64,000 nucleotides of DNA from Dehalococcoidia bacterium (GTDB lineage: Bacteria; Chloroflexota; Dehalococcoidia; GIF9; AB-539-J10), in contig JAXGQG010000008.1 of the NCBI GenBank assembly GCA_040766535.1, forward strand, positions 411-64,410, read 5' to 3'. Positions 1 through 64,000 of the stretch are shown here, one piece after another (the stretch's first letter is position 1; the number at the start of each line of letters is the position of its first letter). The position numbers and the translations under genes are program-made. Below the pieces are notes generated by a model, which worked only from the letters and a program-made list of their open reading frames with translations, was not told the origin of the DNA and made no database searches.

Positions 1-1
1 T

Positions 2-364
2 GTTGAGAGCGACCCACCTACCAAGCATCTGCTCCATTACTCGCGGCTCTGGCTATCATCGAAGTGCGGTAGCGAAGCCGTCCTGAGCATCGGTAGTGGC
101 GTGGAATGGATGGAGAACCCGAAGTTCGCGGGGGTCATCTCAGTGATGCCCCATGGCTGTATGCCCGGCGGCATTGTGGCTGCCATGTCTGAGAAATTCA
201 GCTCTATGTATCAGAAGCCGTGGATCAACGTGACGTTCGACGGTATCATGGAGTCCGCCAACATCACGCGGATACAGAACTTCGCCGAGATAATCCGCTT
301 CTGCCGGGAGGAGAGCGGCCGGCCGGCGGCGAACGCCCGGGAATTGCTTGCGTCCGTACACTGA
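2..364 (+). CDS. 3' fragment of a gene that starts upstream of the window; hypothetical protein, possibly CoA-enzyme activase-related
   Basis: The frame of track ORF 101..364 stays open back to position 2 with no stop. No confident family assignment from memory. Confidence 0.4.
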   Translation, partial: VESDPPTKHLLHYSRLWLSSKCGSEAVLSIGSGVEWMENPKFAGVISVMPHGCMPGGIVAAMSEKFSSMYQKPWINVTFDGIMESANITRIQNFAEIIRFCREESGRPAANARELLASVH

Positions 365-428
365 GAGCACGACGGCGGCATCGGTTCACTCAACGGTGCC
401 ACAGTGACGACGAGGGATAACCTGGTCA

Positions 429-1614
429 ATGCGAGCTGAGATTATCTGCATCGGCAGCGAACTTCTGCTCGGTGATATCGCAGACACCAACACTCAGTAC
501 GTCGCTCGTCGTTTGTCCGCACTTGGTATCGATCTGTTCTACAGTACGGCAGTCGGCGACAACCTCGGCCGCCTCGTGGACTGTCTCAGGCGCGGTTTCG
601 AGCGCTCCGACCTCATTCTCACCAGCGGCGGTCTCGGGCCTACCGAGGACGATTTGACGCGTGAAGGCATTGCCGCACTCGTGGGGGAGACGCCGGCAGT
701 GGATGAGTCACTGGCAAAGGCATTGCGGCAGTTCTTCGCGGCCCGGCGGATCGAGATGACCGCAAACAATCTCAAGCAAGCGTGGCTGATACCCTCGGCA
801 ACTGCCATCCGCAATGTGCGCGGCACCGCCCCGGGCTGGTGGGTGAGAAAGGGGGGCAAACAGATCATCGCCATGCCCGGGCCGCCCGGCGAACTGCACA
901 CCATGTGGGAAGGCGAGGTGGAGGCGCGCCTCGGTGACGGGCTGTCCGTGATTCGTTCTCGCACGCTGAAACTCTTCAATATCTCCGAATCACGTGTTGA
1001 TGAGTTGCTCAAGACGCTCACGTCGGCTGCCAACCCGTCGGTCGGTATCTACGCGAAACAGGACGGCATACATGTGCGCATTACGGCCAAAGCCGACTGC
1101 GTGCGGTCGGCACAGCAGGCGATAGAGCCGGTTGAGGTCGAGGTGCGGCGGATTATAGGGGACTCGGTCTGGGGCACGGATGACGATACTCAGGAGGCCA
1201 CTGCGGCCGCGCTTGTTGCAGCCAGCGGCTTGACGCTCGCCATAGGCGAAGGGATTACATGCGGGCAGGTGGCGTCTCTCATTGGTGGGGTGTCCGGCAG
1301 CGATTCATGGTCTCCGTGGGGCGACTGTCCTCTCCGGGGCTGGGCTGAACGTGATGCTGTGGGACTGGCTTCCAGGGTATGCCGTGAATACCACGCCGAC
1401 CTCGGACTCGCGGTCTGCGGCTGGCCGGTGGTCGACGCTGACGACGGCTATGGATGAGCTGCTCATCGCTCTGGTTGAGCCGGCGCGAGACCACGTTAGA
1501 ACGGGCTCATTCCGTTCAAGGCACCACATTGTGCGGGCTCTTGGTGCGTACTACGCTCTCCACGAGCTGCGAGGCGCTCTGGTGGAACGTTCACGCATAC
1601 CGCGCCAGCCGTGA
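429..1614 (+). pseudogene. cinA: CinA-family competence/damage-inducible protein (MoCF domain plus NMN-deamidase C-domain), interrupted by an apparent +1 frameshift near 1430-1457
   Basis: The N-terminus MRAEIICIGSELLLGD and SGGLGPTEDD are typical CinA. ORF 429..1457 stops early at GWPVVDADDGYG. The expected C-terminus (LLIALVEPARDHVRTGSFRSRHHIVRALGAYYALHELRGAL, like CinA VWIAV..FRFRGDRE..IR) continues in track ORF 1282..1614 in another frame. Confidence 0.7.
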
Positions 1615-1743
1615 CAGGTGACAGGTTCGAGCGGCCATCACGTCGCTACGTTGCAGTGCGGCAGTCTCTGTTGCGTGTGCGTTCGTAGCCGTTGTATCAT
1701 AACGGTCCGGGAACCCCCGGTACTCGTGTCACGTTCCACACGC

Positions 1744-1815
<72 letters not shown>

Positions 1816-2085
1816 CTCTTCCATTCTCCTTGAACAGGCAGGTTCTTCCGCGTGCCCGTTGGCTCCTGGTTGTCGGCCCGTTGTCTCAAGGCATGGTGTC
1901 GCTCCCGCGATCGGATAGCGGGGCCGTCCGGAAGTGGCGGTCTGTCAATTCGGACGGCAGGCTCGGGTCGGCGAACGCGGGTACCTGACATAATGCTCTT
2001 CCGACGGCAGCGCGCGTTGATGCGTTGGGGGGAGAGGTGGGTATCTGTCATGCGCTCTGGATGCTGATGCGCAAGCGCACGCCCT

Positions 2086-3021
2086 CTACGGCCGTGCCCG
2101 CGGATGGTACTTCCGCTGAGTCTCCTCGGCATAGCGGTCTGACGCATGCACGTAGCGCGTAGTGGTCTCGAGGGATTCGTGACCCAGCAGTATCTGCAGT
2201 GCCGCGGGGTTGGCGCCTTCCTCCGCCAGGTAGGTGGCGAATCCATGACGGAGGGAATGGGCGGAGGTGGGCACATTGATCTGCAGCTTCTGACGGTAGT
2301 GTTTGATGCGTTCCTGCACATAGTTCGTCGATATGCGTCTGCGTGGGTTGTTCACGTTCCGGCCTGCGTACGGAATGAACAGCGCCGGGGCGCTATCAGT
2401 CCGCGTCGCCAGGTAGGCATCAAGATGGAGCCGAGCGCGCTCCGTCAAGTAGACAAAGCGCTGTTTCCGGCCCTTGCCCGTGATGAATATGCGGCCGGAA
2501 CCGTCGATCTGGGCCCTCCTCAGTCCGCACAGCTCTGAGATGCGCATACCGGTGGCGAGAAGCACCTCCAGCATCGCCCGGTTGCGTGCCGCCACGCGGG
2601 CATCCGATTCGAATCGGCTCGGAGATTCAACCAGTGCTGTCAGTGCATCCAGTTCGGCCACCTGAGGATGCTTCCTGGTGGCTTTCGTAAGCTGTATGGC
2701 ATCCGGAGCCAGCGGACAGGGCAGATCTCGGTCGATAAGGAACTTGAGGTAGGACCGCAACGCTGACAGCATGCGGTTGACCGAGCGGGCATCCAGAGTC
2801 CCGTCCTCGGGGTGTTCACCAGAGGCAGTCTCACGGTCGGAAGATGCCAGGTAGGCCTTGTAGTACGTGATCTCGCGTTTGGTCAGAAGAGCGAAATCGA
2901 AGTGGCTTTCGTCGAGAAAGCGCTCAAACACCCGAAGATCACGCTCATAGTTGTAGATCGTCCGCGGCGAGTAGTTAGCCGCCTGCAGGTGCAGTAGGAA
3001 TTCGTCCAGGGCGGGGAGCAT
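2086..3021 (-). CDS. tyrosine site-specific recombinase, XerC/XerD-like
   Basis: 311 aa. N-terminal core-binding-like region and a C-terminal catalytic region with LRHGFATYL..LLGHESLETTTRYVHA (R..HxxR..Y pattern). Confidence 0.85.
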   Translation of the reverse strand: MLPALDEFLLHLQAANYSPRTIYNYERDLRVFERFLDESHFDFALLTKREITYYKAYLASSDRETASGEHPEDGTLDARSVNRMLSALRSYLKFLIDRDLPCPLAPDAIQLTKATRKHPQVAELDALTALVESPSRFESDARVAARNRAMLEVLLATGMRISELCGLRRAQIDGSGRIFITGKGRKQRFVYLTERARLHLDAYLATRTDSAPALFIPYAGRNVNNPRRRISTNYVQERIKHYRQKLQINVPTSAHSLRHGFATYLAEEGANPAALQILLGHESLETTTRYVHASDRYAEETQRKYHPRARP

Positions 3022-3412
3022 CCGCGCACCTCCTGATGTATCGCGCTGTGAATGGAAGACGACCGACGCATATTGGAACTGAGTATAACAGTGGTGCCAC
3101 GCAGTCCCACTGGAAAGTCAACCTATGGCCCAACCTGAGGTATTTCGAGGTTTTGCCTATTTGGCAAGTGCTGCCGTGGAAGCACCTCCCGACCCCGACA
3201 CTCAGTCGCATGGATCACTGTAGAAGGTCCCACTGGGTTTCCGTCGCTGAGCCAGCCTGCAGCACTGTTGACGAAACCATTGGCCATGTGAACATTCCCT
3301 CATCTGCCGCCGCTGTCGGGCCATCTTGAGGCGCTCTGCGGCATAAGTCTCAACCGAGCAGCGGCCCTGAGCGTCTCGGAGGTCTTTTACCATGTTCGCC
3401 TGCAGCCACGAG

Positions 3413-3502
3413 GTCTCTCAAGCCGACGGAGCGGCAAGATGGACTCGTCAAATCAGGGTGCATGTGAGCCAAACCCTCATGTACCGTCGTTTTCGCGCCA
3501 TT
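3413..3502. repeat. imperfect direct repeat copy A (~90 bp, core CATGTGAGCCAAACCCTCATGTACCGTCGTTTTCGCGCCATTTTGAGCCAATTTGGAGGCA)
   Basis: Aligns at about 85-88% identity with 3597..3693, period about 183 bp, in a non-coding stretch upstream of the recombinase. Confidence 0.7.
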
Positions 3503-3596
3503 TTGAGCCAATTTGGAGGCACCGCGTTCCTGACGGGCCTGTGAGCGGACAGGCTTCTCTATTTTGTCGGCGGATGCGTCCCGGTGGTCTCTCAAT

Positions 3597-3693
3597 CCGA
3601 CGGTGGAGCCCGACGGACTCATCCAAATGAGAGGGCATGTGACCAAACCCTCATGTAACCTCGTTTTCGCGCCATTTCGAGCCATTTTGGAGG
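3597..3693. repeat. imperfect direct repeat copy B
   Basis: Core CATGTGACCAAACCCTCATGTAACCTCGTTTTCGCGCCATTTCGAGCCATTTTGGAGGCA matches copy A. Confidence 0.7.
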
Positions 3694-4393
3694 CATTGTC
3701 TCGTGGAGGGCAATGTCCCCGTGGCTGCGTGTGGGCTGCCCGTTCCGCTGTCGGCAGAGGCGTCCACGCGTCCGGCCGATTCAGCCCGCCCGTGCGAGGA
3801 CAATCAGGTGTCGCTGACGACCGACCGCGTTGCCTGCGACATGGGCATGCGCAGTTGGTCCGGGCGGCGCCAACGAACCGTTCATCGTTCGGCCCGGCAC
3901 ATGGGCGATGCTCTGTGCCTGCATCCGGCGGATCCCCAGGGCGTCTGCATGAGGTGCTCCGGCGTGCATTTCGAAAGTCGACGCGGTTGCTCAGGTCAGG
4001 TTCCGGGAGCGAACCTGGCCTCTGCTTCTGCGCTGCTGGGTCCGCTGCTGAAGACACTGCCCAGTTGGCTCGTTGCATGCTGCCGCCACGTTGGGTTCTC
4101 GGTGTGGCCGTCCTGCGGAATTCGCCAGCGTTGCGTAGGCGTTGACTGCAGCCTGACCAGGGTGCACGAAACAGGTGCACGTTACTGTCGAGGCCGCTGC
4201 CGGCAGCTTCTCCACTCAGGAAGTGCAGTGAGAGGTTGGCAGCGGAAGAAGCAGGCTTATGTCAGGTTGCACATCTCAGCGTTCTATCTCGACGCGGCTG
4301 ACTGCGGTCGCCACATCCGGCGGGCCTTCAGCATGGTTGCCCGGCGGCGGTATCGCAGGTACAATCGAAGTCTCTTTGTACAGGGAGGTCCTA

Positions 4394-4701
4394 TGGCTAT
4401 CGCCAAACTGGTTGTTATGGAGGTCGTCAGCCCGGGCACAGTCCGAGGCGATGACGGCAAGCTGTACGTACTGCGTGGTGTTCCAGACGTGGAGGAGGAA
4501 TTCGTCCGCTTCGAACAGGCCCGCGCGCTGGTAGCACACTCTCTGGCCGGCAAAGAACTGTCCTTCGATGAGGACACGTCCAGGGAACTCAACGAGTTGC
4601 CCGGGCTGGATATCGTTGCGCTGGACTCACATGGCGTGCCCGTGACCCCGAAGCTTGCGGCCCTGGTGGCGGGGGTGCTGTCGGGGCACCCACTGCGCTA
4701 G
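4394..4701 (+). CDS. hypothetical small protein (102 aa)
   Basis: ATG preceded by a GGAGG Shine-Dalgarno (cagGGAGGtcctATG). It is the in-frame tail of track ORF 3703..4701. Upstream of it that long ORF is Arg/Cys-rich and does not look coding. Confidence 0.5.
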
Positions 4702-4749
4702 CCCAGCACTACGTGGCCCGTTTGTTCCGCCGGCGGTGTGCCAGGTGAA

Positions 4750-4770
4750 GAGGCGGCTAGAAGCCGCCTC
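4750..4770 (+). terminator. stem-loop GAGGCGGC-tagaa-GCCGCCTC followed by a T-rich run
   Basis: Perfect 8-bp GC-rich inverted repeat after the stop of the 4394..4701 gene. It overlaps the 3' end of the convergent gene 4757..5002. Confidence 0.55.
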
Positions 4771-5002
4771 TCATTCTTGTGCTGCTGGTGATGTTGACCT
4801 CGATCTGCTGGGAGCATTTGGGGCAGGTCAGTTCGATAGTCAGGGGCTTCTCCATCACTCGCTGGACCAGCGTAGTAACGATGGAGTCCAGGTTGTCCAG
4901 CCGGTCATCGAGCATCTTCACGCGCCTGCTGAGTTGCTCGATGTCCGCCTTGGAGAGGCCTGCGCCGTGGCCACCTTTGTCCTGCTCCCGTTTGTCTGCC
5001 AA
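4757..5002 (-). CDS. hypothetical small coiled-coil protein with a C-terminal CPKC zinc-ribbon motif (81 aa)
   Basis: ORF with a charged, coiled-coil-like N-half and CPKC near the C-terminus. One base separates it from the gene directly upstream. Confidence 0.5.
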   Translation of the reverse strand: MADKREQDKGGHGAGLSKADIEQLSRRVKMLDDRLDNLDSIVTTLVQRVMEKPLTIELTCPKCSQQIEVNITSSTRMRGGF

Positions 5003-5003
5003 G

Positions 5004-5324
5004 TCAGAGTCCTCTCTCTATCACGCCAAGTGACTCGAGTTCCGACCTGTCCTGCTGGATGAGCGAGTCCACCTTCTCCGATACCGTCTTCTCCAGGTAC
5101 TTTCGGAAGGACTCACGGGCCGCAGGTGAGGATCTGACCGCCTTCTTCACGTCATCCCACTCATCCGTAATGACTCTGTTGATCTGGTCCGGCGTGATCG
5201 GCTCGCTGCCCTCACACATAGCCTCAACGTTCTCAAGTACGCGCGAGACCATGGTCCGCTTCAACCGGTCAAAGGAAAATACCTCTTCCCACGTATAGGG
5301 CTTCTGATGCTTCTTCTCAACCAT
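5004..5324 (-). CDS. hypothetical protein (106 aa), first gene of a two-gene small-protein operon
   Basis: ORF with plausible coding composition. Its stop is 1 bp from the next start. Confidence 0.5.
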   Translation of the reverse strand: MVEKKHQKPYTWEEVFSFDRLKRTMVSRVLENVEAMCEGSEPITPDQINRVITDEWDDVKKAVRSSPAARESFRKYLEKTVSEKVDSLIQQDRSELESLGVIERGL

Positions 5325-5544
5325 GTTGCCGAGACCTCCAATCGCTAGTGCAGGTACGAGCTAATAATAGGTAGCCTCATAGGGCGTGTCAAGGTACGTG
5401 AGTGTGTCACGCGGGCTTTCAATCCGGGTGGTATGGTCCCGGCGAGGTTGCCTCTGGCTGGCTGTTCGGCAAGTCCATTGCGCCTCACACCACACGGTGC
5501 TACATTTGGGGCTGGCAGCTTGAGAACAAGCCTGGAGGAAGACG

Positions 5545-5799
5545 ATGGAAGAGATCGAGGTTGGCCGAATCTCAGACTTCTTTGCCAAGCCGGTGGTCGC
5601 GGGAGTAGCGCTGCATGGCCCCCTCAAGGCGGGTGATCTCATCCGTATCAAGGGAGCCACAACCGATCTCGAATTCGTGCTCTCATCGATGCAGATCGAA
5701 CACGTATCGGTGGTCGAGGCGAAGGCGGGAGACCTCATCGGGATAAAGGTGCCCGACCGCGTTCGCCCCGGAGATCACGTCTACAAGGTCATCGGATAG
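5545..5799 (+). CDS. small EF-Tu domain-2-like protein (translation elongation factor-like protein family)
   Basis: 84 aa. [67 protein letters not shown] matches the conserved pattern of this small beta-barrel family. Confidence 0.65.
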
Positions 5800-6256
5800 C
5801 GCGCATCAGGTTCGCCATTTCTATCGCGCTCAGTGCGGCCGCGAATCCTCTGTTGCCTTCCTTCGCGCCCGCTCGCTGAATGGCTTGCTCAAGCGTGTCC
5901 GCTGTTATCACACCCTGAATCACGGGCAGGCCGGAGTCAAGGGAAACCTTGGCTATTCCCTTGTTTACCTCTGACGCAACGTAGTCGAAATGCGGCGTAC
6001 CGCCGCGGATCACGGCGCCCAGGCAGATGAGTGCATCGTACTCTCCGGTCTCGGCAAGTGCCTTTGCGACCAGTGGAATCTCGAAGCTCCCCGGACACCA
6101 GGCGACATCAACTGACTCGCCAGACACGCCGTGACGTTTGAGCGCGTCCCGGGCGCCGTCCAGCAGCCTGAGGGTGATCATCTCGTTGAACCGGGCGACG
6201 ATGACCGCGAAGCGAAGTCCTTCGCCGGTTAGCATGCCCTCAAACGATTTGGCCAT
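5789..6256 (-). CDS. ribH: 6,7-dimethyl-8-ribityllumazine synthase
   Basis: [25 protein letters not shown].. is typical RibH. Start chosen at the ATG after the GAGGAGG RBS (the track ORF begins 8 codons earlier). Confidence 0.9.
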
Positions 6257-7465
6257 TCTTCTCCTCCTCATGGATTCCAAGCCGGTGGCCCAGCTTCTCT
6301 TGCTTGGTCTTCAGGTAGCGTTCGTTGTAGGGGTTACACGCCACGACAAGGGGAACGGTCTCGACGATCTCGATTCCGTAGCTTTCAAGGCCGATCACTT
6401 TCCGTGGGTTGTTGGTGAGCAAACGTATTTTATGGAGGCCAAGGTTGGCCAGGATTTGCGCGCCGACTCCGTAGTCCCGCAGGTCAGCGGGAAACCGAGT
6501 GCGAGATTCGCTTCGACGGTATCCAGTCCCTGGTCCTGGAGTTCGTAGGCGCGAAGCTTGTTATGGAAGCCGATGCCCCGTCCTTCCTGCCTCATGTACA
6601 CCAGTACGCCTCTTCCCTCATCCGCGATGCGCTGCAGGGCCATCGCGATCTGCTCTCCGCAATCACAGCGGCAACTCCCGAACACGTCACCGGTGAGGCA
6701 TTCGCTGTGCACGCGCACGAGCACCGGATCGCCGTTTGTCACATCTCCTTTGACGAGTGCGACGTGTTCGTTGCTGTCAACGCTGCTCTTAAACGCAACC
6801 GCAAGAAACTCACCGTACCTGGTGGGAAGCCTGGCCTCGGCCACCTTGCGTACCAGTGACTCGTGCCGACTGCGGTACGCGATGAGGTCCCTTATGGATA
6901 TGATGTTGAGTCCATGCTTCTGTGCCACCAGTTCAAGCTGTGGTAATCGGGCCATAGTGCCGTCTTCATTCATGATCTCGCAGATGACGCCCGCCGGGTA
7001 CAGTCCCGCCAGCCGCGCAAGGTCAACGATTGCCTCTGTATGGCCGGCGCGTGCCAGCACACCGCCCTCACGGGCGCGTATCGGAAAGATGTGTCCCGGA
7101 CGCGCGATATCTGCTGCTGTCGTGCCTGGATCCAGTACGGTCTTAATGGTGGTGGCGCGGTCTTCGGCGGATATGCCGGTCGCGACGCCCCGCTTGGCTT
7201 CGATCGACACTGTGAAAGCGGTGCAGTTCTTCGACGTGTTCTCCTGCACCATAAGCGGGATGCCCAGTTGATCCAATCGGTCTCCGATAATGGGCAGACA
7301 GATGAGGCCACGGCCTTCCCTGGCCATGAAGTTGATGCCATCCGGCGTCACCTTCTCAGCCGCGATGGCAAGATCACCCTCGTTCTCCCGGTTCTCATCG
7401 TCTACGATGATGACGAATCGGCCCTTCCTCATATCCTCTAGAGCATCTTCGATATGTGCAAGCAT
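6240..7465 (-). pseudogene. ribBA: bifunctional DHBP synthase / GTP cyclohydrolase II (RibBA) with an apparent 1-bp deletion near 6511 splitting the C-terminus into a second frame
   Basis: ORF 6395..7465 has RibB (..[11 protein letters not shown]..) and RibA (..[18 protein letters not shown]..) motifs, then ends abnormally after [17 protein letters not shown]. The expected tail [38 protein letters not shown] is read in track ORF 6240..6422. The DNA reads GGTTTCCCGCTGACCTG where GGTTTCCCGGCTGACCTG would restore the frame. Confidence 0.8.
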
Positions 7466-7480
7466 GTTGTGACTATCACC

Positions 7481-8110
7481 TCAGTATCCGTGTTGTCTCA
7501 GAAACTCCCATGTGATTCCGGAAGCACCACCTGGTTCCGTTTGCTGCAGACGTTCGAGGTAGCGCGCAACGACGTCAACTTCGAGATTGACTGCCTGTCC
7601 CGGCCGCGCGAGACCAAGTGTTGTGTGCTCAGAAGTATAAGACACAAGCGATACGGCGAACGAATCCGAGTCCAGTCTGGCGACTGTCAGACTGACGCCA
7701 TCGACCGCCACCGAGCCCTTGAAGGCAATGTACCGCATGACTTCGGCAGGAGCCTGTATGGAGACCATGCGCGCTTCTTCTTCTGGCACGATCGAGACGA
7801 TGTTCCCGACACCATCGACGTGTCCCAGCACGATATGCCCTCCAAGACGCGTCTCGGGTGTGACGGCGCGCTCAAGGTTCACGGAATCGCCGGCGGCAAG
7901 GGATCCCAGGTTGGAGCGCCGCAGTGTCTCTGGCATCACTGATGCGCGAAAAGACCGCGAGCCTACCTCAGTGACGGTGAGACAGACGCCGCTGACGGAG
8001 ATGCTGTCGCTGACAACCGTGTCCGAGAGGATCTCGCGTGCCTCGACCGCGATGTGATGAGGACCCAGCTCAAGAACCGTACCGATCTCTTCAACTATGC
8101 CGCTGAACAT
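7481..8110 (-). CDS. ribE: riboflavin synthase alpha subunit
   Basis: MFSGIVEEIGTV..VSGVCLTV..GHIVLGHVDG.. is typical. Confidence 0.9.
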   Translation of the reverse strand: MFSGIVEEIGTVLELGPHHIAVEAREILSDTVVSDSISVSGVCLTVTEVGSRSFRASVMPETLRRSNLGSLAAGDSVNLERAVTPETRLGGHIVLGHVDGVGNIVSIVPEEEARMVSIQAPAEVMRYIAFKGSVAVDGVSLTVARLDSDSFAVSLVSYTSEHTTLGLARPGQAVNLEVDVVARYLERLQQTEPGGASGITWEFLRQHGY

Positions 8111-9225
8111 GCGTCGGCTGTCGCTTTCTTCACGTACCCGCTGATGAGAACGTTATCGGCGAAGTTCTTAATCTCAACACGGTCGAGAGACAGTGCCTCT
8201 GCGATGGACATGGCGCCATTGCCGCCCACCGCGGTACGTCCATCACTGCCACCGATCACGATCGGAGCGATGAACGCGAGGACCTTGTCGACCAGGCCGT
8301 GATCGAATGCGTAGCCAAGAAGCTCGCTTCCGCCCTCGAGCAGGACCGTGGATATCTGCCGTTCACCGACCGTCCTGAGGACGGCCTCGAGGTCAACCAG
8401 TCCTTCGTGTCCGGGAAGCACGATGACCTCGACGCCGAGGCTCTCCAGTTGACGCTGCTTGGCCTCATCCACGGGGGCGGTCCACACCACAAGTGTGTGC
8501 CCCGGCTGAGTGAACGTCCGGGACTGGACCGGGGCTCTGCCCGATCCGTCAACGATTATGCGGAGTGGCTGCTTGGATGTTGTTCCGCTCTTTCCACCAC
8601 ATCCACGCGCAGTGAGCTTGGGGTCGTCGGTGATGAGTGTGTTCACTCCGATCATGATGGCATCTACGGTATGGCGAACACCGTGGACGTAGCACCGTGC
8701 CTGCTCATTGCTGATCCAGTGAGAATCACCGGTCTTTGTGGCGATCTTGCCGTCGAGGCTCATGGCGAACTTGGCGATAACGAACGGGATGCCCGTCGAG
8801 ATGTATTTCAGATAGGCTTCGTTGATTTCGCGAGCCTCACCTTCATGTGCGCCAACACATGTCTTGACGCCGGCGGCGTTGAGTTCCGCGATACCGTTGC
8901 CCGAAACCAGGGGATTGGGATCAACCAGCGCGACGTGCACCTCCGCGATGCCTGCCGCAATGATGGCCCGCGTGCACGGTGGGGTCCTGCCGAAATGACA
9001 GCATGGCTCAAGGGTTACGTACATGGAGGCGCCGCGCGCCCTCTCCCCTGCCTGCGCCAGCGCCACTACTTCGGCGTGAGGCCCACCAACAGGCTGCGTG
9101 TAGCCCATGCCCACAACCTGTCCATCCTTGACTATGACCGCCCCGACCGCCGGGTTGGGGCTCGAGTAGCCGCAGGCGAGCCTCGCCAGAGACAAAGCAC
9201 ACTGCATATGTGTTGAGGTAGGCAT
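8095..9225 (-). CDS. ribD: bifunctional diaminohydroxyphosphoribosylaminopyrimidine deaminase / 5-amino-6-(5-phosphoribosylamino)uracil reductase
   Basis: The CDA zinc motif HAEV..LEPCCHFGRTPPC and a reductase domain are present. Start set at ATG 9225 after the AAGGAGAG RBS (the track ORF runs further upstream). Confidence 0.85.
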   Translation of the reverse strand: MPTSTHMQCALSLARLACGYSSPNPAVGAVIVKDGQVVGMGYTQPVGGPHAEVVALAQAGERARGASMYVTLEPCCHFGRTPPCTRAIIAAGIAEVHVALVDPNPLVSGNGIAELNAAGVKTCVGAHEGEAREINEAYLKYISTGIPFVIAKFAMSLDGKIATKTGDSHWISNEQARCYVHGVRHTVDAIMIGVNTLITDDPKLTARGCGGKSGTTSKQPLRIIVDGSGRAPVQSRTFTQPGHTLVVWTAPVDEAKQRQLESLGVEVIVLPGHEGLVDLEAVLRTVGERQISTVLLEGGSELLGYAFDHGLVDKVLAFIAPIVIGGSDGRTAVGGNGAMSIAEALSLDRVEIKNFADNVLISGYVKKATADACSAA

Positions 9226-9394
9226 CCCGGCTCTCCTTATCCTCTCCCGGTACGGTCGCGTGTGGCAACTGGCCTGGGAGCACGGGTCACCACAACGATA
9301 TACGCGCAAGAGTCGCAAGTCAAACTTGCCCGCGAAGACAGGCATCCTTCGCTGGAAGGCAAATTCTGGAAACCGCCTGCGAATGCGCCTGCCG

Positions 9395-9703
9395 TCAATG
9401 CTGAAGCTTGGCAGCCACGGATTCCAGTTTGCCCTTCATACTGAGCACCTTGTCTCTTCGGTCGTCTATCTTCACCAGTGTCAGCGCGCGCTGCACCGTC
9501 CCGTCGAACATGCACTCGTGGACTTCTCGAATCACCGCCAGCACGTCATCAAGCTCCCCCTCCAGGATGGTGCTCATCGGGGTCAGCATGGACTTGACTT
9601 CCGTATGCCGCGCGATCACCTTCTCAGCTCGCGCAACGTAGTTGCTGACTGATGGGCCTACTCCTGAAGGGACTACGGTCAGTTCTGCGATAACCATGTA
9701 CAC
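9395..9703 (-). CDS. MTH1187/YkoF-family (DUF77) putative thiamine-binding protein
   Basis: 102 aa. MYMVIAELTVVPSGVG..SVSNYVA beginning and size fit the family. Confidence 0.6.
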   Translation of the reverse strand: MYMVIAELTVVPSGVGPSVSNYVARAEKVIARHTEVKSMLTPMSTILEGELDDVLAVIREVHECMFDGTVQRALTLVKIDDRRDKVLSMKGKLESVAAKLQH

Positions 9704-9718
9704 CTCACGCGGGGCCCA

Positions 9719-10009
9719 TTATGCGCCGCCGACTCCTCTGTACCGGTTCAGCGTCTCCATCATGGAAACGTAGTCCTTCTCCTCAGGTGATGCCGCCACC
9801 TCCCTGGCTGGACGCGGTTGAGGCGCTCTGTCTGCTTTCCTGACATCGGAAGGACTGTGTGCCGTCAGCCATACCGTAAGCGCCTCGACAACGATATCTC
9901 GAACGGTACGTCGATGCTCAACGGCGGCGATCTTGAGGCATTTCACGAGTTCCTCGCTCCCAAGATCGACCGTCATGCGTGTACTCTTACCTGCCACAGG
10001 CTCCTCCAT
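9719..10009 (-). CDS. ribbon-helix-helix (CopG/Arc-like) small DNA-binding protein
   Basis: MTVDLGSEELVKCLKIAAVEHRRTVRDIVVEALTVWL has the RHH pattern. The start is uncertain (the track ORF extends to 10105). Confidence 0.5.
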   Translation of the reverse strand: MEEPVAGKSTRMTVDLGSEELVKCLKIAAVEHRRTVRDIVVEALTVWLTAHSPSDVRKADRAPQPRPAREVAASPEEKDYVSMMETLNRYRGVGGA

Positions 10010-10028
10010 TGCGCCGCAAGGTCGCTCC

Positions 10029-11141
10029 CTAGCGGAAACATGCCCAGTAATCCTTGAGATAGCCGCGGAGCTTCTTGACCACCGCCTCGGTGTCGTCGGC
10101 AACAAGGTCCTGAACGAACCGCTGAGGCACCGGCACCGGCTCCTCGACCTCGAGTCCGAAATTCGCCAGACCTGATACGATGGCGAGCCAGGCAGATGGC
10201 AGCACCTCGATGTTGTAGCCGGAGCCGATTATGTCAATTTCACAGCAGCCGCATTCCTGGGTGAGCGCGCGCATCTTCTCGCCAATCATCTTAAAGCCTT
10301 CGATGGGCAGACCGAGGTTGGTCAGTCCATCGGCGAAATGAGGGTCTGAGCCTCCGTTGCGGATGATGACCTGCGGCTTGAACTCACGCGCGACGGGCTC
10401 GATTACCTGCTCGAAGGCGATGCGATAGGAATCCAGGCCCGCGTATACCGGCATCGGCACGTTGATGGTGAATCCGCGCCCTGCGCCGTCACCTATGTCG
10501 TTTGCGAAGCCTATTCCCGGGTATAGCGTTGTGGGATCCTGATGCAGGTCCACGAACAGCACCCTCGGGTCGGTGTAGAAGTACTCACAGGTGCCGTTGC
10601 CCTGGTGCGCATCCGTGTCAAGCACCATTATTCGTTCCAGTCCATACGTCTGGAGCAGGTGCTTGGCGATGTAGGCGTTGTCATTGTAGATGCAGAATCC
10701 CTCGCCGTAGTCGGGTTTTGCGTGGTGAAGATTGCCCCCGATACAGATGACCATCTCCTCACCATCCTCCATGATGAGTTGAGCCGCCTTTTTCACCTGG
10801 CCGATCATCATGCGGGAGGCGACTTCCAGCTTGCCGGGGCGGCCCCTCGGCAGGTTGTCCAGGGAATGGAAGCGGGGGAACTCCATGCTCCGGGAGTAGA
10901 CTTCACCACGGCTGGCTGCACCGAAATACTCGCGGCTGAAATCAATGTAGTCCTGGCTGCAAATCAGCCGCAGATCCTCCTCGGCACAGATATCGGCAAC
11001 GACGAACCGATAGTGGCCGTCCGGGATGACGTGTTGTTTGAGCACTTTCGGAAATATCTCGTAGCGGTCACCACGGAACGGGTGCCCGACGCCGAAATCA
11101 TATTCACGCAGTTCTTCTCTGTACAGGATGCTGACCGTCAT
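10029..11141 (-). CDS. histone-deacetylase-family amidohydrolase (AcuC/acetylpolyamine amidohydrolase-like)
   Basis: 370 aa with HDAC-family motifs: DTDAHQGNGT, GGSDPHFADGL, and a Zn-ligand D..H..D pattern. Confidence 0.8.
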   Translation of the reverse strand: MTVSILYREELREYDFGVGHPFRGDRYEIFPKVLKQHVIPDGHYRFVVADICAEEDLRLICSQDYIDFSREYFGAASRGEVYSRSMEFPRFHSLDNLPRGRPGKLEVASRMMIGQVKKAAQLIMEDGEEMVICIGGNLHHAKPDYGEGFCIYNDNAYIAKHLLQTYGLERIMVLDTDAHQGNGTCEYFYTDPRVLFVDLHQDPTTLYPGIGFANDIGDGAGRGFTINVPMPVYAGLDSYRIAFEQVIEPVAREFKPQVIIRNGGSDPHFADGLTNLGLPIEGFKMIGEKMRALTQECGCCEIDIIGSGYNIEVLPSAWLAIVSGLANFGLEVEEPVPVPQRFVQDLVADDTEAVVKKLRGYLKDYWACFR

Positions 11142-12307
11142 GCTGCCTCCTTTTGGCCACCAGTAAGGAATCGTGCCAGTACAACAACCAGTTGGTCAAG
11201 GTCGCTTTCATAGACGAACTCGTCATCACCGTGGATTCGGTTCTCCGGCCGTATCACTCCCGTGGCAAATGCGTCTCCTCCCCAACGGGTGGCGGCGTAC
11301 GGTAATTCTCCGGACAGCATATCGCCGTAGAGCCCTGACGGTCCAGCAACCGACGAGAGGATATTCGCCAGTTCGCCGGCAAGCGGGTCGGCGCACGGAG
11401 GAACCGGCGGGATGGAGAACTCGCGTGATACGTACCATGTCGGTCCGCGGACGGCGCCGAGCGCCGTCAGTATCTCCTCCCGGGCCGAGACGATGGTCTC
11501 CTCTGGCAACAAGCGCCGGTCGATGGTGAACGTACAGCGGGCCGGAACCACGTTTCGCGCCAGACCACCTTCGATCATATTCAAGTTCAGTCGCGGCTCC
11601 ATGAACGCGAGCCCGGTAGACGGATGGGCCGCGATGCGAGAGCGTCTGATACTGACCGTTGGCTTCAGTTCAAGCAGCGCTTGCATCAGCCGCGCGGAGT
11701 CCTCGATGGCGTTGCGTCCCAGATGCGCGAGGGCTGAGTGCACCGATTCGCCGGTGACGGTGATGTCCATCTGCAGCAAGCCGAGAATCGCCACCGTTAC
11801 GTAGCCGAAGCTGGCATCAAGGCTCAGAACATGGGGCTGAGGGCCGCTATCGAGCATCGGGGTCAGGTACTCCAGCTGGTCGAGTTGATGCGTCTCCTCG
11901 TCCATAGTCAACAGAACGGTGGTATCGAACGACAACTCACGTTCGCGGAGAGTATGCAGTGCGCCGACGAGGGCTGCAATCGACCCCTTCATGTCCGAGG
12001 CTCCTCTACCGTAGACCCGGCCCGCTTCGTGTCTGGGCGAGTAGGCTTCCCATCCGTGTGCGGGGACCACGTCCACGTGGCCGTAGATGAGGAGACGAGG
12101 TCTGCCTCGCATACGCCGATGCGCAAGAAGCGCCGCGCGGCCCTCGAGCCCGGCAGCTGCCGCGGATGGTATCGGGATCAATTCGGTAGTGCAGGCGCAC
12201 TCGGTGAGGCAGTCCTGAAGAAAGGCCAGGGCTTCATGACAGCCACTCCCATCCACACCACTGGTGTCGAACTCGATGAGTCGACAGAGCGTGTCTACAT
12301 GGTTCAT
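11138..12307 (-). CDS. M20-family metallopeptidase (ArgE/DapE/CPG2-like)
   Basis: HVDVVPAHGWEAYSPRHEAGRVYGRGASDMKGSIAAL is typical M20. Start placed at the internal ATG (MNHVDTL); the track ORF would extend across the hflX stop. Confidence 0.75.
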   Translation of the reverse strand: MNHVDTLCRLIEFDTSGVDGSGCHEALAFLQDCLTECACTTELIPIPSAAAAGLEGRAALLAHRRMRGRPRLLIYGHVDVVPAHGWEAYSPRHEAGRVYGRGASDMKGSIAALVGALHTLRERELSFDTTVLLTMDEETHQLDQLEYLTPMLDSGPQPHVLSLDASFGYVTVAILGLLQMDITVTGESVHSALAHLGRNAIEDSARLMQALLELKPTVSIRRSRIAAHPSTGLAFMEPRLNLNMIEGGLARNVVPARCTFTIDRRLLPEETIVSAREEILTALGAVRGPTWYVSREFSIPPVPPCADPLAGELANILSSVAGPSGLYGDMLSGELPYAATRWGGDAFATGVIRPENRIHGDDEFVYESDLDQLVVVLARFLTGGQKEAA

Positions 12308-12347
12308 CTGCAGGCAGGCTATTGTAGCGGATTTGGTTCCGCAACCT

Positions 12348-13556
12348 CTACTCTTGTGGTGTTGCAGGCTCTTCTCGGGGAATCTGTGCGGGGGGCGCGA
12401 CTGCCATTTCCGTGGCGAGGGCCGTCTCGATACGTTCCAGCAGTTCAGGTACGTTCCAGCCTGTGACCGCTGATACCGGCACGAAATCAGTCCGTGCGGC
12501 AGACAGTGTGTCACGGATGCCGGAAGTGTCCCCACTCGAGTCATCCTGCAGCAGATCAATCTTGTTCAGCGCGGTGACGACAGGCTTTGCCGATAGCTTG
12601 ATCTCCGCGAGTATGTGCTCGACCGCCGCGTGCTGTCTCGCCGCATCCTTATGGGTGATGTCAACCACGTGAAGGAGCAAGTCGGCTTCATCCAACTCTT
12701 CCAGCGTGGTGCGGAAGGCCGCGATGATCGAAGGAGGCAGCTTGTGGATGAAGCCAACCGTATCGGTGAAGAGCGCGTACGTTCCATGCGGCAGGCGTAC
12801 TCGCCTCGTGACCGGATCAAGCGTAGAGAAGAGGCGGTCTTCCGCAGCCACCCCGGCCTGGCTCAGCGTGTTGAACAGCGTACTCTTGCCTGCGTTGGTG
12901 TAGCCCACCAGGGCCACCAGCGGGACTCCCTCTTTGCGCCTCCTGCTTCTGTACACCTCCCGGTGTCTGCGCACCGCGTCGAGGTCTCTCTCCAGCCTGC
13001 TGATATGGAGCTTGATGAGTCGACGGTCCGTCTCCAGCTGCGATTCTCCCGGGCCGCGCGTCCCTATCCCGCCTCCCAGGCGCTCCAGGTGCTCCCATCG
13101 GCCGATCAACCTCGGCAGCAGATACCGGTGTTGCGCCAGTTCAACCTGGAGTTTCCCCTCACGCGTGCGCGCACGGTGTGCGAAGATGTCGAGAATGAGC
13201 GCTGTACGGTCGATGACGCGCACGGCGAGTTCATCTTCCAGAGTGCGTTGCTGCCGGGGAGTCAGCTCGTCGTCAGCGATCAGCAGTGTGTAGTGAAGTG
13301 AGGCCTTGAGATCCTGAAGCTCCTGCAGCTTGCCGCGGCCAACGTAGTGGGTACCAGATGGCGTGCCCAGACGCTGAGAGCGAACGCCGACGACATCGGC
13401 GCCGGCACTCTCCGCGAGGCGCGCTAACTCAGCAAGAGAGTCCTCCGCGCTCCATGGCTGCTCCGTCACGGTCGACTGGACCGCGACGAGTAGGGCCCGC
13501 TCACGCTCATCAGCGGTGGAGTGTAGTTGTCCCTTTATCGAGATCCTCCTCGCCAT
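12348..13556 (-). CDS. hflX: GTPase HflX
   Basis: GYTNAGKSTLFN, DTVGF and NKID G-motifs plus the HflX N-domain. Confidence 0.9.
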   Translation of the reverse strand: MARRISIKGQLHSTADERERALLVAVQSTVTEQPWSAEDSLAELARLAESAGADVVGVRSQRLGTPSGTHYVGRGKLQELQDLKASLHYTLLIADDELTPRQQRTLEDELAVRVIDRTALILDIFAHRARTREGKLQVELAQHRYLLPRLIGRWEHLERLGGGIGTRGPGESQLETDRRLIKLHISRLERDLDAVRRHREVYRSRRRKEGVPLVALVGYTNAGKSTLFNTLSQAGVAAEDRLFSTLDPVTRRVRLPHGTYALFTDTVGFIHKLPPSIIAAFRTTLEELDEADLLLHVVDITHKDAARQHAAVEHILAEIKLSAKPVVTALNKIDLLQDDSSGDTSGIRDTLSAARTDFVPVSAVTGWNVPELLERIETALATEMAVAPPAQIPREEPATPQE

Positions 13557-14704
13557 CCGGCGAGGCGCCGTACGCCTTCGTCGAGCCGGTCATCGGGGAG
13601 CGTGATTGAGAAGCGTATGTAGTTCGCTCCGCTGGCGCCGTAGCCGATTCCGGGCGTAACGGCGATGTGAGTCTGTTCGAGCAGCTCGCGAGTCAGGTCA
13701 ACACAGGAGTAGCCCTCGGGGACGCGCGCCCACACGTAGAAAGTACCGTCAGGTACACGGGCATGCAGCCCGATTTCCTGCAGTACTTTCACAAGCTTAT
13801 CTCTACGCCGTTGCAGGATGGCGTTATGTTCCTCAACAACAGCCTGCGAACCCCGGAGCGCCTCGACAGCCATCAGTTGGATGGCCTGGGGAATGCCGGA
13901 GTCCAGATTGGACTTAACCGTGAAGAGAGCGCGAATCATCTCCTTGTTGCCCACCACCATCCCGATGCGCCACCCGGTCATGTGGTACGTCTTGGACAGC
14001 GAGTGGAACTCCACGCCCACCTCTTTGGCTCCTTGAGCCTGCAGGAAACTTGGAGGCCGCTTGCCGTCGAAGTAGACCTCGGTATATGGTGCATCGTGGC
14101 ATACGACGATGCCGTGAGCGCGGGCAAACTCCACGGCTCGCTCGAAGAACTGCAGTGAGGCGCCGGCGCCGGTGGGGTTGTTCGGATAGTTGAGCCACAT
14201 CAGTCTCGTCCTGGAGAGAACTGACTCCGGAATCGAATCGAAGTCAGGCAGGTAGTCGTTCTCCTCCAGCAGCGGCATGTAGTGCGGATGGCCGCCGGCA
14301 ATCATAGTTGCCATGGAGTAGACGGGGTAGCCGGGATCCGGCACCAGCACTGTGGTCCCCGGCTCAACGAAACAGAGCGCAATGTGTCCGATGCCCTCCT
14401 TGGAGCCGATCAGCGGCAGTACCTCGGTCTCCGGTTCGAGGTCCACGCCGAACCGGGACTTGTACCATTCGGCTATCGCCTGGTGGAGTTCGGGCAGTCC
14501 TTCCGTCTCAGGATAGCGATGATTTTCCGGGACACGCGCCTCCTGACACAGGCGTTCGATGATATGCGGTGGTGTCGGCATGTCCGGGTCGCCGATGGCG
14601 AACGTGACGATGTCGATCCCCTTAGCGCGCAGGTCCGCGATGCGTCGATTGATGTCGACGAACAGATATGGGGGCAATCGGTCAAGGCGCTTCGCGAAGT
14701 GCAT
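13535..14704 (-). CDS. dapL: LL-diaminopimelate aminotransferase (DapL-type class I aminotransferase)
   Basis: PLP aminotransferase fold (..SLSKTYHMTGWRIG..) directly upstream of dapF. Start at ATG 14704 after the GAGGAGAG RBS. Confidence 0.75.
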   Translation of the reverse strand: MHFAKRLDRLPPYLFVDINRRIADLRAKGIDIVTFAIGDPDMPTPPHIIERLCQEARVPENHRYPETEGLPELHQAIAEWYKSRFGVDLEPETEVLPLIGSKEGIGHIALCFVEPGTTVLVPDPGYPVYSMATMIAGGHPHYMPLLEENDYLPDFDSIPESVLSRTRLMWLNYPNNPTGAGASLQFFERAVEFARAHGIVVCHDAPYTEVYFDGKRPPSFLQAQGAKEVGVEFHSLSKTYHMTGWRIGMVVGNKEMIRALFTVKSNLDSGIPQAIQLMAVEALRGSQAVVEEHNAILQRRRDKLVKVLQEIGLHARVPDGTFYVWARVPEGYSCVDLTRELLEQTHIAVTPGIGYGASGANYIRFSITLPDDRLDEGVRRLAGWRGGSR

Positions 14705-14723
14705 CGTTCTCTCTCCTCTCAAC

Positions 14724-15566
14724 TCAATCCGGCCAGTCGCCGGTGAACACATGTTGCACGGGACCTCTCAGCACTACCTCCCCTCCCCTACCGTCCCAGG
14801 TTATGGTCAGTATGCCGCCGGGCAGGTGAACACGTACAGGAGCATCACAATAGCCGCGAAGTTGCGCCGCAACGGCGATGGCACACGCGCCGGAGCCGCA
14901 GGCCAGCGTCTCGCCGGCGCCGCGTTCCCACACCCTGGCGTCGATGTCGTGGCGACCTGTGATGTTCGCAATCTCGAAGTTGATCCGGGCCGGAAACGTG
15001 GTATGATGCTCGGCGGCCGGCCCGAACCGTTCAAGAGGAAACGTCTGCACGCTCTCCTCCAGAAATGCCACCGCGTGCGGGTTGCCCATGGAAACCAGGC
15101 TCACCGGAATAGTCCGGTCCAGTACCTTCAACGGCAGCGACAGTACGGGCACCTCAACGCCTTCCACTCTCGCCGGAATCTCATCAGGTCTGAATCTGGG
15201 AGCTCCCATGCCTACCTCTGCGTCGGTCACCGGTGTGCCATCTCCGGGGAACGCGGTGACCTTACGGACACCGCTCTTGGTTTCCACCTGGAAGGTAGCC
15301 TCAGCTACGAGGCGGCTATCCACGGCGTACTTGACGAAACAGCGCAGTCCGTTTCCGCACGCCTCCGCTTCCGAGCCGTCAGGATTGAACATACGCATGC
15401 GCAGATGTGCACGTTCGGAGTGCGTCACAAGGATTATCCCATCGGAGCCCACGCCCAAATGGCGGTCACACATTCCGCGGGCGAGGTCGTGCCAGTCTCT
15501 CTCGAGTTGACGGCCGTCGACCACGATGAAGTCGTTTCCTGCTCCGTGACACTTCGTGAATATCAT
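14724..15566 (-). CDS. dapF: diaminopimelate epimerase
   Basis: MIFTKCHGAGNDFIVVD.. with catalytic Cys regions. Confidence 0.9.
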   Translation of the reverse strand: MIFTKCHGAGNDFIVVDGRQLERDWHDLARGMCDRHLGVGSDGIILVTHSERAHLRMRMFNPDGSEAEACGNGLRCFVKYAVDSRLVAEATFQVETKSGVRKVTAFPGDGTPVTDAEVGMGAPRFRPDEIPARVEGVEVPVLSLPLKVLDRTIPVSLVSMGNPHAVAFLEESVQTFPLERFGPAAEHHTTFPARINFEIANITGRHDIDARVWERGAGETLACGSGACAIAVAAQLRGYCDAPVRVHLPGGILTITWDGRGGEVVLRGPVQHVFTGDWPD

Positions 15567-16711
15567 CCCAGTGCACCTGCAAGCATTCGGCCTGCCTCCG
15601 CAGTAGCGGAGGCAGGGTCAGAGGCATCGAGCCACATGATGCGCGCATCTCCGGTGCGGAACCATGTGAACTGACGCCGTATCAATCTGTGCGTCTCTCG
15701 CCTGATCCGCGCTCTCGCTGTGTCGAGATCGATGCTCCCCTTAACGTACTCGACCATCTCCCTGTAGCCTATGCTCGACATCGCCGGAAGCGCGACACTG
15801 TAACCTCTGTCGAGGAGCGACTTCACCTCGAAGGGAAAACCCTGTTGCACCATTGTATCAATACGAGCATCCGCTCTTCCACGGAGGATGTCTCGGTCCA
15901 TCGACAGTCCCAATATCAGCGAATGGCTCGCGACCTCCGTGCGGCGTCTCAGCAGGCGTGAGGGCTTGTCACCGGTCGCGCGATGCAGTTCGAGAGCACG
16001 GATGACCCGCCGCACATTGCTTTCAGCGATCATTGCCGCCGCCTCGGGGTCGATGCTCTCGAGCCTTTCGTGTAGAGTCGCGAAGCCGTGCTGGCCGGCC
16101 CACTGGTTCATTTCCCGGCGGAAAGCCTCGTCCGGGGGCACTTCTGGAACCTGCCAGCCTTCAACCATCGCCCAGATATACTGCCCGGTGCCTCCCACCA
16201 GCAGAGGAATGCGGCCACGTGCGCGAATATCGGACAGAGCCTGTCTCGCCTGTCTTTGATACACGGCGAGGGAGTAGTTCTCATCAGGATCGGCAACATC
16301 GTACATGTGGTGCGGCACGCATGAACGCTGGGCTGGAGTTGGCTTGCTCGTGCCGATGTCCATGTAGCGGTAGATCTGTCGGCTATCGGCATTCACGATT
16401 TCGAAAGGCAACTGTCGAGCGAGATGCAGGGCGAGTTCGGTCTTGCCGACGGCAGTGGGTCCTACCAGCGCGATGAACTCTGGGCCATGAGAAGCAGCTT
16501 CCGTTGCCACCTTGCACTCTGTTACACGAGACCCACGGTGGCTAGCGCCGCGTCGCGGCAGTTGCGAAGACGATGTCGCAGAATTCCTGCGCGCGCAGGC
16601 TTGCCCCGCCGACGAGTGCTCCGTCAATCTCGGGTTGCCGGATGTAGCTCGCGATATTGGCCGAATTGACGCTTCCACCGTACAGAATCCGTATGCCGTT
16701 GGCGACCTCAA
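15563..16711 (-). CDS. miaA: tRNA dimethylallyltransferase
   Basis: P-loop GPTAVGKTELAL..ADSRQIYR. The track ORF begins at a far-upstream TTG that overlaps tpiA. The real start is probably GTG near 16509 (KVATEAASHGPEF). Confidence 0.85.
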   Translation of the reverse strand: MRSPTAYGFCTVEASIRPISRATSGNPRLTEHSSAGQACARRNSATSSSQLPRRGASHRGSRVTECKVATEAASHGPEFIALVGPTAVGKTELALHLARQLPFEIVNADSRQIYRYMDIGTSKPTPAQRSCVPHHMYDVADPDENYSLAVYQRQARQALSDIRARGRIPLLVGGTGQYIWAMVEGWQVPEVPPDEAFRREMNQWAGQHGFATLHERLESIDPEAAAMIAESNVRRVIRALELHRATGDKPSRLLRRRTEVASHSLILGLSMDRDILRGRADARIDTMVQQGFPFEVKSLLDRGYSVALPAMSSIGYREMVEYVKGSIDLDTARARIRRETHRLIRRQFTWFRTGDARIMWLDASDPASATAEAGRMLAGALG

Positions 16712-17300
16712 GTCCCCACATCTCCGAGAGCAGTGTCCTGATCTCGCTGACCGTCAAGTTGACCGCTTCGGGCTCGGCGGACTTGCCCGTGCCGATAGCC
16801 CACACCGGTTCGTACGCTATCACGATTTCGGGAAGTGGATCCGAGTCACGCAGCACGGCCGCGAGTTGCCGCTGCAGCACCTCTGCCGTGAGGGCGGATT
16901 CGAACTCATCCAGAGTCTCGCCGATACACAGAATCGGCGCCAGTGAGTGTCGCGCCGCCGCATGCACCTTTCGGGCCACGCTCTCATCCGTGTCACCAAA
17001 GATGTGGCGCCGCTCCGAGTGGCCGACTATGACGTATTTGCATACTCCCTGCAGCATGCGAGGCGAAATGGCGCCTGTGAACGCGCCAGCATCTTCGTAG
17101 AACACATCCTGTGCACCCAGCTGAATGGCCGTCTCGGCAAGCACTGACTTCACGGCCTGAAGGTCTATGAAGGGAGGACAGAGTGCTACCTCGACTCCCA
17201 CCACCGCCCCCAGGGATTCACGCACCGCAGTGGCCAGTGCGGTAGCTTCCTCAAGGTTGCAGTTCATCTTCCAGTTCGCCGCAATCAGCAGTTGTCTCAT
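16542..17300 (-). CDS. tpiA: triose-phosphate isomerase
   Basis: MRQLLIAANWKMN..IVGHSERR..GGSV are typical TIM motifs. Confidence 0.92.
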   Translation of the reverse strand: MRQLLIAANWKMNCNLEEATALATAVRESLGAVVGVEVALCPPFIDLQAVKSVLAETAIQLGAQDVFYEDAGAFTGAISPRMLQGVCKYVIVGHSERRHIFGDTDESVARKVHAAARHSLAPILCIGETLDEFESALTAEVLQRQLAAVLRDSDPLPEIVIAYEPVWAIGTGKSAEPEAVNLTVSEIRTLLSEMWGLEVANGIRILYGGSVNSANIASYIRQPEIDGALVGGASLRAQEFCDIVFATAATRR

Positions 17301-17338
17301 GAGTGCCTCACCGCGTACAGCGATCGCACACTACGCTG

Positions 17339-18523
17339 TCACAGGTCGTTCAGCGCTTCCACCCCGGGGAGAGTGCCCATCTCCAGCAGTTCCAGTGTAG
17401 CCCCTCCTCCCGTCGAAACATGCGTGACCAGGTCCGCAACACCCATGTCCTGAACGGCATCCACGCTGGAGCCGCCCCCAATCACGCTCGTGACGTCGAG
17501 GCATGCGAGGTAGTTGATCAGGCTTCGAGTTCCCACGGAGAATTGCAGTATCTCGTAGACGCCCATCGGACCGTTCCAGAGTACCGTCTTGCATGATTCG
17601 AGCTTGCCGAAGAAGTACTCGATGGTCTTGGGGCCGATGTCCGCAATACTGAAATCAGACGGGACGCTGGTGACCTGGACGATTCTCGGCTGAACGCCCG
17701 CCTTGATCTCAGGTGCGACGACCACGTCGATGGGCAGCAGGACAGGGACTCCGCGGCGTTTCGACTCCTCCATGATGCCGCGTGCCTCGTCCACCATGTC
17801 TGCTTCGAAGAGAGATTGCCCGATTTCGAGGCCGCGAGCCTTGAGGAACGTTCCGGCAAGTCCTCCACCCACCAGCACCATATCGACACGCTGCAGCATG
17901 TTCCGAATCATCCCGATCTTGTCGCTCACCTTGGCGCCGCCGAAGACACAGGCAAAGGGGCGTCCGGGTGCCGCCAGTAGTCCTCCGAGTGCGGAAAGCT
18001 CTTTCTGCATCAACAGGCCGGCAACCGACGGTAGATGATGCGTGATGCCCTCCGTGGACGCGTGCGCCCGGTGAGCGGTACCAAAGGCATCGTTTACGTA
18101 GATGTCCGCCAGGGAGGCAAGCTCCCGCGCAAAGCCGGGGTCGTTCTTCTCCTCACCCGCGTGAAAGCGCAGGTTTTCCAGCAGAGCCACATCCCCGTCC
18201 GCAAGATCGGCCACTGCCGCCATGGCATCCGGGCCGACGCAATCTGGTACGTAGCGAACCTCTCTGCCCAACAACTCCTGGAGGCGAGCCGCGACGGGCT
18301 TCAACCGCATGTCTTCAACCACCTTGCCTTTCGGCCTGCCAAGGTGCGACGCAAGGATCACGCGGGCGCGCCGTTCCATGAGGTTCTGTATGGTGGGAAG
18401 CGAGGCTCTTATGCGCGTGTCGTCGGAGATTTGCCCCGATTCATCGAAGGGTACGTTGAAATCGACACGAACGAAGACACGCTTTCCAGCGACTTCAATG
18501 TCGTTGATTCCTTTCTTTGGCAT
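17339..18523 (-). CDS. pgk: phosphoglycerate kinase
   Basis: MPKKGI..KRVFVRVDFNVP..ILASHLGRPKG are typical. Confidence 0.92.
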   Translation of the reverse strand: MPKKGINDIEVAGKRVFVRVDFNVPFDESGQISDDTRIRASLPTIQNLMERRARVILASHLGRPKGKVVEDMRLKPVAARLQELLGREVRYVPDCVGPDAMAAVADLADGDVALLENLRFHAGEEKNDPGFARELASLADIYVNDAFGTAHRAHASTEGITHHLPSVAGLLMQKELSALGGLLAAPGRPFACVFGGAKVSDKIGMIRNMLQRVDMVLVGGGLAGTFLKARGLEIGQSLFEADMVDEARGIMEESKRRGVPVLLPIDVVVAPEIKAGVQPRIVQVTSVPSDFSIADIGPKTIEYFFGKLESCKTVLWNGPMGVYEILQFSVGTRSLINYLACLDVTSVIGGGSSVDAVQDMGVADLVTHVSTGGGATLELLEMGTLPGVEALNDL

Positions 18524-18726
18524 GGGCGTCAGACCTCCCGGGGAGTCAGTTGAACATCGTATTTGCCGACTTCAGTGCATGGCGCAATATCCGGCTTCCT
18601 CCATCAGCGTGTACCTGACCGGGTTCGTCCGGAGGGCCGTGACCGAAAGCGGGTGCCATGGCATGAAGTCAGGATGGCACATCGTAGTCATGAACCTGAC
18701 TGGCTGTCAACAAGGTGCGGTGTCGT

Positions 18727-18755
18727 TTGCGCCTTGCGCACTACTCGAATATAAT
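18727..18755 (+). promoter_or_regulatory. sigma-A-type promoter: -35 TTGCGC (18727-18732), 17-bp spacer, -10 TATAAT (18750-18755)
   Basis: A consensus -10 hexamer read directly, with a reasonable -35 at 17-bp spacing, immediately 5' of the CIRCE element. Confidence 0.6.
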
Positions 18756-18781
18756 TAGCACTTTGTAAGCACGAGTGCTAA
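18755..18781 (+). promoter_or_regulatory. CIRCE element (HrcA operator) TTAGCACTT-N9-GAGTGCTAA
   Basis: Matches the published CIRCE consensus TTAGCACTC-N9-GAGTGCTAA at 17 of 18 positions. It overlaps the -10 by one base and sits 16 nt upstream of the ATG of the downstream gene. Confidence 0.8.
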
Positions 18782-18797
18782 TGACCGGAGGTAGGTG

Positions 18798-19136
18798 ATG
18801 AACTGTTCCGTTTGTGGAGGTCCTCTGCTGTTCGACCGCGTGGTCTTTCGGTGTGAGTGCGGAGCCTATGTACACGCGTACTGCGTTGACAAGCACATCG
18901 TCGATTCTCACCGGCCAGATATGGAAGAAGGCTATGCTGATTTGAATGGCGAGTTCCATCTCAAGCATCAGCCGGTGAGCGCAGCCCCTGCGTCGGTATC
19001 GCCTATCGCCGAACCCTCCTTGGGCAAGGTTGATGAGGATGATGAATTGGACGACGACCTGGTCGGCGCTGAGGAACTTGTGGTAGAGGCAGTCGAGCCG
19101 GAAGGTGGTGACGAAGAGGCGGAGGAGGACAGTTAG
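18798..19136 (+). CDS. hypothetical protein: N-terminal Cys4 zinc ribbon (CSVCGG..CECG) plus a long Asp/Glu-rich tail
   Basis: ATG 7 nt after GGAGG. The 112-aa product has C4, C7, C20 and C22 plus H27/C30 and an acidic C-terminal 40 residues. Confidence 0.6.
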   Translation: MNCSVCGGPLLFDRVVFRCECGAYVHAYCVDKHIVDSHRPDMEEGYADLNGEFHLKHQPVSAAPASVSPIAEPSLGKVDEDDELDDDLVGAEELVVEAVEPEGGDEEAEEDS

Positions 19137-19180
19137 ACTGCCCCGTCTGACGCTGGACGTTGCATGCAGGAGGGTTGCCG

Positions 19181-19390
19181 GTGCCTACTTACTCTTACAC
19201 ATGTGATCACTGCAAGCATGAGTTCGATGTGAGGCAGAGCTTCAAGGACAAACCAGTGGCTCAATGCCCTCAGTGCGGCGAGGAGGCGCGACGCGCCTTC
19301 TGTCCGGTACCTATTGTGTTCAAGGGGCCAGGGTTCTACACCACTGACTCACGGGGAGCCTCCACCGCCGCGGGCAAGGATAGCGACTAG
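19181..19390 (+). CDS. FmdB-family zinc-ribbon putative regulatory protein
   Basis: MPTYSYTCDHCKHEFDV..CPQCG is the FmdB/CxxC-x17-CxxC signature. GTG start 7 nt after AGGAGG. Confidence 0.7.
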   Translation: MPTYSYTCDHCKHEFDVRQSFKDKPVAQCPQCGEEARRAFCPVPIVFKGPGFYTTDSRGASTAAGKDSD

Positions 19391-19439
19391 CAGCGGACAT
19401 CGTGGCCGCGCCAAGTGCACCGTGTTAGACTGTGTACAC

Positions 19440-19516
19440 GTCCCTGTAGCTCAGCAGGATAGAGCGGCTGCCTTCTAAGCAGCGGGTCGTGGGTTCGAAT
19501 CCCACCAGGGATGCCA
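19440..19516 (+). tRNA. tRNA-Arg (anticodon TCT), CCA encoded
   Basis: Cloverleaf: acceptor GTCCCTG/CAGGGAT, anticodon stem GCTGC/GCAGC with loop CTTCTAA, T-loop TTCGAAT, 3' GCCA. Confidence 0.85.
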
Positions 19517-19673
19517 CACGGAGTGAGGAAGGGTCTGAAGCGGGATGTGATGCTGTCCGGCCGTGAGCACGGCGGGTTCACGTACGAGTCCGTGTTGCAT
19601 GTCCCGTTCGTACTATGGTACAGTACACCAGTTTGACCCCACTTCCGAATCATCTCACAGGACAGAAGAAGTA

Positions 19674-20459
19674 ATGGAGAATCCATCTGTAAAAGGGCTA
19701 CTCGAAGCGGGTGCGCATTTTGGTCATCACACCAGCTACTGGCACCCAAAGATGAAGCGCTACATCTTTGCGCAGCGCAACGGTATTCACATCATCGATC
19801 TTGAACAGACAGTCCAGATGCTGATGTCAGCGTGCGAGTTTGTGCGCGATGTCGCGGCACGCGGACAGTCCGTTCTGTTTGTGGGCACCAAGCGCCAGGC
19901 GCAACAGGTCATTGAAGAGGAAGCGAAGCGCTGTGGGATGTTCTTCGTCAGCCAGCGATGGCTGGGTGGTATGCTCACGAACTTCGGTAATATCCAGGGG
20001 AGAATCGACTACCTTGTGAGGCTCGAGGACCGTAAGGACAAGGGTGAACTGGACCTTCTGTCGAAGAAGGAACGTTCCAAGCTGGAGAAGAAGATCGAGC
20101 ACTTGAATGACCAGATGGGTGGTTTCAAGGAGATGACCAGCTTCCCGGGTCTGCTGTTCATCTCTGACCCTCTTAAGGACAAGATTGCCCTTTCCGAGGC
20201 TCGACGTGTCGGCATACCGGTAGTCGCCATTGCGGACACCAACGCCAATCCGGATCTCATCGATTACCCCATACCCGCCAATGATGATGCTATCAAGGCC
20301 ATCAGACTCATTGCTGGCAAGATAGCAGACGCTGTCATCGAGGGCCGTGGCATGTATGCCACAGAGCAGGTCGAGGACTCCGCTGCCGGTACTGTCCAGG
20401 AGGCGGAAGAACCCATCGAGATGCTGCGGTCGTATTCCTTCAACCCCGACGAGAATTAG
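19674..20459 (+). CDS. rpsB: 30S ribosomal protein S2
   Basis: MENPSVKGLLEAGAHFGHHTSYWHPKM. is canonical. In-frame ATG inside track ORF 19563..20459. Confidence 0.92.
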   Translation: MENPSVKGLLEAGAHFGHHTSYWHPKMKRYIFAQRNGIHIIDLEQTVQMLMSACEFVRDVAARGQSVLFVGTKRQAQQVIEEEAKRCGMFFVSQRWLGGMLTNFGNIQGRIDYLVRLEDRKDKGELDLLSKKERSKLEKKIEHLNDQMGGFKEMTSFPGLLFISDPLKDKIALSEARRVGIPVVAIADTNANPDLIDYPIPANDDAIKAIRLIAGKIADAVIEGRGMYATEQVEDSAAGTVQEAEEPIEMLRSYSFNPDEN

Positions 20460-20475
20460 CGAACGGAGTTCATAT

Positions 20476-20979
20476 ATGGATATTCCCGCCAGCGCGGTCA
20501 AAGAAGTGCGCACCCAGACTAATGCCGGCATGCTCGATTGCCGTAAGGCACTGGAACAGTGCAACGGCGATATCAAGGGCGCCGTGGAGGCTCTGCGACA
20601 GAAGGGTTTCGCGATGGCCGAGAAGCGTGCCTCTCGTGCTGTGGGCGAGGGCGTCGTTGCTGCCTACATGCATCACAATAACAAGGTTGGTGCGCTGGTT
20701 GAGTTGAACTGCGAGACGGATTTCGTGGCCCGCAACGAGGATTTCCGACGCCTGGCCTACGATATTGCCATGCATATCGTTGCCAGCAGACCTCTGTACA
20801 TGTGCAAAGAGGACATGCCTGCGGACTGCGAGTTCGCCGCAGAAGAAGTCTGCCTTCTGGCGCAGCCCTACGTGAAGGATCCGTCGAAGACCATCGCCGA
20901 TCTCGTGACTGAGACAATCGCCAAGACTGGCGAGAACATCAAGATCGGCAAGTTCGCACGCGTCGAAGTAGGAGGCTAG
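20476..20979 (+). CDS. tsf: elongation factor Ts (short form, 167 aa)
   Basis: MDIPASAVKEVRTQTNAGMLDCRKALEQCNGDIKGAVEALRQKG has the UBA-like N-domain and core. ATG at 20476 inside the track ORF. Confidence 0.85.
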   Translation: MDIPASAVKEVRTQTNAGMLDCRKALEQCNGDIKGAVEALRQKGFAMAEKRASRAVGEGVVAAYMHHNNKVGALVELNCETDFVARNEDFRRLAYDIAMHIVASRPLYMCKEDMPADCEFAAEEVCLLAQPYVKDPSKTIADLVTETIAKTGENIKIGKFARVEVGG

Positions 20980-21019
20980 CCCTCGACGCCGTTCCCAACT
21001 AAGGGGAGGAGGCGTACTT

Positions 21020-21577
21020 ATGGTCAGCGAAGTTCTCATCAATGCCAGCGCCGACATGCAGAAGTGTGTCGATGGTCTTAGTCACGAGCTTGGCGCCATA
21101 CGCACCGGCAGGGCGAGTCCGGCCCTCGTTGAAGACGTCCTGGTGGAGTATCACGGCGCCAATCTGCCCATCAAGCAACTGGCCAACATTGCCGTTCCTG
21201 AGCCTGCGCTGCTCACCATACAGCCATGGGACCGGACATCGTTGCGCGCCGTGGAGAAGGCGTTGCAGAAGGCCAATCTGGGTCTCAATCCCTCCAATGA
21301 CGGCAACCTCATCCGTCTGGCGATTCCGCCGCTGAGTGAGGAGCGCCGGAATGAGCTGGCCAAGCTGGTCGGTAAAAGGGTGGAAGAGCGAAAGGTCGCC
21401 TTGCGGAACATCCGGCGCGACTACGTCTCCAAGCTGAAGCAGTTGGAGAAGGAGAAGCAGATATCTCAGAACGAGATGGAGATGGCGCTCAAGAAGGTAG
21501 ATGAGGTAACCGACGCGTTCATCGTGAAAGCCGCCGAGACAGGTGCCGCCAAGGAGAAGGAAATCAAAGAACTGTAG
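21020..21577 (+). CDS. frr: ribosome recycling factor
   Basis: 185 aa with the typical RRF sequence. Confidence 0.92.
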   Translation: MVSEVLINASADMQKCVDGLSHELGAIRTGRASPALVEDVLVEYHGANLPIKQLANIAVPEPALLTIQPWDRTSLRAVEKALQKANLGLNPSNDGNLIRLAIPPLSEERRNELAKLVGKRVEERKVALRNIRRDYVSKLKQLEKEKQISQNEMEMALKKVDEVTDAFIVKAAETGAAKEKEIKEL

Positions 21578-21615
21578 CCCCTGTACTCTCTGCGGCGACG
21601 TCTTCCTGTCTGCGT

Positions 21616-22461
21616 TTGTCTGCGTTTGTCTGCTACAATCTGTTCGTGCTTCGACTTCGTTTCCTTACGGCGGCCGTCGGCCTCCCCCTGGTCATTCTAG
21701 CCATCGTTCTTGGTCCCCTGCCCTACTGCGTGTTCCTGGGCTGCGTTGCCGCCATGTGCGCCTACGAACTCGCACGTCTGGCTCCGAATACTCGCGGATG
21801 GAATCCGGTCTCGGCTGTTGCGGTTCTCTTCGCGGTGCTGCTCGCATGCTGGCGGCTGCTGCCGCTCTCTCCCGCCCTGCTGTCGCTGGCAGCAACCGTA
21901 CTGGTCGTTGCGTCGCTGGTCGTACTTCTTGACGCCAGGGGTGGACAGCGGACCTTCGGCCAATGGTCCTGGTGTATGGCCGGTGCGCTCTACGTCGGAT
22001 GGCTGTTCGGGCACTGGGGCGGCGTATACGGACTTCCAGAGGGTGTTGCACTGGTGTTCTTCGGCATGTTCACCACGTTCTTCTACGACACTTTCGCGTA
22101 TTTTACCGGCCGTGCCTTTGGCCGCCACAAGCTTGCACCCCGGTTGAGCGCTGGAAAATCCTGGGAAGGCGCGTGTGGCGGTCTCGGGATGGCGGTAGTG
22201 GGCGCGCTTCTTGTGAGGAGTGTTGCGGTCAGCCTGACAGGGGGATTCCCATTCTCCGTGTCCCTCACTGCAGTCGTTGCGCTGATTCTTGCGGTGGCCG
22301 GTCAGGTGGGCGACCTGGTTGAGTCGGCTGTAAAGCGCAGTGCTGGCGTGAAGGATGCGGGTGGTGTCTTGCCTGGCCACGGAGGGATGCTGGACCGTTT
22401 TGACAGCCTGATGCTCAGTGGCCCGATGCTATACTACGTCGCACTGTGGGTGGCTGCGTGA
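21616..22461 (+). CDS. cdsA: phosphatidate cytidylyltransferase (CDP-diglyceride synthase)
   Basis: Membrane protein ending ..GHGGMLDRFDSL.., the CdsA signature. Confidence 0.85.
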   Translation: MSAFVCYNLFVLRLRFLTAAVGLPLVILAIVLGPLPYCVFLGCVAAMCAYELARLAPNTRGWNPVSAVAVLFAVLLACWRLLPLSPALLSLAATVLVVASLVVLLDARGGQRTFGQWSWCMAGALYVGWLFGHWGGVYGLPEGVALVFFGMFTTFFYDTFAYFTGRAFGRHKLAPRLSAGKSWEGACGGLGMAVVGALLVRSVAVSLTGGFPFSVSLTAVVALILAVAGQVGDLVESAVKRSAGVKDAGGVLPGHGGMLDRFDSLMLSGPMLYYVALWVAA

Positions 22462-23594
22462 ATCGGGTTGCAGTGCTCGGAAGCACCGGGTCCATCGGCA
22501 CGCAGACTCTGGCAGTCGCGCGCCGACTGCGTGGGCAGGTCGAGGTCGCCGCACTTGCAGCTGGGAGGAATCACGAGCTGCTGTCCCGTCAGTTGGCTGA
22601 GTTCCATCCATGGTTGTACCACACACTGGGGCCTGAACTCGCCGATCCCGGAGGCGCCGCATTCGCGAGCCTTGAACAGATTGCGTCTGACCCCGCCGTG
22701 GACACGGTTGTGATTGCCACCTCTGGACGTGCCGGGTTGGAACCCACGCTTGCCGCGCTGCGGCATGGCAAACGGGTTGCTCTCGCTTCCAAGGAAGTGC
22801 TGGTGATGGCCGGTCCTCTCGTCAAAGAGGCGTCCCGGTGCCCTGACGCCGAGCTGGTGCCGATTGACAGCGAACACAGTGCGATATGGCAGTGCCTGCA
22901 AGGCGAACGCAACGGCATAAGTCGACTTGTGCTGACTGCGTCCGGAGGTCCGTTCCGTGAGTACTCACCTGAGAGACTCGAACATATCACTGCAGCAGAT
23001 GCGCTGGCCCATCCAGTGTGGTCGATGGGCGCCAAGATCACCATCGATTCGGCTACACTCATGAACAAGGGGCTCGAGGTGCTGGAGGCCAGATGGCTGT
23101 TCGATGTTCCGCTGGAGCGAATCGAGGTGGTTGTGCATCCTGAGTGCATCGTCCATTCGATGGTCGAGTTCGTCGATGGATGTGTCAAGGCGCAGATGAG
23201 TGTGCCTGATATGGCGTTGCCCATTCAGTACGCCCTGACCCATCCCGACCGTATGTCCGCACCTAACGAGTTTCTCCAGTGGAACACGTCCCGGACGCTC
23301 ACCTTTGCCCCGGTAGATGCGGATAGATTTCCGTGCCTCTCTCTCGCCCGTGAGGCGGGTGTTGCAGGTGGTGGATACCCCGCGGTGCTGTGTGGCGCTG
23401 ATGAGGCAGCTGTAGCGCTGTTCCTCCGGAACAGAATACGTTTCATCGATATTCCGGCAGCGGTGGAACGAGCCCTCGCCTCATATGCCGGATCTCACAC
23501 CGTTGATCTGGATGCAATTCTCGCGGCGTATGAATGGGGTCGAGACCGGGTGATGAACGCCCCCGGCACTTCGGTCGACTCGCGCGGCAGGTGA
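22446..23594 (+). CDS. dxr: 1-deoxy-D-xylulose-5-phosphate reductoisomerase
   Basis: VAVLGSTGSIGTQTL..LASKE..SEHSA are typical. GTG start; overlaps the cdsA stop. Confidence 0.9.
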   Translation: MGGCVNRVAVLGSTGSIGTQTLAVARRLRGQVEVAALAAGRNHELLSRQLAEFHPWLYHTLGPELADPGGAAFASLEQIASDPAVDTVVIATSGRAGLEPTLAALRHGKRVALASKEVLVMAGPLVKEASRCPDAELVPIDSEHSAIWQCLQGERNGISRLVLTASGGPFREYSPERLEHITAADALAHPVWSMGAKITIDSATLMNKGLEVLEARWLFDVPLERIEVVVHPECIVHSMVEFVDGCVKAQMSVPDMALPIQYALTHPDRMSAPNEFLQWNTSRTLTFAPVDADRFPCLSLAREAGVAGGGYPAVLCGADEAAVALFLRNRIRFIDIPAAVERALASYAGSHTVDLDAILAAYEWGRDRVMNAPGTSVDSRGR

Positions 23595-23597
23595 CAC

Positions 23598-24905
23598 ATG
23601 ATTGAGACTATCCTCCTGTTTATCGTTACGCTCTTGTTCGTCGTATTGATCCACGAAACGGGGCATTTCATCGCCTCCAAACGTGTCGGCGTCGCAGTTG
23701 AGGAATTCGGCCTTGGCTTCCCGCCGAGGATCTTCGGCAAGATGTGGAAGGGCACGCTGTATTCGATTAATGTGCTGCCCATCGGCGCTTTCGTAAGGAG
23801 TCCCGGTGAGAACGATCCTTCGATTGAAGGCAGCTTGGCCTCCCAGAGCCCGTGGCGCCGTTTCGTGGTGTACGTGTCGGGCCCCGGAGCAAACATTCTG
23901 CTTGGCTTCGTGTTGTTCACCGTCTTCTTTGCGCTGCCACGTGCGATGGTTGTGAGTGACGGCGTCCTCGTGTACGAAGTGCAGCCAGGTTCCGCAGCCG
24001 ATCAGGCCGGCATGCTTCCAGGTGATGTCATCACCAACGCCAACGGCGCCGCGCTCGAAACGTACAGCGACCTTCAGGCAGTGCTCGCCGGCGTTGCGCC
24101 CCCTGAGGCGGTGGAGCTCACGATCGCGCGCGATGGTGCAAACCTGCCGGTGAAGGTCGTCCCGGCTTACTCCGATGAACTCGGCAGGAACGTGATAGGG
24201 ATAACCCTTGGCCGAAATGTGGTCGCACAGGTCACGCCGGGGTCACCTGCCGACGAAGCCGGCATAGCGCCCGGAGATTCGGTTCTTGGAGTAGGAAATG
24301 TTGCCGTGCTGAATGAGGCTGAGCTGGACAGTATATTAGGAAACGCCTCAGGAGCTGAGCCCGTGGTGGTAACGATGCTCCGAGGCAACACATCGTACAC
24401 CGCGGAACTGTCTGGTGCCCAACTGAACACTGCAGGGATCGGCCTCGACGTCACATGGGTGCCTGGCAGCAGAGTCGAGACACGGGCGGAGCCGGTCTGG
24501 ACTGCAGCGGCAGCCAGCGCGCGCTACATCATCTCGATGCCGGCTCTCATCGTCGCCTCCGTGCCGTTGATGCGCGAGGATCCATCGTTGGCGTTTGTGG
24601 GCCCGATCGGGGCAGGGCAACTCACCGTTGAGGCAGTGCAAGTGTTCGGTCCGTCCAATCTCATCTTCATCGGTGGACTGATCAGCATCGGCATCGCGCT
24701 GTTCAACCTCATCCCTGTTCCGCCTCTGGACGGAGGGGGCATCCTCGTCGCGCTGGTGGAGGCCGTGCGGCGTGGCAAGAGGCTGTCGGAACGGTCGGTT
24801 CGTCTTGCCTATGCCATTGGGACGTCGCTCCTGATCACCCTCGTGGTGTTGATCACGACGAGTGATCTTCTGCGCCTGATCCAGGGGCGAGGATTCGGCC
24901 TATGA
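23598..24905 (+). CDS. rseP: RseP/site-2 zinc metalloprotease with PDZ domain
   Basis: HETGHFIASK (HExxH) in TM1, a PDZ segment, and a C-terminal LDGG motif. Confidence 0.88.
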   Translation: MIETILLFIVTLLFVVLIHETGHFIASKRVGVAVEEFGLGFPPRIFGKMWKGTLYSINVLPIGAFVRSPGENDPSIEGSLASQSPWRRFVVYVSGPGANILLGFVLFTVFFALPRAMVVSDGVLVYEVQPGSAADQAGMLPGDVITNANGAALETYSDLQAVLAGVAPPEAVELTIARDGANLPVKVVPAYSDELGRNVIGITLGRNVVAQVTPGSPADEAGIAPGDSVLGVGNVAVLNEAELDSILGNASGAEPVVVTMLRGNTSYTAELSGAQLNTAGIGLDVTWVPGSRVETRAEPVWTAAAASARYIISMPALIVASVPLMREDPSLAFVGPIGAGQLTVEAVQVFGPSNLIFIGGLISIGIALFNLIPVPPLDGGGILVALVEAVRRGKRLSERSVRLAYAIGTSLLITLVVLITTSDLLRLIQGRGFGL

Positions 24906-25987
24906 GGACACGCCGCCCCACTATCCCCATCCGGCTTCGCGATATCGTCATAGGCGGAGATGCGCCTGTGAGCGTTCAATCCATGACTAAGACGGATACG
25001 CGTGACGTGCGGTCGACCGTTCGACAGATCCGCAACCTGGCGGACGCCGGTTGCGATATCGTGAGAGTTGCGGTCCCGGACATTGAGGCCGCCGAGGCAC
25101 TGGCCGCCATTTGCCGTGAATCACCGGTACCCATCGTCGCGGATATTCACTTTGATCACCGCCTGGCTCTTGCGGCCATCGATTCCGGGGTTGATGGACT
25201 CCGGCTCAATCCTGGAAACATCACGCGCCGTGAGCATCTTGTGCGTGTGGTCGGCCGGGCTCGAGAGAGGTCCGTGCCCATACGGATTGGAGTGAACGGA
25301 GGCAGCCTGCCGGAGGACTATAGGCCGGAGGAACCACTTCCGGATCGAATGGTCGCGCTGGCGATGGAGCAGGTTCTGCTCCTGGAAGAGTTGGATTTTC
25401 GGCTGATCAAGGTGTCTCTCAAGGTGTCCGATGCACGTGCAACCATTGACGCGTACCGCCTGATCGCGGCGCGCATCCCCTACCCGCTTCACCTGGGAGT
25501 GACTGAGGCTGGTCCGCCACTGACGGGCGCAATTCGGAACGCCCTGGGCATAGGAATACTCCTGAATGAAGGTGTCGGTGATACTATTCGCGTCTCTATG
25601 AGCGGCGACCCGCTGCTCGAGGTAGAGGCCGGCCGCGAGATACTTGGTTCGCTGCATCTTGCGTCGCCGGGACCCCGAGTGGTGAGTTGTCCGACCTGCG
25701 GACGGACTGCACTGGATGTGCCGGGGATTTCGGCTCGAGTGACCGAGTTCCTGCGCACAGTCAAGGAACCCATACGGGTGGCGGTCATGGGCTGTGTGGT
25801 CAACGGACCCGGTGAGTGCCGGGATGCAGATGTCGGCGTAGCCGGTGGGGACGGGAAAGTACTCCTGTTCCGCGGAGGCGTGTTCGTACGTTCTGTCCCG
25901 GCTGAGGCGGCCTGTGATGTACTGTTCGAGGAGATTCGAGCGGTGCTGCAGCGGCGCGAGTTCAAACATGATAATGAGCAGAGGTGA
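24902..25987 (+). CDS. ispG: 4-hydroxy-3-methylbut-2-en-1-yl diphosphate synthase
   Basis: ..IGGDAPVSVQSMT..CPTCGR.. is typical IspG/GcpE. Confidence 0.9.
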   Translation: MRTRRPTIPIRLRDIVIGGDAPVSVQSMTKTDTRDVRSTVRQIRNLADAGCDIVRVAVPDIEAAEALAAICRESPVPIVADIHFDHRLALAAIDSGVDGLRLNPGNITRREHLVRVVGRARERSVPIRIGVNGGSLPEDYRPEEPLPDRMVALAMEQVLLLEELDFRLIKVSLKVSDARATIDAYRLIAARIPYPLHLGVTEAGPPLTGAIRNALGIGILLNEGVGDTIRVSMSGDPLLEVEAGREILGSLHLASPGPRVVSCPTCGRTALDVPGISARVTEFLRTVKEPIRVAVMGCVVNGPGECRDADVGVAGGDGKVLLFRGGVFVRSVPAEAACDVLFEEIRAVLQRREFKHDNEQR

Positions 25988-25996
25988 TGGCGAGAG

Positions 25997-27721
25997 ATGA
26001 AATACTCAAGGCTCTTTGGACGAACAACACGTGAGACTCCGGCGGATGCCGAGAGCGTAAGCCATCAGCTACTGGTGCGAGCCGGAATGATCTGCCAGGG
26101 CGCAGCTGGCGTCTACTCCTACCTCCCCCTTGGCTGGCGGGTGCTGCGCAACGTCGAGCAGATCATACGGGAGGAAATGGATCGGGCTGGAGGCCAGGAG
26201 TTGCTCATGCCCGCCCTCCAACCCTTCGAACTATGGGAGGCGTCGGGCCGCTACGTCTCATTCGGCCAGTCGCTGTTCACGGTGATGGACCGGAAGGAGC
26301 ACCGCCTCGCGTTGGGACCGACTCACGAGGAAGTCATCACCGACCTGGCCCGCCGCTATATCCAGAGCTACCGCGATATGCCGCTGATGCCGTATCAGAT
26401 TCAGACGAAGTTCCGCGACGAGCCGCGTCCGCGCGGTGGACTGCTGCGCGTTCGCGAGTTCATCATGAAGGACATGTACAGCTTCGATGTGGATGAGGAG
26501 GCGCTGGATAAGACGTACAAGACGATGGCAACTGCGTACGCAGCAGTGTACCGCAGGCTGGGGCTGCCGGCCGTGATGGTTGAAGCTGATAGCGGCGCCA
26601 TAGGCGGGAAGGCCTCGCATGAGTTCATGGTGCTGACGGCGACCGGTGAGGATGTAGTCATCCATTGCGATGCGTGTGGCTACGCTGCGAACGCGGAGAA
26701 AGCGCGAAGCCGTAAGGATGTGCGGGATGCCGCCGTGGCGACTGAGCCTGAGCTCGAGTCACTGGTGGAGGTCGCTACTCCCGAGTGCCGCACCATAGAG
26801 GAGGTTGCTGGCTTCCTCAAAGTGCCTGCGTATAAGACGTTGAAGGCGGTCTTCTACGTTGCAGATCGCGAGTTCGTGCTGGCTGTCATCAGGGGAGACC
26901 TCGACGTCAACGAAGTGAAGCTGCAGCGTGTGTTGAAGTGCACCGATTTAAGGCTTGCCGAGGCCGACGAAACCTCGCAGGCCGGAGTTGTCGCGGGATT
27001 CGCGTCCCCGGTTGGACTGCGGGACGTCAGGGTGATTGCGGACGATTCGCTATTGGATGCCCGCAACCTGGTGGCCGGTGCAAATCGGGAAGGCTATCAC
27101 CTGATGAACGTCAACCTCGGTCGTGATTTCACCGTCGATCTGGTCGCTGACATTGCACTGGCACGTGAAGGGGATGCGTGTCCCGTCTGTGGTGCGGTGC
27201 TGAAAGCGGACAGAGGCATCGAGGTGGGCCACATATTCAAGCTGGGGACTTTCCTCAGCGAGAAATTGAATGCGGTGTTCCTCGATGATTCCGGTGCCTC
27301 GAAGCCGTGTGTTATGGGGTGCTACGGCATTGGTGTGGGACGGCTGCTCGCGGCCGTTGTCGAGCACTGTCACGACGAGAAGGGTATCGTCTGGCCCATG
27401 TCCGTGGCGCCGTATCAGGTTCATATCTGTACTCTCAACCCTGACAAGGGCAATGTGGAGAGCGTTGCAGAGCGGTTGTATGAGGACCTGCGTCGGTTGG
27501 GCATCGAGGTGTTGTTGGACGACAGGCAGATGTCACCGGGAGTGAAGTTCAACGACGCAGATCTGCTCGGCGTTCCATTTCGAGTCACGGTGAGCCCGCG
27601 GGCCCTCGCCAGTTCCAGCGTCGAAGTGAAACGCAGGGATGTGACCCAATCGCAGCTTATCGCCGTCGAGGAAGCTGCCGGCAGGTTGTCGCAGATGGTC
27701 CGTCAGGCGCTAGCTGCGTAG
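25997..27721 (+). CDS. proS: prolyl-tRNA synthetase (bacterial type with INS domain)
   Basis: 574 aa with class II motifs and the typical N-terminal region. Confidence 0.9.
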   Translation: MKYSRLFGRTTRETPADAESVSHQLLVRAGMICQGAAGVYSYLPLGWRVLRNVEQIIREEMDRAGGQELLMPALQPFELWEASGRYVSFGQSLFTVMDRKEHRLALGPTHEEVITDLARRYIQSYRDMPLMPYQIQTKFRDEPRPRGGLLRVREFIMKDMYSFDVDEEALDKTYKTMATAYAAVYRRLGLPAVMVEADSGAIGGKASHEFMVLTATGEDVVIHCDACGYAANAEKARSRKDVRDAAVATEPELESLVEVATPECRTIEEVAGFLKVPAYKTLKAVFYVADREFVLAVIRGDLDVNEVKLQRVLKCTDLRLAEADETSQAGVVAGFASPVGLRDVRVIADDSLLDARNLVAGANREGYHLMNVNLGRDFTVDLVADIALAREGDACPVCGAVLKADRGIEVGHIFKLGTFLSEKLNAVFLDDSGASKPCVMGCYGIGVGRLLAAVVEHCHDEKGIVWPMSVAPYQVHICTLNPDKGNVESVAERLYEDLRRLGIEVLLDDRQMSPGVKFNDADLLGVPFRVTVSPRALASSSVEVKRRDVTQSQLIAVEEAAGRLSQMVRQALAA

Positions 27722-30112
27722 CGCGGCGCCAAAGCCTGTGGCCAGGCGGCCCAGTATCTTGCCCAGAACGTTCTGCACCTCGGTATCGGTGAGGGTGCGG
27801 TCCGGGGCCTGGAAGACGATCCTGATTGCGAAGGATTTCTTTCCTTGTGGAATCTGTTCTCCGCGGTAGACGTCGAACAGTACGGTCTCCGTCACCAGCG
27901 CAAAGCCTCGTATTATGTCGACTATGTTCCCGTAGCTGACTTCCTCCCCCACCACCAGGGCGATGTCGCGCTCCGATGACGGGAACCGGGAAAGAGGCTC
28001 GTACTCGGTGATCTCCTTACCGTGCTGCATCAGCTTCGCTACGTCAAGCTCGAATACGAACGTATCGGGCTCCACCTCGAAAGACCGCGCAACAACAGGA
28101 TGCAATTGGCCAACTACGCCGATGACATCGCTGTTGACTTTGATGGCTGCCTGTCTTCCTGGGAATAACCCCGGGTCCTCCGCCGGTGTGAAGGCTGCTA
28201 CGACGCCGCACTTACGCAGCAGGAGTTCAACAGCGCCTTTCGCATCGAAGAAATCGACACCGCGTTCGCCATGATGCCACGATGCCGGTTCGGCCGTTCC
28301 GGTGAGCAGGGCGCAGAGTGTCTCGCGCTCCACGGGCAATTCGGATCCCTGGGGCATGTACACGCGGCTGAGCTCAAACAGTCTCGCCGGTGCCTGCTCG
28401 CGACGCCGATTGCGGGCGACCACCTCGAGGAGGCTGGCGCGAAGGCTGGTCCGCAGGTACTCCTGATCCTTCGACATCGGATGGGCCATACGGATAGGCT
28501 CGATTGCCAGGGGGGATTCCGGAGTCAACAACGCCAGCCGATCGCGCGAGATGAGCGAATACGTCAGTACTTCCTGAAAACCGGCGCCGACAATGAGGCG
28601 GCGCAGCTTGGTCTTGAATTCCCACAGGTCCGCAGGGACTGTCACGGATGCTGACGTGAATCGGGGGGAAGCAACCGGGATTGTGTCGTAGCCAAGGATG
28701 CGAATCACATCCTCAACCAGGTCGGCCGGTCCGGTCACGTCTCCTCGCCAGTATGGCACGCGGTACTCGCAGCCGGATTTGTCTTCAGATGAGAGACTGT
28801 AGCCGAGTGACTCCAGTATGCCACGGCTCACAGCTGGCTCCACGTCGATGCCGGTCAGGCGACGTACCTCGTTGGACGGCAACAGGATATGTCGCAACGG
28901 TACTTGCTGCGGGTAAGCGTCACACACTCCCTCGGCTGCCAGGCCGCCGCACACTTCCACAAGAAGCTGTGTGCCACGCAGTACCCCCGCGTAGGCGACA
29001 TCGGGATGCAAGCCCTTGTCGATGCGGATAGATGCCTCAGTCCGAAGACCGAGATACGCACTCCCGTGACGCACGACCGCCTGATTGAAGCAAGCTGCCT
29101 CCAGGAGCACAGACGTTGTCTCTTCGGATACCTCGGTGTTGCTGCCGCCCATGATGCCACCCACGGCAACAGCACGCTCGGCATCCGCAATCACGAGGAC
29201 ATCGCTATTCAGCGTCCGGACAACGTTATCGAGCGTGCTGAACGCCTCATCGGGAGCGGCGCGCCGGACGATGATGTGTCTTCCGGCTATGCGGTCGTAG
29301 TCGAACGCATGCAGCGGCTGGCCGGTTTCGAGCATTACGTAGTTGGTGACATCGACGACATTCGATATCGGCCGGATGCCGCACGCCTTGAGACGAGCCT
29401 GCATCCAGTCGGGAGACGGGCCAGGCTTGATGCCCCTGACCACTGTGCAACAGTAGCGGTGACAGTCCTGTCCGTTTTCGATGGTCACCTTCACGAGGTC
29501 GTTGACGCCGGTGCCATCAGTCGCGTAGTCGGTTGACGGAAGAGTTAACGGAGCACCACACAGCGCGGCCACCTCGCGCGCCACCCCAATGACGGAGAGG
29601 CAATCAGGACGGTTGGGTGTAAGTTCAAGATCGAGCACGGCGTCGCCCATGTAATCGCGCAGCGCCATGCCCACCGGGGCGTCAAGGGGTAGCTCAAGGG
29701 TGCCCTCGTGGTCATCGGACAGACCAAGCTCTTTCTCGGAGCAGACCATGCCCGCGGACACGATGCCGCGTATCTTGGCGGGCTTGAGTGTGGCCGTCTC
29801 GCCGGTGTGTCCGTCGATCAGACACGCGCCCACGCTGGCGAAAGCTACCTTCTGCCCCACTGCGACGTTGGGAGCTCCACACACGACGGTCGTGGTGCTT
29901 GCGCCCAGATCCACAGTCACCAACCTCAATCTGTCCGCGTTCGGGTGAGGCTGAACGTCTATCACGAGGGCAACCTGGACCTTGTCCCAGCTGGAGCCAA
30001 TCACCTCGAGGGCGCCGACCTCCAGACCCGCCATGGTCAGACGCTCTGCGATACGCTCAGGTGTCCAGTCGGTGGAAACGTACTCGGAAAGCCACTTCAG
30101 TGGGACCCGCAT
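27710..30112 (-). CDS. pheT: phenylalanyl-tRNA synthetase beta subunit
   Basis: 800 aa. MRVPLKWLSEYV.. with tRNA-binding, B3/B4 and B5 regions. Confidence 0.92.
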   Translation of the reverse strand: MRVPLKWLSEYVSTDWTPERIAERLTMAGLEVGALEVIGSSWDKVQVALVIDVQPHPNADRLRLVTVDLGASTTTVVCGAPNVAVGQKVAFASVGACLIDGHTGETATLKPAKIRGIVSAGMVCSEKELGLSDDHEGTLELPLDAPVGMALRDYMGDAVLDLELTPNRPDCLSVIGVAREVAALCGAPLTLPSTDYATDGTGVNDLVKVTIENGQDCHRYCCTVVRGIKPGPSPDWMQARLKACGIRPISNVVDVTNYVMLETGQPLHAFDYDRIAGRHIIVRRAAPDEAFSTLDNVVRTLNSDVLVIADAERAVAVGGIMGGSNTEVSEETTSVLLEAACFNQAVVRHGSAYLGLRTEASIRIDKGLHPDVAYAGVLRGTQLLVEVCGGLAAEGVCDAYPQQVPLRHILLPSNEVRRLTGIDVEPAVSRGILESLGYSLSSEDKSGCEYRVPYWRGDVTGPADLVEDVIRILGYDTIPVASPRFTSASVTVPADLWEFKTKLRRLIVGAGFQEVLTYSLISRDRLALLTPESPLAIEPIRMAHPMSKDQEYLRTSLRASLLEVVARNRRREQAPARLFELSRVYMPQGSELPVERETLCALLTGTAEPASWHHGERGVDFFDAKGAVELLLRKCGVVAAFTPAEDPGLFPGRQAAIKVNSDVIGVVGQLHPVVARSFEVEPDTFVFELDVAKLMQHGKEITEYEPLSRFPSSERDIALVVGEEVSYGNIVDIIRGFALVTETVLFDVYRGEQIPQGKKSFAIRIVFQAPDRTLTDTEVQNVLGKILGRLATGFGAALRS

Positions 30113-30126
30113 CAGTACAACTCCGT

Positions 30127-31161
30127 TCAGAACTGTCGCAAGAACCGGAAATCGCCGGAATAGAAATGCCTGATGTCATCAACCCCGTGTCTCAGGATAG
30201 TGATGCGCTCAACACCCATGCCGAAGGCAAAGCCTGAGTATACGGACGGGTCGATGCCGCAACCGGCCAATACGTTGGGGTGCACCATTCCGCACCCGAG
30301 GATCTCGAGCCAGCCCGTGCCTCCACACAATCGGCATCCAGCACCCTTGCACTGGAAGCACTCGATCGCGACCTCGCCCCCGGGCTCGACGAAGGGGAAA
30401 TAATCGCAGCGGAAACGTACGCCAGTTTCCCTTCCGAAGATGCTGCGGCAGAACTCAAACAACGTTTCCTTCAGGTCGCGCAGCGTTATGTCCGTGTCTA
30501 CGGCAAGCCCTTCAACCTGATGGAACATCCAATCATGCGTCGCATCCGTCGCTTCGTACCGGTATGTCCTGCCGGGAACCACGAAACGCAGGGGAGGTTT
30601 GTGTTCCTCCATGATGCGTACTTGCATGGGCGACGTGTGGGTGCGCAACAGACGCGCATCAGTGGTCTCTTTTGAGTCGATCCAGAGAGTCGCGAACATG
30701 TCTCGCGCGGGATGGTCGTAGGGTATGTTCAGTGCCTCGAAGTTGTAGTAGTCCTTCTCGACCTCGGGGCCATCGATGACCTGGAACCCCATGCGGGCGA
30801 ACACAGCACAGATCTCCTGGATAACCTGTGTGATGGGATGCAGGCGGCCAAGCGGATAGTGGCGGCCGGGCAGCGATACGTCCAGCGGCGCCGTGTCTAT
30901 GACGTCCCGCAGACTGCATACCGCCAGGGTCTCTTCTTTGGTGGCGTACTGCTGTTGCAGCTGCGCTTTCAGGGCGTTGGCACGAGCGCCAAAGGCCTTC
31001 TTTTCCTCTGGAGGGAGAGCCGCCACACTCCGAAGAGCATTGGTGAGAGCGCTCTTCTTGCCCAGGTAACGGACACGCCAATCCTCAAGTTCGGTTGCGG
31101 AGTGGATGCGCTCAAGCTCTGCTGCTGCTTCGGCCTCCAGCCGGTCAAGTTCCTGCTGCAT
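30127..31161 (-). CDS. pheS: phenylalanyl-tRNA synthetase alpha subunit
   Basis: 344 aa with class II core motifs (..[14 protein letters not shown]..). Confidence 0.92.
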
Positions 31162-31178
31162 ACCTCACAGTCCGCCTT

Positions 31179-31538
31179 CTACGATTGCGTTCCGGACTGG
31201 GCCGTCTTCACAAGACGTCCGAACGCTTCGGGGTCGCGCACCGCAATATCAGCGAGTACCTTGCGGTTGAGCGCGATGCCGGCGGCGCGCATCTTGTTCA
31301 TGAACACGCTGTAGCTGCATCCGTTGGCGCGGGCGGCCGCATTGATGCGGGTGATCCAGAGCCTGCGGAAATCAGCTTTGCGTTCACGGCGATGCTCGTA
31401 GGCATAGTCGAGCGCGTGCAGCATCGACTCGTTCGCACTGCGAAACAGGTGGTGCTTGGACGCTCGGTGTCCTTTAGTGTATGAAAGTACCTTCTTATGA
31501 CGGTTATGACTAACCTGTCCACTCGTCGCTCGGGGCAC
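31179..31538 (-). CDS. rplT: 50S ribosomal protein L20
   Basis: MPRATSG..RHKKVLSYTKGHRASK.. Confidence 0.92.
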   Translation of the reverse strand: MPRATSGQVSHNRHKKVLSYTKGHRASKHHLFRSANESMLHALDYAYEHRRERKADFRRLWITRINAAARANGCSYSVFMNKMRAAGIALNRKVLADIAVRDPEAFGRLVKTAQSGTQS

Positions 31539-31593
31539 GGTATCCTCCCTCCGCCAATCACTGTTCAGTGGTCATACCGATGTGTCGAGACCA

Positions 31594-31791
31594 CTACGCA
31601 TAAGGCATGAGACGTCGGATGCGTGGTGCATCTGCAGCCGAGGTAGCGACCATCGCATCGTAAAGGCGCTTGGTTCGAGGAGCCTTCCTGCGCCGGAAGT
31701 GACTCTTTCCGCACTTGGCGCGCAGGATCTTGCCGGTACCGGTGACGTGAAACCGGCTCTTAGCTCCCTTGTGTGTCTTCAGTTTTGGCAT
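31594..31791 (-). CDS. rpmI: 50S ribosomal protein L35
   Basis: [21 protein letters not shown].. Start taken at the internal ATG of track ORF 31594..31833. Confidence 0.88.
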
Positions 31792-32359
31792 TCTGCTTGG
31801 CCTCCTGGGGCTTCTTCGTAGCAAGTGGAGCAAGCGTCAAAGCGATATTCCGGGCATCCTTGGACGGCTGGCTCGTAGCAACAGCATCGTCCTTCAGGGC
31901 CTCGGCGACACGCTTAAGGACCTGCCAGCCAAGCTCCGGGTAGACGATTTCGCGTCCGCGAAAACGGACGGTGATCTTGACCTTGTTCCCCTCGGCCAGC
32001 AGCTCACGGGTCTTGCGTATCTTATCCTGAAGGTCGTGCTCCTCGATCTTGGGGCGCAGGCGAACTTCGCGCAGAAGTCCCTTCTGTGCCTTACGACCGT
32101 GTTTCTCTTTCTTAAGTTGTTCGTACCGGAACTTTCCGTAGTCAACCAGCCGGCATACAGGAGGAACGGCATTCGGAGCGACCATAACGAGGTCCAGCTC
32201 CCGTTCCTGCGCCACCTGAAGCGCCTTGGCTATCGGTAGCGTTCCAAGCTGTTCCCCATCCTCACCTATGACGCGCACTTCGCGAGCGCGTATTTGCCGA
32301 TTGACTGGGAGGGGACGAACTGCGGGTCGCATCGAAGTGTGCGGCTTGCTCTTCATCAT
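31760..32359 (-). CDS. infC: translation initiation factor IF-3
   Basis: ..[21 protein letters not shown].. is the IF-3 core. The start is uncertain because infC often uses atypical start codons. Confidence 0.85.
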
Positions 32360-32362
32360 TGG

Positions 32363-34087
32363 CTAAGCCCTGTCCGCCACGGCGGCAAGAATGCGGGCCT
32401 CGACATCGGCGATACTGCACAGCCCCGTGTCCTCGCCACTGCGCAGGCGCACAGAGGCCCCACCAGCCTCGATCTCCTTGTCGCCCACAACGAGCATGAA
32501 CGGTACCTTAGCCATCTGAGCATCCCGTATTTTCGAACCCATTCTCTCAGAGCGCGCGTCGACGTCGACCCTGATACCTGCGCTCCTCAGTCTATTCTCC
32601 ATATCCACCGAATACGCCATATGCCTGTCGGCTATCGGGATTATCCTGGCCTGCACCGGACTCAACCAGACCGGGAACGCCCCACCATACTGCTCTACCA
32701 GACAAGCAAAAAACCGTTCCATACTCCCAAGAACGGTTCTATGGATCATGGTAACGAGGTGTTCGCTACCATCCTCTCCAATATAGCAGACATTGAAGCG
32801 CTGCGGCAAATTGAAATCAACCTGAATCGTTGGTCCCTGCCAGTCGCGCCCCATGGCGTCTGAGAGCTTCACATCGATCTTCGGTCCGTAGAATGCCCCG
32901 CCGCCCGGGTCCTCTTCGTATGGCAATCCGAGGGAATCGAGTGCCGCGGTCAGCGCCTCAGTGGCATGTTCCCAGACGTCTGCAGTGCCGGCATACTTGT
33001 CAGGTCGCGTTGCCAGCACCATCTTGTAGCTCGGGAATCCGAATGTCTGCATCATGAACTGGGCGAGCTGCACCACACCGACGACCTCAGTCTGTATCTG
33101 GTCCTGTCGGCAGAAGATGTGAGCGTCATCCTGGGTAAACCCACGAACCCGCGTCAGGCCGTACAGTACCCCGGCGCGCTCATACCGGTACACCGTTCCC
33201 AGTTCCGCCATTCTGATCGGCAGCTCTCTGTAACTGCGGGTGCGGCTCTTGAAGATGAGGATGTGGCCGAGGCAGTTCATGGGCTTGATGAGGTAGAGCT
33301 GCCCGTCGATGTCCATGGGAGAGTAGAGGTTCTCCCGGTAGAACTCCCAGTGACCGCTCTGCTTCCACTGGTCCAGCTTGCCGACGTGGGGCGTATACAC
33401 TATGCCGTAGCCGCGCTTCTGATGCTCGGCCTTCCAGAAATCCTCGATCAATTGGCGGACGATCGCTCCGTTGGGATGCCAGCAGACGAGTCCGGGGCCA
33501 ATCTCCTCATGGATGCTGAACAGGTCGAGTTCCTTCCCCAGCTTGCGGTGGTCTCTCTTGGCGGCCTCTGCGAGCTTCTCGAGATGAGAGTCGAGTTCAG
33601 CGGCAGTAGCGAATGCTACGCCGTAGATGCGCTGCAGCATCGGCCGGTTCTCATCGCCTCGCCAGTAAGCCCCCGCCGTTCTGAGGAGTTTGAAGGCGCC
33701 GATCTCACCCGCGGATGCCACGTGCGGGCCCCGGCAAAGGTCGGTGAACCCGCCCTGTGTGTACACGGAGACGTGGCCCTCTTCGAGATCTTCAAGCAGT
33801 TCCAGCTTGTATGGCTGATTCGCAAACAGGACCCGCGCTTCATCCTTGGTGACCTCACGGCGGACAAAGGGCCGGTCGGCGGCCACGATCTTCCGCATAA
33901 GGTCCTCGATTACCGGCAAGTCGTCGGGCGTGAGGGCCCTCGGCAGGTCGAAGTCGTAGTAGAAGCCGTCCTCAATGGACGGCCCGATGGCGAACTTCGC
34001 GTCCGGAAAGAGTTGCAGCACCGCCTCAGCCATCACGTGGGAGGCTGAGTGCCGTTGTACCTCTACTCTCGCATTGTTGTTATCCAT
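32363..34087 (-). CDS. thrS: threonyl-tRNA synthetase (lacks the N-terminal TGS/N1 domain)
   Basis: 574 aa beginning at the RHSASHVMAEA.. second-domain motif, then class II catalytic and anticodon-binding domains. Confidence 0.9.
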   Translation of the reverse strand: MDNNNARVEVQRHSASHVMAEAVLQLFPDAKFAIGPSIEDGFYYDFDLPRALTPDDLPVIEDLMRKIVAADRPFVRREVTKDEARVLFANQPYKLELLEDLEEGHVSVYTQGGFTDLCRGPHVASAGEIGAFKLLRTAGAYWRGDENRPMLQRIYGVAFATAAELDSHLEKLAEAAKRDHRKLGKELDLFSIHEEIGPGLVCWHPNGAIVRQLIEDFWKAEHQKRGYGIVYTPHVGKLDQWKQSGHWEFYRENLYSPMDIDGQLYLIKPMNCLGHILIFKSRTRSYRELPIRMAELGTVYRYERAGVLYGLTRVRGFTQDDAHIFCRQDQIQTEVVGVVQLAQFMMQTFGFPSYKMVLATRPDKYAGTADVWEHATEALTAALDSLGLPYEEDPGGGAFYGPKIDVKLSDAMGRDWQGPTIQVDFNLPQRFNVCYIGEDGSEHLVTMIHRTVLGSMERFFACLVEQYGGAFPVWLSPVQARIIPIADRHMAYSVDMENRLRSAGIRVDVDARSERMGSKIRDAQMAKVPFMLVVGDKEIEAGGASVRLRSGEDTGLCSIADVEARILAAVADRA

Positions 34088-34217
34088 CGATGTGACTCAA
34101 CCAGGCGAAGAACGCCCCGCCCCTGTTCCGGGATGCCTTGGTCCACGGTGAGGCTCCCCGCCGGTCGCAGGGATTCGAGGAGCTGTGTCCTGGTGCACAG
34201 AACTGATCATCGGGAAA

Positions 34218-34290
34218 TGGGCAGTACTGGACTTGAACCAGTGACCTCTGCGATGTCAACGCAGCGCTCTAACCACTGAGCTAACCGCCC
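34218..34290 (-). tRNA. tRNA-Val (anticodon GAC)
   Basis: Reverse complement GGGCGGTTAGCTCAGTGGTTAGAGCGCTGCGTTGACATCGCAGAGGTCACTGGTTCAAGTCCAGTACTGCCCA folds as a cloverleaf. Anticodon loop TTGACAT; no encoded CCA. Confidence 0.85.
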
Positions 34291-34399
34291 TGAGTAGGCG
34301 ATTCTAGCAGAAGCCCGTAGCTGCGTCAATCGTTATGCCGAGAACCGGCTTTCGAGCAACGCCGTGCTATCATGACTATGCGTGTTCAGTGATGCCGGC

Positions 34400-34819
34400 A
34401 TGGTTTCGAGACCGTTCGAATTCGTTGCTCACACCGCTGATGTTGCCGCGCTGGTGCGTGGACGCGACCTCGGCGAGCTGCTCCGCAACGCGGCAGCCGC
34501 TCTCTACTGTCTGGCACTGGATTCGGTTCCAGTCGAGACGGTCGAGCAGCGGCGAATCAAGGTGAAGTCCATTGATGACCACGCCTTGATAGTGGACTGG
34601 CTGAACGAACTCATCTACCTCCTTTCGGCCGAGCGCCTCGTGTTCTCGTCGTTCGCATTTGAGCACACGGGCGACGGGTGCCTGGCAGCGCAGTGCCACG
34701 GGGGGCGTCTGCCGCACTCCACCAGGGTGCGGAAAGAGATCAAGGCTGCTACGTACCACCTGGCCAGCATCGTCCCTGACGGAGAAGCGCTGGCCGTGCG
34801 CATCGTATTCGATGTATGA
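34400..34819 (+). CDS. archease (RtcB activator/chaperone)
   Basis: [16 protein letters not shown].., KAATYH and a C-terminal VRIVFDV fit the archease pattern. Intact, about 140 aa. Confidence 0.8.
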
Positions 34820-34826
34820 GGGAGCC

Positions 34827-36247
34827 ATGACGGTTACGTTGCGGAGATTGGACGACTACCGCTGGGAGATTCCGGTGGCTCACAAACAGGGCATGCGTGT
34901 GCCCGGTGTGGTCTATGCCTCGGAGTCGATGATCGATTCCATACTGAATGATGAGTCACTGGAGCAACTAGCGAACGTGGCCTTTCTGCCGGGGATCGTT
35001 GGAAGATCCATGGCGATGCCGGACATACACTGGGGCTACGGGTTCCCGATTGGGGGAGTTGCGGCCACGCGTGTCTCGGATGGTGTTATCTCCCCGGGAG
35101 GCGTTGGGTACGACATCAACTGCGGCGTTCGGCTGTTGCAGAGTAACTCTGAAGGATGATGTTCTGCCGAGAATCGATCCGCCGATGGAACGGCTCTTCC
35201 GCAATGTTCCGTCAGGCGTCGGGTCCGAGGGGCGGTTGCGTCCACCCAGGACGGAGATTGCCCGGCTGCTGGTGGAAGGATCGTGCGGGCTGTGCTGAAT
35301 GGATTCGGCACACGACGACGACCTCGATGCTACTGGATGGCGGACGAACCTGACGGGAGCGGATCCTCGCCGGCGGTGAGCGACCGCGCCATGACACGAG
35401 GCCGCCGCAGGCCTAGGCCCCGGCTCCGGGAACTGGCTTCATCGAAGCGCAGGCCGTCACAGACATCTACGATGCTGGAGGCGGCGGCGGTGATGGGCAT
35501 CACGCACAGCGGCCAGGTGCTGGTGCTCGTCCAGCAGGGTCGCGGGCCGGGGATACCGCGTCTGCACGACCACCAGTAAGACGACGGAGGCAACAGCGCG
35601 CATCTCGCCGCCGATCGTCAGCTCGCCTGCGCCCTGCGCGGCAATCCACCGAGGGGAGCCAGTACCTCGCCGCGATGGTGCGCGGTCAATTTCGCCTGGT
35701 GCAACCGACAGCACATCGCGCACTGGGTCCGGGATGCCTTCCGCGAGGTGTTTGCGACTCTCCGGCCTGATGCGTCAGGTATGACATTGCGCACAACATC
35801 GCCAAAGATCGAACGGCACGTTATCGAGGGATCGGCAGATGACCCTCTGCAGCATCGCGCGCTTACGCGGGCACTGGTCCACCGCACCATCCCGGCTTTT
35901 GCCTGACCGATACGCACATATCGGCCAGCCTGTCCTCATTCCCGGCGACATGGCCAGTGTTCGTATGTGGCTGTGGGAACCGCACTGGCGATGGCGGAGA
36001 CGTTTGGCTCAACGTGTCACGGCGCATATGTCGGCGTTCAGCCGTAGCGCTGCTCGCAAGACGGCTGGCGACATCCAGGAAAGCCTCCGCACCCGCACAT
36101 CCACGCGTACGGGGGATGCGCCTGCGCTTCGGCCGGGGAAGAAGCTTCACCTGCGTATAAGGACGCAGTTCGACGTCGTTGCAGTCGTACGGTGGCGCGG
36201 GTACCGCCGAAGTGTCAGCCGAGCTGCTGGGCGTCATTAAGGGGTGA
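34827..36247 (+). pseudogene. rtcB: RNA-splicing ligase RtcB, multiply frameshifted (at least 8 frame changes)
   Basis: RtcB segments are readable in alternating frames: [36 protein letters not shown], then LFRNVPSGVGSEG, AVSDRA, GSGNW/FIEAQAVTDIYD, AVNFAWCNRQHIAHWVRDAF, GQPVLIPGDMAS, ETFGSTCHGA and a terminal ..VIKG stop. GAGGGAG RBS before ATG 34827. Confidence 0.85.
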
Positions 36248-36434
36248 ACGCCGAGCCCCTACACTATGAGCGGCATTCGCCTCCTTCCCCGTCAACGAGA
36301 TGGGGTCCGTGGATCTGTTGCGAGTTCGCGGAGTTGCCGCAATCCGTCGGCAGGCGGCACGTACACGACGAAGGCCCGGCACCAGTGCCGGGCCTTCGTG
36401 ATCTGTGCGTATGCTCATGAGGGGAGGTTCCTGA

Positions 36435-39400
36435 TCAGCCGATTACGTCGTTTGTCGCGATGTGGTCCTCATCCAACTGAGTAAGTATCTCCATCTTCCC
36501 GCTGTCATCCTTCACCAGGAGCGGGTCGATACTCTCGATCTGGGATGTGGTCTGGTATGCGTCAAACGGCACCAGCAGCAGAGGGATCTTCCGTCTGGAT
36601 GCCATCGAGGTATGTTCTATTGACGGCAGAATGTTGTTCGTGAGGATGATGCCTGCGGTGCTGCTTTCACGGCGGCGAGGATCGTCGCTCCCGTCTCCGC
36701 CGGTGATGACGAGCTTGTTCTCCTTCTTGAAGAGGATTCTGCATGGGCGACGCTTCAGTCGACATCGCTCCCACCATGATAGAGCTGACCTTCTTGGACA
36801 GGCCGTCTTCTCCGGCGATAACCTTGGCAAGCAGACGCCCAAGATGGCCCACGGACAGCTGCAGTGCACACCCAGCATCGAACGGGAAAGGGCAGTACTC
36901 AACGCCGAGCGCAGTGACGTCATCGAGGTGAGTGCTGCGATAGTCTTCGAGGTTGCGGACCTTGCTGACGATGACGCCGGCGAAGTCCACGTTCTTGAGA
37001 TCCACATGCGCTTTACGAAAGCCAGATCACCACGATCGCGCTCACCGCCACCGGCCCGAGCACAAGCTTGGCCTGGAGGTACGAGGCGAGGAGATGGCGT
37101 CGAGGCTGACGGAAGCGCCGCATGCCAGTGACTCGCCCGCTTCGACCCACAGCACGTCTTTGCCATCGCCGGCCTTGAAGTGCCATTCCGGCCAGCTTGT
37201 CCTTCATGCCCTGAGCGTCGTACATGTACTTCAGCTTGGCGTGCTCGAATCCAATGGTCATCTCGGCGTTGACGTCAAGACCGAATACATTGCGATGAGC
37301 GCGGCATCGTAGTCCTAAAGTCTCTTTTTGCGGTACAGCAGCCCGTCGCCCAACGGCTTGAGCGCAGCCGCACGAGCTGCCGACAGCCTTCAAGGAGGCC
37401 AACGATCAGCCGGTCTTACCTGCGCCGCTCTTAAAGCGAGCCCACAACTATGGTTCCCCATAAAAGCTACGCCTCTCAGATTCTCGAAGCAGGATTCTCA
37501 CATCAACGGCTTCGGCTTTGACGCCCTCACCGTGGCTGCACACTATCAGCGGTTGACTCGATATCGGATATCGCACTGCAGTTGTGCAGTATCCAGCCAA
37601 CCTTGATGATAGTGTTGGCTACCTCATCGATGTCTTTGCGTGATTCTCCCCGACGCCAAGGAGCAGAGGATATGAGTTGAGGGATTTGTCCGATCATACT
37701 CAGCGTCTCCTCTCGGCTGAGAGGAACGATCTGAACGCGATGTCCTTGAGCACCTCGACGTAGACGCCGCCGAGTCCGAACATCACTGTGGGGCCGAATG
37801 AGTTGTCTTTACGAGCGCCGACGATAGTCTCGACGCCTTCTGGATCATCTCGTCTATCTGCATGCCTTCGATGACGGCATCCGCCGCGCGGCAGTTGCGC
37901 AAGATGGCCTCGTAGGCATCGTACGAGGACTTCTTCTTGTCGACCAGTGTCGAGTGCCACTCCTCCTGCGTCGCTCTTGTGAATGATATCCTTGGACACC
38001 ACACCTTCATCACCACCGGATAGCCGATTTCTTTGCGCAGCGGACGGCCTCATCCGGATCAGGCCACGCGACTTCAGGGAATGATGACTCCTCTGGCCTC
38101 ATCACTTCCTGTGCCTCATGGGAGAGCAGGAAGTGCCGCCCATCGGCTCGTGCCGGTGATGGCTCGCTCGATGGCGGCCGTGTTATGTCGGCTGTCGCCA
38201 TCGGCGCAGGCTCATCGGACTTGCTGCGTAGTCCTTGTATGTGCGCCAAGGAACGCAGTCATTTCATACATCCGGGAATACCGGCATGCCTTTTGCCTTC
38301 AGATCGACGATGCTGCGCTCAACCTCTTCTCCTCCGGAACACCGAGAAAAACGATGGAAGCCACAGACCGGTACTGCCCGTAGCGTTCTTCCGCGATCTG
38401 CCCGGAACGCGTCGCATCGAATGTGGCCGTCTGGCATCCCAGACAGGCTACGGAGTCGATATTGTCATCTGTCAGAGGCGCCAAGTGTTTGTCGTGGCCG
38501 TCCGGGCTCGCGCCGCCGGTGATGTCAATGGGATTCTTGGCCGATCCGGGAATGACGGCATGACCGACTCGAACGTCTTCAGGTCGGCCACTTCGTCCGA
38601 GAGGTTCACGTCACTTCTACAGGCGTCGGCTGTCAGCACACCGATACCGCCGCCAGGTGATGATGACGCAATCCCTTCCCCGGCATGGGCGAGTCCGCGA
38701 GAATTTGCACCCAGTTGAGGCCTCCCGGATGCTTTCAGCGCGAATGACGCCACACCGTTTGGAGATGTCGTCAAATACCTTATTCCTCGCTTACGAGGAG
38801 CCCGTGTGCGAGGCTGCCGCCTGAGCACCTCTGGTGAGCGCCGACTTGATGACGACCACCGCATATTTTGCGAGTGGCTCGTTTCCAGAACCTCGACCAG
38901 CCGTTCCCTGACTTCACGCCCGAGGTATGAGGACCACCTTCGCGTCCTGAAAGGTGAGATAGTCCAGCAAGTCGGTCTCATCCACATCGACTTGTTGCCC
39001 ACGAGATCATGGCTGAGAGCAAGCCGATGCTCCTCCACCTTGTCTTGCCGGATCATGGCGATGCCGATGGCGCCGGATCGAGCGATAATGGCTACGTTGC
39101 CGCTCTGACGTCCGCAGACCGAATGCGGCGTTGAGAGATGAAGCAGCTGAGTAGATGCCGAATACTGGGCTCAACAACCCCGGACGCCATGCTCGCGCGA
39201 ATCTGGCGATCTTGCGCTCCTCAGCCACATTGCCAACCTCGGAGAAACCGAGGCGATGATCGCGAATTTCACCTCTTCTTGGCGCACTCCTCAATGGCGT
39301 TGTAGGCGATCTCCGCGGGGACGACGATCATTGCGAGCATCGACTGGTCCCTCGATGTCCTCCATCTTCAGGCCAACGGCAAACCGAGGATCTCTCCACC

Positions 39401-40064
39401 GCGCGGATTGAGGGGGTAGATCCTGCTCCTTGTAGCCGCCGACAACGATGTTCCTCATGACCTTGCAGCCGATCTTGCCCGGGGTTTGGGCCACCCTCGA
39501 TGATGGCGACGCCCCTGGGCTCGAAGATACTATGCTGGATTCGTTACCTTTCACGCTGTGGCACCTCCGAACAGCATCTCGAGTTCGCGGCCATCGTCTC
39601 CGCAATGCGCTTCTCCGAGGTCGAACCCCATCTTCTCGAAAGGTAGCATGGGCTTGTTCTCTACGAACCTGGCCGTGAAGCCCAACAGACCATACCGTTT
39701 GCCAACAAAGTGATAGGATAGGAGTTCAGTCCTGATACCGTGGTTATGATACTCATCTTTCACGGCGACTGCAAACTCCTGCCGTGTGCGCAGATTCATC
39801 GATTCCGTACTGGCCAAGTCCGACTACTTCTTCGGTTTCGTGATGCTGTACTGCGGCCAGAATAACGATCTCCCTGGTATAGTCGATCACCACGAATCTC
39901 TGCAGCCGCTCGTGGGGCATGTCCTTGCGTACGGACATGAACCGGCGGTACAGGCTCTGGTCCGAGAGTGAATAGAAGAAATCCTTGATCAGCGGTTCGT
40001 CCGATATCTTGACCGGCCGCAGGACGATTTCGAGTCCGCCACGTGTGGTACGGCGCGTCTCCAT
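36435..40064 (-). pseudogene. Pat-like bifunctional protein (N-terminal GNAT acetyltransferase plus ADP-forming acyl-CoA synthetase-like CoA-binding and ATP-grasp domains), heavily frameshifted
   Basis: A GNAT segment (LEIVLRPVKISDEPLIKDFFYSL..) is followed by a CoA-binding segment (GNVAIIARSGAIG, VDVDETDLLDYL, KPVVVIKSGRS..SHTG) and an ATP-grasp segment (KSDAGGVAL, FGPTVMFGLGGVYVEVLKD). These are scattered over all three minus-strand frames. No minus-strand ORF longer than 250 aa exists in 3.7 kb. Confidence 0.75.
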
Positions 40065-40118
40065 CTCCTCGGTACTCCTGCGGCGTCCTGGTATGAACGC
40101 CTGATCTGCAGATCGCGT

Positions 40119-41488
<1,370 letters not shown>

Positions 41489-41565
41489 GGCCTTTCCTCG
41501 GGTTCCGTCCTCTCGGTCGCACTATACCACTCTGTGGCGTGTCAATGACGATGCGCTACCGGTTA

Positions 41566-41967
41566 TCAGTCGCGTATGTGGGGCAGTCGAAGCACGATGA
41601 AGGCGAGCAGGGCGACCATAACCGAGAGGCCATATAAGCCAGCTCCTGCCGCGAGTCCGATCCCTGCTGTCACCCATATCGACGCAGCGGTAGTGAGTCC
41701 GGCAATGGCGTTGCTTGGACCGCCACGGAAGATAACCCCCGCGCCAAGAAACCCTACCCCTGCCACGACCCCTGAGGCGATTCTCGCACTGTCCGCGTCA
41801 TCGAACCCGTACATGGATGAGAGCGTGAAGGCCACCGCGCCGAGCGCAATCAGTACATGCGTCCGAACGCCGGCAGCTTTGCCTCGCACCTCCCGGTCGT
41901 AGCCGATGGCAGCGGCGAGCGCAGTTGCCAGCATCAGCCGCACCACCATTTCAGCCCATTGAGGCAT
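41566..41967 (-). CDS. mgtC: MgtC/SapB-family membrane protein
   Basis: 133 aa. ..RTHVLIALGAVAFTL..GVGFLGAGVIFR..GLTTAASIW fits the MgtC family. Confidence 0.75.
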   Translation of the reverse strand: MPQWAEMVVRLMLATALAAAIGYDREVRGKAAGVRTHVLIALGAVAFTLSSMYGFDDADSARIASGVVAGVGFLGAGVIFRGGPSNAIAGLTTAASIWVTAGIGLAAGAGLYGLSVMVALLAFIVLRLPHIRD

Positions 41968-42021
41968 CGGCCTTCACGCTCCTCATGCGCTTCCTCGCCC
42001 CGGACCGGTCCGGGCCGGGGT

Positions 42022-43688
42022 TCAGTCCTTGAATACAGCGCCAGTGCTGGCGGACGTTACCTTCTCCGCATAGCGCTTGAGATAGCCTGATGTCACCCTC
42101 GGCTCGAACTCGGGCACTTCCGATAGGCGCCGGGCGATCTCCGCATCGGAGAGCTTCACGTTGAGCTTTCGCGCGGGGATGTCGATGGAAACGATGTCGC
42201 CATCTCGAACGGCGGCGATAGGACCTCTCGAGGCCGCCTCCGGCGAAACATGCCCGATGGACGCGCCACGAGAGGCTCCCGAGAAACGACCGTCGGTCAC
42301 CAGCGCCACTGACTTATCCAGGTCGAGGCCCGCGAGGAGCGACGTAGGCGTGAGCATCTCGCGGAAGCCAGGGCCGCCCTTGGGTCCCTCGTACCGGATG
42401 ACCACGACATCACCCGACTTAATCGACTTCGCCATGAGCGCCTTCGTTACCTCTTCCTCGGAATCGAAAACGCGTGCTGGTCCCTCGTGTACCCTCATCT
42501 CTGGCAGAACTGCGGCGGCTTTGACGACCGCTCCATCCGGGGCGAGATTCCCAAACAGGATCGCAAGCCCGCCCGTTGCAGAGTAAGGCGCTTCCAGACT
42601 GTGGATGACATCGCGGTTCTTCACCTGGAACCCGGGTACGAGGTCGCCCACTGTCTTGCCCATCACCGTCATGGCGTTCTTCTTGAGCAGTCCAGACAGC
42701 TCATGCATCACGGCGTAGATGCCCCCTGCCGCATTCAGGTCCTCGATGTGGTGGACGCCAGCAGGGCTCAGCTTGCAGAGATGAGGCGTCTTCGCGCTAA
42801 TCTCGTTCAACCAGGAAAGCGGATAGTCGATGCCCGCTTCGTGGGCGATAGCGGTCAGATGGAGCACTGAGTTGGTGCTGCCACCGAGAGCCATGTCGAC
42901 CGTAAAGGCGTTGAAGATGGCATCACGGGTGAGAATATCCTTCGGCTTGACGCCCTTCTCGAGGGTCTTGATAATCTGCTCACCAGTGCGGAAAGCGATG
43001 TCGAGACGCTCACTGGTCGGGCCGGGAATGGTGCCGTTGCCGGGAAGCGCCATGCCAAGGGCCTCGGTCATACAACTCATCGTGTTGGCGGTGAACATGC
43101 CCGCGCAGCTGCCACAGCTCGGACATGCCTGTCGTGTCCAGTCCTCCAGCGCCTCCTCAGTCATCTTGCCGTTGACAGTCTTCCCCACCGCTTCAAACAG
43201 GTTCGCCAGATCGATGGTTCGCACTTCGCCCTGGTCGTACACGTGGCCGGCAAGCATCGCACCGCCGGAGACGAAGATCGACGGTACGTTCAGGCGCGCG
43301 GCTGCCATCAGCATGCCCGGGATGATCTTGTCGCAGCTGCAAATGAACACCAGCGCATCGAATTGATGTGCCTGCGCGGCGATCTCCGCCGAGTCGGCGA
43401 TCAATTCGCGGCTTGGCAGGCTGTACTTCATCCCGGGATGGTTCATCGCGATGCCGTCACAGACGCCGATGGTGTTGATCTCAAACGCCACGCCACCCGC
43501 GGCCCGTACGCCATCCTGAACAGCACGGGAGACCTGGTCAAGATGCATGTGTCCGGGGATGATGGTGTTGTAGCTGTTGATAATGCCGACAAATGGCTTG
43601 TCGAAATCACTGCGGGTACATCCGAGTGCATAGAAAAGAGAACGGTGTGGCGCCCGCTCTACGCCCTTCTTGACCGAATCGCTTCGCA
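42022..43688 (-). CDS. ilvD: dihydroxy-acid dehydratase
   Basis: IlvD/EDD-family motifs (..CDGIAMNH.., ..CDKIIPGM.., Fe-S Cys residues). Start at the second ATG (GGAGG-N7-ATG). Confidence 0.9.
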
Positions 43689-43983
43689 TCGTCATGCCTC
43701 CTGTCAACGTGTTCGTCACGCGATGGAATTCTACAGTAGCACCGCTCAGTCGACAACACATGTCGTTCACAGATTGACCCTTGGCCGCCGGTAGGCCTAA
43801 CATGTGACACCGATCCGGTGCGAACGACTCCGTTCAGCGGGACGTGCTTCGCTCCTTTGTACTGGAGTCTCTCTGCAGATGGTGAAGATTGCCGCGATCG
43901 GGCTAGTCCGCGGTCGACGTTGAAATGCCCGTCGGCGAACGTCATGGAATGACCTGAGTGCAGCCTGAGGAGGTGACGACACA

Positions 43984-44841
43984 ATGGAGAGAATCGGATT
44001 CATAGGGGTTGGGAAGGTGGGGACGGCCTTCGGCACCCGGCTTGCTGAGATGGGATACCCAGTGCGTGGTGCTATGGACATACTGCCAAACGAATCGGAA
44101 CGCTTCAGTCGTTCGATTTCCGGATGCGCGGTGTTTCCCACGGCGCAGGAACTGGCGGACCATTCGGACTTCGTTTTCATCACCACGCCCGATGACGTCA
44201 TCGGCGAGGTTGCAGCCGCCGTCAAGTGGCGTTCCGGGCAAACCGTGATTCACTGCAGCGGCGCGAATTCCACCGCCGTGCTCACCCCGGCGAAGCAGCA
44301 GGGCGCGAACACCGGTTGTATGCACCCATGCAATTCGTTCGCGAGCATCGAGCAGTCGATTGAGAATTTGCCCGGTTCCACGTTCACGCTGGAAGCTGAG
44401 GAGCCGGTCCTCACGGACCTCAAGAACTTCGCCTCTGCCTTGCGCGGCAGCTGGATGAAACTGCGGGAGGAGGACAAGGCGCTCTATCACGCGTCCGCTT
44501 GCATTGCCAGCAACTACCTCTACACCATCGTGCATCTGGCGACTGATCTGTGGAAGCACTTCGACATATCCCAAGCGGAGGCGTTGGCGGCCTGCATACC
44601 CATTCTGAAAGGCACGATGAACAACATCGAGCACGTAGGCTTTCCAGGTTGCCTCACCGGACCAATCGCACGAGGCGATGTCGGCACTATCCGCAAGCAT
44701 CTCGCCGCTCTGGAGCAGAAAGAGCCGTCGCTGCTGTCGCTCTACAAGGCGCTGGGACTTGAAACGATACCGATTGGCATTGCGAAGGGGACGCTCTCGC
44801 AGCAGAAGGCCGACGAGCTGAGGCAGCTGCTGTCGAAGTAG
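43984..44841 (+). CDS. Rossmann-fold DUF2520/PanG-like putative 2-dehydropantoate 2-reductase
   Basis: N-terminal GFIGVGKVG dinucleotide-binding motif, about 285 aa, immediately upstream of panB. This architecture matches the PanG-type ketopantoate reductase. Confidence 0.55.
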   Translation: MERIGFIGVGKVGTAFGTRLAEMGYPVRGAMDILPNESERFSRSISGCAVFPTAQELADHSDFVFITTPDDVIGEVAAAVKWRSGQTVIHCSGANSTAVLTPAKQQGANTGCMHPCNSFASIEQSIENLPGSTFTLEAEEPVLTDLKNFASALRGSWMKLREEDKALYHASACIASNYLYTIVHLATDLWKHFDISQAEALAACIPILKGTMNNIEHVGFPGCLTGPIARGDVGTIRKHLAALEQKEPSLLSLYKALGLETIPIGIAKGTLSQQKADELRQLLSK

Positions 44842-44920
44842 ATGCTGGGTCATGTCAGCTGTGCGCTCGGTCGGAGGACAGCAGCTGGACGGCGTACCGG
44901 CGAAAGGAAGGATTGACGAA

Positions 44921-45778
44921 ATGGGCAAGAAGAAGACGGTCTTGGACTTCATCCGCATGAAAGAGAACGGCGAGCGATTCGCCAGCATCGTGTTGTATGA
45001 CTACACCTTCGCCATGCTGGCCGAGCAGGCCGGCGTGGATATGATCCTCATTGGAGACTCCATGGGCAATGTGGTGTACGGCTACGATGGTACCGTGCCG
45101 GTCACCCTCGAGCAGATCATCGTACACTCGCAGGCGGTACGCAGAGGCGCCCCCAACACGTTTATCATCGGTGATATGCCGTTCCTCTCGTACTGCGTTT
45201 CGACGAGCGAAACGGTCGCCAACGCCGGTCGGCTCTACAAAGAGGCGAATGTCGATGCCATCAAGATGGAGGGAGGCAGGCGCATAGTTCCACACGTGAA
45301 GGCCGTCGCCGACGCTGGTATGGTCGTACAGGGGCACATCGGCATCACACCGCAGAGCGTCGCCGCACTGGGTGGCTTCGGGGCGCAGGGCAGGACGCTG
45401 GAAGGGGCGCTCGCGCTACTCGAGGATGCGGAAGCGCTGCAGGAGGCCGGGGCGACGTCGATCGTCCTGGAGGGGCTCCCGGCGGAATCTGCGCGGCTCA
45501 TCTCCGAGAGACTCAGAGTTCCAACCATCAGCACCGGAGCCGGACCGTACTGCGACGCTCAGTCGCTCAATTTCATGGATGTGCTGGGCATCTATCAGAT
45601 GTTCACCCCCAAGTTCGTGAAGAAGTATGCGGCTCTTGGTGATCAGATACGCGCCGCCTTCGGGGCGTACGCTGGGGAAATACGATCGGGTGCGTACCCG
45701 GCTCCCGAGCACTGCTATGGCATGCGCGAGGGTGAGCAGTCGCGCCTCGCTGAGTGGGTTGCATCAATGAAGCGGTAA
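44921..45778 (+). CDS. panB: 3-methyl-2-oxobutanoate hydroxymethyltransferase (paralog 1)
   Basis: MGKKKTVLDFIRMKENGERFA..IGDSMGNVVYGYDGT..GDMPFLSY are typical PanB. ATG after the AAGGAAGG RBS, inside track ORF 44852..45778. Confidence 0.88.
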   Translation: MGKKKTVLDFIRMKENGERFASIVLYDYTFAMLAEQAGVDMILIGDSMGNVVYGYDGTVPVTLEQIIVHSQAVRRGAPNTFIIGDMPFLSYCVSTSETVANAGRLYKEANVDAIKMEGGRRIVPHVKAVADAGMVVQGHIGITPQSVAALGGFGAQGRTLEGALALLEDAEALQEAGATSIVLEGLPAESARLISERLRVPTISTGAGPYCDAQSLNFMDVLGIYQMFTPKFVKKYAALGDQIRAAFGAYAGEIRSGAYPAPEHCYGMREGEQSRLAEWVASMKR

Positions 45779-45827
45779 CACTGGCCGCAGTACAACCGAG
45801 CCACGGTTCCGAAGAAAGGAGTAAGAG

Positions 45828-46682
45828 ATGGCCAAGAAGAAGACGGTCCTGGACTTCATGAAGATGAAGGAAGCGGGAGAGAAGTTCTCGAAGCTGGCGG
45901 TCTATGATTTCACGTCGGCTCTGCTGGCGGAGAAAGCCGGACTCGAGATGATCCTCGTGGGCGACTCAATGGGGAACGTTGTGTACGGCTACGACGGCAC
46001 CGTGCCCGTCACCATGGAGCAGATGATTTATCACGCTCAGGCGGTGCGGCGTGGCGCGCCCAATGTGTTCATCGTCGGCGACCTCCCGTTCCTGTCCTAT
46101 CAGACGTCTGTCGAGGATGCTGTCCGCAACGCCGGCAGGTTCTACAAGGAAGCGGGCATGGATGCGGTGAAGCTGGAAGGTGGGCGGCAGATGGCGCCCC
46201 AGGTCCGGGCTATTGCTGATGCGGGTATGCTGGTGATGGCCCACATAGGCCTGACTCCGCAGAGCTCGGCGCAACTGGGTGGCTTCAAGGTGCAGGGAAA
46301 CACCGCGGAGGCGGCGATGCGTGTACTGGCAGACGCCCTTGCACTTGAAGAGGCCGGAGCGTTCATGGTCTTGCTCGAAGGAGTGCCGGCAGAATGCGGA
46401 AGACTGGTGACTGAGAAGCTCAGGGTTCCGACCATCGGCGTTGGTGCTGGCCCCCACTGTGACGGGCAGGCCGTGCTGCTGAGCGACCTCATCGGCATGT
46501 ATCCGGTGTTCACGCCAAAATTCGTCAAGCGCTACGCCAATGTCGGCGATGATACCGTCGCCGCGATCTCCAGTTATGTTGCTGAGATCAAGTCTGGTGT
46601 CTTCCCAGGGCCGGAGCACTGCTACAAGATGAAAGAGGGCGAGATGGCCCGGTTGGATGAGATGCTGAAGAAGCAGTCCTGA
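45828..46682 (+). CDS. panB: 3-methyl-2-oxobutanoate hydroxymethyltransferase (paralog 2)
   Basis: MAKKKTVLDFMKMKEAGEKFS..VGDSMGNVVYGYDGT..GDLPFLSY. About 65% identical to the upstream copy. Confidence 0.88.
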   Translation: MAKKKTVLDFMKMKEAGEKFSKLAVYDFTSALLAEKAGLEMILVGDSMGNVVYGYDGTVPVTMEQMIYHAQAVRRGAPNVFIVGDLPFLSYQTSVEDAVRNAGRFYKEAGMDAVKLEGGRQMAPQVRAIADAGMLVMAHIGLTPQSSAQLGGFKVQGNTAEAAMRVLADALALEEAGAFMVLLEGVPAECGRLVTEKLRVPTIGVGAGPHCDGQAVLLSDLIGMYPVFTPKFVKRYANVGDDTVAAISSYVAEIKSGVFPGPEHCYKMKEGEMARLDEMLKKQS

Positions 46683-46721
46683 CGGTACCGTGTTGGCGTC
46701 CGTCCCTGCCGTCAGGTGCGA

Positions 46722-46758
46722 AGAGAGAGGGGCTCCCCGAGGGGAGCCCCTCTCTCTT
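46722..46758. terminator. bidirectional rho-independent terminator (17-bp perfect stem AGAGAGAGGGGCTCCCC / GGGGAGCCCCTCTCTCT, loop GAGG)
   Basis: Lies between the convergent panB2 (+) and TRAP permease (-) genes. The stem is flanked by a T-run on one side and an A-rich segment on the other. Confidence 0.8.
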
Positions 46759-46784
46759 GTTGTGAACCGCGTGGCGCTGAACGT

Positions 46785-48119
46785 CTACAGCATCTTGCTG
46801 GGAAGCCAGAGGATGATCTGTGGGAAGACGATGCACAGGATCAGCGCGAAGACGATGATAAACACGTACGGAACCATGCCCGAGATTATCTGCCCCGTGG
46901 TCACGTTCAGCTTCGGATCCACTGCCCCCTTGATGTAGAAGAGGGCATAGGCAAACGGCGGTGTCATGAAGGACATCTGCAGGTTGACGCAGATCATCAT
47001 GGCGAACCACAAAGCATCGAACCCCGCAGCGGCAGCCACTGGAGTGACGATGGGGACCATGATGAAGATGATGCCCAACCAGTCGATGAGGAATCCAAGC
47101 AGGAAGCAGATGATCATCACGATCATGAACATTCCCCACTTGCCACCGGGGGCTGCGAGCAGGAATCTCGTCACCACATCGTCACAGTTCGCCCGCATGA
47201 AGATGCCGACGAAAGCGAACGCCATGGCGCCGATCAGCAGCACCATGCCTGAGGTTCGGACCGTGTCCATAGCGGTCTGCTTTAGAATCGGCCACGTTAG
47301 CTTGCGGTAGCCGATTGCGAGGAGAGTGGCCGCGAGGGCGCCGACACCCGCCGCCTCCGTTGGAGCTGCGACACCGAAGAAGATGCTGCCCAGCACTGCA
47401 AGAATCAGTAAGGTGGGCGGCAGCATCGATTTGAGAAGCTTGTACAGCTTGACCGATGCGGCAACATTTCTCTCCGACGCTGGAACCGGCGGCGCCAGAT
47501 TCGGTTGCAGCAGGCAGCGGATGACGATGTAGGCGATGTACATACCCGACAGCAGGAACCCGGGCAGAAACGCGCCGAAGAACAGACGTCCGACCGAGAG
47601 GTTCGCCATAGGGCCGTACACCACCAGCATCACGCTGGGCGGGATGAGGATGCCCAGTGAGCCTCCCCCCGCAACGCATCCCGCTGCAAGGCTTCGGTCG
47701 TAGCCACGATTGATCATGGCAGGCAGGGCAATCAGCGCGAGCATGGTCACCGAAGCGCCGATGATGCCGACGCAGGCGGCCACAACGGTGCCGATCAGGA
47801 CCGTTGTGATCGCGAGGCCACCCCTCAATCCGCCGAACGACAGATACAGGGCATCGTACATGCCCTCAGCCACGCCGGAATGCTCCAGCATGATACCCAT
47901 GAAGATAAACAGCGGCACGGCGAGCAGGACGTAGTTCTCAAGGCCGCTGTAGAAGCGTCCATAGTACAACTCGCCGGCGATCCGAGGGCCAAAGACGAGA
48001 AGCCCGATGACGATGCCCACGCCGCCGATCGATATGGCGAGCGGGTAGCCCAGCAGCACGCCGACAAAGATGCCACCAAGCATCAGGACGGCGACGATTT
48101 CGGGACTGATATCAATCAT
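46785..48119 (-). CDS. TRAP transporter large permease (DctM family), system 1
   Basis: 444 aa polytopic membrane protein with the typical DctM N-terminus MIDISPEIVA.. Confidence 0.88.
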   Translation of the reverse strand: MIDISPEIVAVLMLGGIFVGVLLGYPLAISIGGVGIVIGLLVFGPRIAGELYYGRFYSGLENYVLLAVPLFIFMGIMLEHSGVAEGMYDALYLSFGGLRGGLAITTVLIGTVVAACVGIIGASVTMLALIALPAMINRGYDRSLAAGCVAGGGSLGILIPPSVMLVVYGPMANLSVGRLFFGAFLPGFLLSGMYIAYIVIRCLLQPNLAPPVPASERNVAASVKLYKLLKSMLPPTLLILAVLGSIFFGVAAPTEAAGVGALAATLLAIGYRKLTWPILKQTAMDTVRTSGMVLLIGAMAFAFVGIFMRANCDDVVTRFLLAAPGGKWGMFMIVMIICFLLGFLIDWLGIIFIMVPIVTPVAAAAGFDALWFAMMICVNLQMSFMTPPFAYALFYIKGAVDPKLNVTTGQIISGMVPYVFIIVFALILCIVFPQIILWLPSKML

Positions 48120-48630
48120 AGGACTTCCTCCTCACGGCCATGTGGAAGTCCCTGTACAGGGTCGCTAGACCCTGCAGAAAGAACAACACCATGCCGATGA
48201 AGACGATCGTACGAATCGGAGCCATTGGGGGATACCAGTAGGTGATCATGGACCGTTCGTGAGTCTTCCAGGCGTGTACCATCCAGTTGAATCCGGAGTA
48301 TGTGATGAATCCGACGGAGGGCAGGAAGAACACGAACCACATGATGATGTCGACGATGGCCTTGCCGCGTTCCGTGAACCGGCCATAGATGACGTCAACA
48401 CGCACATGGGCCTTGTGCAGCATCACGTACCCGAATGCAAGCGAATACAGCGCAGTCCCCGTCCACGTCTGGATAACGGGCAACTGACTGGTGGGGCTGT
48501 TGAACACGTACCTCATCATGACTTCAGCGCATACCACCAGAATGAGGAACAGCACCACCCATTTCAACCGCCGTCCGACCCACTCGTTCACGGAGTCTAT
48601 AGTTCTCAGTATCGTTCTCATACTCAACAA
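48112..48630 (-). CDS. TRAP transporter small permease (DctQ family), system 1
   Basis: 172 aa, 4 TM segments, overlaps the dctM start by 8 nt. Confidence 0.85.
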   Translation of the reverse strand: MLSMRTILRTIDSVNEWVGRRLKWVVLFLILVVCAEVMMRYVFNSPTSQLPVIQTWTGTALYSLAFGYVMLHKAHVRVDVIYGRFTERGKAIVDIIMWFVFFLPSVGFITYSGFNWMVHAWKTHERSMITYWYPPMAPIRTIVFIGMVLFFLQGLATLYRDFHMAVRRKSYD

Positions 48631-48858
48631 GGTTCCTTCACAAGTAGTAGTGGAGATGTTGTTAGCCGCTGTACGTCCGTTCGAGGCATTACGGAGGTGA
48701 GGTGCACCCTGCTCAGTCGGTGAAACCCCCCGACCTCACAGTGGGTGGGAACACACTGGCGAGAGGCGCGCAATACCGCTGCATCGAATCGTCTCCAGGC
48801 GACATCACATCAGGAACTTGTATGGCGGTTAACCCATTTACCTTGAAGTGCGTACACC

Positions 48859-48889
48859 GCCTCCTCCCGGGGGAAACCCGGGAGGAGGC
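48859..48889 (-). terminator. intercistronic stem-loop (13-bp GC stem GCCTCCTCCCGGG/CCCGGGAGGAGGC) between the substrate-binding-protein and permease genes; putative attenuator or mRNA-stabilising hairpin
   Basis: Perfect inverted repeat read directly. No clear U-run follows on the minus strand. Confidence 0.5.
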
Positions 48890-48912
48890 CTGAATGCACC
48901 ATCACGCTGCAA

Positions 48913-50058
48913 CTAGTCGAAACTGGTCATCACCGCATACGGGAACCCGTACAGTTCTCCCCAGTTCTTCGCGAAAGCCATGTAGGTGGTGAGATAGTCC
49001 TTCAGCTCGGGGAAGTTCTCGACCTCGGCCTTGTAGAACTTCTTGGTCTCGGCCACAAACAGGTCGTCGATGCTCTTCGGCAACGGGCCATTGATGTTGC
49101 CGTAATCGGTCATCTTCTGCAACGCCTCAGCGTTACGTGTGTGCAGCATCTCGTTGTACTTGATGGACTCAGCCTGTGCACACTCTTCAACGACCGCCTG
49201 CAGGTGCGCGGGCAACTCGCCGAATCGCGTCTTGCTGACCAGGAAGCCGTAGACCTCTGTGGGGGCTCGGCTCGGGGACATGTAGTTGTACTTGGCAGCC
49301 TCATGCATACCCATGGAGTAGTTGAACGCAGGGCAGCTGCATTCGAAGGCATCGATAACGCCGCGCTGCATGGACTCGAAGACCTCGCCAAGGGGCATAA
49401 AGACGGTGCCGACGCCCATGTTGGCGAGAACCTTGCCGCAGTCACCGGAAGCACGCATCTTCATCCCGACGAGATCCTGCGGTCCAGTGATCGGTTTGTT
49501 GGTCGAGATCCAGATCTCCGGCAGACCGTGGAAGCCGCCGCCGGGGATGTCATAGATGTCCCAACCCTTCTGCTGATACCACTTGTTCATCAGGTCAGCG
49601 CCAACGGCCTTGTGGAAGATGAGGTTGGGCAGCGGTGGCATGCCGGCCGGGAGCTGGGAGAAAGCGGTGCCGAAGCGCAGATCGGCAGACATGTAGGAAC
49701 CGCCGCCGGCGCAGAAGTCAAGCACGCCGGAATTGATGTTCTTCCACTCTTCAGTTGCAGGACAGATAGACCCGGCGGGATTCGCCTCCATCAGCAACTG
49801 GCCGTTGCTCGCGGCCTTGATGCTCTCGGATATGCGGATCAATCCCTCAGTCGGCGGGTTGCCTGCCGGCAGTGCGGACTGACCAACCCAGTTGTAGACC
49901 TTGGCCGCGGGTTGCGATGGAGTGGTGGGAGTGGTTGGAGTGGTGGGAGTCGTGGGGGTGGTGGGGGTCGTGGGTGCCGTCTCTGGCGCGCATCCCGTTG
50001 CCGCCACACCGACGAGCATCACAACCACCAGGAGCAGCATTAGTACTCGTCTCGACAT
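48913..50058 (-). CDS. TRAP transporter substrate-binding lipoprotein (DctP family), system 1
   Basis: Signal peptide with lipobox ..VAATGC, a (TPT)n linker, then a DctP-like SBP fold. Confidence 0.85.
   Translation of the reverse strand: MSRRVLMLLLVVVMLVGVAATGCAPETAPTTPTTPTTPTTPTTPTTPSQPAAKVYNWVGQSALPAGNPPTEGLIRISESIKAASNGQLLMEANPAGSICPATEEWKNINSGVLDFCAGGGSYMSADLRFGTAFSQLPAGMPPLPNLIFHKAVGADLMNKWYQQKGWDIYDIPGGGFHGLPEIWISTNKPITGPQDLVGMKMRASGDCGKVLANMGVGTVFMPLGEVFESMQRGVIDAFECSCPAFNYSMGMHEAAKYNYMSPSRAPTEVYGFLVSKTRFGELPAHLQAVVEECAQAESIKYNEMLHTRNAEALQKMTDYGNINGPLPKSIDDLFVAETKKFYKAEVENFPELKDYLTTYMAFAKNWGELYGFPYAVMTSFD
49915..49975. repeat. 9-bp tandem repeats (GGTGGGAGT-like on the plus strand) encoding the (TPT)6 linker; G-rich on the plus strand
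   Basis: Read directly; encodes TPTTPTTPTTPTTPTTPTTP. Confidence 0.8.
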
Positions 50059-50336
50059 TTCCTTTTCACCTCCTGAGATTCTCTATCTATTCGACGCTAT
50101 GCCTGCTGCCAGGCTACCGTCGCGTGATGCCGAGGCACCATCCGGTGCGGGGAGACTCGGGCTTTCCTAGGAACTGTAATCCAGTATAGAAAGGCGTTTT
50201 CACATGTGTCAATAGCTTTGCGCAGCCGTTTCGAAGCTGGCGCGTTACTATCGCATACGATTCGTCTTTGCGAGCCGGTTGGTAGTGGCCGACCGTCAAG
50301 ACGAGCTGGATAGGCGCGGCAGTAGGGAAGAGAAAT

Positions 50337-50361
50337 GGGGCGCCGCTGCTGCCGGCGCCCC
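50337..50361 (-). terminator. rho-independent terminator of TRAP system 2 (GGGGCGCCG-loop-CGGCGCCCC followed by a T-rich run on the minus strand)
   Basis: Stem-loop 30 nt after the dctM2 stop. Minus-strand reading gives GGGGCGCCGGCAGCAGCGGCGCCCCATTTCTCTTCC. Confidence 0.7.
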
Positions 50362-50392
50362 ATATTCGTCAGGGAATCGAGTTCAACGGTGT

Positions 50393-51727
50393 CTAGAGCA
50401 TCTTCCCGGGAAGCCAGAGGATGATCTGCGGGAAGACGACGCAGAGAACAAGTCCAATCATGATGAGGACAATGAACGGAATCACTCCCTTGATCACGTC
50501 GCTCGTGGTCACTCCGTACTCAGGAGGTGAGGCCGCCCGCACGAAGAAGATTGCATAGGCGAAGGGCGGCGAGAGGAACGACATCTGCAGATTGACGCAG
50601 ATCATCATGCCGAACCACAAAGGATCGAAACCAAGTGCGGCCCCGATGGGCGTGATGATGGGCACCATGATGAACACAATGCCGATCCAGTCGATGAACA
50701 TGCCCAGGATGAAGCAGATGAACATGATCACGAAGAAAACGCCCCATTTGCCTCCAGGGGCCGAGAGGAGGAAGTTGGAGACAACCTCTCCGCAATGGGC
50801 CCTGATGAAGATGCCGACGAACGCGAAGGAAAGAGACGCCAGCAGCAGGATCATACCGCTGTGGCGGATGGTCGCGAGCGCGGTCTCTCTCAGTGCTGTC
50901 CAGGAGAACTTGCGGTAGGCGACTGCCAGCAGTGTTGCTGCAAGCGCGCCGACGGCGGCCGCCTCGGTCGGAGCCGCAATGCCGAAGAAGATGCTGCCCA
51001 GCACCGCCAGGATGATCAGCAACGGCGGAACGAGGGACTTGACCAGCAGCAAGAGCTTCTGGCTCACCGGGAGGTTGCGTTCTTCAATGGGCACTGCAGG
51101 GCCGCTGCTCGGAAACAGCAGAGTGAAGATGATGATGTAGAGCATGTACAGACCGGAGAGGAGAAAGCCGGGCATGAAGGCGCCGAAGAAGAGCGAACCT
51201 ACGCCGAGGTTGGCCATTGGCCCGTAAATGACGAGCATGATGCTCGGCGGGATGAGAATGCCGAGCGTGCCGCCGGCACAAACGCACCCCGTCGCCAATG
51301 GTTTGCTGTAACCACGTTTGAGCATTGCTGGTATGCCGATGACGGCCAGCATCATAACCGAAGCGGCGATGACGCCAACGCACGCGGCCATGATGGTTCC
51401 AATGAGGATTGTGGTCAGTGCCAGCCCGCCCCGAAGGCCTCCGAAGACCTGGTACATGGCCTCATACAGTTGCTCAGCCACTCCGGTCCGTTCAAGCATG
51501 ATGCCCATGAAGATGAAGAACGGTACCGCGATCAGCGTGTAGTTCGTCACCTGGTTGAACATCCGCTGGTAGTACATATCCCCCACAACCTTGGGGTTGA
51601 ATACCAGAAGACCGACGAGCAGGCCGACGGCGCCAACGGATATTGCCAGCGGGTAGCCGAGCACCACGCCGACGAGGATGCCACCGAAGAGAAGCAGGGT
51701 GATGACCTCAGGGCTCAAATCAATCAT
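50393..51727 (-). CDS. TRAP transporter large permease (DctM family), system 2
   Basis: 444 aa, paralog of 46785..48119 with the same length and conserved blocks. Confidence 0.88.
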   Translation of the reverse strand: MIDLSPEVITLLLFGGILVGVVLGYPLAISVGAVGLLVGLLVFNPKVVGDMYYQRMFNQVTNYTLIAVPFFIFMGIMLERTGVAEQLYEAMYQVFGGLRGGLALTTILIGTIMAACVGVIAASVMMLAVIGIPAMLKRGYSKPLATGCVCAGGTLGILIPPSIMLVIYGPMANLGVGSLFFGAFMPGFLLSGLYMLYIIIFTLLFPSSGPAVPIEERNLPVSQKLLLLVKSLVPPLLIILAVLGSIFFGIAAPTEAAAVGALAATLLAVAYRKFSWTALRETALATIRHSGMILLLASLSFAFVGIFIRAHCGEVVSNFLLSAPGGKWGVFFVIMFICFILGMFIDWIGIVFIMVPIITPIGAALGFDPLWFGMMICVNLQMSFLSPPFAYAIFFVRAASPPEYGVTTSDVIKGVIPFIVLIMIGLVLCVVFPQIILWLPGKML

Positions 51728-52229
51728 ACGGTACCCCCTTCACGGCCATGTGAAGGTCTCGCCAGAACTGTGCGAGCCCTTGCAGCATGAAGAGCGCCAC
51801 TCCAATGAAGATGGCGGTGCGCAGAGGCGCGATGGGCGGATACCAGTACGTGAAGACCGACTTCTCTCCGATCTCCCACGCGCGTACCATCCAGTTCCAT
51901 GCCTGGTACCCTATGAAGCCAATCACCGGGACAAAGAGGCAGACGAAGAGGGCGCTGTCGAAAATCGCCTTCACCCTGTCCGAGAGACGGTTGTAGACGA
52001 TGTCGACTCGCACATGTCCTTTGTGCTTATGTACGTGGCCCCATGAAAGGCAGTACATGGCGCCGGCAATCATGATGGGAATCTCGTAGCCCCACATGGT
52101 GGGCCGGTTAAAGACGTATCGCTGTGTGACCTCAAGACACGTTACCAGACAGGCCGCGATAACGAACCACTTGACCAGCTCACCCATCCACTCGTTAACC
52201 GTGTCGATGTACCTGATAAGCGTTTTCAC
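51720..52229 (-). CDS. TRAP transporter small permease (DctQ family), system 2
   Basis: 169 aa, paralog of 48112..48630. Confidence 0.85.
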   Translation of the reverse strand: MKTLIRYIDTVNEWMGELVKWFVIAACLVTCLEVTQRYVFNRPTMWGYEIPIMIAGAMYCLSWGHVHKHKGHVRVDIVYNRLSDRVKAIFDSALFVCLFVPVIGFIGYQAWNWMVRAWEIGEKSVFTYWYPPIAPLRTAIFIGVALFMLQGLAQFWRDLHMAVKGVPYD

Positions 52230-52245
52230 ATTTCAACACACTTCC

Positions 52246-52282
52246 GGCCCGGGTACGGAGGACTTGCCTCCGTACCCGGGCC
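52246..52282 (-). terminator. intercistronic stem-loop (GGCCCGGGTACGGAGG-acttg-CCTCCGTACCCGGGCC) between dctP2 and dctQ2
   Basis: 16-bp perfect inverted repeat read directly, at a position analogous to the hairpin in system 1. Confidence 0.5.
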
Positions 52283-52317
52283 GAGGAACTATTTGCCGGT
52301 GTGAGATCAGTTGCCTA

Positions 52318-53442
52318 CTAGAGGTGAGACCAGACGGTCGTCAGCTGGTCGTACCAGCCCCAGTAGGAGTCCAACACCTTCGCATAGAATGGATCGGATG
52401 CCTTCTCGGCGTAGAACGCCTTGGCGACCTCACCATACGCTGCAGCAATGGAGTCGGGCACTGGGAGGACCTGAGTGCCGTAGTCCTGGAAGTTTGCGAT
52501 GGCGATGAGGTCCTTGTGCATCATTTCGCAGTAGGAGCGGATGGTCTCGGCCTCATTGACCTCGGAGATGATCTGTTTGAGGTCAGCGGGCAGCTCATTC
52601 CAGACATCCTTGTTCATGATGAACGGATTGTACTCGTACGGCTGCCGTGCGCCGGAGAGGTACAGGTAGTCGGCGGCCTCGTACAGGCCGAGATCCCAGT
52701 TCAGTGTGGGACTGGAAACCTCGAAGGCATCGATGACGCCACGCTGCATGGACTCAAACACCTCACCAGCGGGCATCATGACCATGCTGGCGCCCATCCG
52801 GGAAAGGATCTCGCCGCCGTCACCAGCGCCACGGATCTTCATTCCCTTGATGTCGTTGGGGGAACTCAGCGGCCTGCTGCTCTGCAGGAATGCCTCGGGC
52901 GGGCCCATCCAGCCGCCGTCCTTGACCAACTGAACGTTGTAGCCCTCGATCATCTCATAGCCGAGTTCGTATCCGCCGCCCTCCAGGAACCAGGAGATGG
53001 CGCCCATGGGAGTCATGCCGCCGGAGATCATGGTGAAGAGGCCGGCCGCAGGGAACTTGTCAAGCCAGTACATCCAGCAGGTCACGGCGAAATCGAGCGT
53101 ACCCGTATCGCACGCATCGAATTCCTTCGTGGCTGGCGCGATGCCGCCACCGATCTCGACCGTCATCTTCAGTCGCCCGCCGGAGGCGATGCCGCAGTTC
53201 TCAGCAACTCTCACCAGCGAGGTATGCTGAGCCGTCAGACCGCCGGCATGCGACTGACCGACCAGATCGTAGACCTTGGCCGCAGGCTGCGATGGAGTGG
53301 TGGGGGTGGTAGGAGTGGTAGGTGTAGTTGGGGTTGTCGGGGTTGTTGGGGTTGTTGGGGTCGTGTCGGGTGCACAACCGGCAATCAGCAGACTGATTAC
53401 CGTCAGAGCTCCGACGAGCGACCAGACGAACCGTTTGCTCAC
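52318..53442 (-). CDS. TRAP transporter substrate-binding lipoprotein (DctP family), system 2
   Basis: Lipobox ..LLIAGC, a (TPT)8 linker ending in SQPAAKVY (identical to system 1), then an SBP fold. Confidence 0.85.
   Translation of the reverse strand: MSKRFVWSLVGALTVISLLIAGCAPDTTPTTPTTPTTPTTPTTPTTPTTPSQPAAKVYDLVGQSHAGGLTAQHTSLVRVAENCGIASGGRLKMTVEIGGGIAPATKEFDACDTGTLDFAVTCWMYWLDKFPAAGLFTMISGGMTPMGAISWFLEGGGYELGYEMIEGYNVQLVKDGGWMGPPEAFLQSSRPLSSPNDIKGMKIRGAGDGGEILSRMGASMVMMPAGEVFESMQRGVIDAFEVSSPTLNWDLGLYEAADYLYLSGARQPYEYNPFIMNKDVWNELPADLKQIISEVNEAETIRSYCEMMHKDLIAIANFQDYGTQVLPVPDSIAAAYGEVAKAFYAEKASDPFYAKVLDSYWGWYDQLTTVWSHL
53283..53370. repeat. 9-bp tandem repeats encoding the (TPT)8 linker; plus strand has runs of GGGG (potential G-quadruplex)
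   Basis: GGTGGGGGTGGTAGGAGTGGTAGGTGTAGTTGGGGTTGTCGGGGTTGTTGGGGTTGTTGGGGTCG read directly. Confidence 0.8.
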
Positions 53443-53707
53443 TTCTCACCTCCTGTCTTACTTATCGGATCGCCGGGGATGCGCCTGTATGGCGCAAATG
53501 GGATGGGGTAACCTGCCTCTTCTCTTGAAGTGAGTATACGAACGGCGCAAGAGCATTGTCAAGGGATTCTCGTTCGCGGAATGAATATCGCGGCATTCGT
53601 CCTAACGGCTTCCTCTCGGTGTCGCTCTTCGTCGTCGCACTCATTTCGCCCATCAGGCGTCGTGCACTCATCACAGGGAGCCACAGGCAACTGCCGGCTA
53701 CTCAGAG

Positions 53708-54970
53708 TCAAAGGTCGATCAAAGGTAGCACCTGGGGGCCCTCCGGAATTACCGCCACTTCGGCGTGCCGGCCGAGCCGCGTGATGGCCTCGGCGACTGC
53801 CGCGTCTAGGTCGTGCACAGGCTCGAGCCACACGCTCCGCACCGTGTCGTCGTCGAGTTCCGAGTGCACCATCACCTGGTTTCGCATCTGGATTCGGGCC
53901 AGGATCTGGTTCTGCCACTGGACGCCGAGTGGCTCTTCGCGCCGGATCTTCTCAAGAACGTCGACAGGGTTCTTGCACGAACGGTGGACATCCACAAATG
54001 ATCGTGGGCCGACGCCTGTCGCGCAACTCGAAGCGATGATGAGGATTCCTCCGTCGCGCGTAATCATCGACGCGACATCCATGCCCTTCACCGTCTGATA
54101 CAGGTCAAGGTCGAGCGGCGCACCGCTGTTGGTAGTGATGGTTATGTCCACTCGGTGCGGCACTCTCACGCCCACGATGTCACGAGCGGCCGCGCACCCT
54201 GCCTCGTGTGCCGCAACAAGGTCCCCCGCGAACACCGCCGTTATCTCTTTGCGCCGGTTCAGCAATACGTTGACCACGAAGCCAAGTCGTGCCATGCGCG
54301 CCTGTTCGATCATGTCCTCGTGGATCGGATTGCCGGCGAGAACGCCGGCCCGGCTGTTGGGATCCGCTATCATGCGGTAACCGTGGTTGATGTAGGCGGA
54401 ATTCCGGCCGAATACCCCGGGTGCGATGCTCTTCCTGCCACCGGAGAAACCTGCGAAAAAATGCGGCTCGATGAAACCCGTAGACACCAGGAAGTCGGCA
54501 TTCACCACCACGTCGAAGATGTCTACCGGCGTGCCGCGCGAGGTCGTTCCGATGTTCACCACGCTATTGGGGTCGTGATTGAGCACCCGGTACGTGTCAA
54601 CGATGTGCTGGCCCAGCAGCCGGCTCAGCTCCTGGTGACTCAACGGCGCGTGCAGCCCGAGCGCAACCACTATGGTGATGTTGTCGCGGGGCACGACCCG
54701 CTCCAATTCGCCCAGTATCGGGGGGAGGAGTCGGTCATCGGGGCATGCCCTGGTATTGTCGGTGACGATCACGACCACGCGGTCGGTGGCTTTGACCGCC
54801 TGCCACAGCGGCCGGTGGCCTATCGGGTTCCTGAGAGCGTCCGTGATCGCGGAGGCCTCATCCCGCAGCCCCGCGACCTCTCTGGGCTCGAGCACGTAGG
54901 CAAGGTTTCGTTCGGGGATACGCACCTTCAGATGCGTATCCCCGTATGGCAGCGAAAATGTGGCGTCCAT
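53708..54970 (-). CDS. LarA-family (DUF2088) nickel-pincer-nucleotide-dependent 2-hydroxy-acid racemase/epimerase homolog
   Basis: 420 aa. ..TGFIEPHFFAGFSGGRKSI.. matches the LarA block that holds the NPN-tethering Lys. The N-domain has the DUF2088 pattern. The substrate is unknown. Confidence 0.75.
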   Translation of the reverse strand: MDATFSLPYGDTHLKVRIPERNLAYVLEPREVAGLRDEASAITDALRNPIGHRPLWQAVKATDRVVVIVTDNTRACPDDRLLPPILGELERVVPRDNITIVVALGLHAPLSHQELSRLLGQHIVDTYRVLNHDPNSVVNIGTTSRGTPVDIFDVVVNADFLVSTGFIEPHFFAGFSGGRKSIAPGVFGRNSAYINHGYRMIADPNSRAGVLAGNPIHEDMIEQARMARLGFVVNVLLNRRKEITAVFAGDLVAAHEAGCAAARDIVGVRVPHRVDITITTNSGAPLDLDLYQTVKGMDVASMITRDGGILIIASSCATGVGPRSFVDVHRSCKNPVDVLEKIRREEPLGVQWQNQILARIQMRNQVMVHSELDDDTVRSVWLEPVHDLDAAVAEAITRLGRHAEVAVIPEGPQVLPLIDL

Positions 54971-54976
54971 AGCCGC

Positions 54977-56377
54977 CTACCGTATCGCGTTCCCGGGATT
55001 GAGGATGTTGTTCGGATCAAACAACTTCTTGATACCCCGCATCAGCTCTTCCTGCTTGGGGTCCATCAGGTATTCGAGGTACTTCAGCCGTATCTTGCCG
55101 ACGCCATGCTCGCCGGTGACGACGCCTCCAAGGGCGATCGCGGCCTTGTAGATCTCCTTCTTCACGTCTTCCGCCGTTCCACGCTGCACGAGTTCCTTCA
55201 ACATGTAAGGGTGGAAGTTGCCGTCGCCGGCATGCGCGATGGTCGCGATCTTCGTGTCGTACTTTCTGGCGATTTCGTCCAGCCGGTCGAGCATCTTGCC
55301 CAGGTTCGCCGGTGGGACGGTGATATCCGAGTCACCGGCGATGAGTGGTTTCATCGCCGAATAGATCTCGCTGCGCATCTTCAGGATATCCGCCTGCTCC
55401 TGCGCACGCTCGGCGATGAGCACGTCCATAGCACCATTGCTCTGGCATACTTCCGACATCGTCTCCGCCTGGAAATACACGTCATCCTCGTTAGCACCGG
55501 TGAGGATGAGTATGAGGTGGGCCTTGCCTTTCTCCGCGGGCCATTTCATGCCGAGATGCTCCGCCGACATGGTGATGACTTCGTGGTCCACGTACTCGAT
55601 GGCCATCGGTATGACACCGCTCTGGAGCAGCTTCGGCACCGTGTTTATGGCCTTGTGTCTGTCTTCAAACGAGACGACCAAAGTAGCTGTACCGGCGAAC
55701 TTCGGATAGAGCCGCATGGTGGCCTTGGTGATGATACCGAGGATGCCCTCGGAATCGATGATCAGCTGCATGAGATCGAGTCCGGTGTTGTTCTTGAGCA
55801 ACTTCCCACCCATCGTGGTGATCTCGCCGGTGGGCAGTACTACTTCGAGTCCCTTCACATACTGCCGCACAACACCGTATTTGACGGCCCGGGAACCGCC
55901 AGCGTTCGCGGCAATCATGCCGCCTACCTGGGCACCTTCATCTCCCGGGTGCGGAGGGAACAGCAGGTCGGCCTTGTCCACAGCCTCGAGCAGTTGCGCG
56001 AGCGTCACTCCTGCCTCGGCAACCACCATGAGGTTCTCGGTGTCGACTTCCTCGACCTTGTCGAATCGCTCCATCGAAATGACGATCCCGTCCAGGGTAG
56101 GCACGGCGCCGCACACTAGTCCCGTTCCAGCGCCTCTGGGGTACACAGGGGTCTTGTCACGGTTGGCCAGCTTGAGTATCTCCGAGATCTCCTGCGCCGT
56201 AGCTGGTTTGACCACCACCACATGGTCCGCGGGTTCGAGTCGCTGATCGGGAGTGGTCTCATCGTAGAGATATGTCTGCATCTGGTCGCGTTCAGTGATG
56301 ACCCAATCTGCCCCCACAATCTTCTTCAGACCGTCAACATCGATCATCTGTCTTCTCACCTCCGTAATGCAATGCAC
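54977..56377 (-). CDS. FAD-binding oxidoreductase, GlcD/D-lactate dehydrogenase family (paralog 1)
   Basis: FAD-binding PCMH domain (..VYPRGAGTGLVCGAVP..) and a C-terminal GlcD-type domain (..GEHGVGKIRLKYL..). Confidence 0.85.
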   Translation of the reverse strand: MHCITEVRRQMIDVDGLKKIVGADWVITERDQMQTYLYDETTPDQRLEPADHVVVVKPATAQEISEILKLANRDKTPVYPRGAGTGLVCGAVPTLDGIVISMERFDKVEEVDTENLMVVAEAGVTLAQLLEAVDKADLLFPPHPGDEGAQVGGMIAANAGGSRAVKYGVVRQYVKGLEVVLPTGEITTMGGKLLKNNTGLDLMQLIIDSEGILGIITKATMRLYPKFAGTATLVVSFEDRHKAINTVPKLLQSGVIPMAIEYVDHEVITMSAEHLGMKWPAEKGKAHLILILTGANEDDVYFQAETMSEVCQSNGAMDVLIAERAQEQADILKMRSEIYSAMKPLIAGDSDITVPPANLGKMLDRLDEIARKYDTKIATIAHAGDGNFHPYMLKELVQRGTAEDVKKEIYKAAIALGGVVTGEHGVGKIRLKYLEYLMDPKQEELMRGIKKLFDPNNILNPGNAIR

Positions 56378-56407
56378 TGGCTATGTTGTTCAACATGGCA
56401 ACGGCAG

Positions 56408-57826
56408 TTACCTGATGGCGGAGTCCGGGCTGAGGATGCCGTTGGGGTCGAAGAGCCGCTTGATTCCACGCATCAGGTCCATGGACTTCGGGTCTATGCA
56501 CATGTCCAGTTCTCCCAAACGTGTCTTGCCGATGCCGTGCTCGCCACTTATGACGCCGCCAAGTTCAATGGCCCTGGCGTAGATCTTTCGTTTTACCTCT
56601 GTGGACAGTCCCCGTTCCTTCAGTTCAAGCATGAGATGCGGATGGAAATTGCCGTCGCCCGCGTGTGCCACCATGGGAATCTTCGTCTGGTACTGGGTCG
56701 CGAGCTTGTCAACCTCGTCCATCATCTCCCCGACGGCAGCGGGTGGCACGGTCACATCCAGTATCTCGGCGAGTTGTGCCTTATACGTCATGCTCTCTTC
56801 ACTGCGGATGTGGAGGATGTGGGCCTGTTCTTCGCGGCTCTCGGCTATGAGGGTGTCCACTGCGCCATTGGCCTCGCAGATGTCGGACACGTTCTGACAC
56901 TGCTCGTACACGTCGTCGTCGTTGGTTCCGGTGATGATGACGATGAGATGGCACTTGCCCTTGGTTGCCGGCCAGTTCGTGCCGAGGTAGCGCGCGGTGT
57001 CCTCCATGAGATCCCTATCCACATACTCGATCGCCATGGGAATGACGCCAGCCTGCAGTATCCTGGGCACTGCGCGGATGGCGCTGCGGCGGTCTTCGAA
57101 CGATACCACCAGCGTCGCCGGTCCGGCGAACTTGGGATACAACCGGAGCACGACCTGGGTGACAATCCCGAGGATGCCCTCGGAGTCGATCATCAGGTGC
57201 ATGAGATCCAGCCCGGTGTTGTTCTTCAGCAGCTTTCCACCCATGGCAACGATCTCACCGGTGGGCAGTACGACACGCAGCCCCTTGACGTAGTTGCGGA
57301 CCACTCCATACTTCACAGCGCGTGTTCCGCCGGCGTTACAGGCTACCAGGCCTCCAAGCTGCGCGCCTTCATCTCCGGGATGAGGTGGAAAGAGCAGGTC
57401 CTTGGCCTCAACTGCCTCGAGCAACTGCGCCAGCGTGACACCGGCCTCGGCAACGACCATCAGATTTTCTTTGTCGATCTCGATCACCTTGTCGAGCCGC
57501 TCGAGCGACACGATAACACCATCTCTTGTGGGGATTGAGCCCGCGCACACTCCAGTGCCTCCTCCACGAGGATAGACCGGGAACTTCAGTTCATTGGCAA
57601 GCCTCATGACCTGCGCAACTTCGTCCTCGTTGGCTGGCTTAACCACCACAACGTTGTCCGCGGGCTTCATTACCAGCCCGGTGTACGTCTCGTCGATGAG
57701 GTAGCTCGCCATCTGGTTGCGGTCGGTGACGACCCAGTCCTCACCCACGATAGCCTTGAGTCTGTCTACGTCAAACATCTGCAGGGTTCTCCTCTCCTGT
57801 ATCCATAAGTCAGATAGTGGGGCCAA
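56408..57826 (-). CDS. FAD-binding oxidoreductase, GlcD family (paralog 2)
   Basis: Same architecture (..VYPRGGGTGVCAGSIP.., ..GEHGIGKTRL..). Confidence 0.85.
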   Translation of the reverse strand: MAPLSDLWIQERRTLQMFDVDRLKAIVGEDWVVTDRNQMASYLIDETYTGLVMKPADNVVVVKPANEDEVAQVMRLANELKFPVYPRGGGTGVCAGSIPTRDGVIVSLERLDKVIEIDKENLMVVAEAGVTLAQLLEAVEAKDLLFPPHPGDEGAQLGGLVACNAGGTRAVKYGVVRNYVKGLRVVLPTGEIVAMGGKLLKNNTGLDLMHLMIDSEGILGIVTQVVLRLYPKFAGPATLVVSFEDRRSAIRAVPRILQAGVIPMAIEYVDRDLMEDTARYLGTNWPATKGKCHLIVIITGTNDDDVYEQCQNVSDICEANGAVDTLIAESREEQAHILHIRSEESMTYKAQLAEILDVTVPPAAVGEMMDEVDKLATQYQTKIPMVAHAGDGNFHPHLMLELKERGLSTEVKRKIYARAIELGGVISGEHGIGKTRLGELDMCIDPKSMDLMRGIKRLFDPNGILSPDSAIR

Positions 57827-58967
57827 TAGTATAGATGTTGGAGTTCACGCCGGACGAATCGTATCCGAGTATCTCCGCCTTCACCTGTTCGCCGGAGAAG
57901 ACGCTGAGCACTTTGTCGAGCACGCGCGTGCCGGCTTCATCAAGCGACTCAGTACCTGCGACGATGCCACTCACGTCGAGGTCGATATACTCGCCGAGCA
58001 TGCGGCAAGTCTTCTCGTTGCCGCATATCTTGATCACTGGCGCCAGGGAGAAGCCCTGGGGTGCCCCGATGCCGGTGGAGAACAACATGACCTGACATCC
58101 GGCCGAAGCGAGCCCAGTCAGGAACTCCATCTCGCGGCCTGGCGAATCCATGAAATACAGCCCGGGTACTGGCGGACGCTCACCGTAGCGGACAACGCCG
58201 TTGATGGGCAAGGTTCCAGATTTCACGATGGCGCCAAGCGACTTCTCCTCAATTGTGGTGAGCCCTCCGCGTATGTTGCCCTCTGTTGGTTGTCCTCCGC
58301 GCATGTCCACGCCCATGGCGTTGACTCTCGCCTCCATCGCGTCTACACAACCCATGAGCGCTGATGCCACAGCCTCGTTGTGGGCACGGCGCACCAGGAT
58401 ATGCTCGGCTCCGATGACCTCGGTGGTCTCGCCGAAGAGTACCGTCGCCCCCAGCTTGATGAGGCGGTCCACCGCGTTGCCGGTGGCCGTGTTCGACGCC
58501 AGTCCAGACGTGGTATCGGAGGCGCCGCACTTCACTCCTATGATCAAGTCAGATAGAGGTACGTTGCCGCGCCGCCCGGATTGTTGCTGCGCCAGTTTGC
58601 GGGCAGCGGCGATGCCCTTCTCCGTCGCCACCGTTATGCCGCCCATGGCCTGAACTCTCACCAGTTCGACGGGCTTGGCGGGCCGAACCGCGTTCACGAT
58701 GTCTTCGGCAGTCACCGACTCGCAGCCAAGACTCACCAGTACCACTGCGGCGACATTGGGATTGAGACACACACCCGTCAGAACGTCGGTAACGGTTCTC
58801 ACATCGGTGGGTAGTTGACAGCATCCCTGATGGTGCAGCATGGGGCGAGCGGACGGGACGGCCGCAGCGATTCTGCGGGCAACTTCGTTGACGCACCCGA
58901 CCGAGGGTACGACAGCAATGTAGTCTCGGGCTCCAGCGGGCCCGACAGGTCTCAAGAAGCCTTCCAT
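57810..58967 (-). CDS. UxaA-family hydro-lyase (altronate/galactarate dehydratase C-terminal catalytic domain; no SAF N-domain)
   Basis: 385 aa. ..DYIAVVPSVGCVN..HQGCCQLPTD..LVSLGCE.. aligns with the UxaA/GarD large domain. Confidence 0.7.
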   Translation of the reverse strand: MEGFLRPVGPAGARDYIAVVPSVGCVNEVARRIAAAVPSARPMLHHQGCCQLPTDVRTVTDVLTGVCLNPNVAAVVLVSLGCESVTAEDIVNAVRPAKPVELVRVQAMGGITVATEKGIAAARKLAQQQSGRRGNVPLSDLIIGVKCGASDTTSGLASNTATGNAVDRLIKLGATVLFGETTEVIGAEHILVRRAHNEAVASALMGCVDAMEARVNAMGVDMRGGQPTEGNIRGGLTTIEEKSLGAIVKSGTLPINGVVRYGERPPVPGLYFMDSPGREMEFLTGLASAGCQVMLFSTGIGAPQGFSLAPVIKICGNEKTCRMLGEYIDLDVSGIVAGTESLDEAGTRVLDKVLSVFSGEQVKAEILGYDSSGVNSNIYTIGPTI

Positions 58968-59010
58968 TGTCTCTCCTGTCTCTCCTTTCTGCGTGACCGT
59001 ACGGTAGCCC

Positions 59011-60387
59011 TCAGGGGATCGCGGTTCCCGGGTTCAGGATACCGTTCGGATCGAACAGCTTCTTCAGCCCACGCATCAGTTCGAGGGATTTGGGATCGAT
59101 GCACATCGAGACCTCGTCAAGCCTGCATTTGCCGACACCGTGTTCCGCCGTGATGGTGCCGCCCAGTCCGATTGCGGCCGTGTACAGGTCGTGCTTTACC
59201 GCCTTGAGTTGACCGCGATCGTGCAGTTCGAGAGGCAGATGAGGATGAAGGTTCCCGTCTCCGGCGTGACCGTAGGTGATGATCCTCGTGTTGTACTTCT
59301 TGCCGATCTCGTCGACCATATCGAGGAACACGGCTATCTGGGCAGGGGGGATGGCCATGTCGAGCACATCGGCCACCTGCGGCTTGAGGACGGGATACAG
59401 TTCACTACGGATCTTCAAGATGTCCGCCTGTTCTTCACGGGTTTCCGCCATGATCGTATCCACTGCCCCAAGGCTCTCGCAGATCTTGAGCACGTCCCCT
59501 GCCTGCTGATACACGTCATCATCGTTGCTTCCAGTGATGATGGCGATCAGGTGGGCGTTGCCCTTTGCCGCCGGCCAGTGCTTGCCCAGGTGTCTGGCCG
59601 AGATCTCTATGACGTCACGGTCGACGTACTCCAGCGCAAGCGGTATTACGCCAGTCTGGAGAATTCGTGGGACGGCTCTGATCGCGGCGTGGCGGTCATC
59701 GAAGGAGATGATGAGTGTCGCGGTGCCTGCAAACTTGGGGTAGAGCCGGAAGATGACCTTCGTGACGATGCCGAGGATGCCCTCGGAGTCGATCATCAGG
59801 TGCATCAGATCCAGTCCCGTGTTGTTCTTCAGCAGCTTCCCGCCCATCGTGATTATCTCACCGGTCGGCAGGACGACCTCGAGTCCCTTTACATACTGAC
59901 GCACGACGCCGTACTTCACGGCGCGCGTTCCACCCGCGTTCATCACGACAAGACCGCCAAGTTGGGCTCCCTCATCCCCGGGGTGTGGCGGGAACGAGAG
60001 CCCCACAGCTTCCACTGCTTTGAGGAGCTTCTCCAGTGTGGCTCCGGCCTCGGCAACCGCCATGAGGTTGTCCGTATCAACCTCGATGATGCGGTCCAGC
60101 CGTTCAAGTGAGAGTACGATGCCCCCTGCCGTCGGCACCACGGCGCCAACGCAGCCCGTGCCTCCACCTCGTGCGACAACGGGAATCAAACGCTCATTCG
60201 CGAGGTGCAGAATGCGCGAGATCTCATCAGCGCTGGCCGGTTTCACGATGACCACGTCTGACGATGGGACCGGACAGACAGGCAGGGCAGTAACATCAAC
60301 GAGGTACGAAGCCGCAAGACTGAGATCCGCCACCACCCAGTCCTCTCCCACGATGTTGCGCAGTTCCGCGAGCACTTCACTCTTCAA
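59011..60387 (-). CDS. FAD-binding oxidoreductase, GlcD family (paralog 3)
   Basis: ..ARGGGTGCVGAVVP.., ..AEHGVGKCRL... TTG start 4 nt after GGAGGAGAG. Confidence 0.85.
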   Translation of the reverse strand: MKSEVLAELRNIVGEDWVVADLSLAASYLVDVTALPVCPVPSSDVVIVKPASADEISRILHLANERLIPVVARGGGTGCVGAVVPTAGGIVLSLERLDRIIEVDTDNLMAVAEAGATLEKLLKAVEAVGLSFPPHPGDEGAQLGGLVVMNAGGTRAVKYGVVRQYVKGLEVVLPTGEIITMGGKLLKNNTGLDLMHLMIDSEGILGIVTKVIFRLYPKFAGTATLIISFDDRHAAIRAVPRILQTGVIPLALEYVDRDVIEISARHLGKHWPAAKGNAHLIAIITGSNDDDVYQQAGDVLKICESLGAVDTIMAETREEQADILKIRSELYPVLKPQVADVLDMAIPPAQIAVFLDMVDEIGKKYNTRIITYGHAGDGNLHPHLPLELHDRGQLKAVKHDLYTAAIGLGGTITAEHGVGKCRLDEVSMCIDPKSLELMRGLKKLFDPNGILNPGTAIP

Positions 60388-60400
60388 CTCTCCTCCTTCG

Positions 60401-60436
60401 TGACGTGGCGATCATCTCCGTGTACGCCACGTCAGG
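60401..60436. promoter_or_regulatory. perfect inverted repeat TGACGTGGCG-N14-CGCCACGTCA immediately upstream of the first gene of the FAD-oxidase/LarA cluster; candidate operator
   Basis: Read directly, 14-50 nt upstream of the TTG start at 60387. Confidence 0.5.
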
Positions 60437-60751
60437 CAGCAACCAGCCAGCAGCACCAGCGTCTGTGTCAGCACAATGGACAGGGAGCGGCCATCGCTGT
60501 GAACACTGGTGACTTACTCCTCCTGATTTCGACAGTGATGGATGTGGTGGATTGAGCAGGGGCGCCCCGGACAGCAACACGTGTCCGTGCCGAATGTACG
60601 AAGGTGGGCTGCCGCTGCATCGAACGGTGCCGGTATCGCTTGGCCGTAGAATCGCAGGCATGTCGCAGGTCCGCCTGATTTGTGCCATTGTACACGCCCC
60701 GGGCCCCGCGGAGTACCCCGGACGGAAACGAGACATCCGGCAGCTACTATC

Positions 60752-60781
60752 TTGACGCTCAGAATTGGTCGATGGTAATCT
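60752..60781 (+). promoter_or_regulatory. putative sigma-A promoter of guaA (-35 TTGACG, 17-bp spacer, -10 GTAATC/TAATCT)
   Basis: Hexamers read by eye about 28 nt upstream of ATG 60809. Confidence 0.35.
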
Positions 60782-60808
60782 TCTTGGACTGGCCCTGCGC
60801 CACCGACG

Positions 60809-62476
60809 ATGGAAGAAGAAACCAAGACCCGCCGCGTTTCCACCAGCGATGATATCGAGGTATCCACGTACCTTGGCATTGCCAGTTCGCTTCAGGCTGA
60901 GCAGCCGGAACCGAAGGAGGCGGCCCCCGTCTCCGGGCGTGAGACCATCATCATCCTTGATTTCGGCTCGCAGTACAGCATGCTGATCGCTCGCAGGATC
61001 CGCGAATGCCATGTGTACTGCGAGATTCTTCCCAGCGACACCCCCTGGGAGCGTATCGCCTCTCTTAATCCGAAAGGTTTCATCCTCTCGGGCGGTCCAG
61101 CGAGCGTGTACGAGCCCGGTGCTCCCCATGCGCCGACGTATGTGTACGAAAAGGGTCTACCCGTCCTGGGCATCTGTTACGGTATGCAGGCCATCGCGCA
61201 CCAGTTGGGCGGAAAAGTGACGCCGGGAGTGAAACGCGAGTACGGCCACTCCGTCCTGCACATGGATATCGATGACTCGCCACTGTTTGAGGGGCTTCCT
61301 CCCTCTACGCCGGTGTGGATGAGTCATGGTGACGCGGTTACCGAGCTCCCACCGGGATTTCGGGCTCTGGCTTACACTGAGAACTCCCGCTTCGCCGTCA
61401 TCGGGAACGACCAGAACATCTTCGGTCTCCAGTTTCATCCCGAGGTGACCCATACCCCTGAAGGCCGTCGCATCATCGCGAATTTCGCCTACCGCATCTG
61501 CGGCTGCAGCGGCAACTGGACGCCCGCGCAGTTCATCACGGAAAGCGTTGAGCGCATACGCGAGCAAGTCAAGGACGGCAAGGTGGTGTGTGCACTCTCG
61601 GGCGGCGTCGATTCCGCCGTGACCGCCACCCTGATTCACCGTGCGATCGGCGAGAATCTCGTCTGTTTCTTCATCAACAACGGCCTCTTGCGGAGAGAGG
61701 AGCCGGAGCGCGTGCTTCATACCTTCGCAAATAACCTCAAAGTACGAGTGGTGTACGTCGATGCCAGTGAGCGGTTCCTGCGGCGTTTGCGCGGTGTGAT
61801 CGATCCCGAACAGAAGCGGCGTACCGTCGGCGAGGAGTTTATCCACATCTTCGAGGAGGAAGCCGCCGCGCTGGGAACGGTTGACTTTCTCGCGCAGGGC
61901 ACGGTATACCCGGACGTCATCGAAAGCGCCAGTTCGGCCGAGAACAAGGCGACTGCGCGCATCAAGAGCCACCACAATGTCGGGGGGTTGCCCGCGACCA
62001 TGCGGCTCAATCTCGTTGAACCGCTTCGTTACCTCTTCAAGGATGAAGTGCGTGAGGTGGGACTGGCGCTGGGTTTGCCCGAGGAGATGATCTGGCGACA
62101 GCCATTCCCCGGCCCCGGACTATCGATCCGGGTCATTGGCGAGGTCACCAAGGAGCGCCTGGATATCCTGCGTGCCGCCGACTGGATCGTGATGCAGGAA
62201 GTAAAGAAGGCGAATCTGTACGGTCAGTTGTGGCAGAGCTTCGCTGTTCTGACGGACGTGAGAAGTGTGGGTGTGATGGGTGACTTGAGGACGTATGGGT
62301 ACCTGATTGCTGTTCGAGCAGTCACGAGCACAGACGCCATGACCGCCGACTGGGCGCGCTTGCCATATGAACTCCTCGACCGCATCGCCGACAGGATCGT
62401 CAACGAGGTTCCGCATGTGAACCGTGTTGTCTATGATGTCACCAGCAAACCCCCTGCAACGATCGAGTGGGAGTAG
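60809..62476 (+). CDS. guaA: GMP synthase (glutamine-hydrolysing), with a ~45-aa acidic N-terminal extension
   Basis: GATase (..[18 protein letters not shown]..) and ATP-PPase (..SGGVDS..) domains, and the C-terminal ..PATIEWE. There is no in-frame ATG/GTG/TTG between 60809 and the conserved core. Confidence 0.9.
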
Positions 62477-62573
62477 CCTGTCGTATACGGCACTTCCTTC
62501 TTCATGTCTTCAGTCCACCCCGGGCGGAAAGCGGTCGTTCCCGTTCCCAGAGAATTGAGAGGAGCACTATTCC

Positions 62574-63839
62574 GTGAGAGTTCTGGTGGTTGGCAGCGGA
62601 GGGCGCGAACACGCGCTGGTCTGGAAGCTCGCCCGGAGTGCGCGCGTGGGCCAGATGCTGGTTGCGCCCGGCAATGCCGGCACCGCGGCGATTGCTGAGA
62701 ACGTGGCTGTCCCGGCGTCAGATGTGGCCGGTCTGTTGCGTCTGGCGGTTGAGAGGAAGATCGACTTCGTCGTGGTGGGTCCTGAAGTGCCGCTGTCGCT
62801 CGGGCTGGTAGACGCACTTGAGGAGGCCGGCATAGCTGCGTTTGGCCCTACGCGAGGCGCTGCGCGCCTGGAAGCGAGCAAGTCCTTTGCTCACCAGATC
62901 ATGGCGGACTGTGGCGTCCCGTGCGCCGCATCACGCGTGTTCGAAGATGTGGCTGCCGCGCGTGCCTATCTTGAGACACTCGAGCCACCGTATGTGGTCA
63001 AGGCGGACGGACTCGCGGCCGGCAAAGGCGCCATCATCGCGGGAACGCTGGGTGAGGCTTTCAGCGCAGTGGACGACATGCTTGTGAAGCGCGTCTTCGG
63101 TGAGTCGGGTGACCGCGTCGTTATCGAACAGTACCTCAGTGGCAAGGAGGTCAGCCTCCTGGCCTTCACGGACGGTGTGCACGTTGCGCCGATGGTGCCT
63201 TCCTGCGACTACAAGAGGGCGTACGATGGCGACCAGGGACCGAACACCGGTGGCATGGGATGCTACAGCCCCCCTGGTTTCTTCGACGCGGATCTCGTGA
63301 GGCAGGCGACGGACACTGTCATGCTGCCCGTCGTTCGCGCCATGGCAGCGTCGGGATGCACCTACAAAGGCGTGCTCTATGCCGGCTTGATGGTGGATGG
63401 CGACAGCATTCGAGTTCTTGAGTTCAACGCGCGCTTTGGTGATCCTGAGACGCAAGTGATTCTGCCGCGACTGGATAGCGACCTGCTGGAGGTGCTGCTG
63501 TCCTGTCACGACGGTGCGCTCGAACCCTCGAGTCTCCACTGGAAGGTTGGGTGCTCGGTCGGTGTGGTAGTTGCATCAGGTGGCTATCCGGGGCACTATG
63601 AGAAAGGACGTGTTATCGGTGGCTTGCACGATGTCGATCCCGCCGTTGCCGTATTCCATGCCGGAACCAGGCTTGATGATGCGGGCCGAGTTGTAACCGA
63701 TGGCGGCCGCGTGCTGAATGTCGTGGCCACGGGACTAACGATGGCCGATGCGCGCGAAAGAGCCTATGACGGCGTCGCGCGTCTTCACTTCGATGGAATG
63801 ATGTATCGAACGGATATAGCACTGAGGGAGGTGCTGTAG
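62574..63839 (+). CDS. purD: phosphoribosylamine--glycine ligase
   Basis: MRVLVVGSGGREHALVWKLA.. with an ATP-grasp domain. Confidence 0.92.
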   Translation: MRVLVVGSGGREHALVWKLARSARVGQMLVAPGNAGTAAIAENVAVPASDVAGLLRLAVERKIDFVVVGPEVPLSLGLVDALEEAGIAAFGPTRGAARLEASKSFAHQIMADCGVPCAASRVFEDVAAARAYLETLEPPYVVKADGLAAGKGAIIAGTLGEAFSAVDDMLVKRVFGESGDRVVIEQYLSGKEVSLLAFTDGVHVAPMVPSCDYKRAYDGDQGPNTGGMGCYSPPGFFDADLVRQATDTVMLPVVRAMAASGCTYKGVLYAGLMVDGDSIRVLEFNARFGDPETQVILPRLDSDLLEVLLSCHDGALEPSSLHWKVGCSVGVVVASGGYPGHYEKGRVIGGLHDVDPAVAVFHAGTRLDDAGRVVTDGGRVLNVVATGLTMADARERAYDGVARLHFDGMMYRTDIALREVL

Positions 63840-64000
63840 ATGAATCCGCTTGTGGGCATACTGATCGGCAGCGAAAGCGACCGGGATCTGATCGCCCCTG
63901 CCCTGCAGGTGCTGTCCGACTTTGACGTTCCGCACGAGATGACTGTTATGTCAGCTCATCGCAATGCCGAGAGAGTGCGCTCTTACGCGTTGTCGGCCGA
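63840..64000 (+). CDS. purE: N5-carboxyaminoimidazole ribonucleotide mutase, 5' part (continues beyond the window)
   Basis: MNPLVGILIGSESDRDLIAPALQVLSDFDVPHEMTVMSAHR is typical PurE. The ATG overlaps the purD stop (TAGATG). Confidence 0.85.
   Translation, partial: MNPLVGILIGSESDRDLIAPALQVLSDFDVPHEMTVMSAHRNAERVRSYALSA

Follow-up and report, generated by a model that had tools for sequence, protein, structure and literature searches.

The window, a 64,000-nt stretch of contig JAXGQG010000008.1 from a Dehalococcoidia bacterium, contained a block of LarA, GlcD, UxaA and TRAP genes, all on the minus strand (Table 1). Pfam searches bore out the content given in an earlier sequence-only reading: two TRAP importers, a LarA homologue, three GlcD-like FAD dehydrogenases (each with FAD_binding_4 and FAD-oxidase_C domains) and a UxaA/GarD large subunit without the SAF N-domain. 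That reading had placed the co-directional block at 46785–60436; the shared strand stood, but the far end was corrected to 60387. At this position GlcD3 starts with a TTG, with GAAGGAGGAG upstream, giving a protein of 458 aa that matches its relatives. The GlcD2 open reading frame (ORF) reached a TTG at 57826, and an ATG at 57778 sits behind the ribosome-binding site AGGAGAGGAG. The ATG is most likely the start, in which case GlcD2 and the UxaA-like gene do not overlap.

Table 1. Genes and regulatory features of the cluster, with positions in the window.
Feature	Positions	Strand	Remarks
DctM-B, TRAP large membrane subunit	46785..48119	-	Pfam DctM; TIGR00786 302 bits, above cut-off
DctQ-B, TRAP small membrane subunit	48112..48630	-	Pfam DctQ
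DctP-B, second TRAP solute-binding lipoprotein	48913..50058	-	Pfam DctP; lipobox AATGC
Promoter-like site upstream of DctP-B	50183..50212	-	TTGACA-18-TATACT; 11/12 match
Terminator-like GC-rich hairpin then T-tract, after DctM-A	50335..50363	-	11-pair stem, 9 GC pairs
DctM-A, TRAP large membrane subunit	50393..51727	-	Pfam DctM; TIGR00786 317 bits, above cut-off
DctQ-A, TRAP small membrane subunit	51720..52229	-	Pfam DctQ
DctP-A, TRAP solute-binding lipoprotein	52318..53442	-	Pfam DctP; lipobox LIAGC; (TTP)n linker
Promoter-like site upstream of DctP-A	53533..53562	-	TTGACA-18-TATACT; 11/12 match
LarA, nickel-pincer-nucleotide 2-hydroxyacid racemase, lactate-racemase type	53708..54970	-	Pfam Lar_N + LarA_C; last gene of enzyme operon
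GlcD1, LctD-like FAD-dependent D-lactate-type dehydrogenase	54977..56377	-	Ends 6 nt before LarA start
GlcD2, LctD-like FAD-dependent D-2-hydroxyacid dehydrogenase	56408..57778	-	FAD_binding_4 + FAD-oxidase_C; 35% identical to LctD
UxaA/GarD-family dehydratase, large-subunit form, SAF-less	57810..58967	-	Pfam GD_AH_second + GD_AH_C
GlcD3, LctD-like FAD-dependent D-2-hydroxyacid dehydrogenase	59011..60387	-	First gene of enzyme operon; 37% identical to LctD
-10-like box, guaA-GlcD3 intergenic, operon strand	60687..60695	-	GTGTA(C/G/A)AAT; in 8/9 aligned species

The five enzyme genes were 6–43 nt apart, a spacing that argues against separate transcription of every gene. The 13.6-kb block as a whole does not read as one unit but as three, because each TRAP system has its own conserved promoter. 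The promoter-like element of DctP-A recurred upstream of its orthologue in 8/8 related loci examined and that of DctP-B in 6/6 (14 of 14 upstream regions). The -10-like box between guaA and GlcD3 is a candidate promoter for the enzyme operon, which would give a leader of about 300 nt. This leader had no conserved ORF, folded ordinarily (z about 0) and had no Rfam match.

Gene-neighbourhood comparison showed that the co-occurrence of LarA, GlcD, UxaA and TRAP was kept in at least 11 species-level Dehalococcoidia genomes, with the order GlcD3-UxaA-GlcD2-GlcD1-LarA-(IlvD paralogue)-TRAP-TRAP and the position between guaA/purD and panB in common. The term 'island' was not appropriate, since this position was the same in many related genomes and the GC content was flat over the whole window (0.58–0.62). 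The cluster is real, chromosomal and conserved in an uncultured Dehalococcoidia lineage. In the five related loci that reached that far, panB always followed TRAP-B, and an IlvD gene was located either within the cluster, as in some relatives, or about 3 kb downstream. A kinase, an aldolase and a sugar-type regulator were absent from all orthologous loci inspected. Pfam scans of the other window ORFs covered those of ≥180 aa as far as 42 kb, a selection of ≥90 aa between 34 and 42 kb, and the long ones on either side of the block, and gave housekeeping genes only. As the sequence-only reading had stated, GlcE/GlcF, larB/larC/larE and a regulator were absent from these ORFs; a shorter ORF may still encode a small regulator. 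Nor did the scanned ORFs include Etf, an Fe-S protein or anything else that could accept electrons from the dehydrogenases.

The Lys and His residues on which the racemase assignment had been made to depend were present in LarA, which kept the full catalytic and nickel-cofactor (NPN) set of R75, H108, H174, K184 and H200. Its top NCBIfam model was Ni_dep_LarA (446.7 bits, 13 bits short of the cut-off of 460), followed by the LarAH6 malate racemase (408 bits), and it was 36% identical to LarA1. The specificity positions read F175, F176, W358 and Q359 (F-F-W-Q), with W and Q at 358/359 in every orthologue. Lactate racemases usually carry F, F, W and E/Q, and their Phe/Phe/Trp pocket took C3–C4 acids only (PMC11770544). 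By its signature, LarA falls in the lactate-racemase group (L. plantarum LarA, 5HUQ; LarAH43/LarAH51), with which it shares all of these residues; it differs in its score below the equivalog cut-off and in having no larB/C/E nearby. The Gln-bearing LarAH43 had equal activity on glycerate and lactate (PMC11770544). With Gln at position 359, glycerate or other C3–C4 hydroxy acids are probable further substrates of LarA, as this one characterised enzyme suggests. In a sister Dehalococcoidaceae locus, an F-F-W-E LarA was surrounded by genes of C2/C3 hydroxy-acid metabolism (an aldolase, AFOR, GlcDEF and glycerate kinase).

The nearest solved structure for the dehydrogenases was LctD of the lactate dehydrogenase/Etf complex of Acetobacterium woodii, the best PDB match of GlcD1 (7QH2_C, 313 bits). 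GlcD3 scored 321 against the GlcD equivalog model, whose cut-off is 568. The three paralogues and 34 orthologues all kept, as R/H/H/E/H, the catalytic set of mouse LDHD, R347/H398/H405/E442/H443 (PMC10589216). The substrate pockets differed among the paralogues, yet were constant inside each orthologue group: L/Y/D/Y in GlcD1 (L/L/E/Y in LctD; invariant among 14 sequences), V/S/I/H in GlcD2, and C/Y/V/H in GlcD3 (10/10 orthologues). GlcD1, with the most LctD-like pocket, is a probable D-lactate dehydrogenase, whereas GlcD2 and GlcD3, with differing uncharged pockets, presumably use other short D-2-hydroxy acids.

The two TRAP systems were paralogous, with 65% identity between the DctM proteins and 41% between the DctP proteins. 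Since the latter value is so low, DctP-A and DctP-B probably bind different ligands. The top PDB matches were 4PET, 5CM6, 2ZZV and TakP (2HZK) for DctP-A, and 4PET, 2ZZV, 5CM6 and 7UG8 ('ketoacid-binding protein') for DctP-B, which also matched the lactate-binding protein TTHA0766. Kinship with these lactate/2-oxoacid binders, the best solved relatives of both proteins, was distant (E 1e-24 to 1e-30). In DctP-A, the carboxylate-binding Arg177 and Tyr100 of TakP were aligned, but the cation ligand Gln156 was not clearly kept, and the window proteins differ from this class as lipoproteins with a Thr-Pro linker. TakP-type proteins take 2-oxo acids, including branched ones (PMC1839085).

The UxaA-like protein matched E. 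coli GarD (6U7L) with 164 bits. It shared the two catalytic domains of UxaA/GarD dehydratases, such as those for D-arabinonate, D-idonate and (heteromeric) L-fuconate, and C25, C49, C82 and C147 aligned with the GarD cysteines and were kept in orthologues. Four such Cys are found in UxaA/GarD dehydratases but not in SuyAB (PMC6336799). The gene is under purifying selection (dN/dS about 0.06, with dS saturated and dN far below it). In contrast to the known dehydratases, SAF was neither fused, as had been noted from the sequence, nor encoded at orthologous loci or within the 64 kb (tblastn with two SAF small subunits as queries). The large-subunit homologues found beyond the lineage (58–62% identical) all adjoined a SAF small subunit, and several were in sugar-acid loci, so the substrate may be larger, or a gene elsewhere may supply the SAF partner. 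A sugar-acid substrate fits poorly, because the LarA pocket is small and the cluster has neither kinase nor aldolase; the substrate is probably smaller than C5.

From the gene content, residue conservation, synteny and promoter motifs, we infer that the cluster probably serves to import small monocarboxylic acids of the 2-hydroxy or 2-oxo type and to turn them into 2-oxo acids, with pyruvate as the main product. The two TRAP systems, with lipoprotein-anchored binding proteins and their own promoters, would import the acids. LarA with its nickel-pincer cofactor would interconvert L- and D-lactate, and the three FAD- and metal-dependent dehydrogenases would oxidise the D forms only. This agrees at residue level with the order proposed earlier, namely import, stereoinversion and D-specific FAD oxidation to the 2-oxo acid. 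The UxaA/GarD-type iron-dependent dehydratase would dehydrate a 2,3-dihydroxy acid, yielding a 2-oxo-3-deoxy acid. Its simplest candidate substrates are glycerate, which would yield pyruvate, and 2,3-dihydroxybutyrate, which would yield 2-oxobutyrate, again because of the missing kinase and aldolase and the small LarA pocket. We know of no glycerate dehydratase in the UxaA/GarD family. Given the lactate-racemase signature, the LctD-like dehydrogenases and the lactate/2-oxoacid-type binding proteins, the description 'unannotatable' was overstated.

Alternatively, the cluster might degrade C5–C6 sugar acids, which we consider unlikely. TRAP would import an aldonate or uronate-derived acid, LarA would be a GntE-like C2 epimerase, and the UxaA-like protein (together with the IlvD/Edd paralogue in some species) would form a 2-keto-3-deoxy acid for a kinase and aldolase encoded elsewhere. 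UxaA-large homologues (58–59% identity) in KduI/KduD/KdgK/Eda-type loci with TRAP and LarA point this way, as do the IlvD/Edd-family gene inside the cluster in some relatives, the association of LarA-homologue group 22 with TRAP, COG0129 and sugar kinases, and the presence of sugar-acid dehydratases, among them a heteromeric L-fuconate dehydratase, in the superfamily (PMC6336799). However, LarA lacks the GntE signature E-V-A-H and has the pocket of enzymes restricted to C3–C4 acids, the orthologous loci are without the expected kinase, aldolase and regulator, the IlvD paralogue inside the cluster reaches the equivalog threshold for IlvD and not that of a sugar-acid dehydratase model, and the binding proteins are closest to lactate/2-oxoacid binders.

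A role in biosynthetic salvage rather than energy metabolism seems rather improbable. Pyruvate, 2-oxobutyrate and 2-oxoisovalerate would then be made from 2-hydroxy and 2,3-dihydroxy acids for branched-chain amino-acid and pantothenate synthesis, which would account for the conserved neighbourhood of ilvD, two panB and a panG-like gene. The panB and IlvD positions described above and the binding of branched 2-oxo acids by TakP-type proteins are in line with this, and LDHD-type enzymes oxidise D-2-hydroxyisovalerate and D-2-hydroxyisocaproate (PMC10589216). The pan genes of the window, on the other hand, lay on the other strand and ran towards the cluster; their adjacency may therefore be mere inherited synteny, and the LarA pocket disfavours branched substrates; anabolic and catabolic use of these reactions would look alike in all of this evidence.

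Still more doubtful is a C4-dicarboxylate pathway in which LarA is a malate racemase or tartrate epimerase, the UxaA-like protein dehydrates tartrate to oxaloacetate and the GlcDs oxidise D-malate or tartrate. LarA-homologue group 5 (Mar1) nearly always adjoins COG2721 'altronate dehydratase', Mar-type enzymes promiscuously epimerise tartrate, and a malate racemase is the second-best model for LarA. Malate racemases carry H/Q and K at 358/359 where all orthologues here have W and Q, however, no dehydrogenase pocket contains a basic residue (that of GlcD1 has Asp), and C4-dicarboxylate DctP structures matched both binding proteins weakly (E about 1e-4 to 1e-5). Sulfolactate degradation, in which the UxaA-like protein would be an (R)-sulfolactate sulfo-lyase of the SuyB type and LarA would racemise sulfolactate, is very improbable: SuyAB is heteromeric, of the same superfamily and has the same large-subunit domain layout (PMC6336799), but the UxaA-like protein has all four Cys that the dehydratases have and SuyAB lacks, tblastn found no SuyA/SAF gene in the 64 kb, and neither a sulfite exporter nor a sulfite dehydrogenase appeared among the window ORFs scanned with Pfam.

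The conversion of small hydroxy acids to 2-oxo acids has a known counterpart in the lct clusters of A. woodii and gut Firmicutes, with a regulator (lctA), Etf (lctBC), FAD D-lactate dehydrogenase (lctD), permease (lctE) and LarA racemase (lctF); strains lacking both L-lactate dehydrogenase and racemase fail on L-lactate (PMC8914356). Both systems combine a LarA-type racemase with a D-specific, NAD-independent GlcD/LctD-type dehydrogenase (35–37% identity to LctD), which would make both lactate enantiomers usable. LarA group 1 likewise has a 35% association with COG0277 (PMC7583248 Table S1). The core thus follows the known logic of LarA plus D-lactate dehydrogenase, and the combination is not as undescribed as first supposed; pairings of LarA homologues with UxaA (group 5) and with TRAP and IlvD (group 22) are also already on record (PMC7583248 Table S1). 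As in group 5, an NPN-dependent C2 isomerase adjoins a dehydratase of the UxaA/GarD family, a pairing seen in 6/7 unrelated loci with UxaA-large homologues; the window differs in its lactate-racemase-type LarA, TRAP rather than TctABC, and the missing SAF partner. Where lct has a single dehydrogenase, the window has three paralogues that are conserved yet diverged; it also has two TRAP systems for uptake and an added UxaA-type dehydratase, and is without Etf, a LutR/GntR-type regulator and an LctP-family permease. In these Dehalococcoidia, the cluster is most likely an elaborated form of known lactate-utilisation loci plus one unexplained extra enzyme, the UxaA-like protein.

Open reading frame (ORF) listing and Pfam scans placed eleven co-directional genes on the minus strand of the cluster, and confirmed the gene content of an earlier sequence-only reading, including the lack of a SAF N-domain in the UxaA-like protein. 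The block boundary which that reading set at 60436 was wrong. GlcD3 starts at a TTG codon at 60387, preceded by GAAGGAGGAG, and comprises 458 aa, as in its relatives. The start of GlcD2 is most likely the ATG at 57778, preceded by AGGAGAGGAG, so that GlcD2 and the UxaA gene do not overlap. Genes for LarB, LarC, LarE, Etf, GlcE/GlcF or a regulator were not found among the scanned longer ORFs of the 64-kb window (Pfam), as the sequence-only reading had stated for all of these except Etf. Upstream, the cluster is flanked by the divergent guaA and purD, and downstream by two panB genes, a panG-like gene and ilvD. The tandem panB paralogues are 62% identical to each other and adjoin the DUF2520/Rossmann panG-like gene; their duplication was kept in those related loci that were long enough to reach the region.

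Coordinates of the cluster genes, associated elements and other features of the window and of related or comparison loci
Feature	Locus	Coordinates	Strand	Basis or detail
GlcD3	window	59011-60387	-	ORF + Pfam
UxaA/GarD large-subunit protein	window	57810-58967	-	GD_AH_second + GD_AH_C, no SAF
GlcD2	window	56408-57778	-	ORF + Pfam
GlcD1	window	54977-56377	-	ORF + Pfam
LarA	window	53708-54970	-	Lar_N + LarA_C
TRAP-A DctP	window	52318-53442	-	ORF + Pfam
TRAP-A DctQ	window	51720-52229	-	ORF + Pfam
TRAP-A DctM	window	50393-51727	-	ORF + Pfam
TRAP-B DctP	window	48913-50058	-	ORF + Pfam
TRAP-B DctQ	window	48112-48630	-	ORF + Pfam
TRAP-B DctM	window	46785-48119	-	ORF + Pfam
guaA-GlcD3 spacer	window	60388-60808		421 nt
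Promoter-like element before DctP-A	window	53562-53533	-	TTGACA-18-TATACT
Promoter-like element before DctP-B	window	50212-50183	-	TTGACA-18-TATACT
Hairpin + T-tract 3' of DctM-A	window	50363-50335	-	GC-rich
Signal and linker segment, DctP-A	window	53290-53442		LIAGC/AATGC-type signal, (TTP)n linker
Signal and linker segment, DctP-B	window	49910-50058		LIAGC/AATGC-type signal, (TTP)n linker
Tandem panB and panG-like gene	window	44852-46682
RtcB fragment	window	34659-35159	+	first 58 of 426 profile positions
DRTGG	window	36435-37166	-
ATP-grasp_5 fragment	window	37700-38053	-
Acetyl-CoA hydrolase/transferase	window	40442-41488	-	N-domain alone
Tyrosine recombinase	window	2086-3021		phage-integrase family
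tRNA gene	window	1744-1815
Second IlvD	L003	15352-17013		LarA/TRAP-A interval
Second IlvD	L013	11336-12997		LarA/TRAP-A interval
Second IlvD	L007	15100-16767		LarA/TRAP-A interval
Second IlvD	L009	11329-11979		LarA/TRAP-A interval
UxaA-large + SAF small subunit	L004	9685-12467		unrelated phylum
UxaA-large + SAF small subunit	L026	7214-10028		unrelated phylum
UxaA-large + SAF small subunit	L028	8001-10682		unrelated phylum
UxaA-large + SAF small subunit	L006, L027, L029			unrelated phyla
Hydroxy-acid gene set	L019	5091-17747		Dehalococcoidaceae

Housekeeping functions accounted for the other scanned ORFs of the window (riboflavin, DAP, tpi/pgk, rpsB-tsf-frr, dxr, ispG, aminoacyl-tRNA synthetases and others). 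Between 34600 and 41500, some 7 kb, there were only short ORFs with partial domains; this has the appearance of several genes that have frameshifted or are decaying, or of misassembly at this site, the rest of the window being intact. Close to the left edge of the window, a tyrosine recombinase gene adjoins a tRNA gene; the site may be an integration hotspot and has no bearing on the cluster.

The cluster had been read as a catabolic island. This was ruled out by the flat GC content (0.58-0.62 over the entire window) and the conserved gene order in relatives. Homologues of the UxaA-like protein and LarA came from Dehalococcoidia/Dehalococcoidales metagenome-assembled genomes, and the order GlcD3-UxaA-GlcD2-GlcD1-LarA-TRAP-TRAP was found again in related contigs, flanked on one side by guaA/purD (L001, L003, L007) and on the other by panB (L008, L013, L014, L016, L024). 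A LarA at least 70% identical adjoined GlcD1 in eleven GTDB species-level genomes; seven of these had the complete five-enzyme set and five had both TRAP systems, while the others ended at contig edges. For all eleven genes dN was far below dS in comparisons with orthologues, a qualitative reading only since dS was saturated (>1). The conserved order and the low dN thus identify the cluster as an old, vertically inherited and selected feature of this Dehalococcoidia lineage.

Gaps of only 43, 31, 30 and 6 nt lie between successive genes of the five enzymes, whereas near-consensus promoter-like elements (TTGACA-18-TATACT) precede both DctP genes. On its 3' side, DctM-A has a GC-rich hairpin and a T-tract. 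From this arrangement the locus is predicted to form three linked transcription units: an enzyme operon, TRAP-A and TRAP-B. The promoter-like element was also present upstream of DctP orthologues in all 14 regions examined in related loci. The spacer between guaA and GlcD3 contained two conserved, divergent promoter-like elements: on the operon strand a GTGTA(C/G/A)AAT box (8/9 species), and on the guaA side the box pair TTGACG and TGCTAATC. The operon-strand box implies a leader of approximately 300 nt, the sequence of which is not conserved. A search of this spacer for a regulatory RNA or small ORF gave no Rfam match and no conserved ORF, and its folding energy equalled that of shuffled sequences. 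The annotated guaA ATG (60809) lies just 20 nt or so past the -10 box, which makes it probable that guaA really starts at a more downstream codon.

In an alignment to L. plantarum LarA (5HUQ), the NPN-binding residues Arg75, Lys184 and His200 (L. plantarum numbering) were identical in the window LarA and all 22 related sequences, and the catalytic His108 and His174 were kept in LarA and every orthologue. The Lys and His residues whose loss would have spoken against the proposed racemase are therefore all present. Substrate specificity in the family is determined at positions equivalent to F175, F176, W358 and T359, which are F, F, W, E/Q in lactate racemases, E, V, A, H in gluconate epimerases and Y, F, H/Q, T in 2-hydroxyglutarate racemases, with H/Q, K at the last two positions in malate racemases (PMC11770544). 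The window LarA and its cluster-linked orthologues had F, F, W, Q (one orthologue had L at 175), and a sister clade 60% identical to LarA had F, F, W, E. The sole characterised enzyme with Q, LarAH43, acts on glycerate as efficiently as on lactate, and the lactate-racemase-group enzymes tested took C3-C4 acids only (PMC11770544). The top NCBIfam model for LarA was Ni_dep_LarA (NF033504) with 446.7 bits, 13 short of its 460-bit equivalog cut-off; the malate-racemase models gave lower scores. An exact-match query of a contig index with the window LarA found no entry.

The three dehydrogenases GlcD1-3 are mutually 62-65% identical. Wherever a related locus covered the position of one of them, it held an orthologue with 76-93% identity, which dates the triplication to before the lineage. 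The best solved relative of GlcD1 was LctD (7QH2_C; 313 bits), from the lactate dehydrogenase/Etf complex of A. woodii, to which all three are 35-37% identical. None of the three reached the GlcD equivalog TIGR00387 (321-347 bits vs a cut-off of 568). With the mouse LDHD structure as a residue guide (PMC10589216), the metal and substrate residues R347, H398, H405, E442 and H443 were found to be kept in GlcD1-3 and 34 orthologues. At the pocket positions V101/W351/S365/I407 (mouse LDHD), GlcD1 has L/Y/D/Y (LctD: L/L/E/Y), GlcD2 V/S/I/H and GlcD3 C/Y/V/H, each pocket being essentially invariant inside its own orthologue group. Three active enzymes that differ in substrate would be expected to show such a pattern.

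Both DctPQM sets are complete, with both DctM proteins above the TIGR00786 cut-off. TRAP-A and TRAP-B share 65% (DctM), 51% (DctQ) and 41% (DctP) identity. Both DctP proteins begin with a lipoprotein signal (LIAGC/AATGC) and a near-identical Thr-Thr-Pro repeat linker, (TTP)n, followed by SQPAAKVY. As the mature domains are merely about 41% identical, this anchor and linker segment may have been homogenised or constrained. The best solved relatives of both DctPs were 4PET, 5CM6, 2ZZV, TakP (2HZK), the 'ketoacid-binding protein' 7UG8 and the lactate-binding TTHA0766. TakP takes 2-oxo acids together with a cation (PMC1839085); its carboxylate-binding Arg177 and its Tyr100 align with DctP-A, and the alignment is weak around the cation ligand Gln156. 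These matches lend weak but consistent support to small monocarboxylates as the ligands of both DctPs.

The UxaA-like protein matched GD_AH_second (E = 1.5e-28) and GD_AH_C (E = 4.7e-84), and its residues 2-361 matched GarD (6U7L). Four of its cysteines (C25, C49, C82 and C147) correspond to cysteines of GarD in the alignment; 14 of the 15 homologues keep them, and the one that does not is from a low-quality contig. These four cysteines, a proposed iron site, are conserved across UxaA/GarD dehydratases and absent from the sulfolactate sulfo-lyase SuyAB; heteromeric family members exist, such as a predicted L-fuconate dehydratase (PMC6336799). The motif supports a dehydratase over a SuyB-type lyase. 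No SAF ORF was found in the window or in the L001, L003 and L007 loci by tblastn with two SAF proteins, which gave chance matches only. In contrast, all seven more distant homologues examined (58-62% identical; other phyla, including archaea) had an adjacent SAF small subunit, which indicates that loss or relocation of this partner is specific to the Dehalococcoidia lineage. A literature search for UxaA with a SAF domain gave no relevant match.

LarA together with a D-lactate dehydrogenase is an established route to both lactate enantiomers. In lct clusters, lactate jointly induces lctD, lctBC (Etf), lctE (permease) and lctF (racemase), and L-lactate is of no use to strains that have neither an L-lactate dehydrogenase nor the racemase (PMC8914356). 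The window cluster resembles these in that an LctD-type FAD dehydrogenase adjoins LarA, with GlcD1 ending 6 nt before the LarA start. It differs in that ETF domains occurred neither in the scanned ORFs of the window nor in the orthologous loci, that two TRAP systems replace the LctP-family permease, and that a LutR-type regulator was not found among the scanned window ORFs. Unlike glycolate oxidase GlcDEF, it combines dehydrogenases below the GlcD equivalog score with scanned window ORFs that include neither GlcE nor GlcF. Among LarA homologues, group 1 is associated with COG0277 (35%) and Etf (33%), group 5 (Mar1) almost universally with COG2721 'altronate dehydratase', and group 22 with TRAP, COG0129 and sugar kinases (Desguin et al., PMC7583248 Table S1). 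A literature search linking SAR202 or Dehalococcoidia to lactate racemase, TRAP or D-lactate dehydrogenase returned nothing relevant.

We consider it fairly probable that the cluster imports DL-lactate and related C3-C4 2-hydroxy acids and converts them to 2-oxo acids. LarA would convert its substrates to the D forms, GlcD1 is likely a D-lactate dehydrogenase, and GlcD2 and GlcD3 would oxidize other short D-2-hydroxy acids. The UxaA-like enzyme may dehydrate a 2,3-dihydroxy acid.

One rival reading is sugar-acid catabolism. In six of the seven unrelated loci fetched, a LarA-family gene adjoins a homologue of the UxaA large subunit. Some of these LarA genes were of the lactate-racemase type F-F-W-Q, one being above the LarA cut-off (491 bits); others belonged to NCBIfam 'NPN isomerase group 22', with T/Y/Y/L at the specificity positions and the catalytic residues kept. 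Such UxaA-SAF/LarA-family loci often also carried FGGY kinase/DeoR or KduI/KduD/KdgK/Eda/AFOR genes, and the pairing has the look of a functional module that recurs and has yet to be characterised. A kinase or aldolase was found in no locus orthologous to the window cluster. Together with the small LarA pocket, this makes glycerate (to pyruvate) or 2,3-dihydroxybutyrate (to 2-oxobutyrate) the most economical guesses for the dehydratase substrate. One Dehalococcoidaceae locus (L019) encodes an HpcH aldolase, aldehyde:ferredoxin oxidoreductase (AFOR), ferredoxin, LarA (F-F-W-E), AP_endonuc_2, GlcD, GlcE, GlcF and glycerate kinase; by gene content it would serve C2/C3 hydroxy-acid metabolism, a coherent set for the C2/C3 products of 2-keto-3-deoxy-acid cleavage.

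A malate or tartrate pathway is another rival. Against it, the window LarA has W and Q where malate racemases have H/Q and K, no GlcD pocket had a basic residue as would suit a dicarboxylate, and C4-dicarboxylate DctPs were weak matches to both window DctPs, as was SiaP. Anabolic salvage of 2-oxo acids tied to ilvD/panB is a further rival. Between LarA and TRAP-A, some relatives have an additional gene, 55-58% identical to the window IlvD and scoring over the IlvD equivalog cut-off; the IlvD of the window and that of the related locus L024 lie instead approximately 3 kb downstream, past the convergent panB-panB-panG genes. The cluster thus always has an IlvD-type dehydratase nearby. Sulfolactate degradation is essentially excluded, as the four-Cys dehydratase motif is kept and no SuyA small subunit lies in the window.

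Utilisation of lactate and short hydroxy acids around LarA and LctD-type dehydrogenases is of a known kind, and the reading we prefer places it here in an uncultured lineage. The pathway proposed by the sequence-only reading was supported in part; its novelty was overstated, the cluster being a variant of such utilisation. A more specific scheme is possible, and we hold it to be improbable: the SAF-less UxaA/GarD protein would dehydrate glycerate or 2,3-dihydroxybutyrate while LarA racemises or epimerises the same substrate, forming with the three D-2-hydroxyacid dehydrogenases a 'stereochemical funnel', and, across phyla, a LarA-family C2 isomerase and a UxaA-type dehydratase would repeatedly function as a pair. 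We know of no description of short 2,3-dihydroxy-acid dehydration in the UxaA/GarD family. If true, the funnel would take mixed D/L C3-C4 hydroxy acids to pyruvate in Dehalococcoidia without kinases or aldolases.

The cluster does not overturn current understanding. Its triplicated specialised dehydrogenases, SAF-less UxaA-family dehydratase and dual TRAP uptake are of moderate interest. Of use to enzymology are a LarA of lactate-racemase type with the glycerate-associated Gln, a natural trio of close D-2-hydroxyacid dehydrogenases with distinct conserved pockets, and a dehydratase seemingly working without its usual SAF partner. Dehalococcoidia of sediment and groundwater are abundant and nearly all uncultured; hints to their diet are few, and conserved catabolic loci are one source of them. 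The locus predicts that this lineage scavenges both lactate enantiomers and related small hydroxy acids, the fermentation products of its neighbours, a prediction that could steer enrichment and cultivation.
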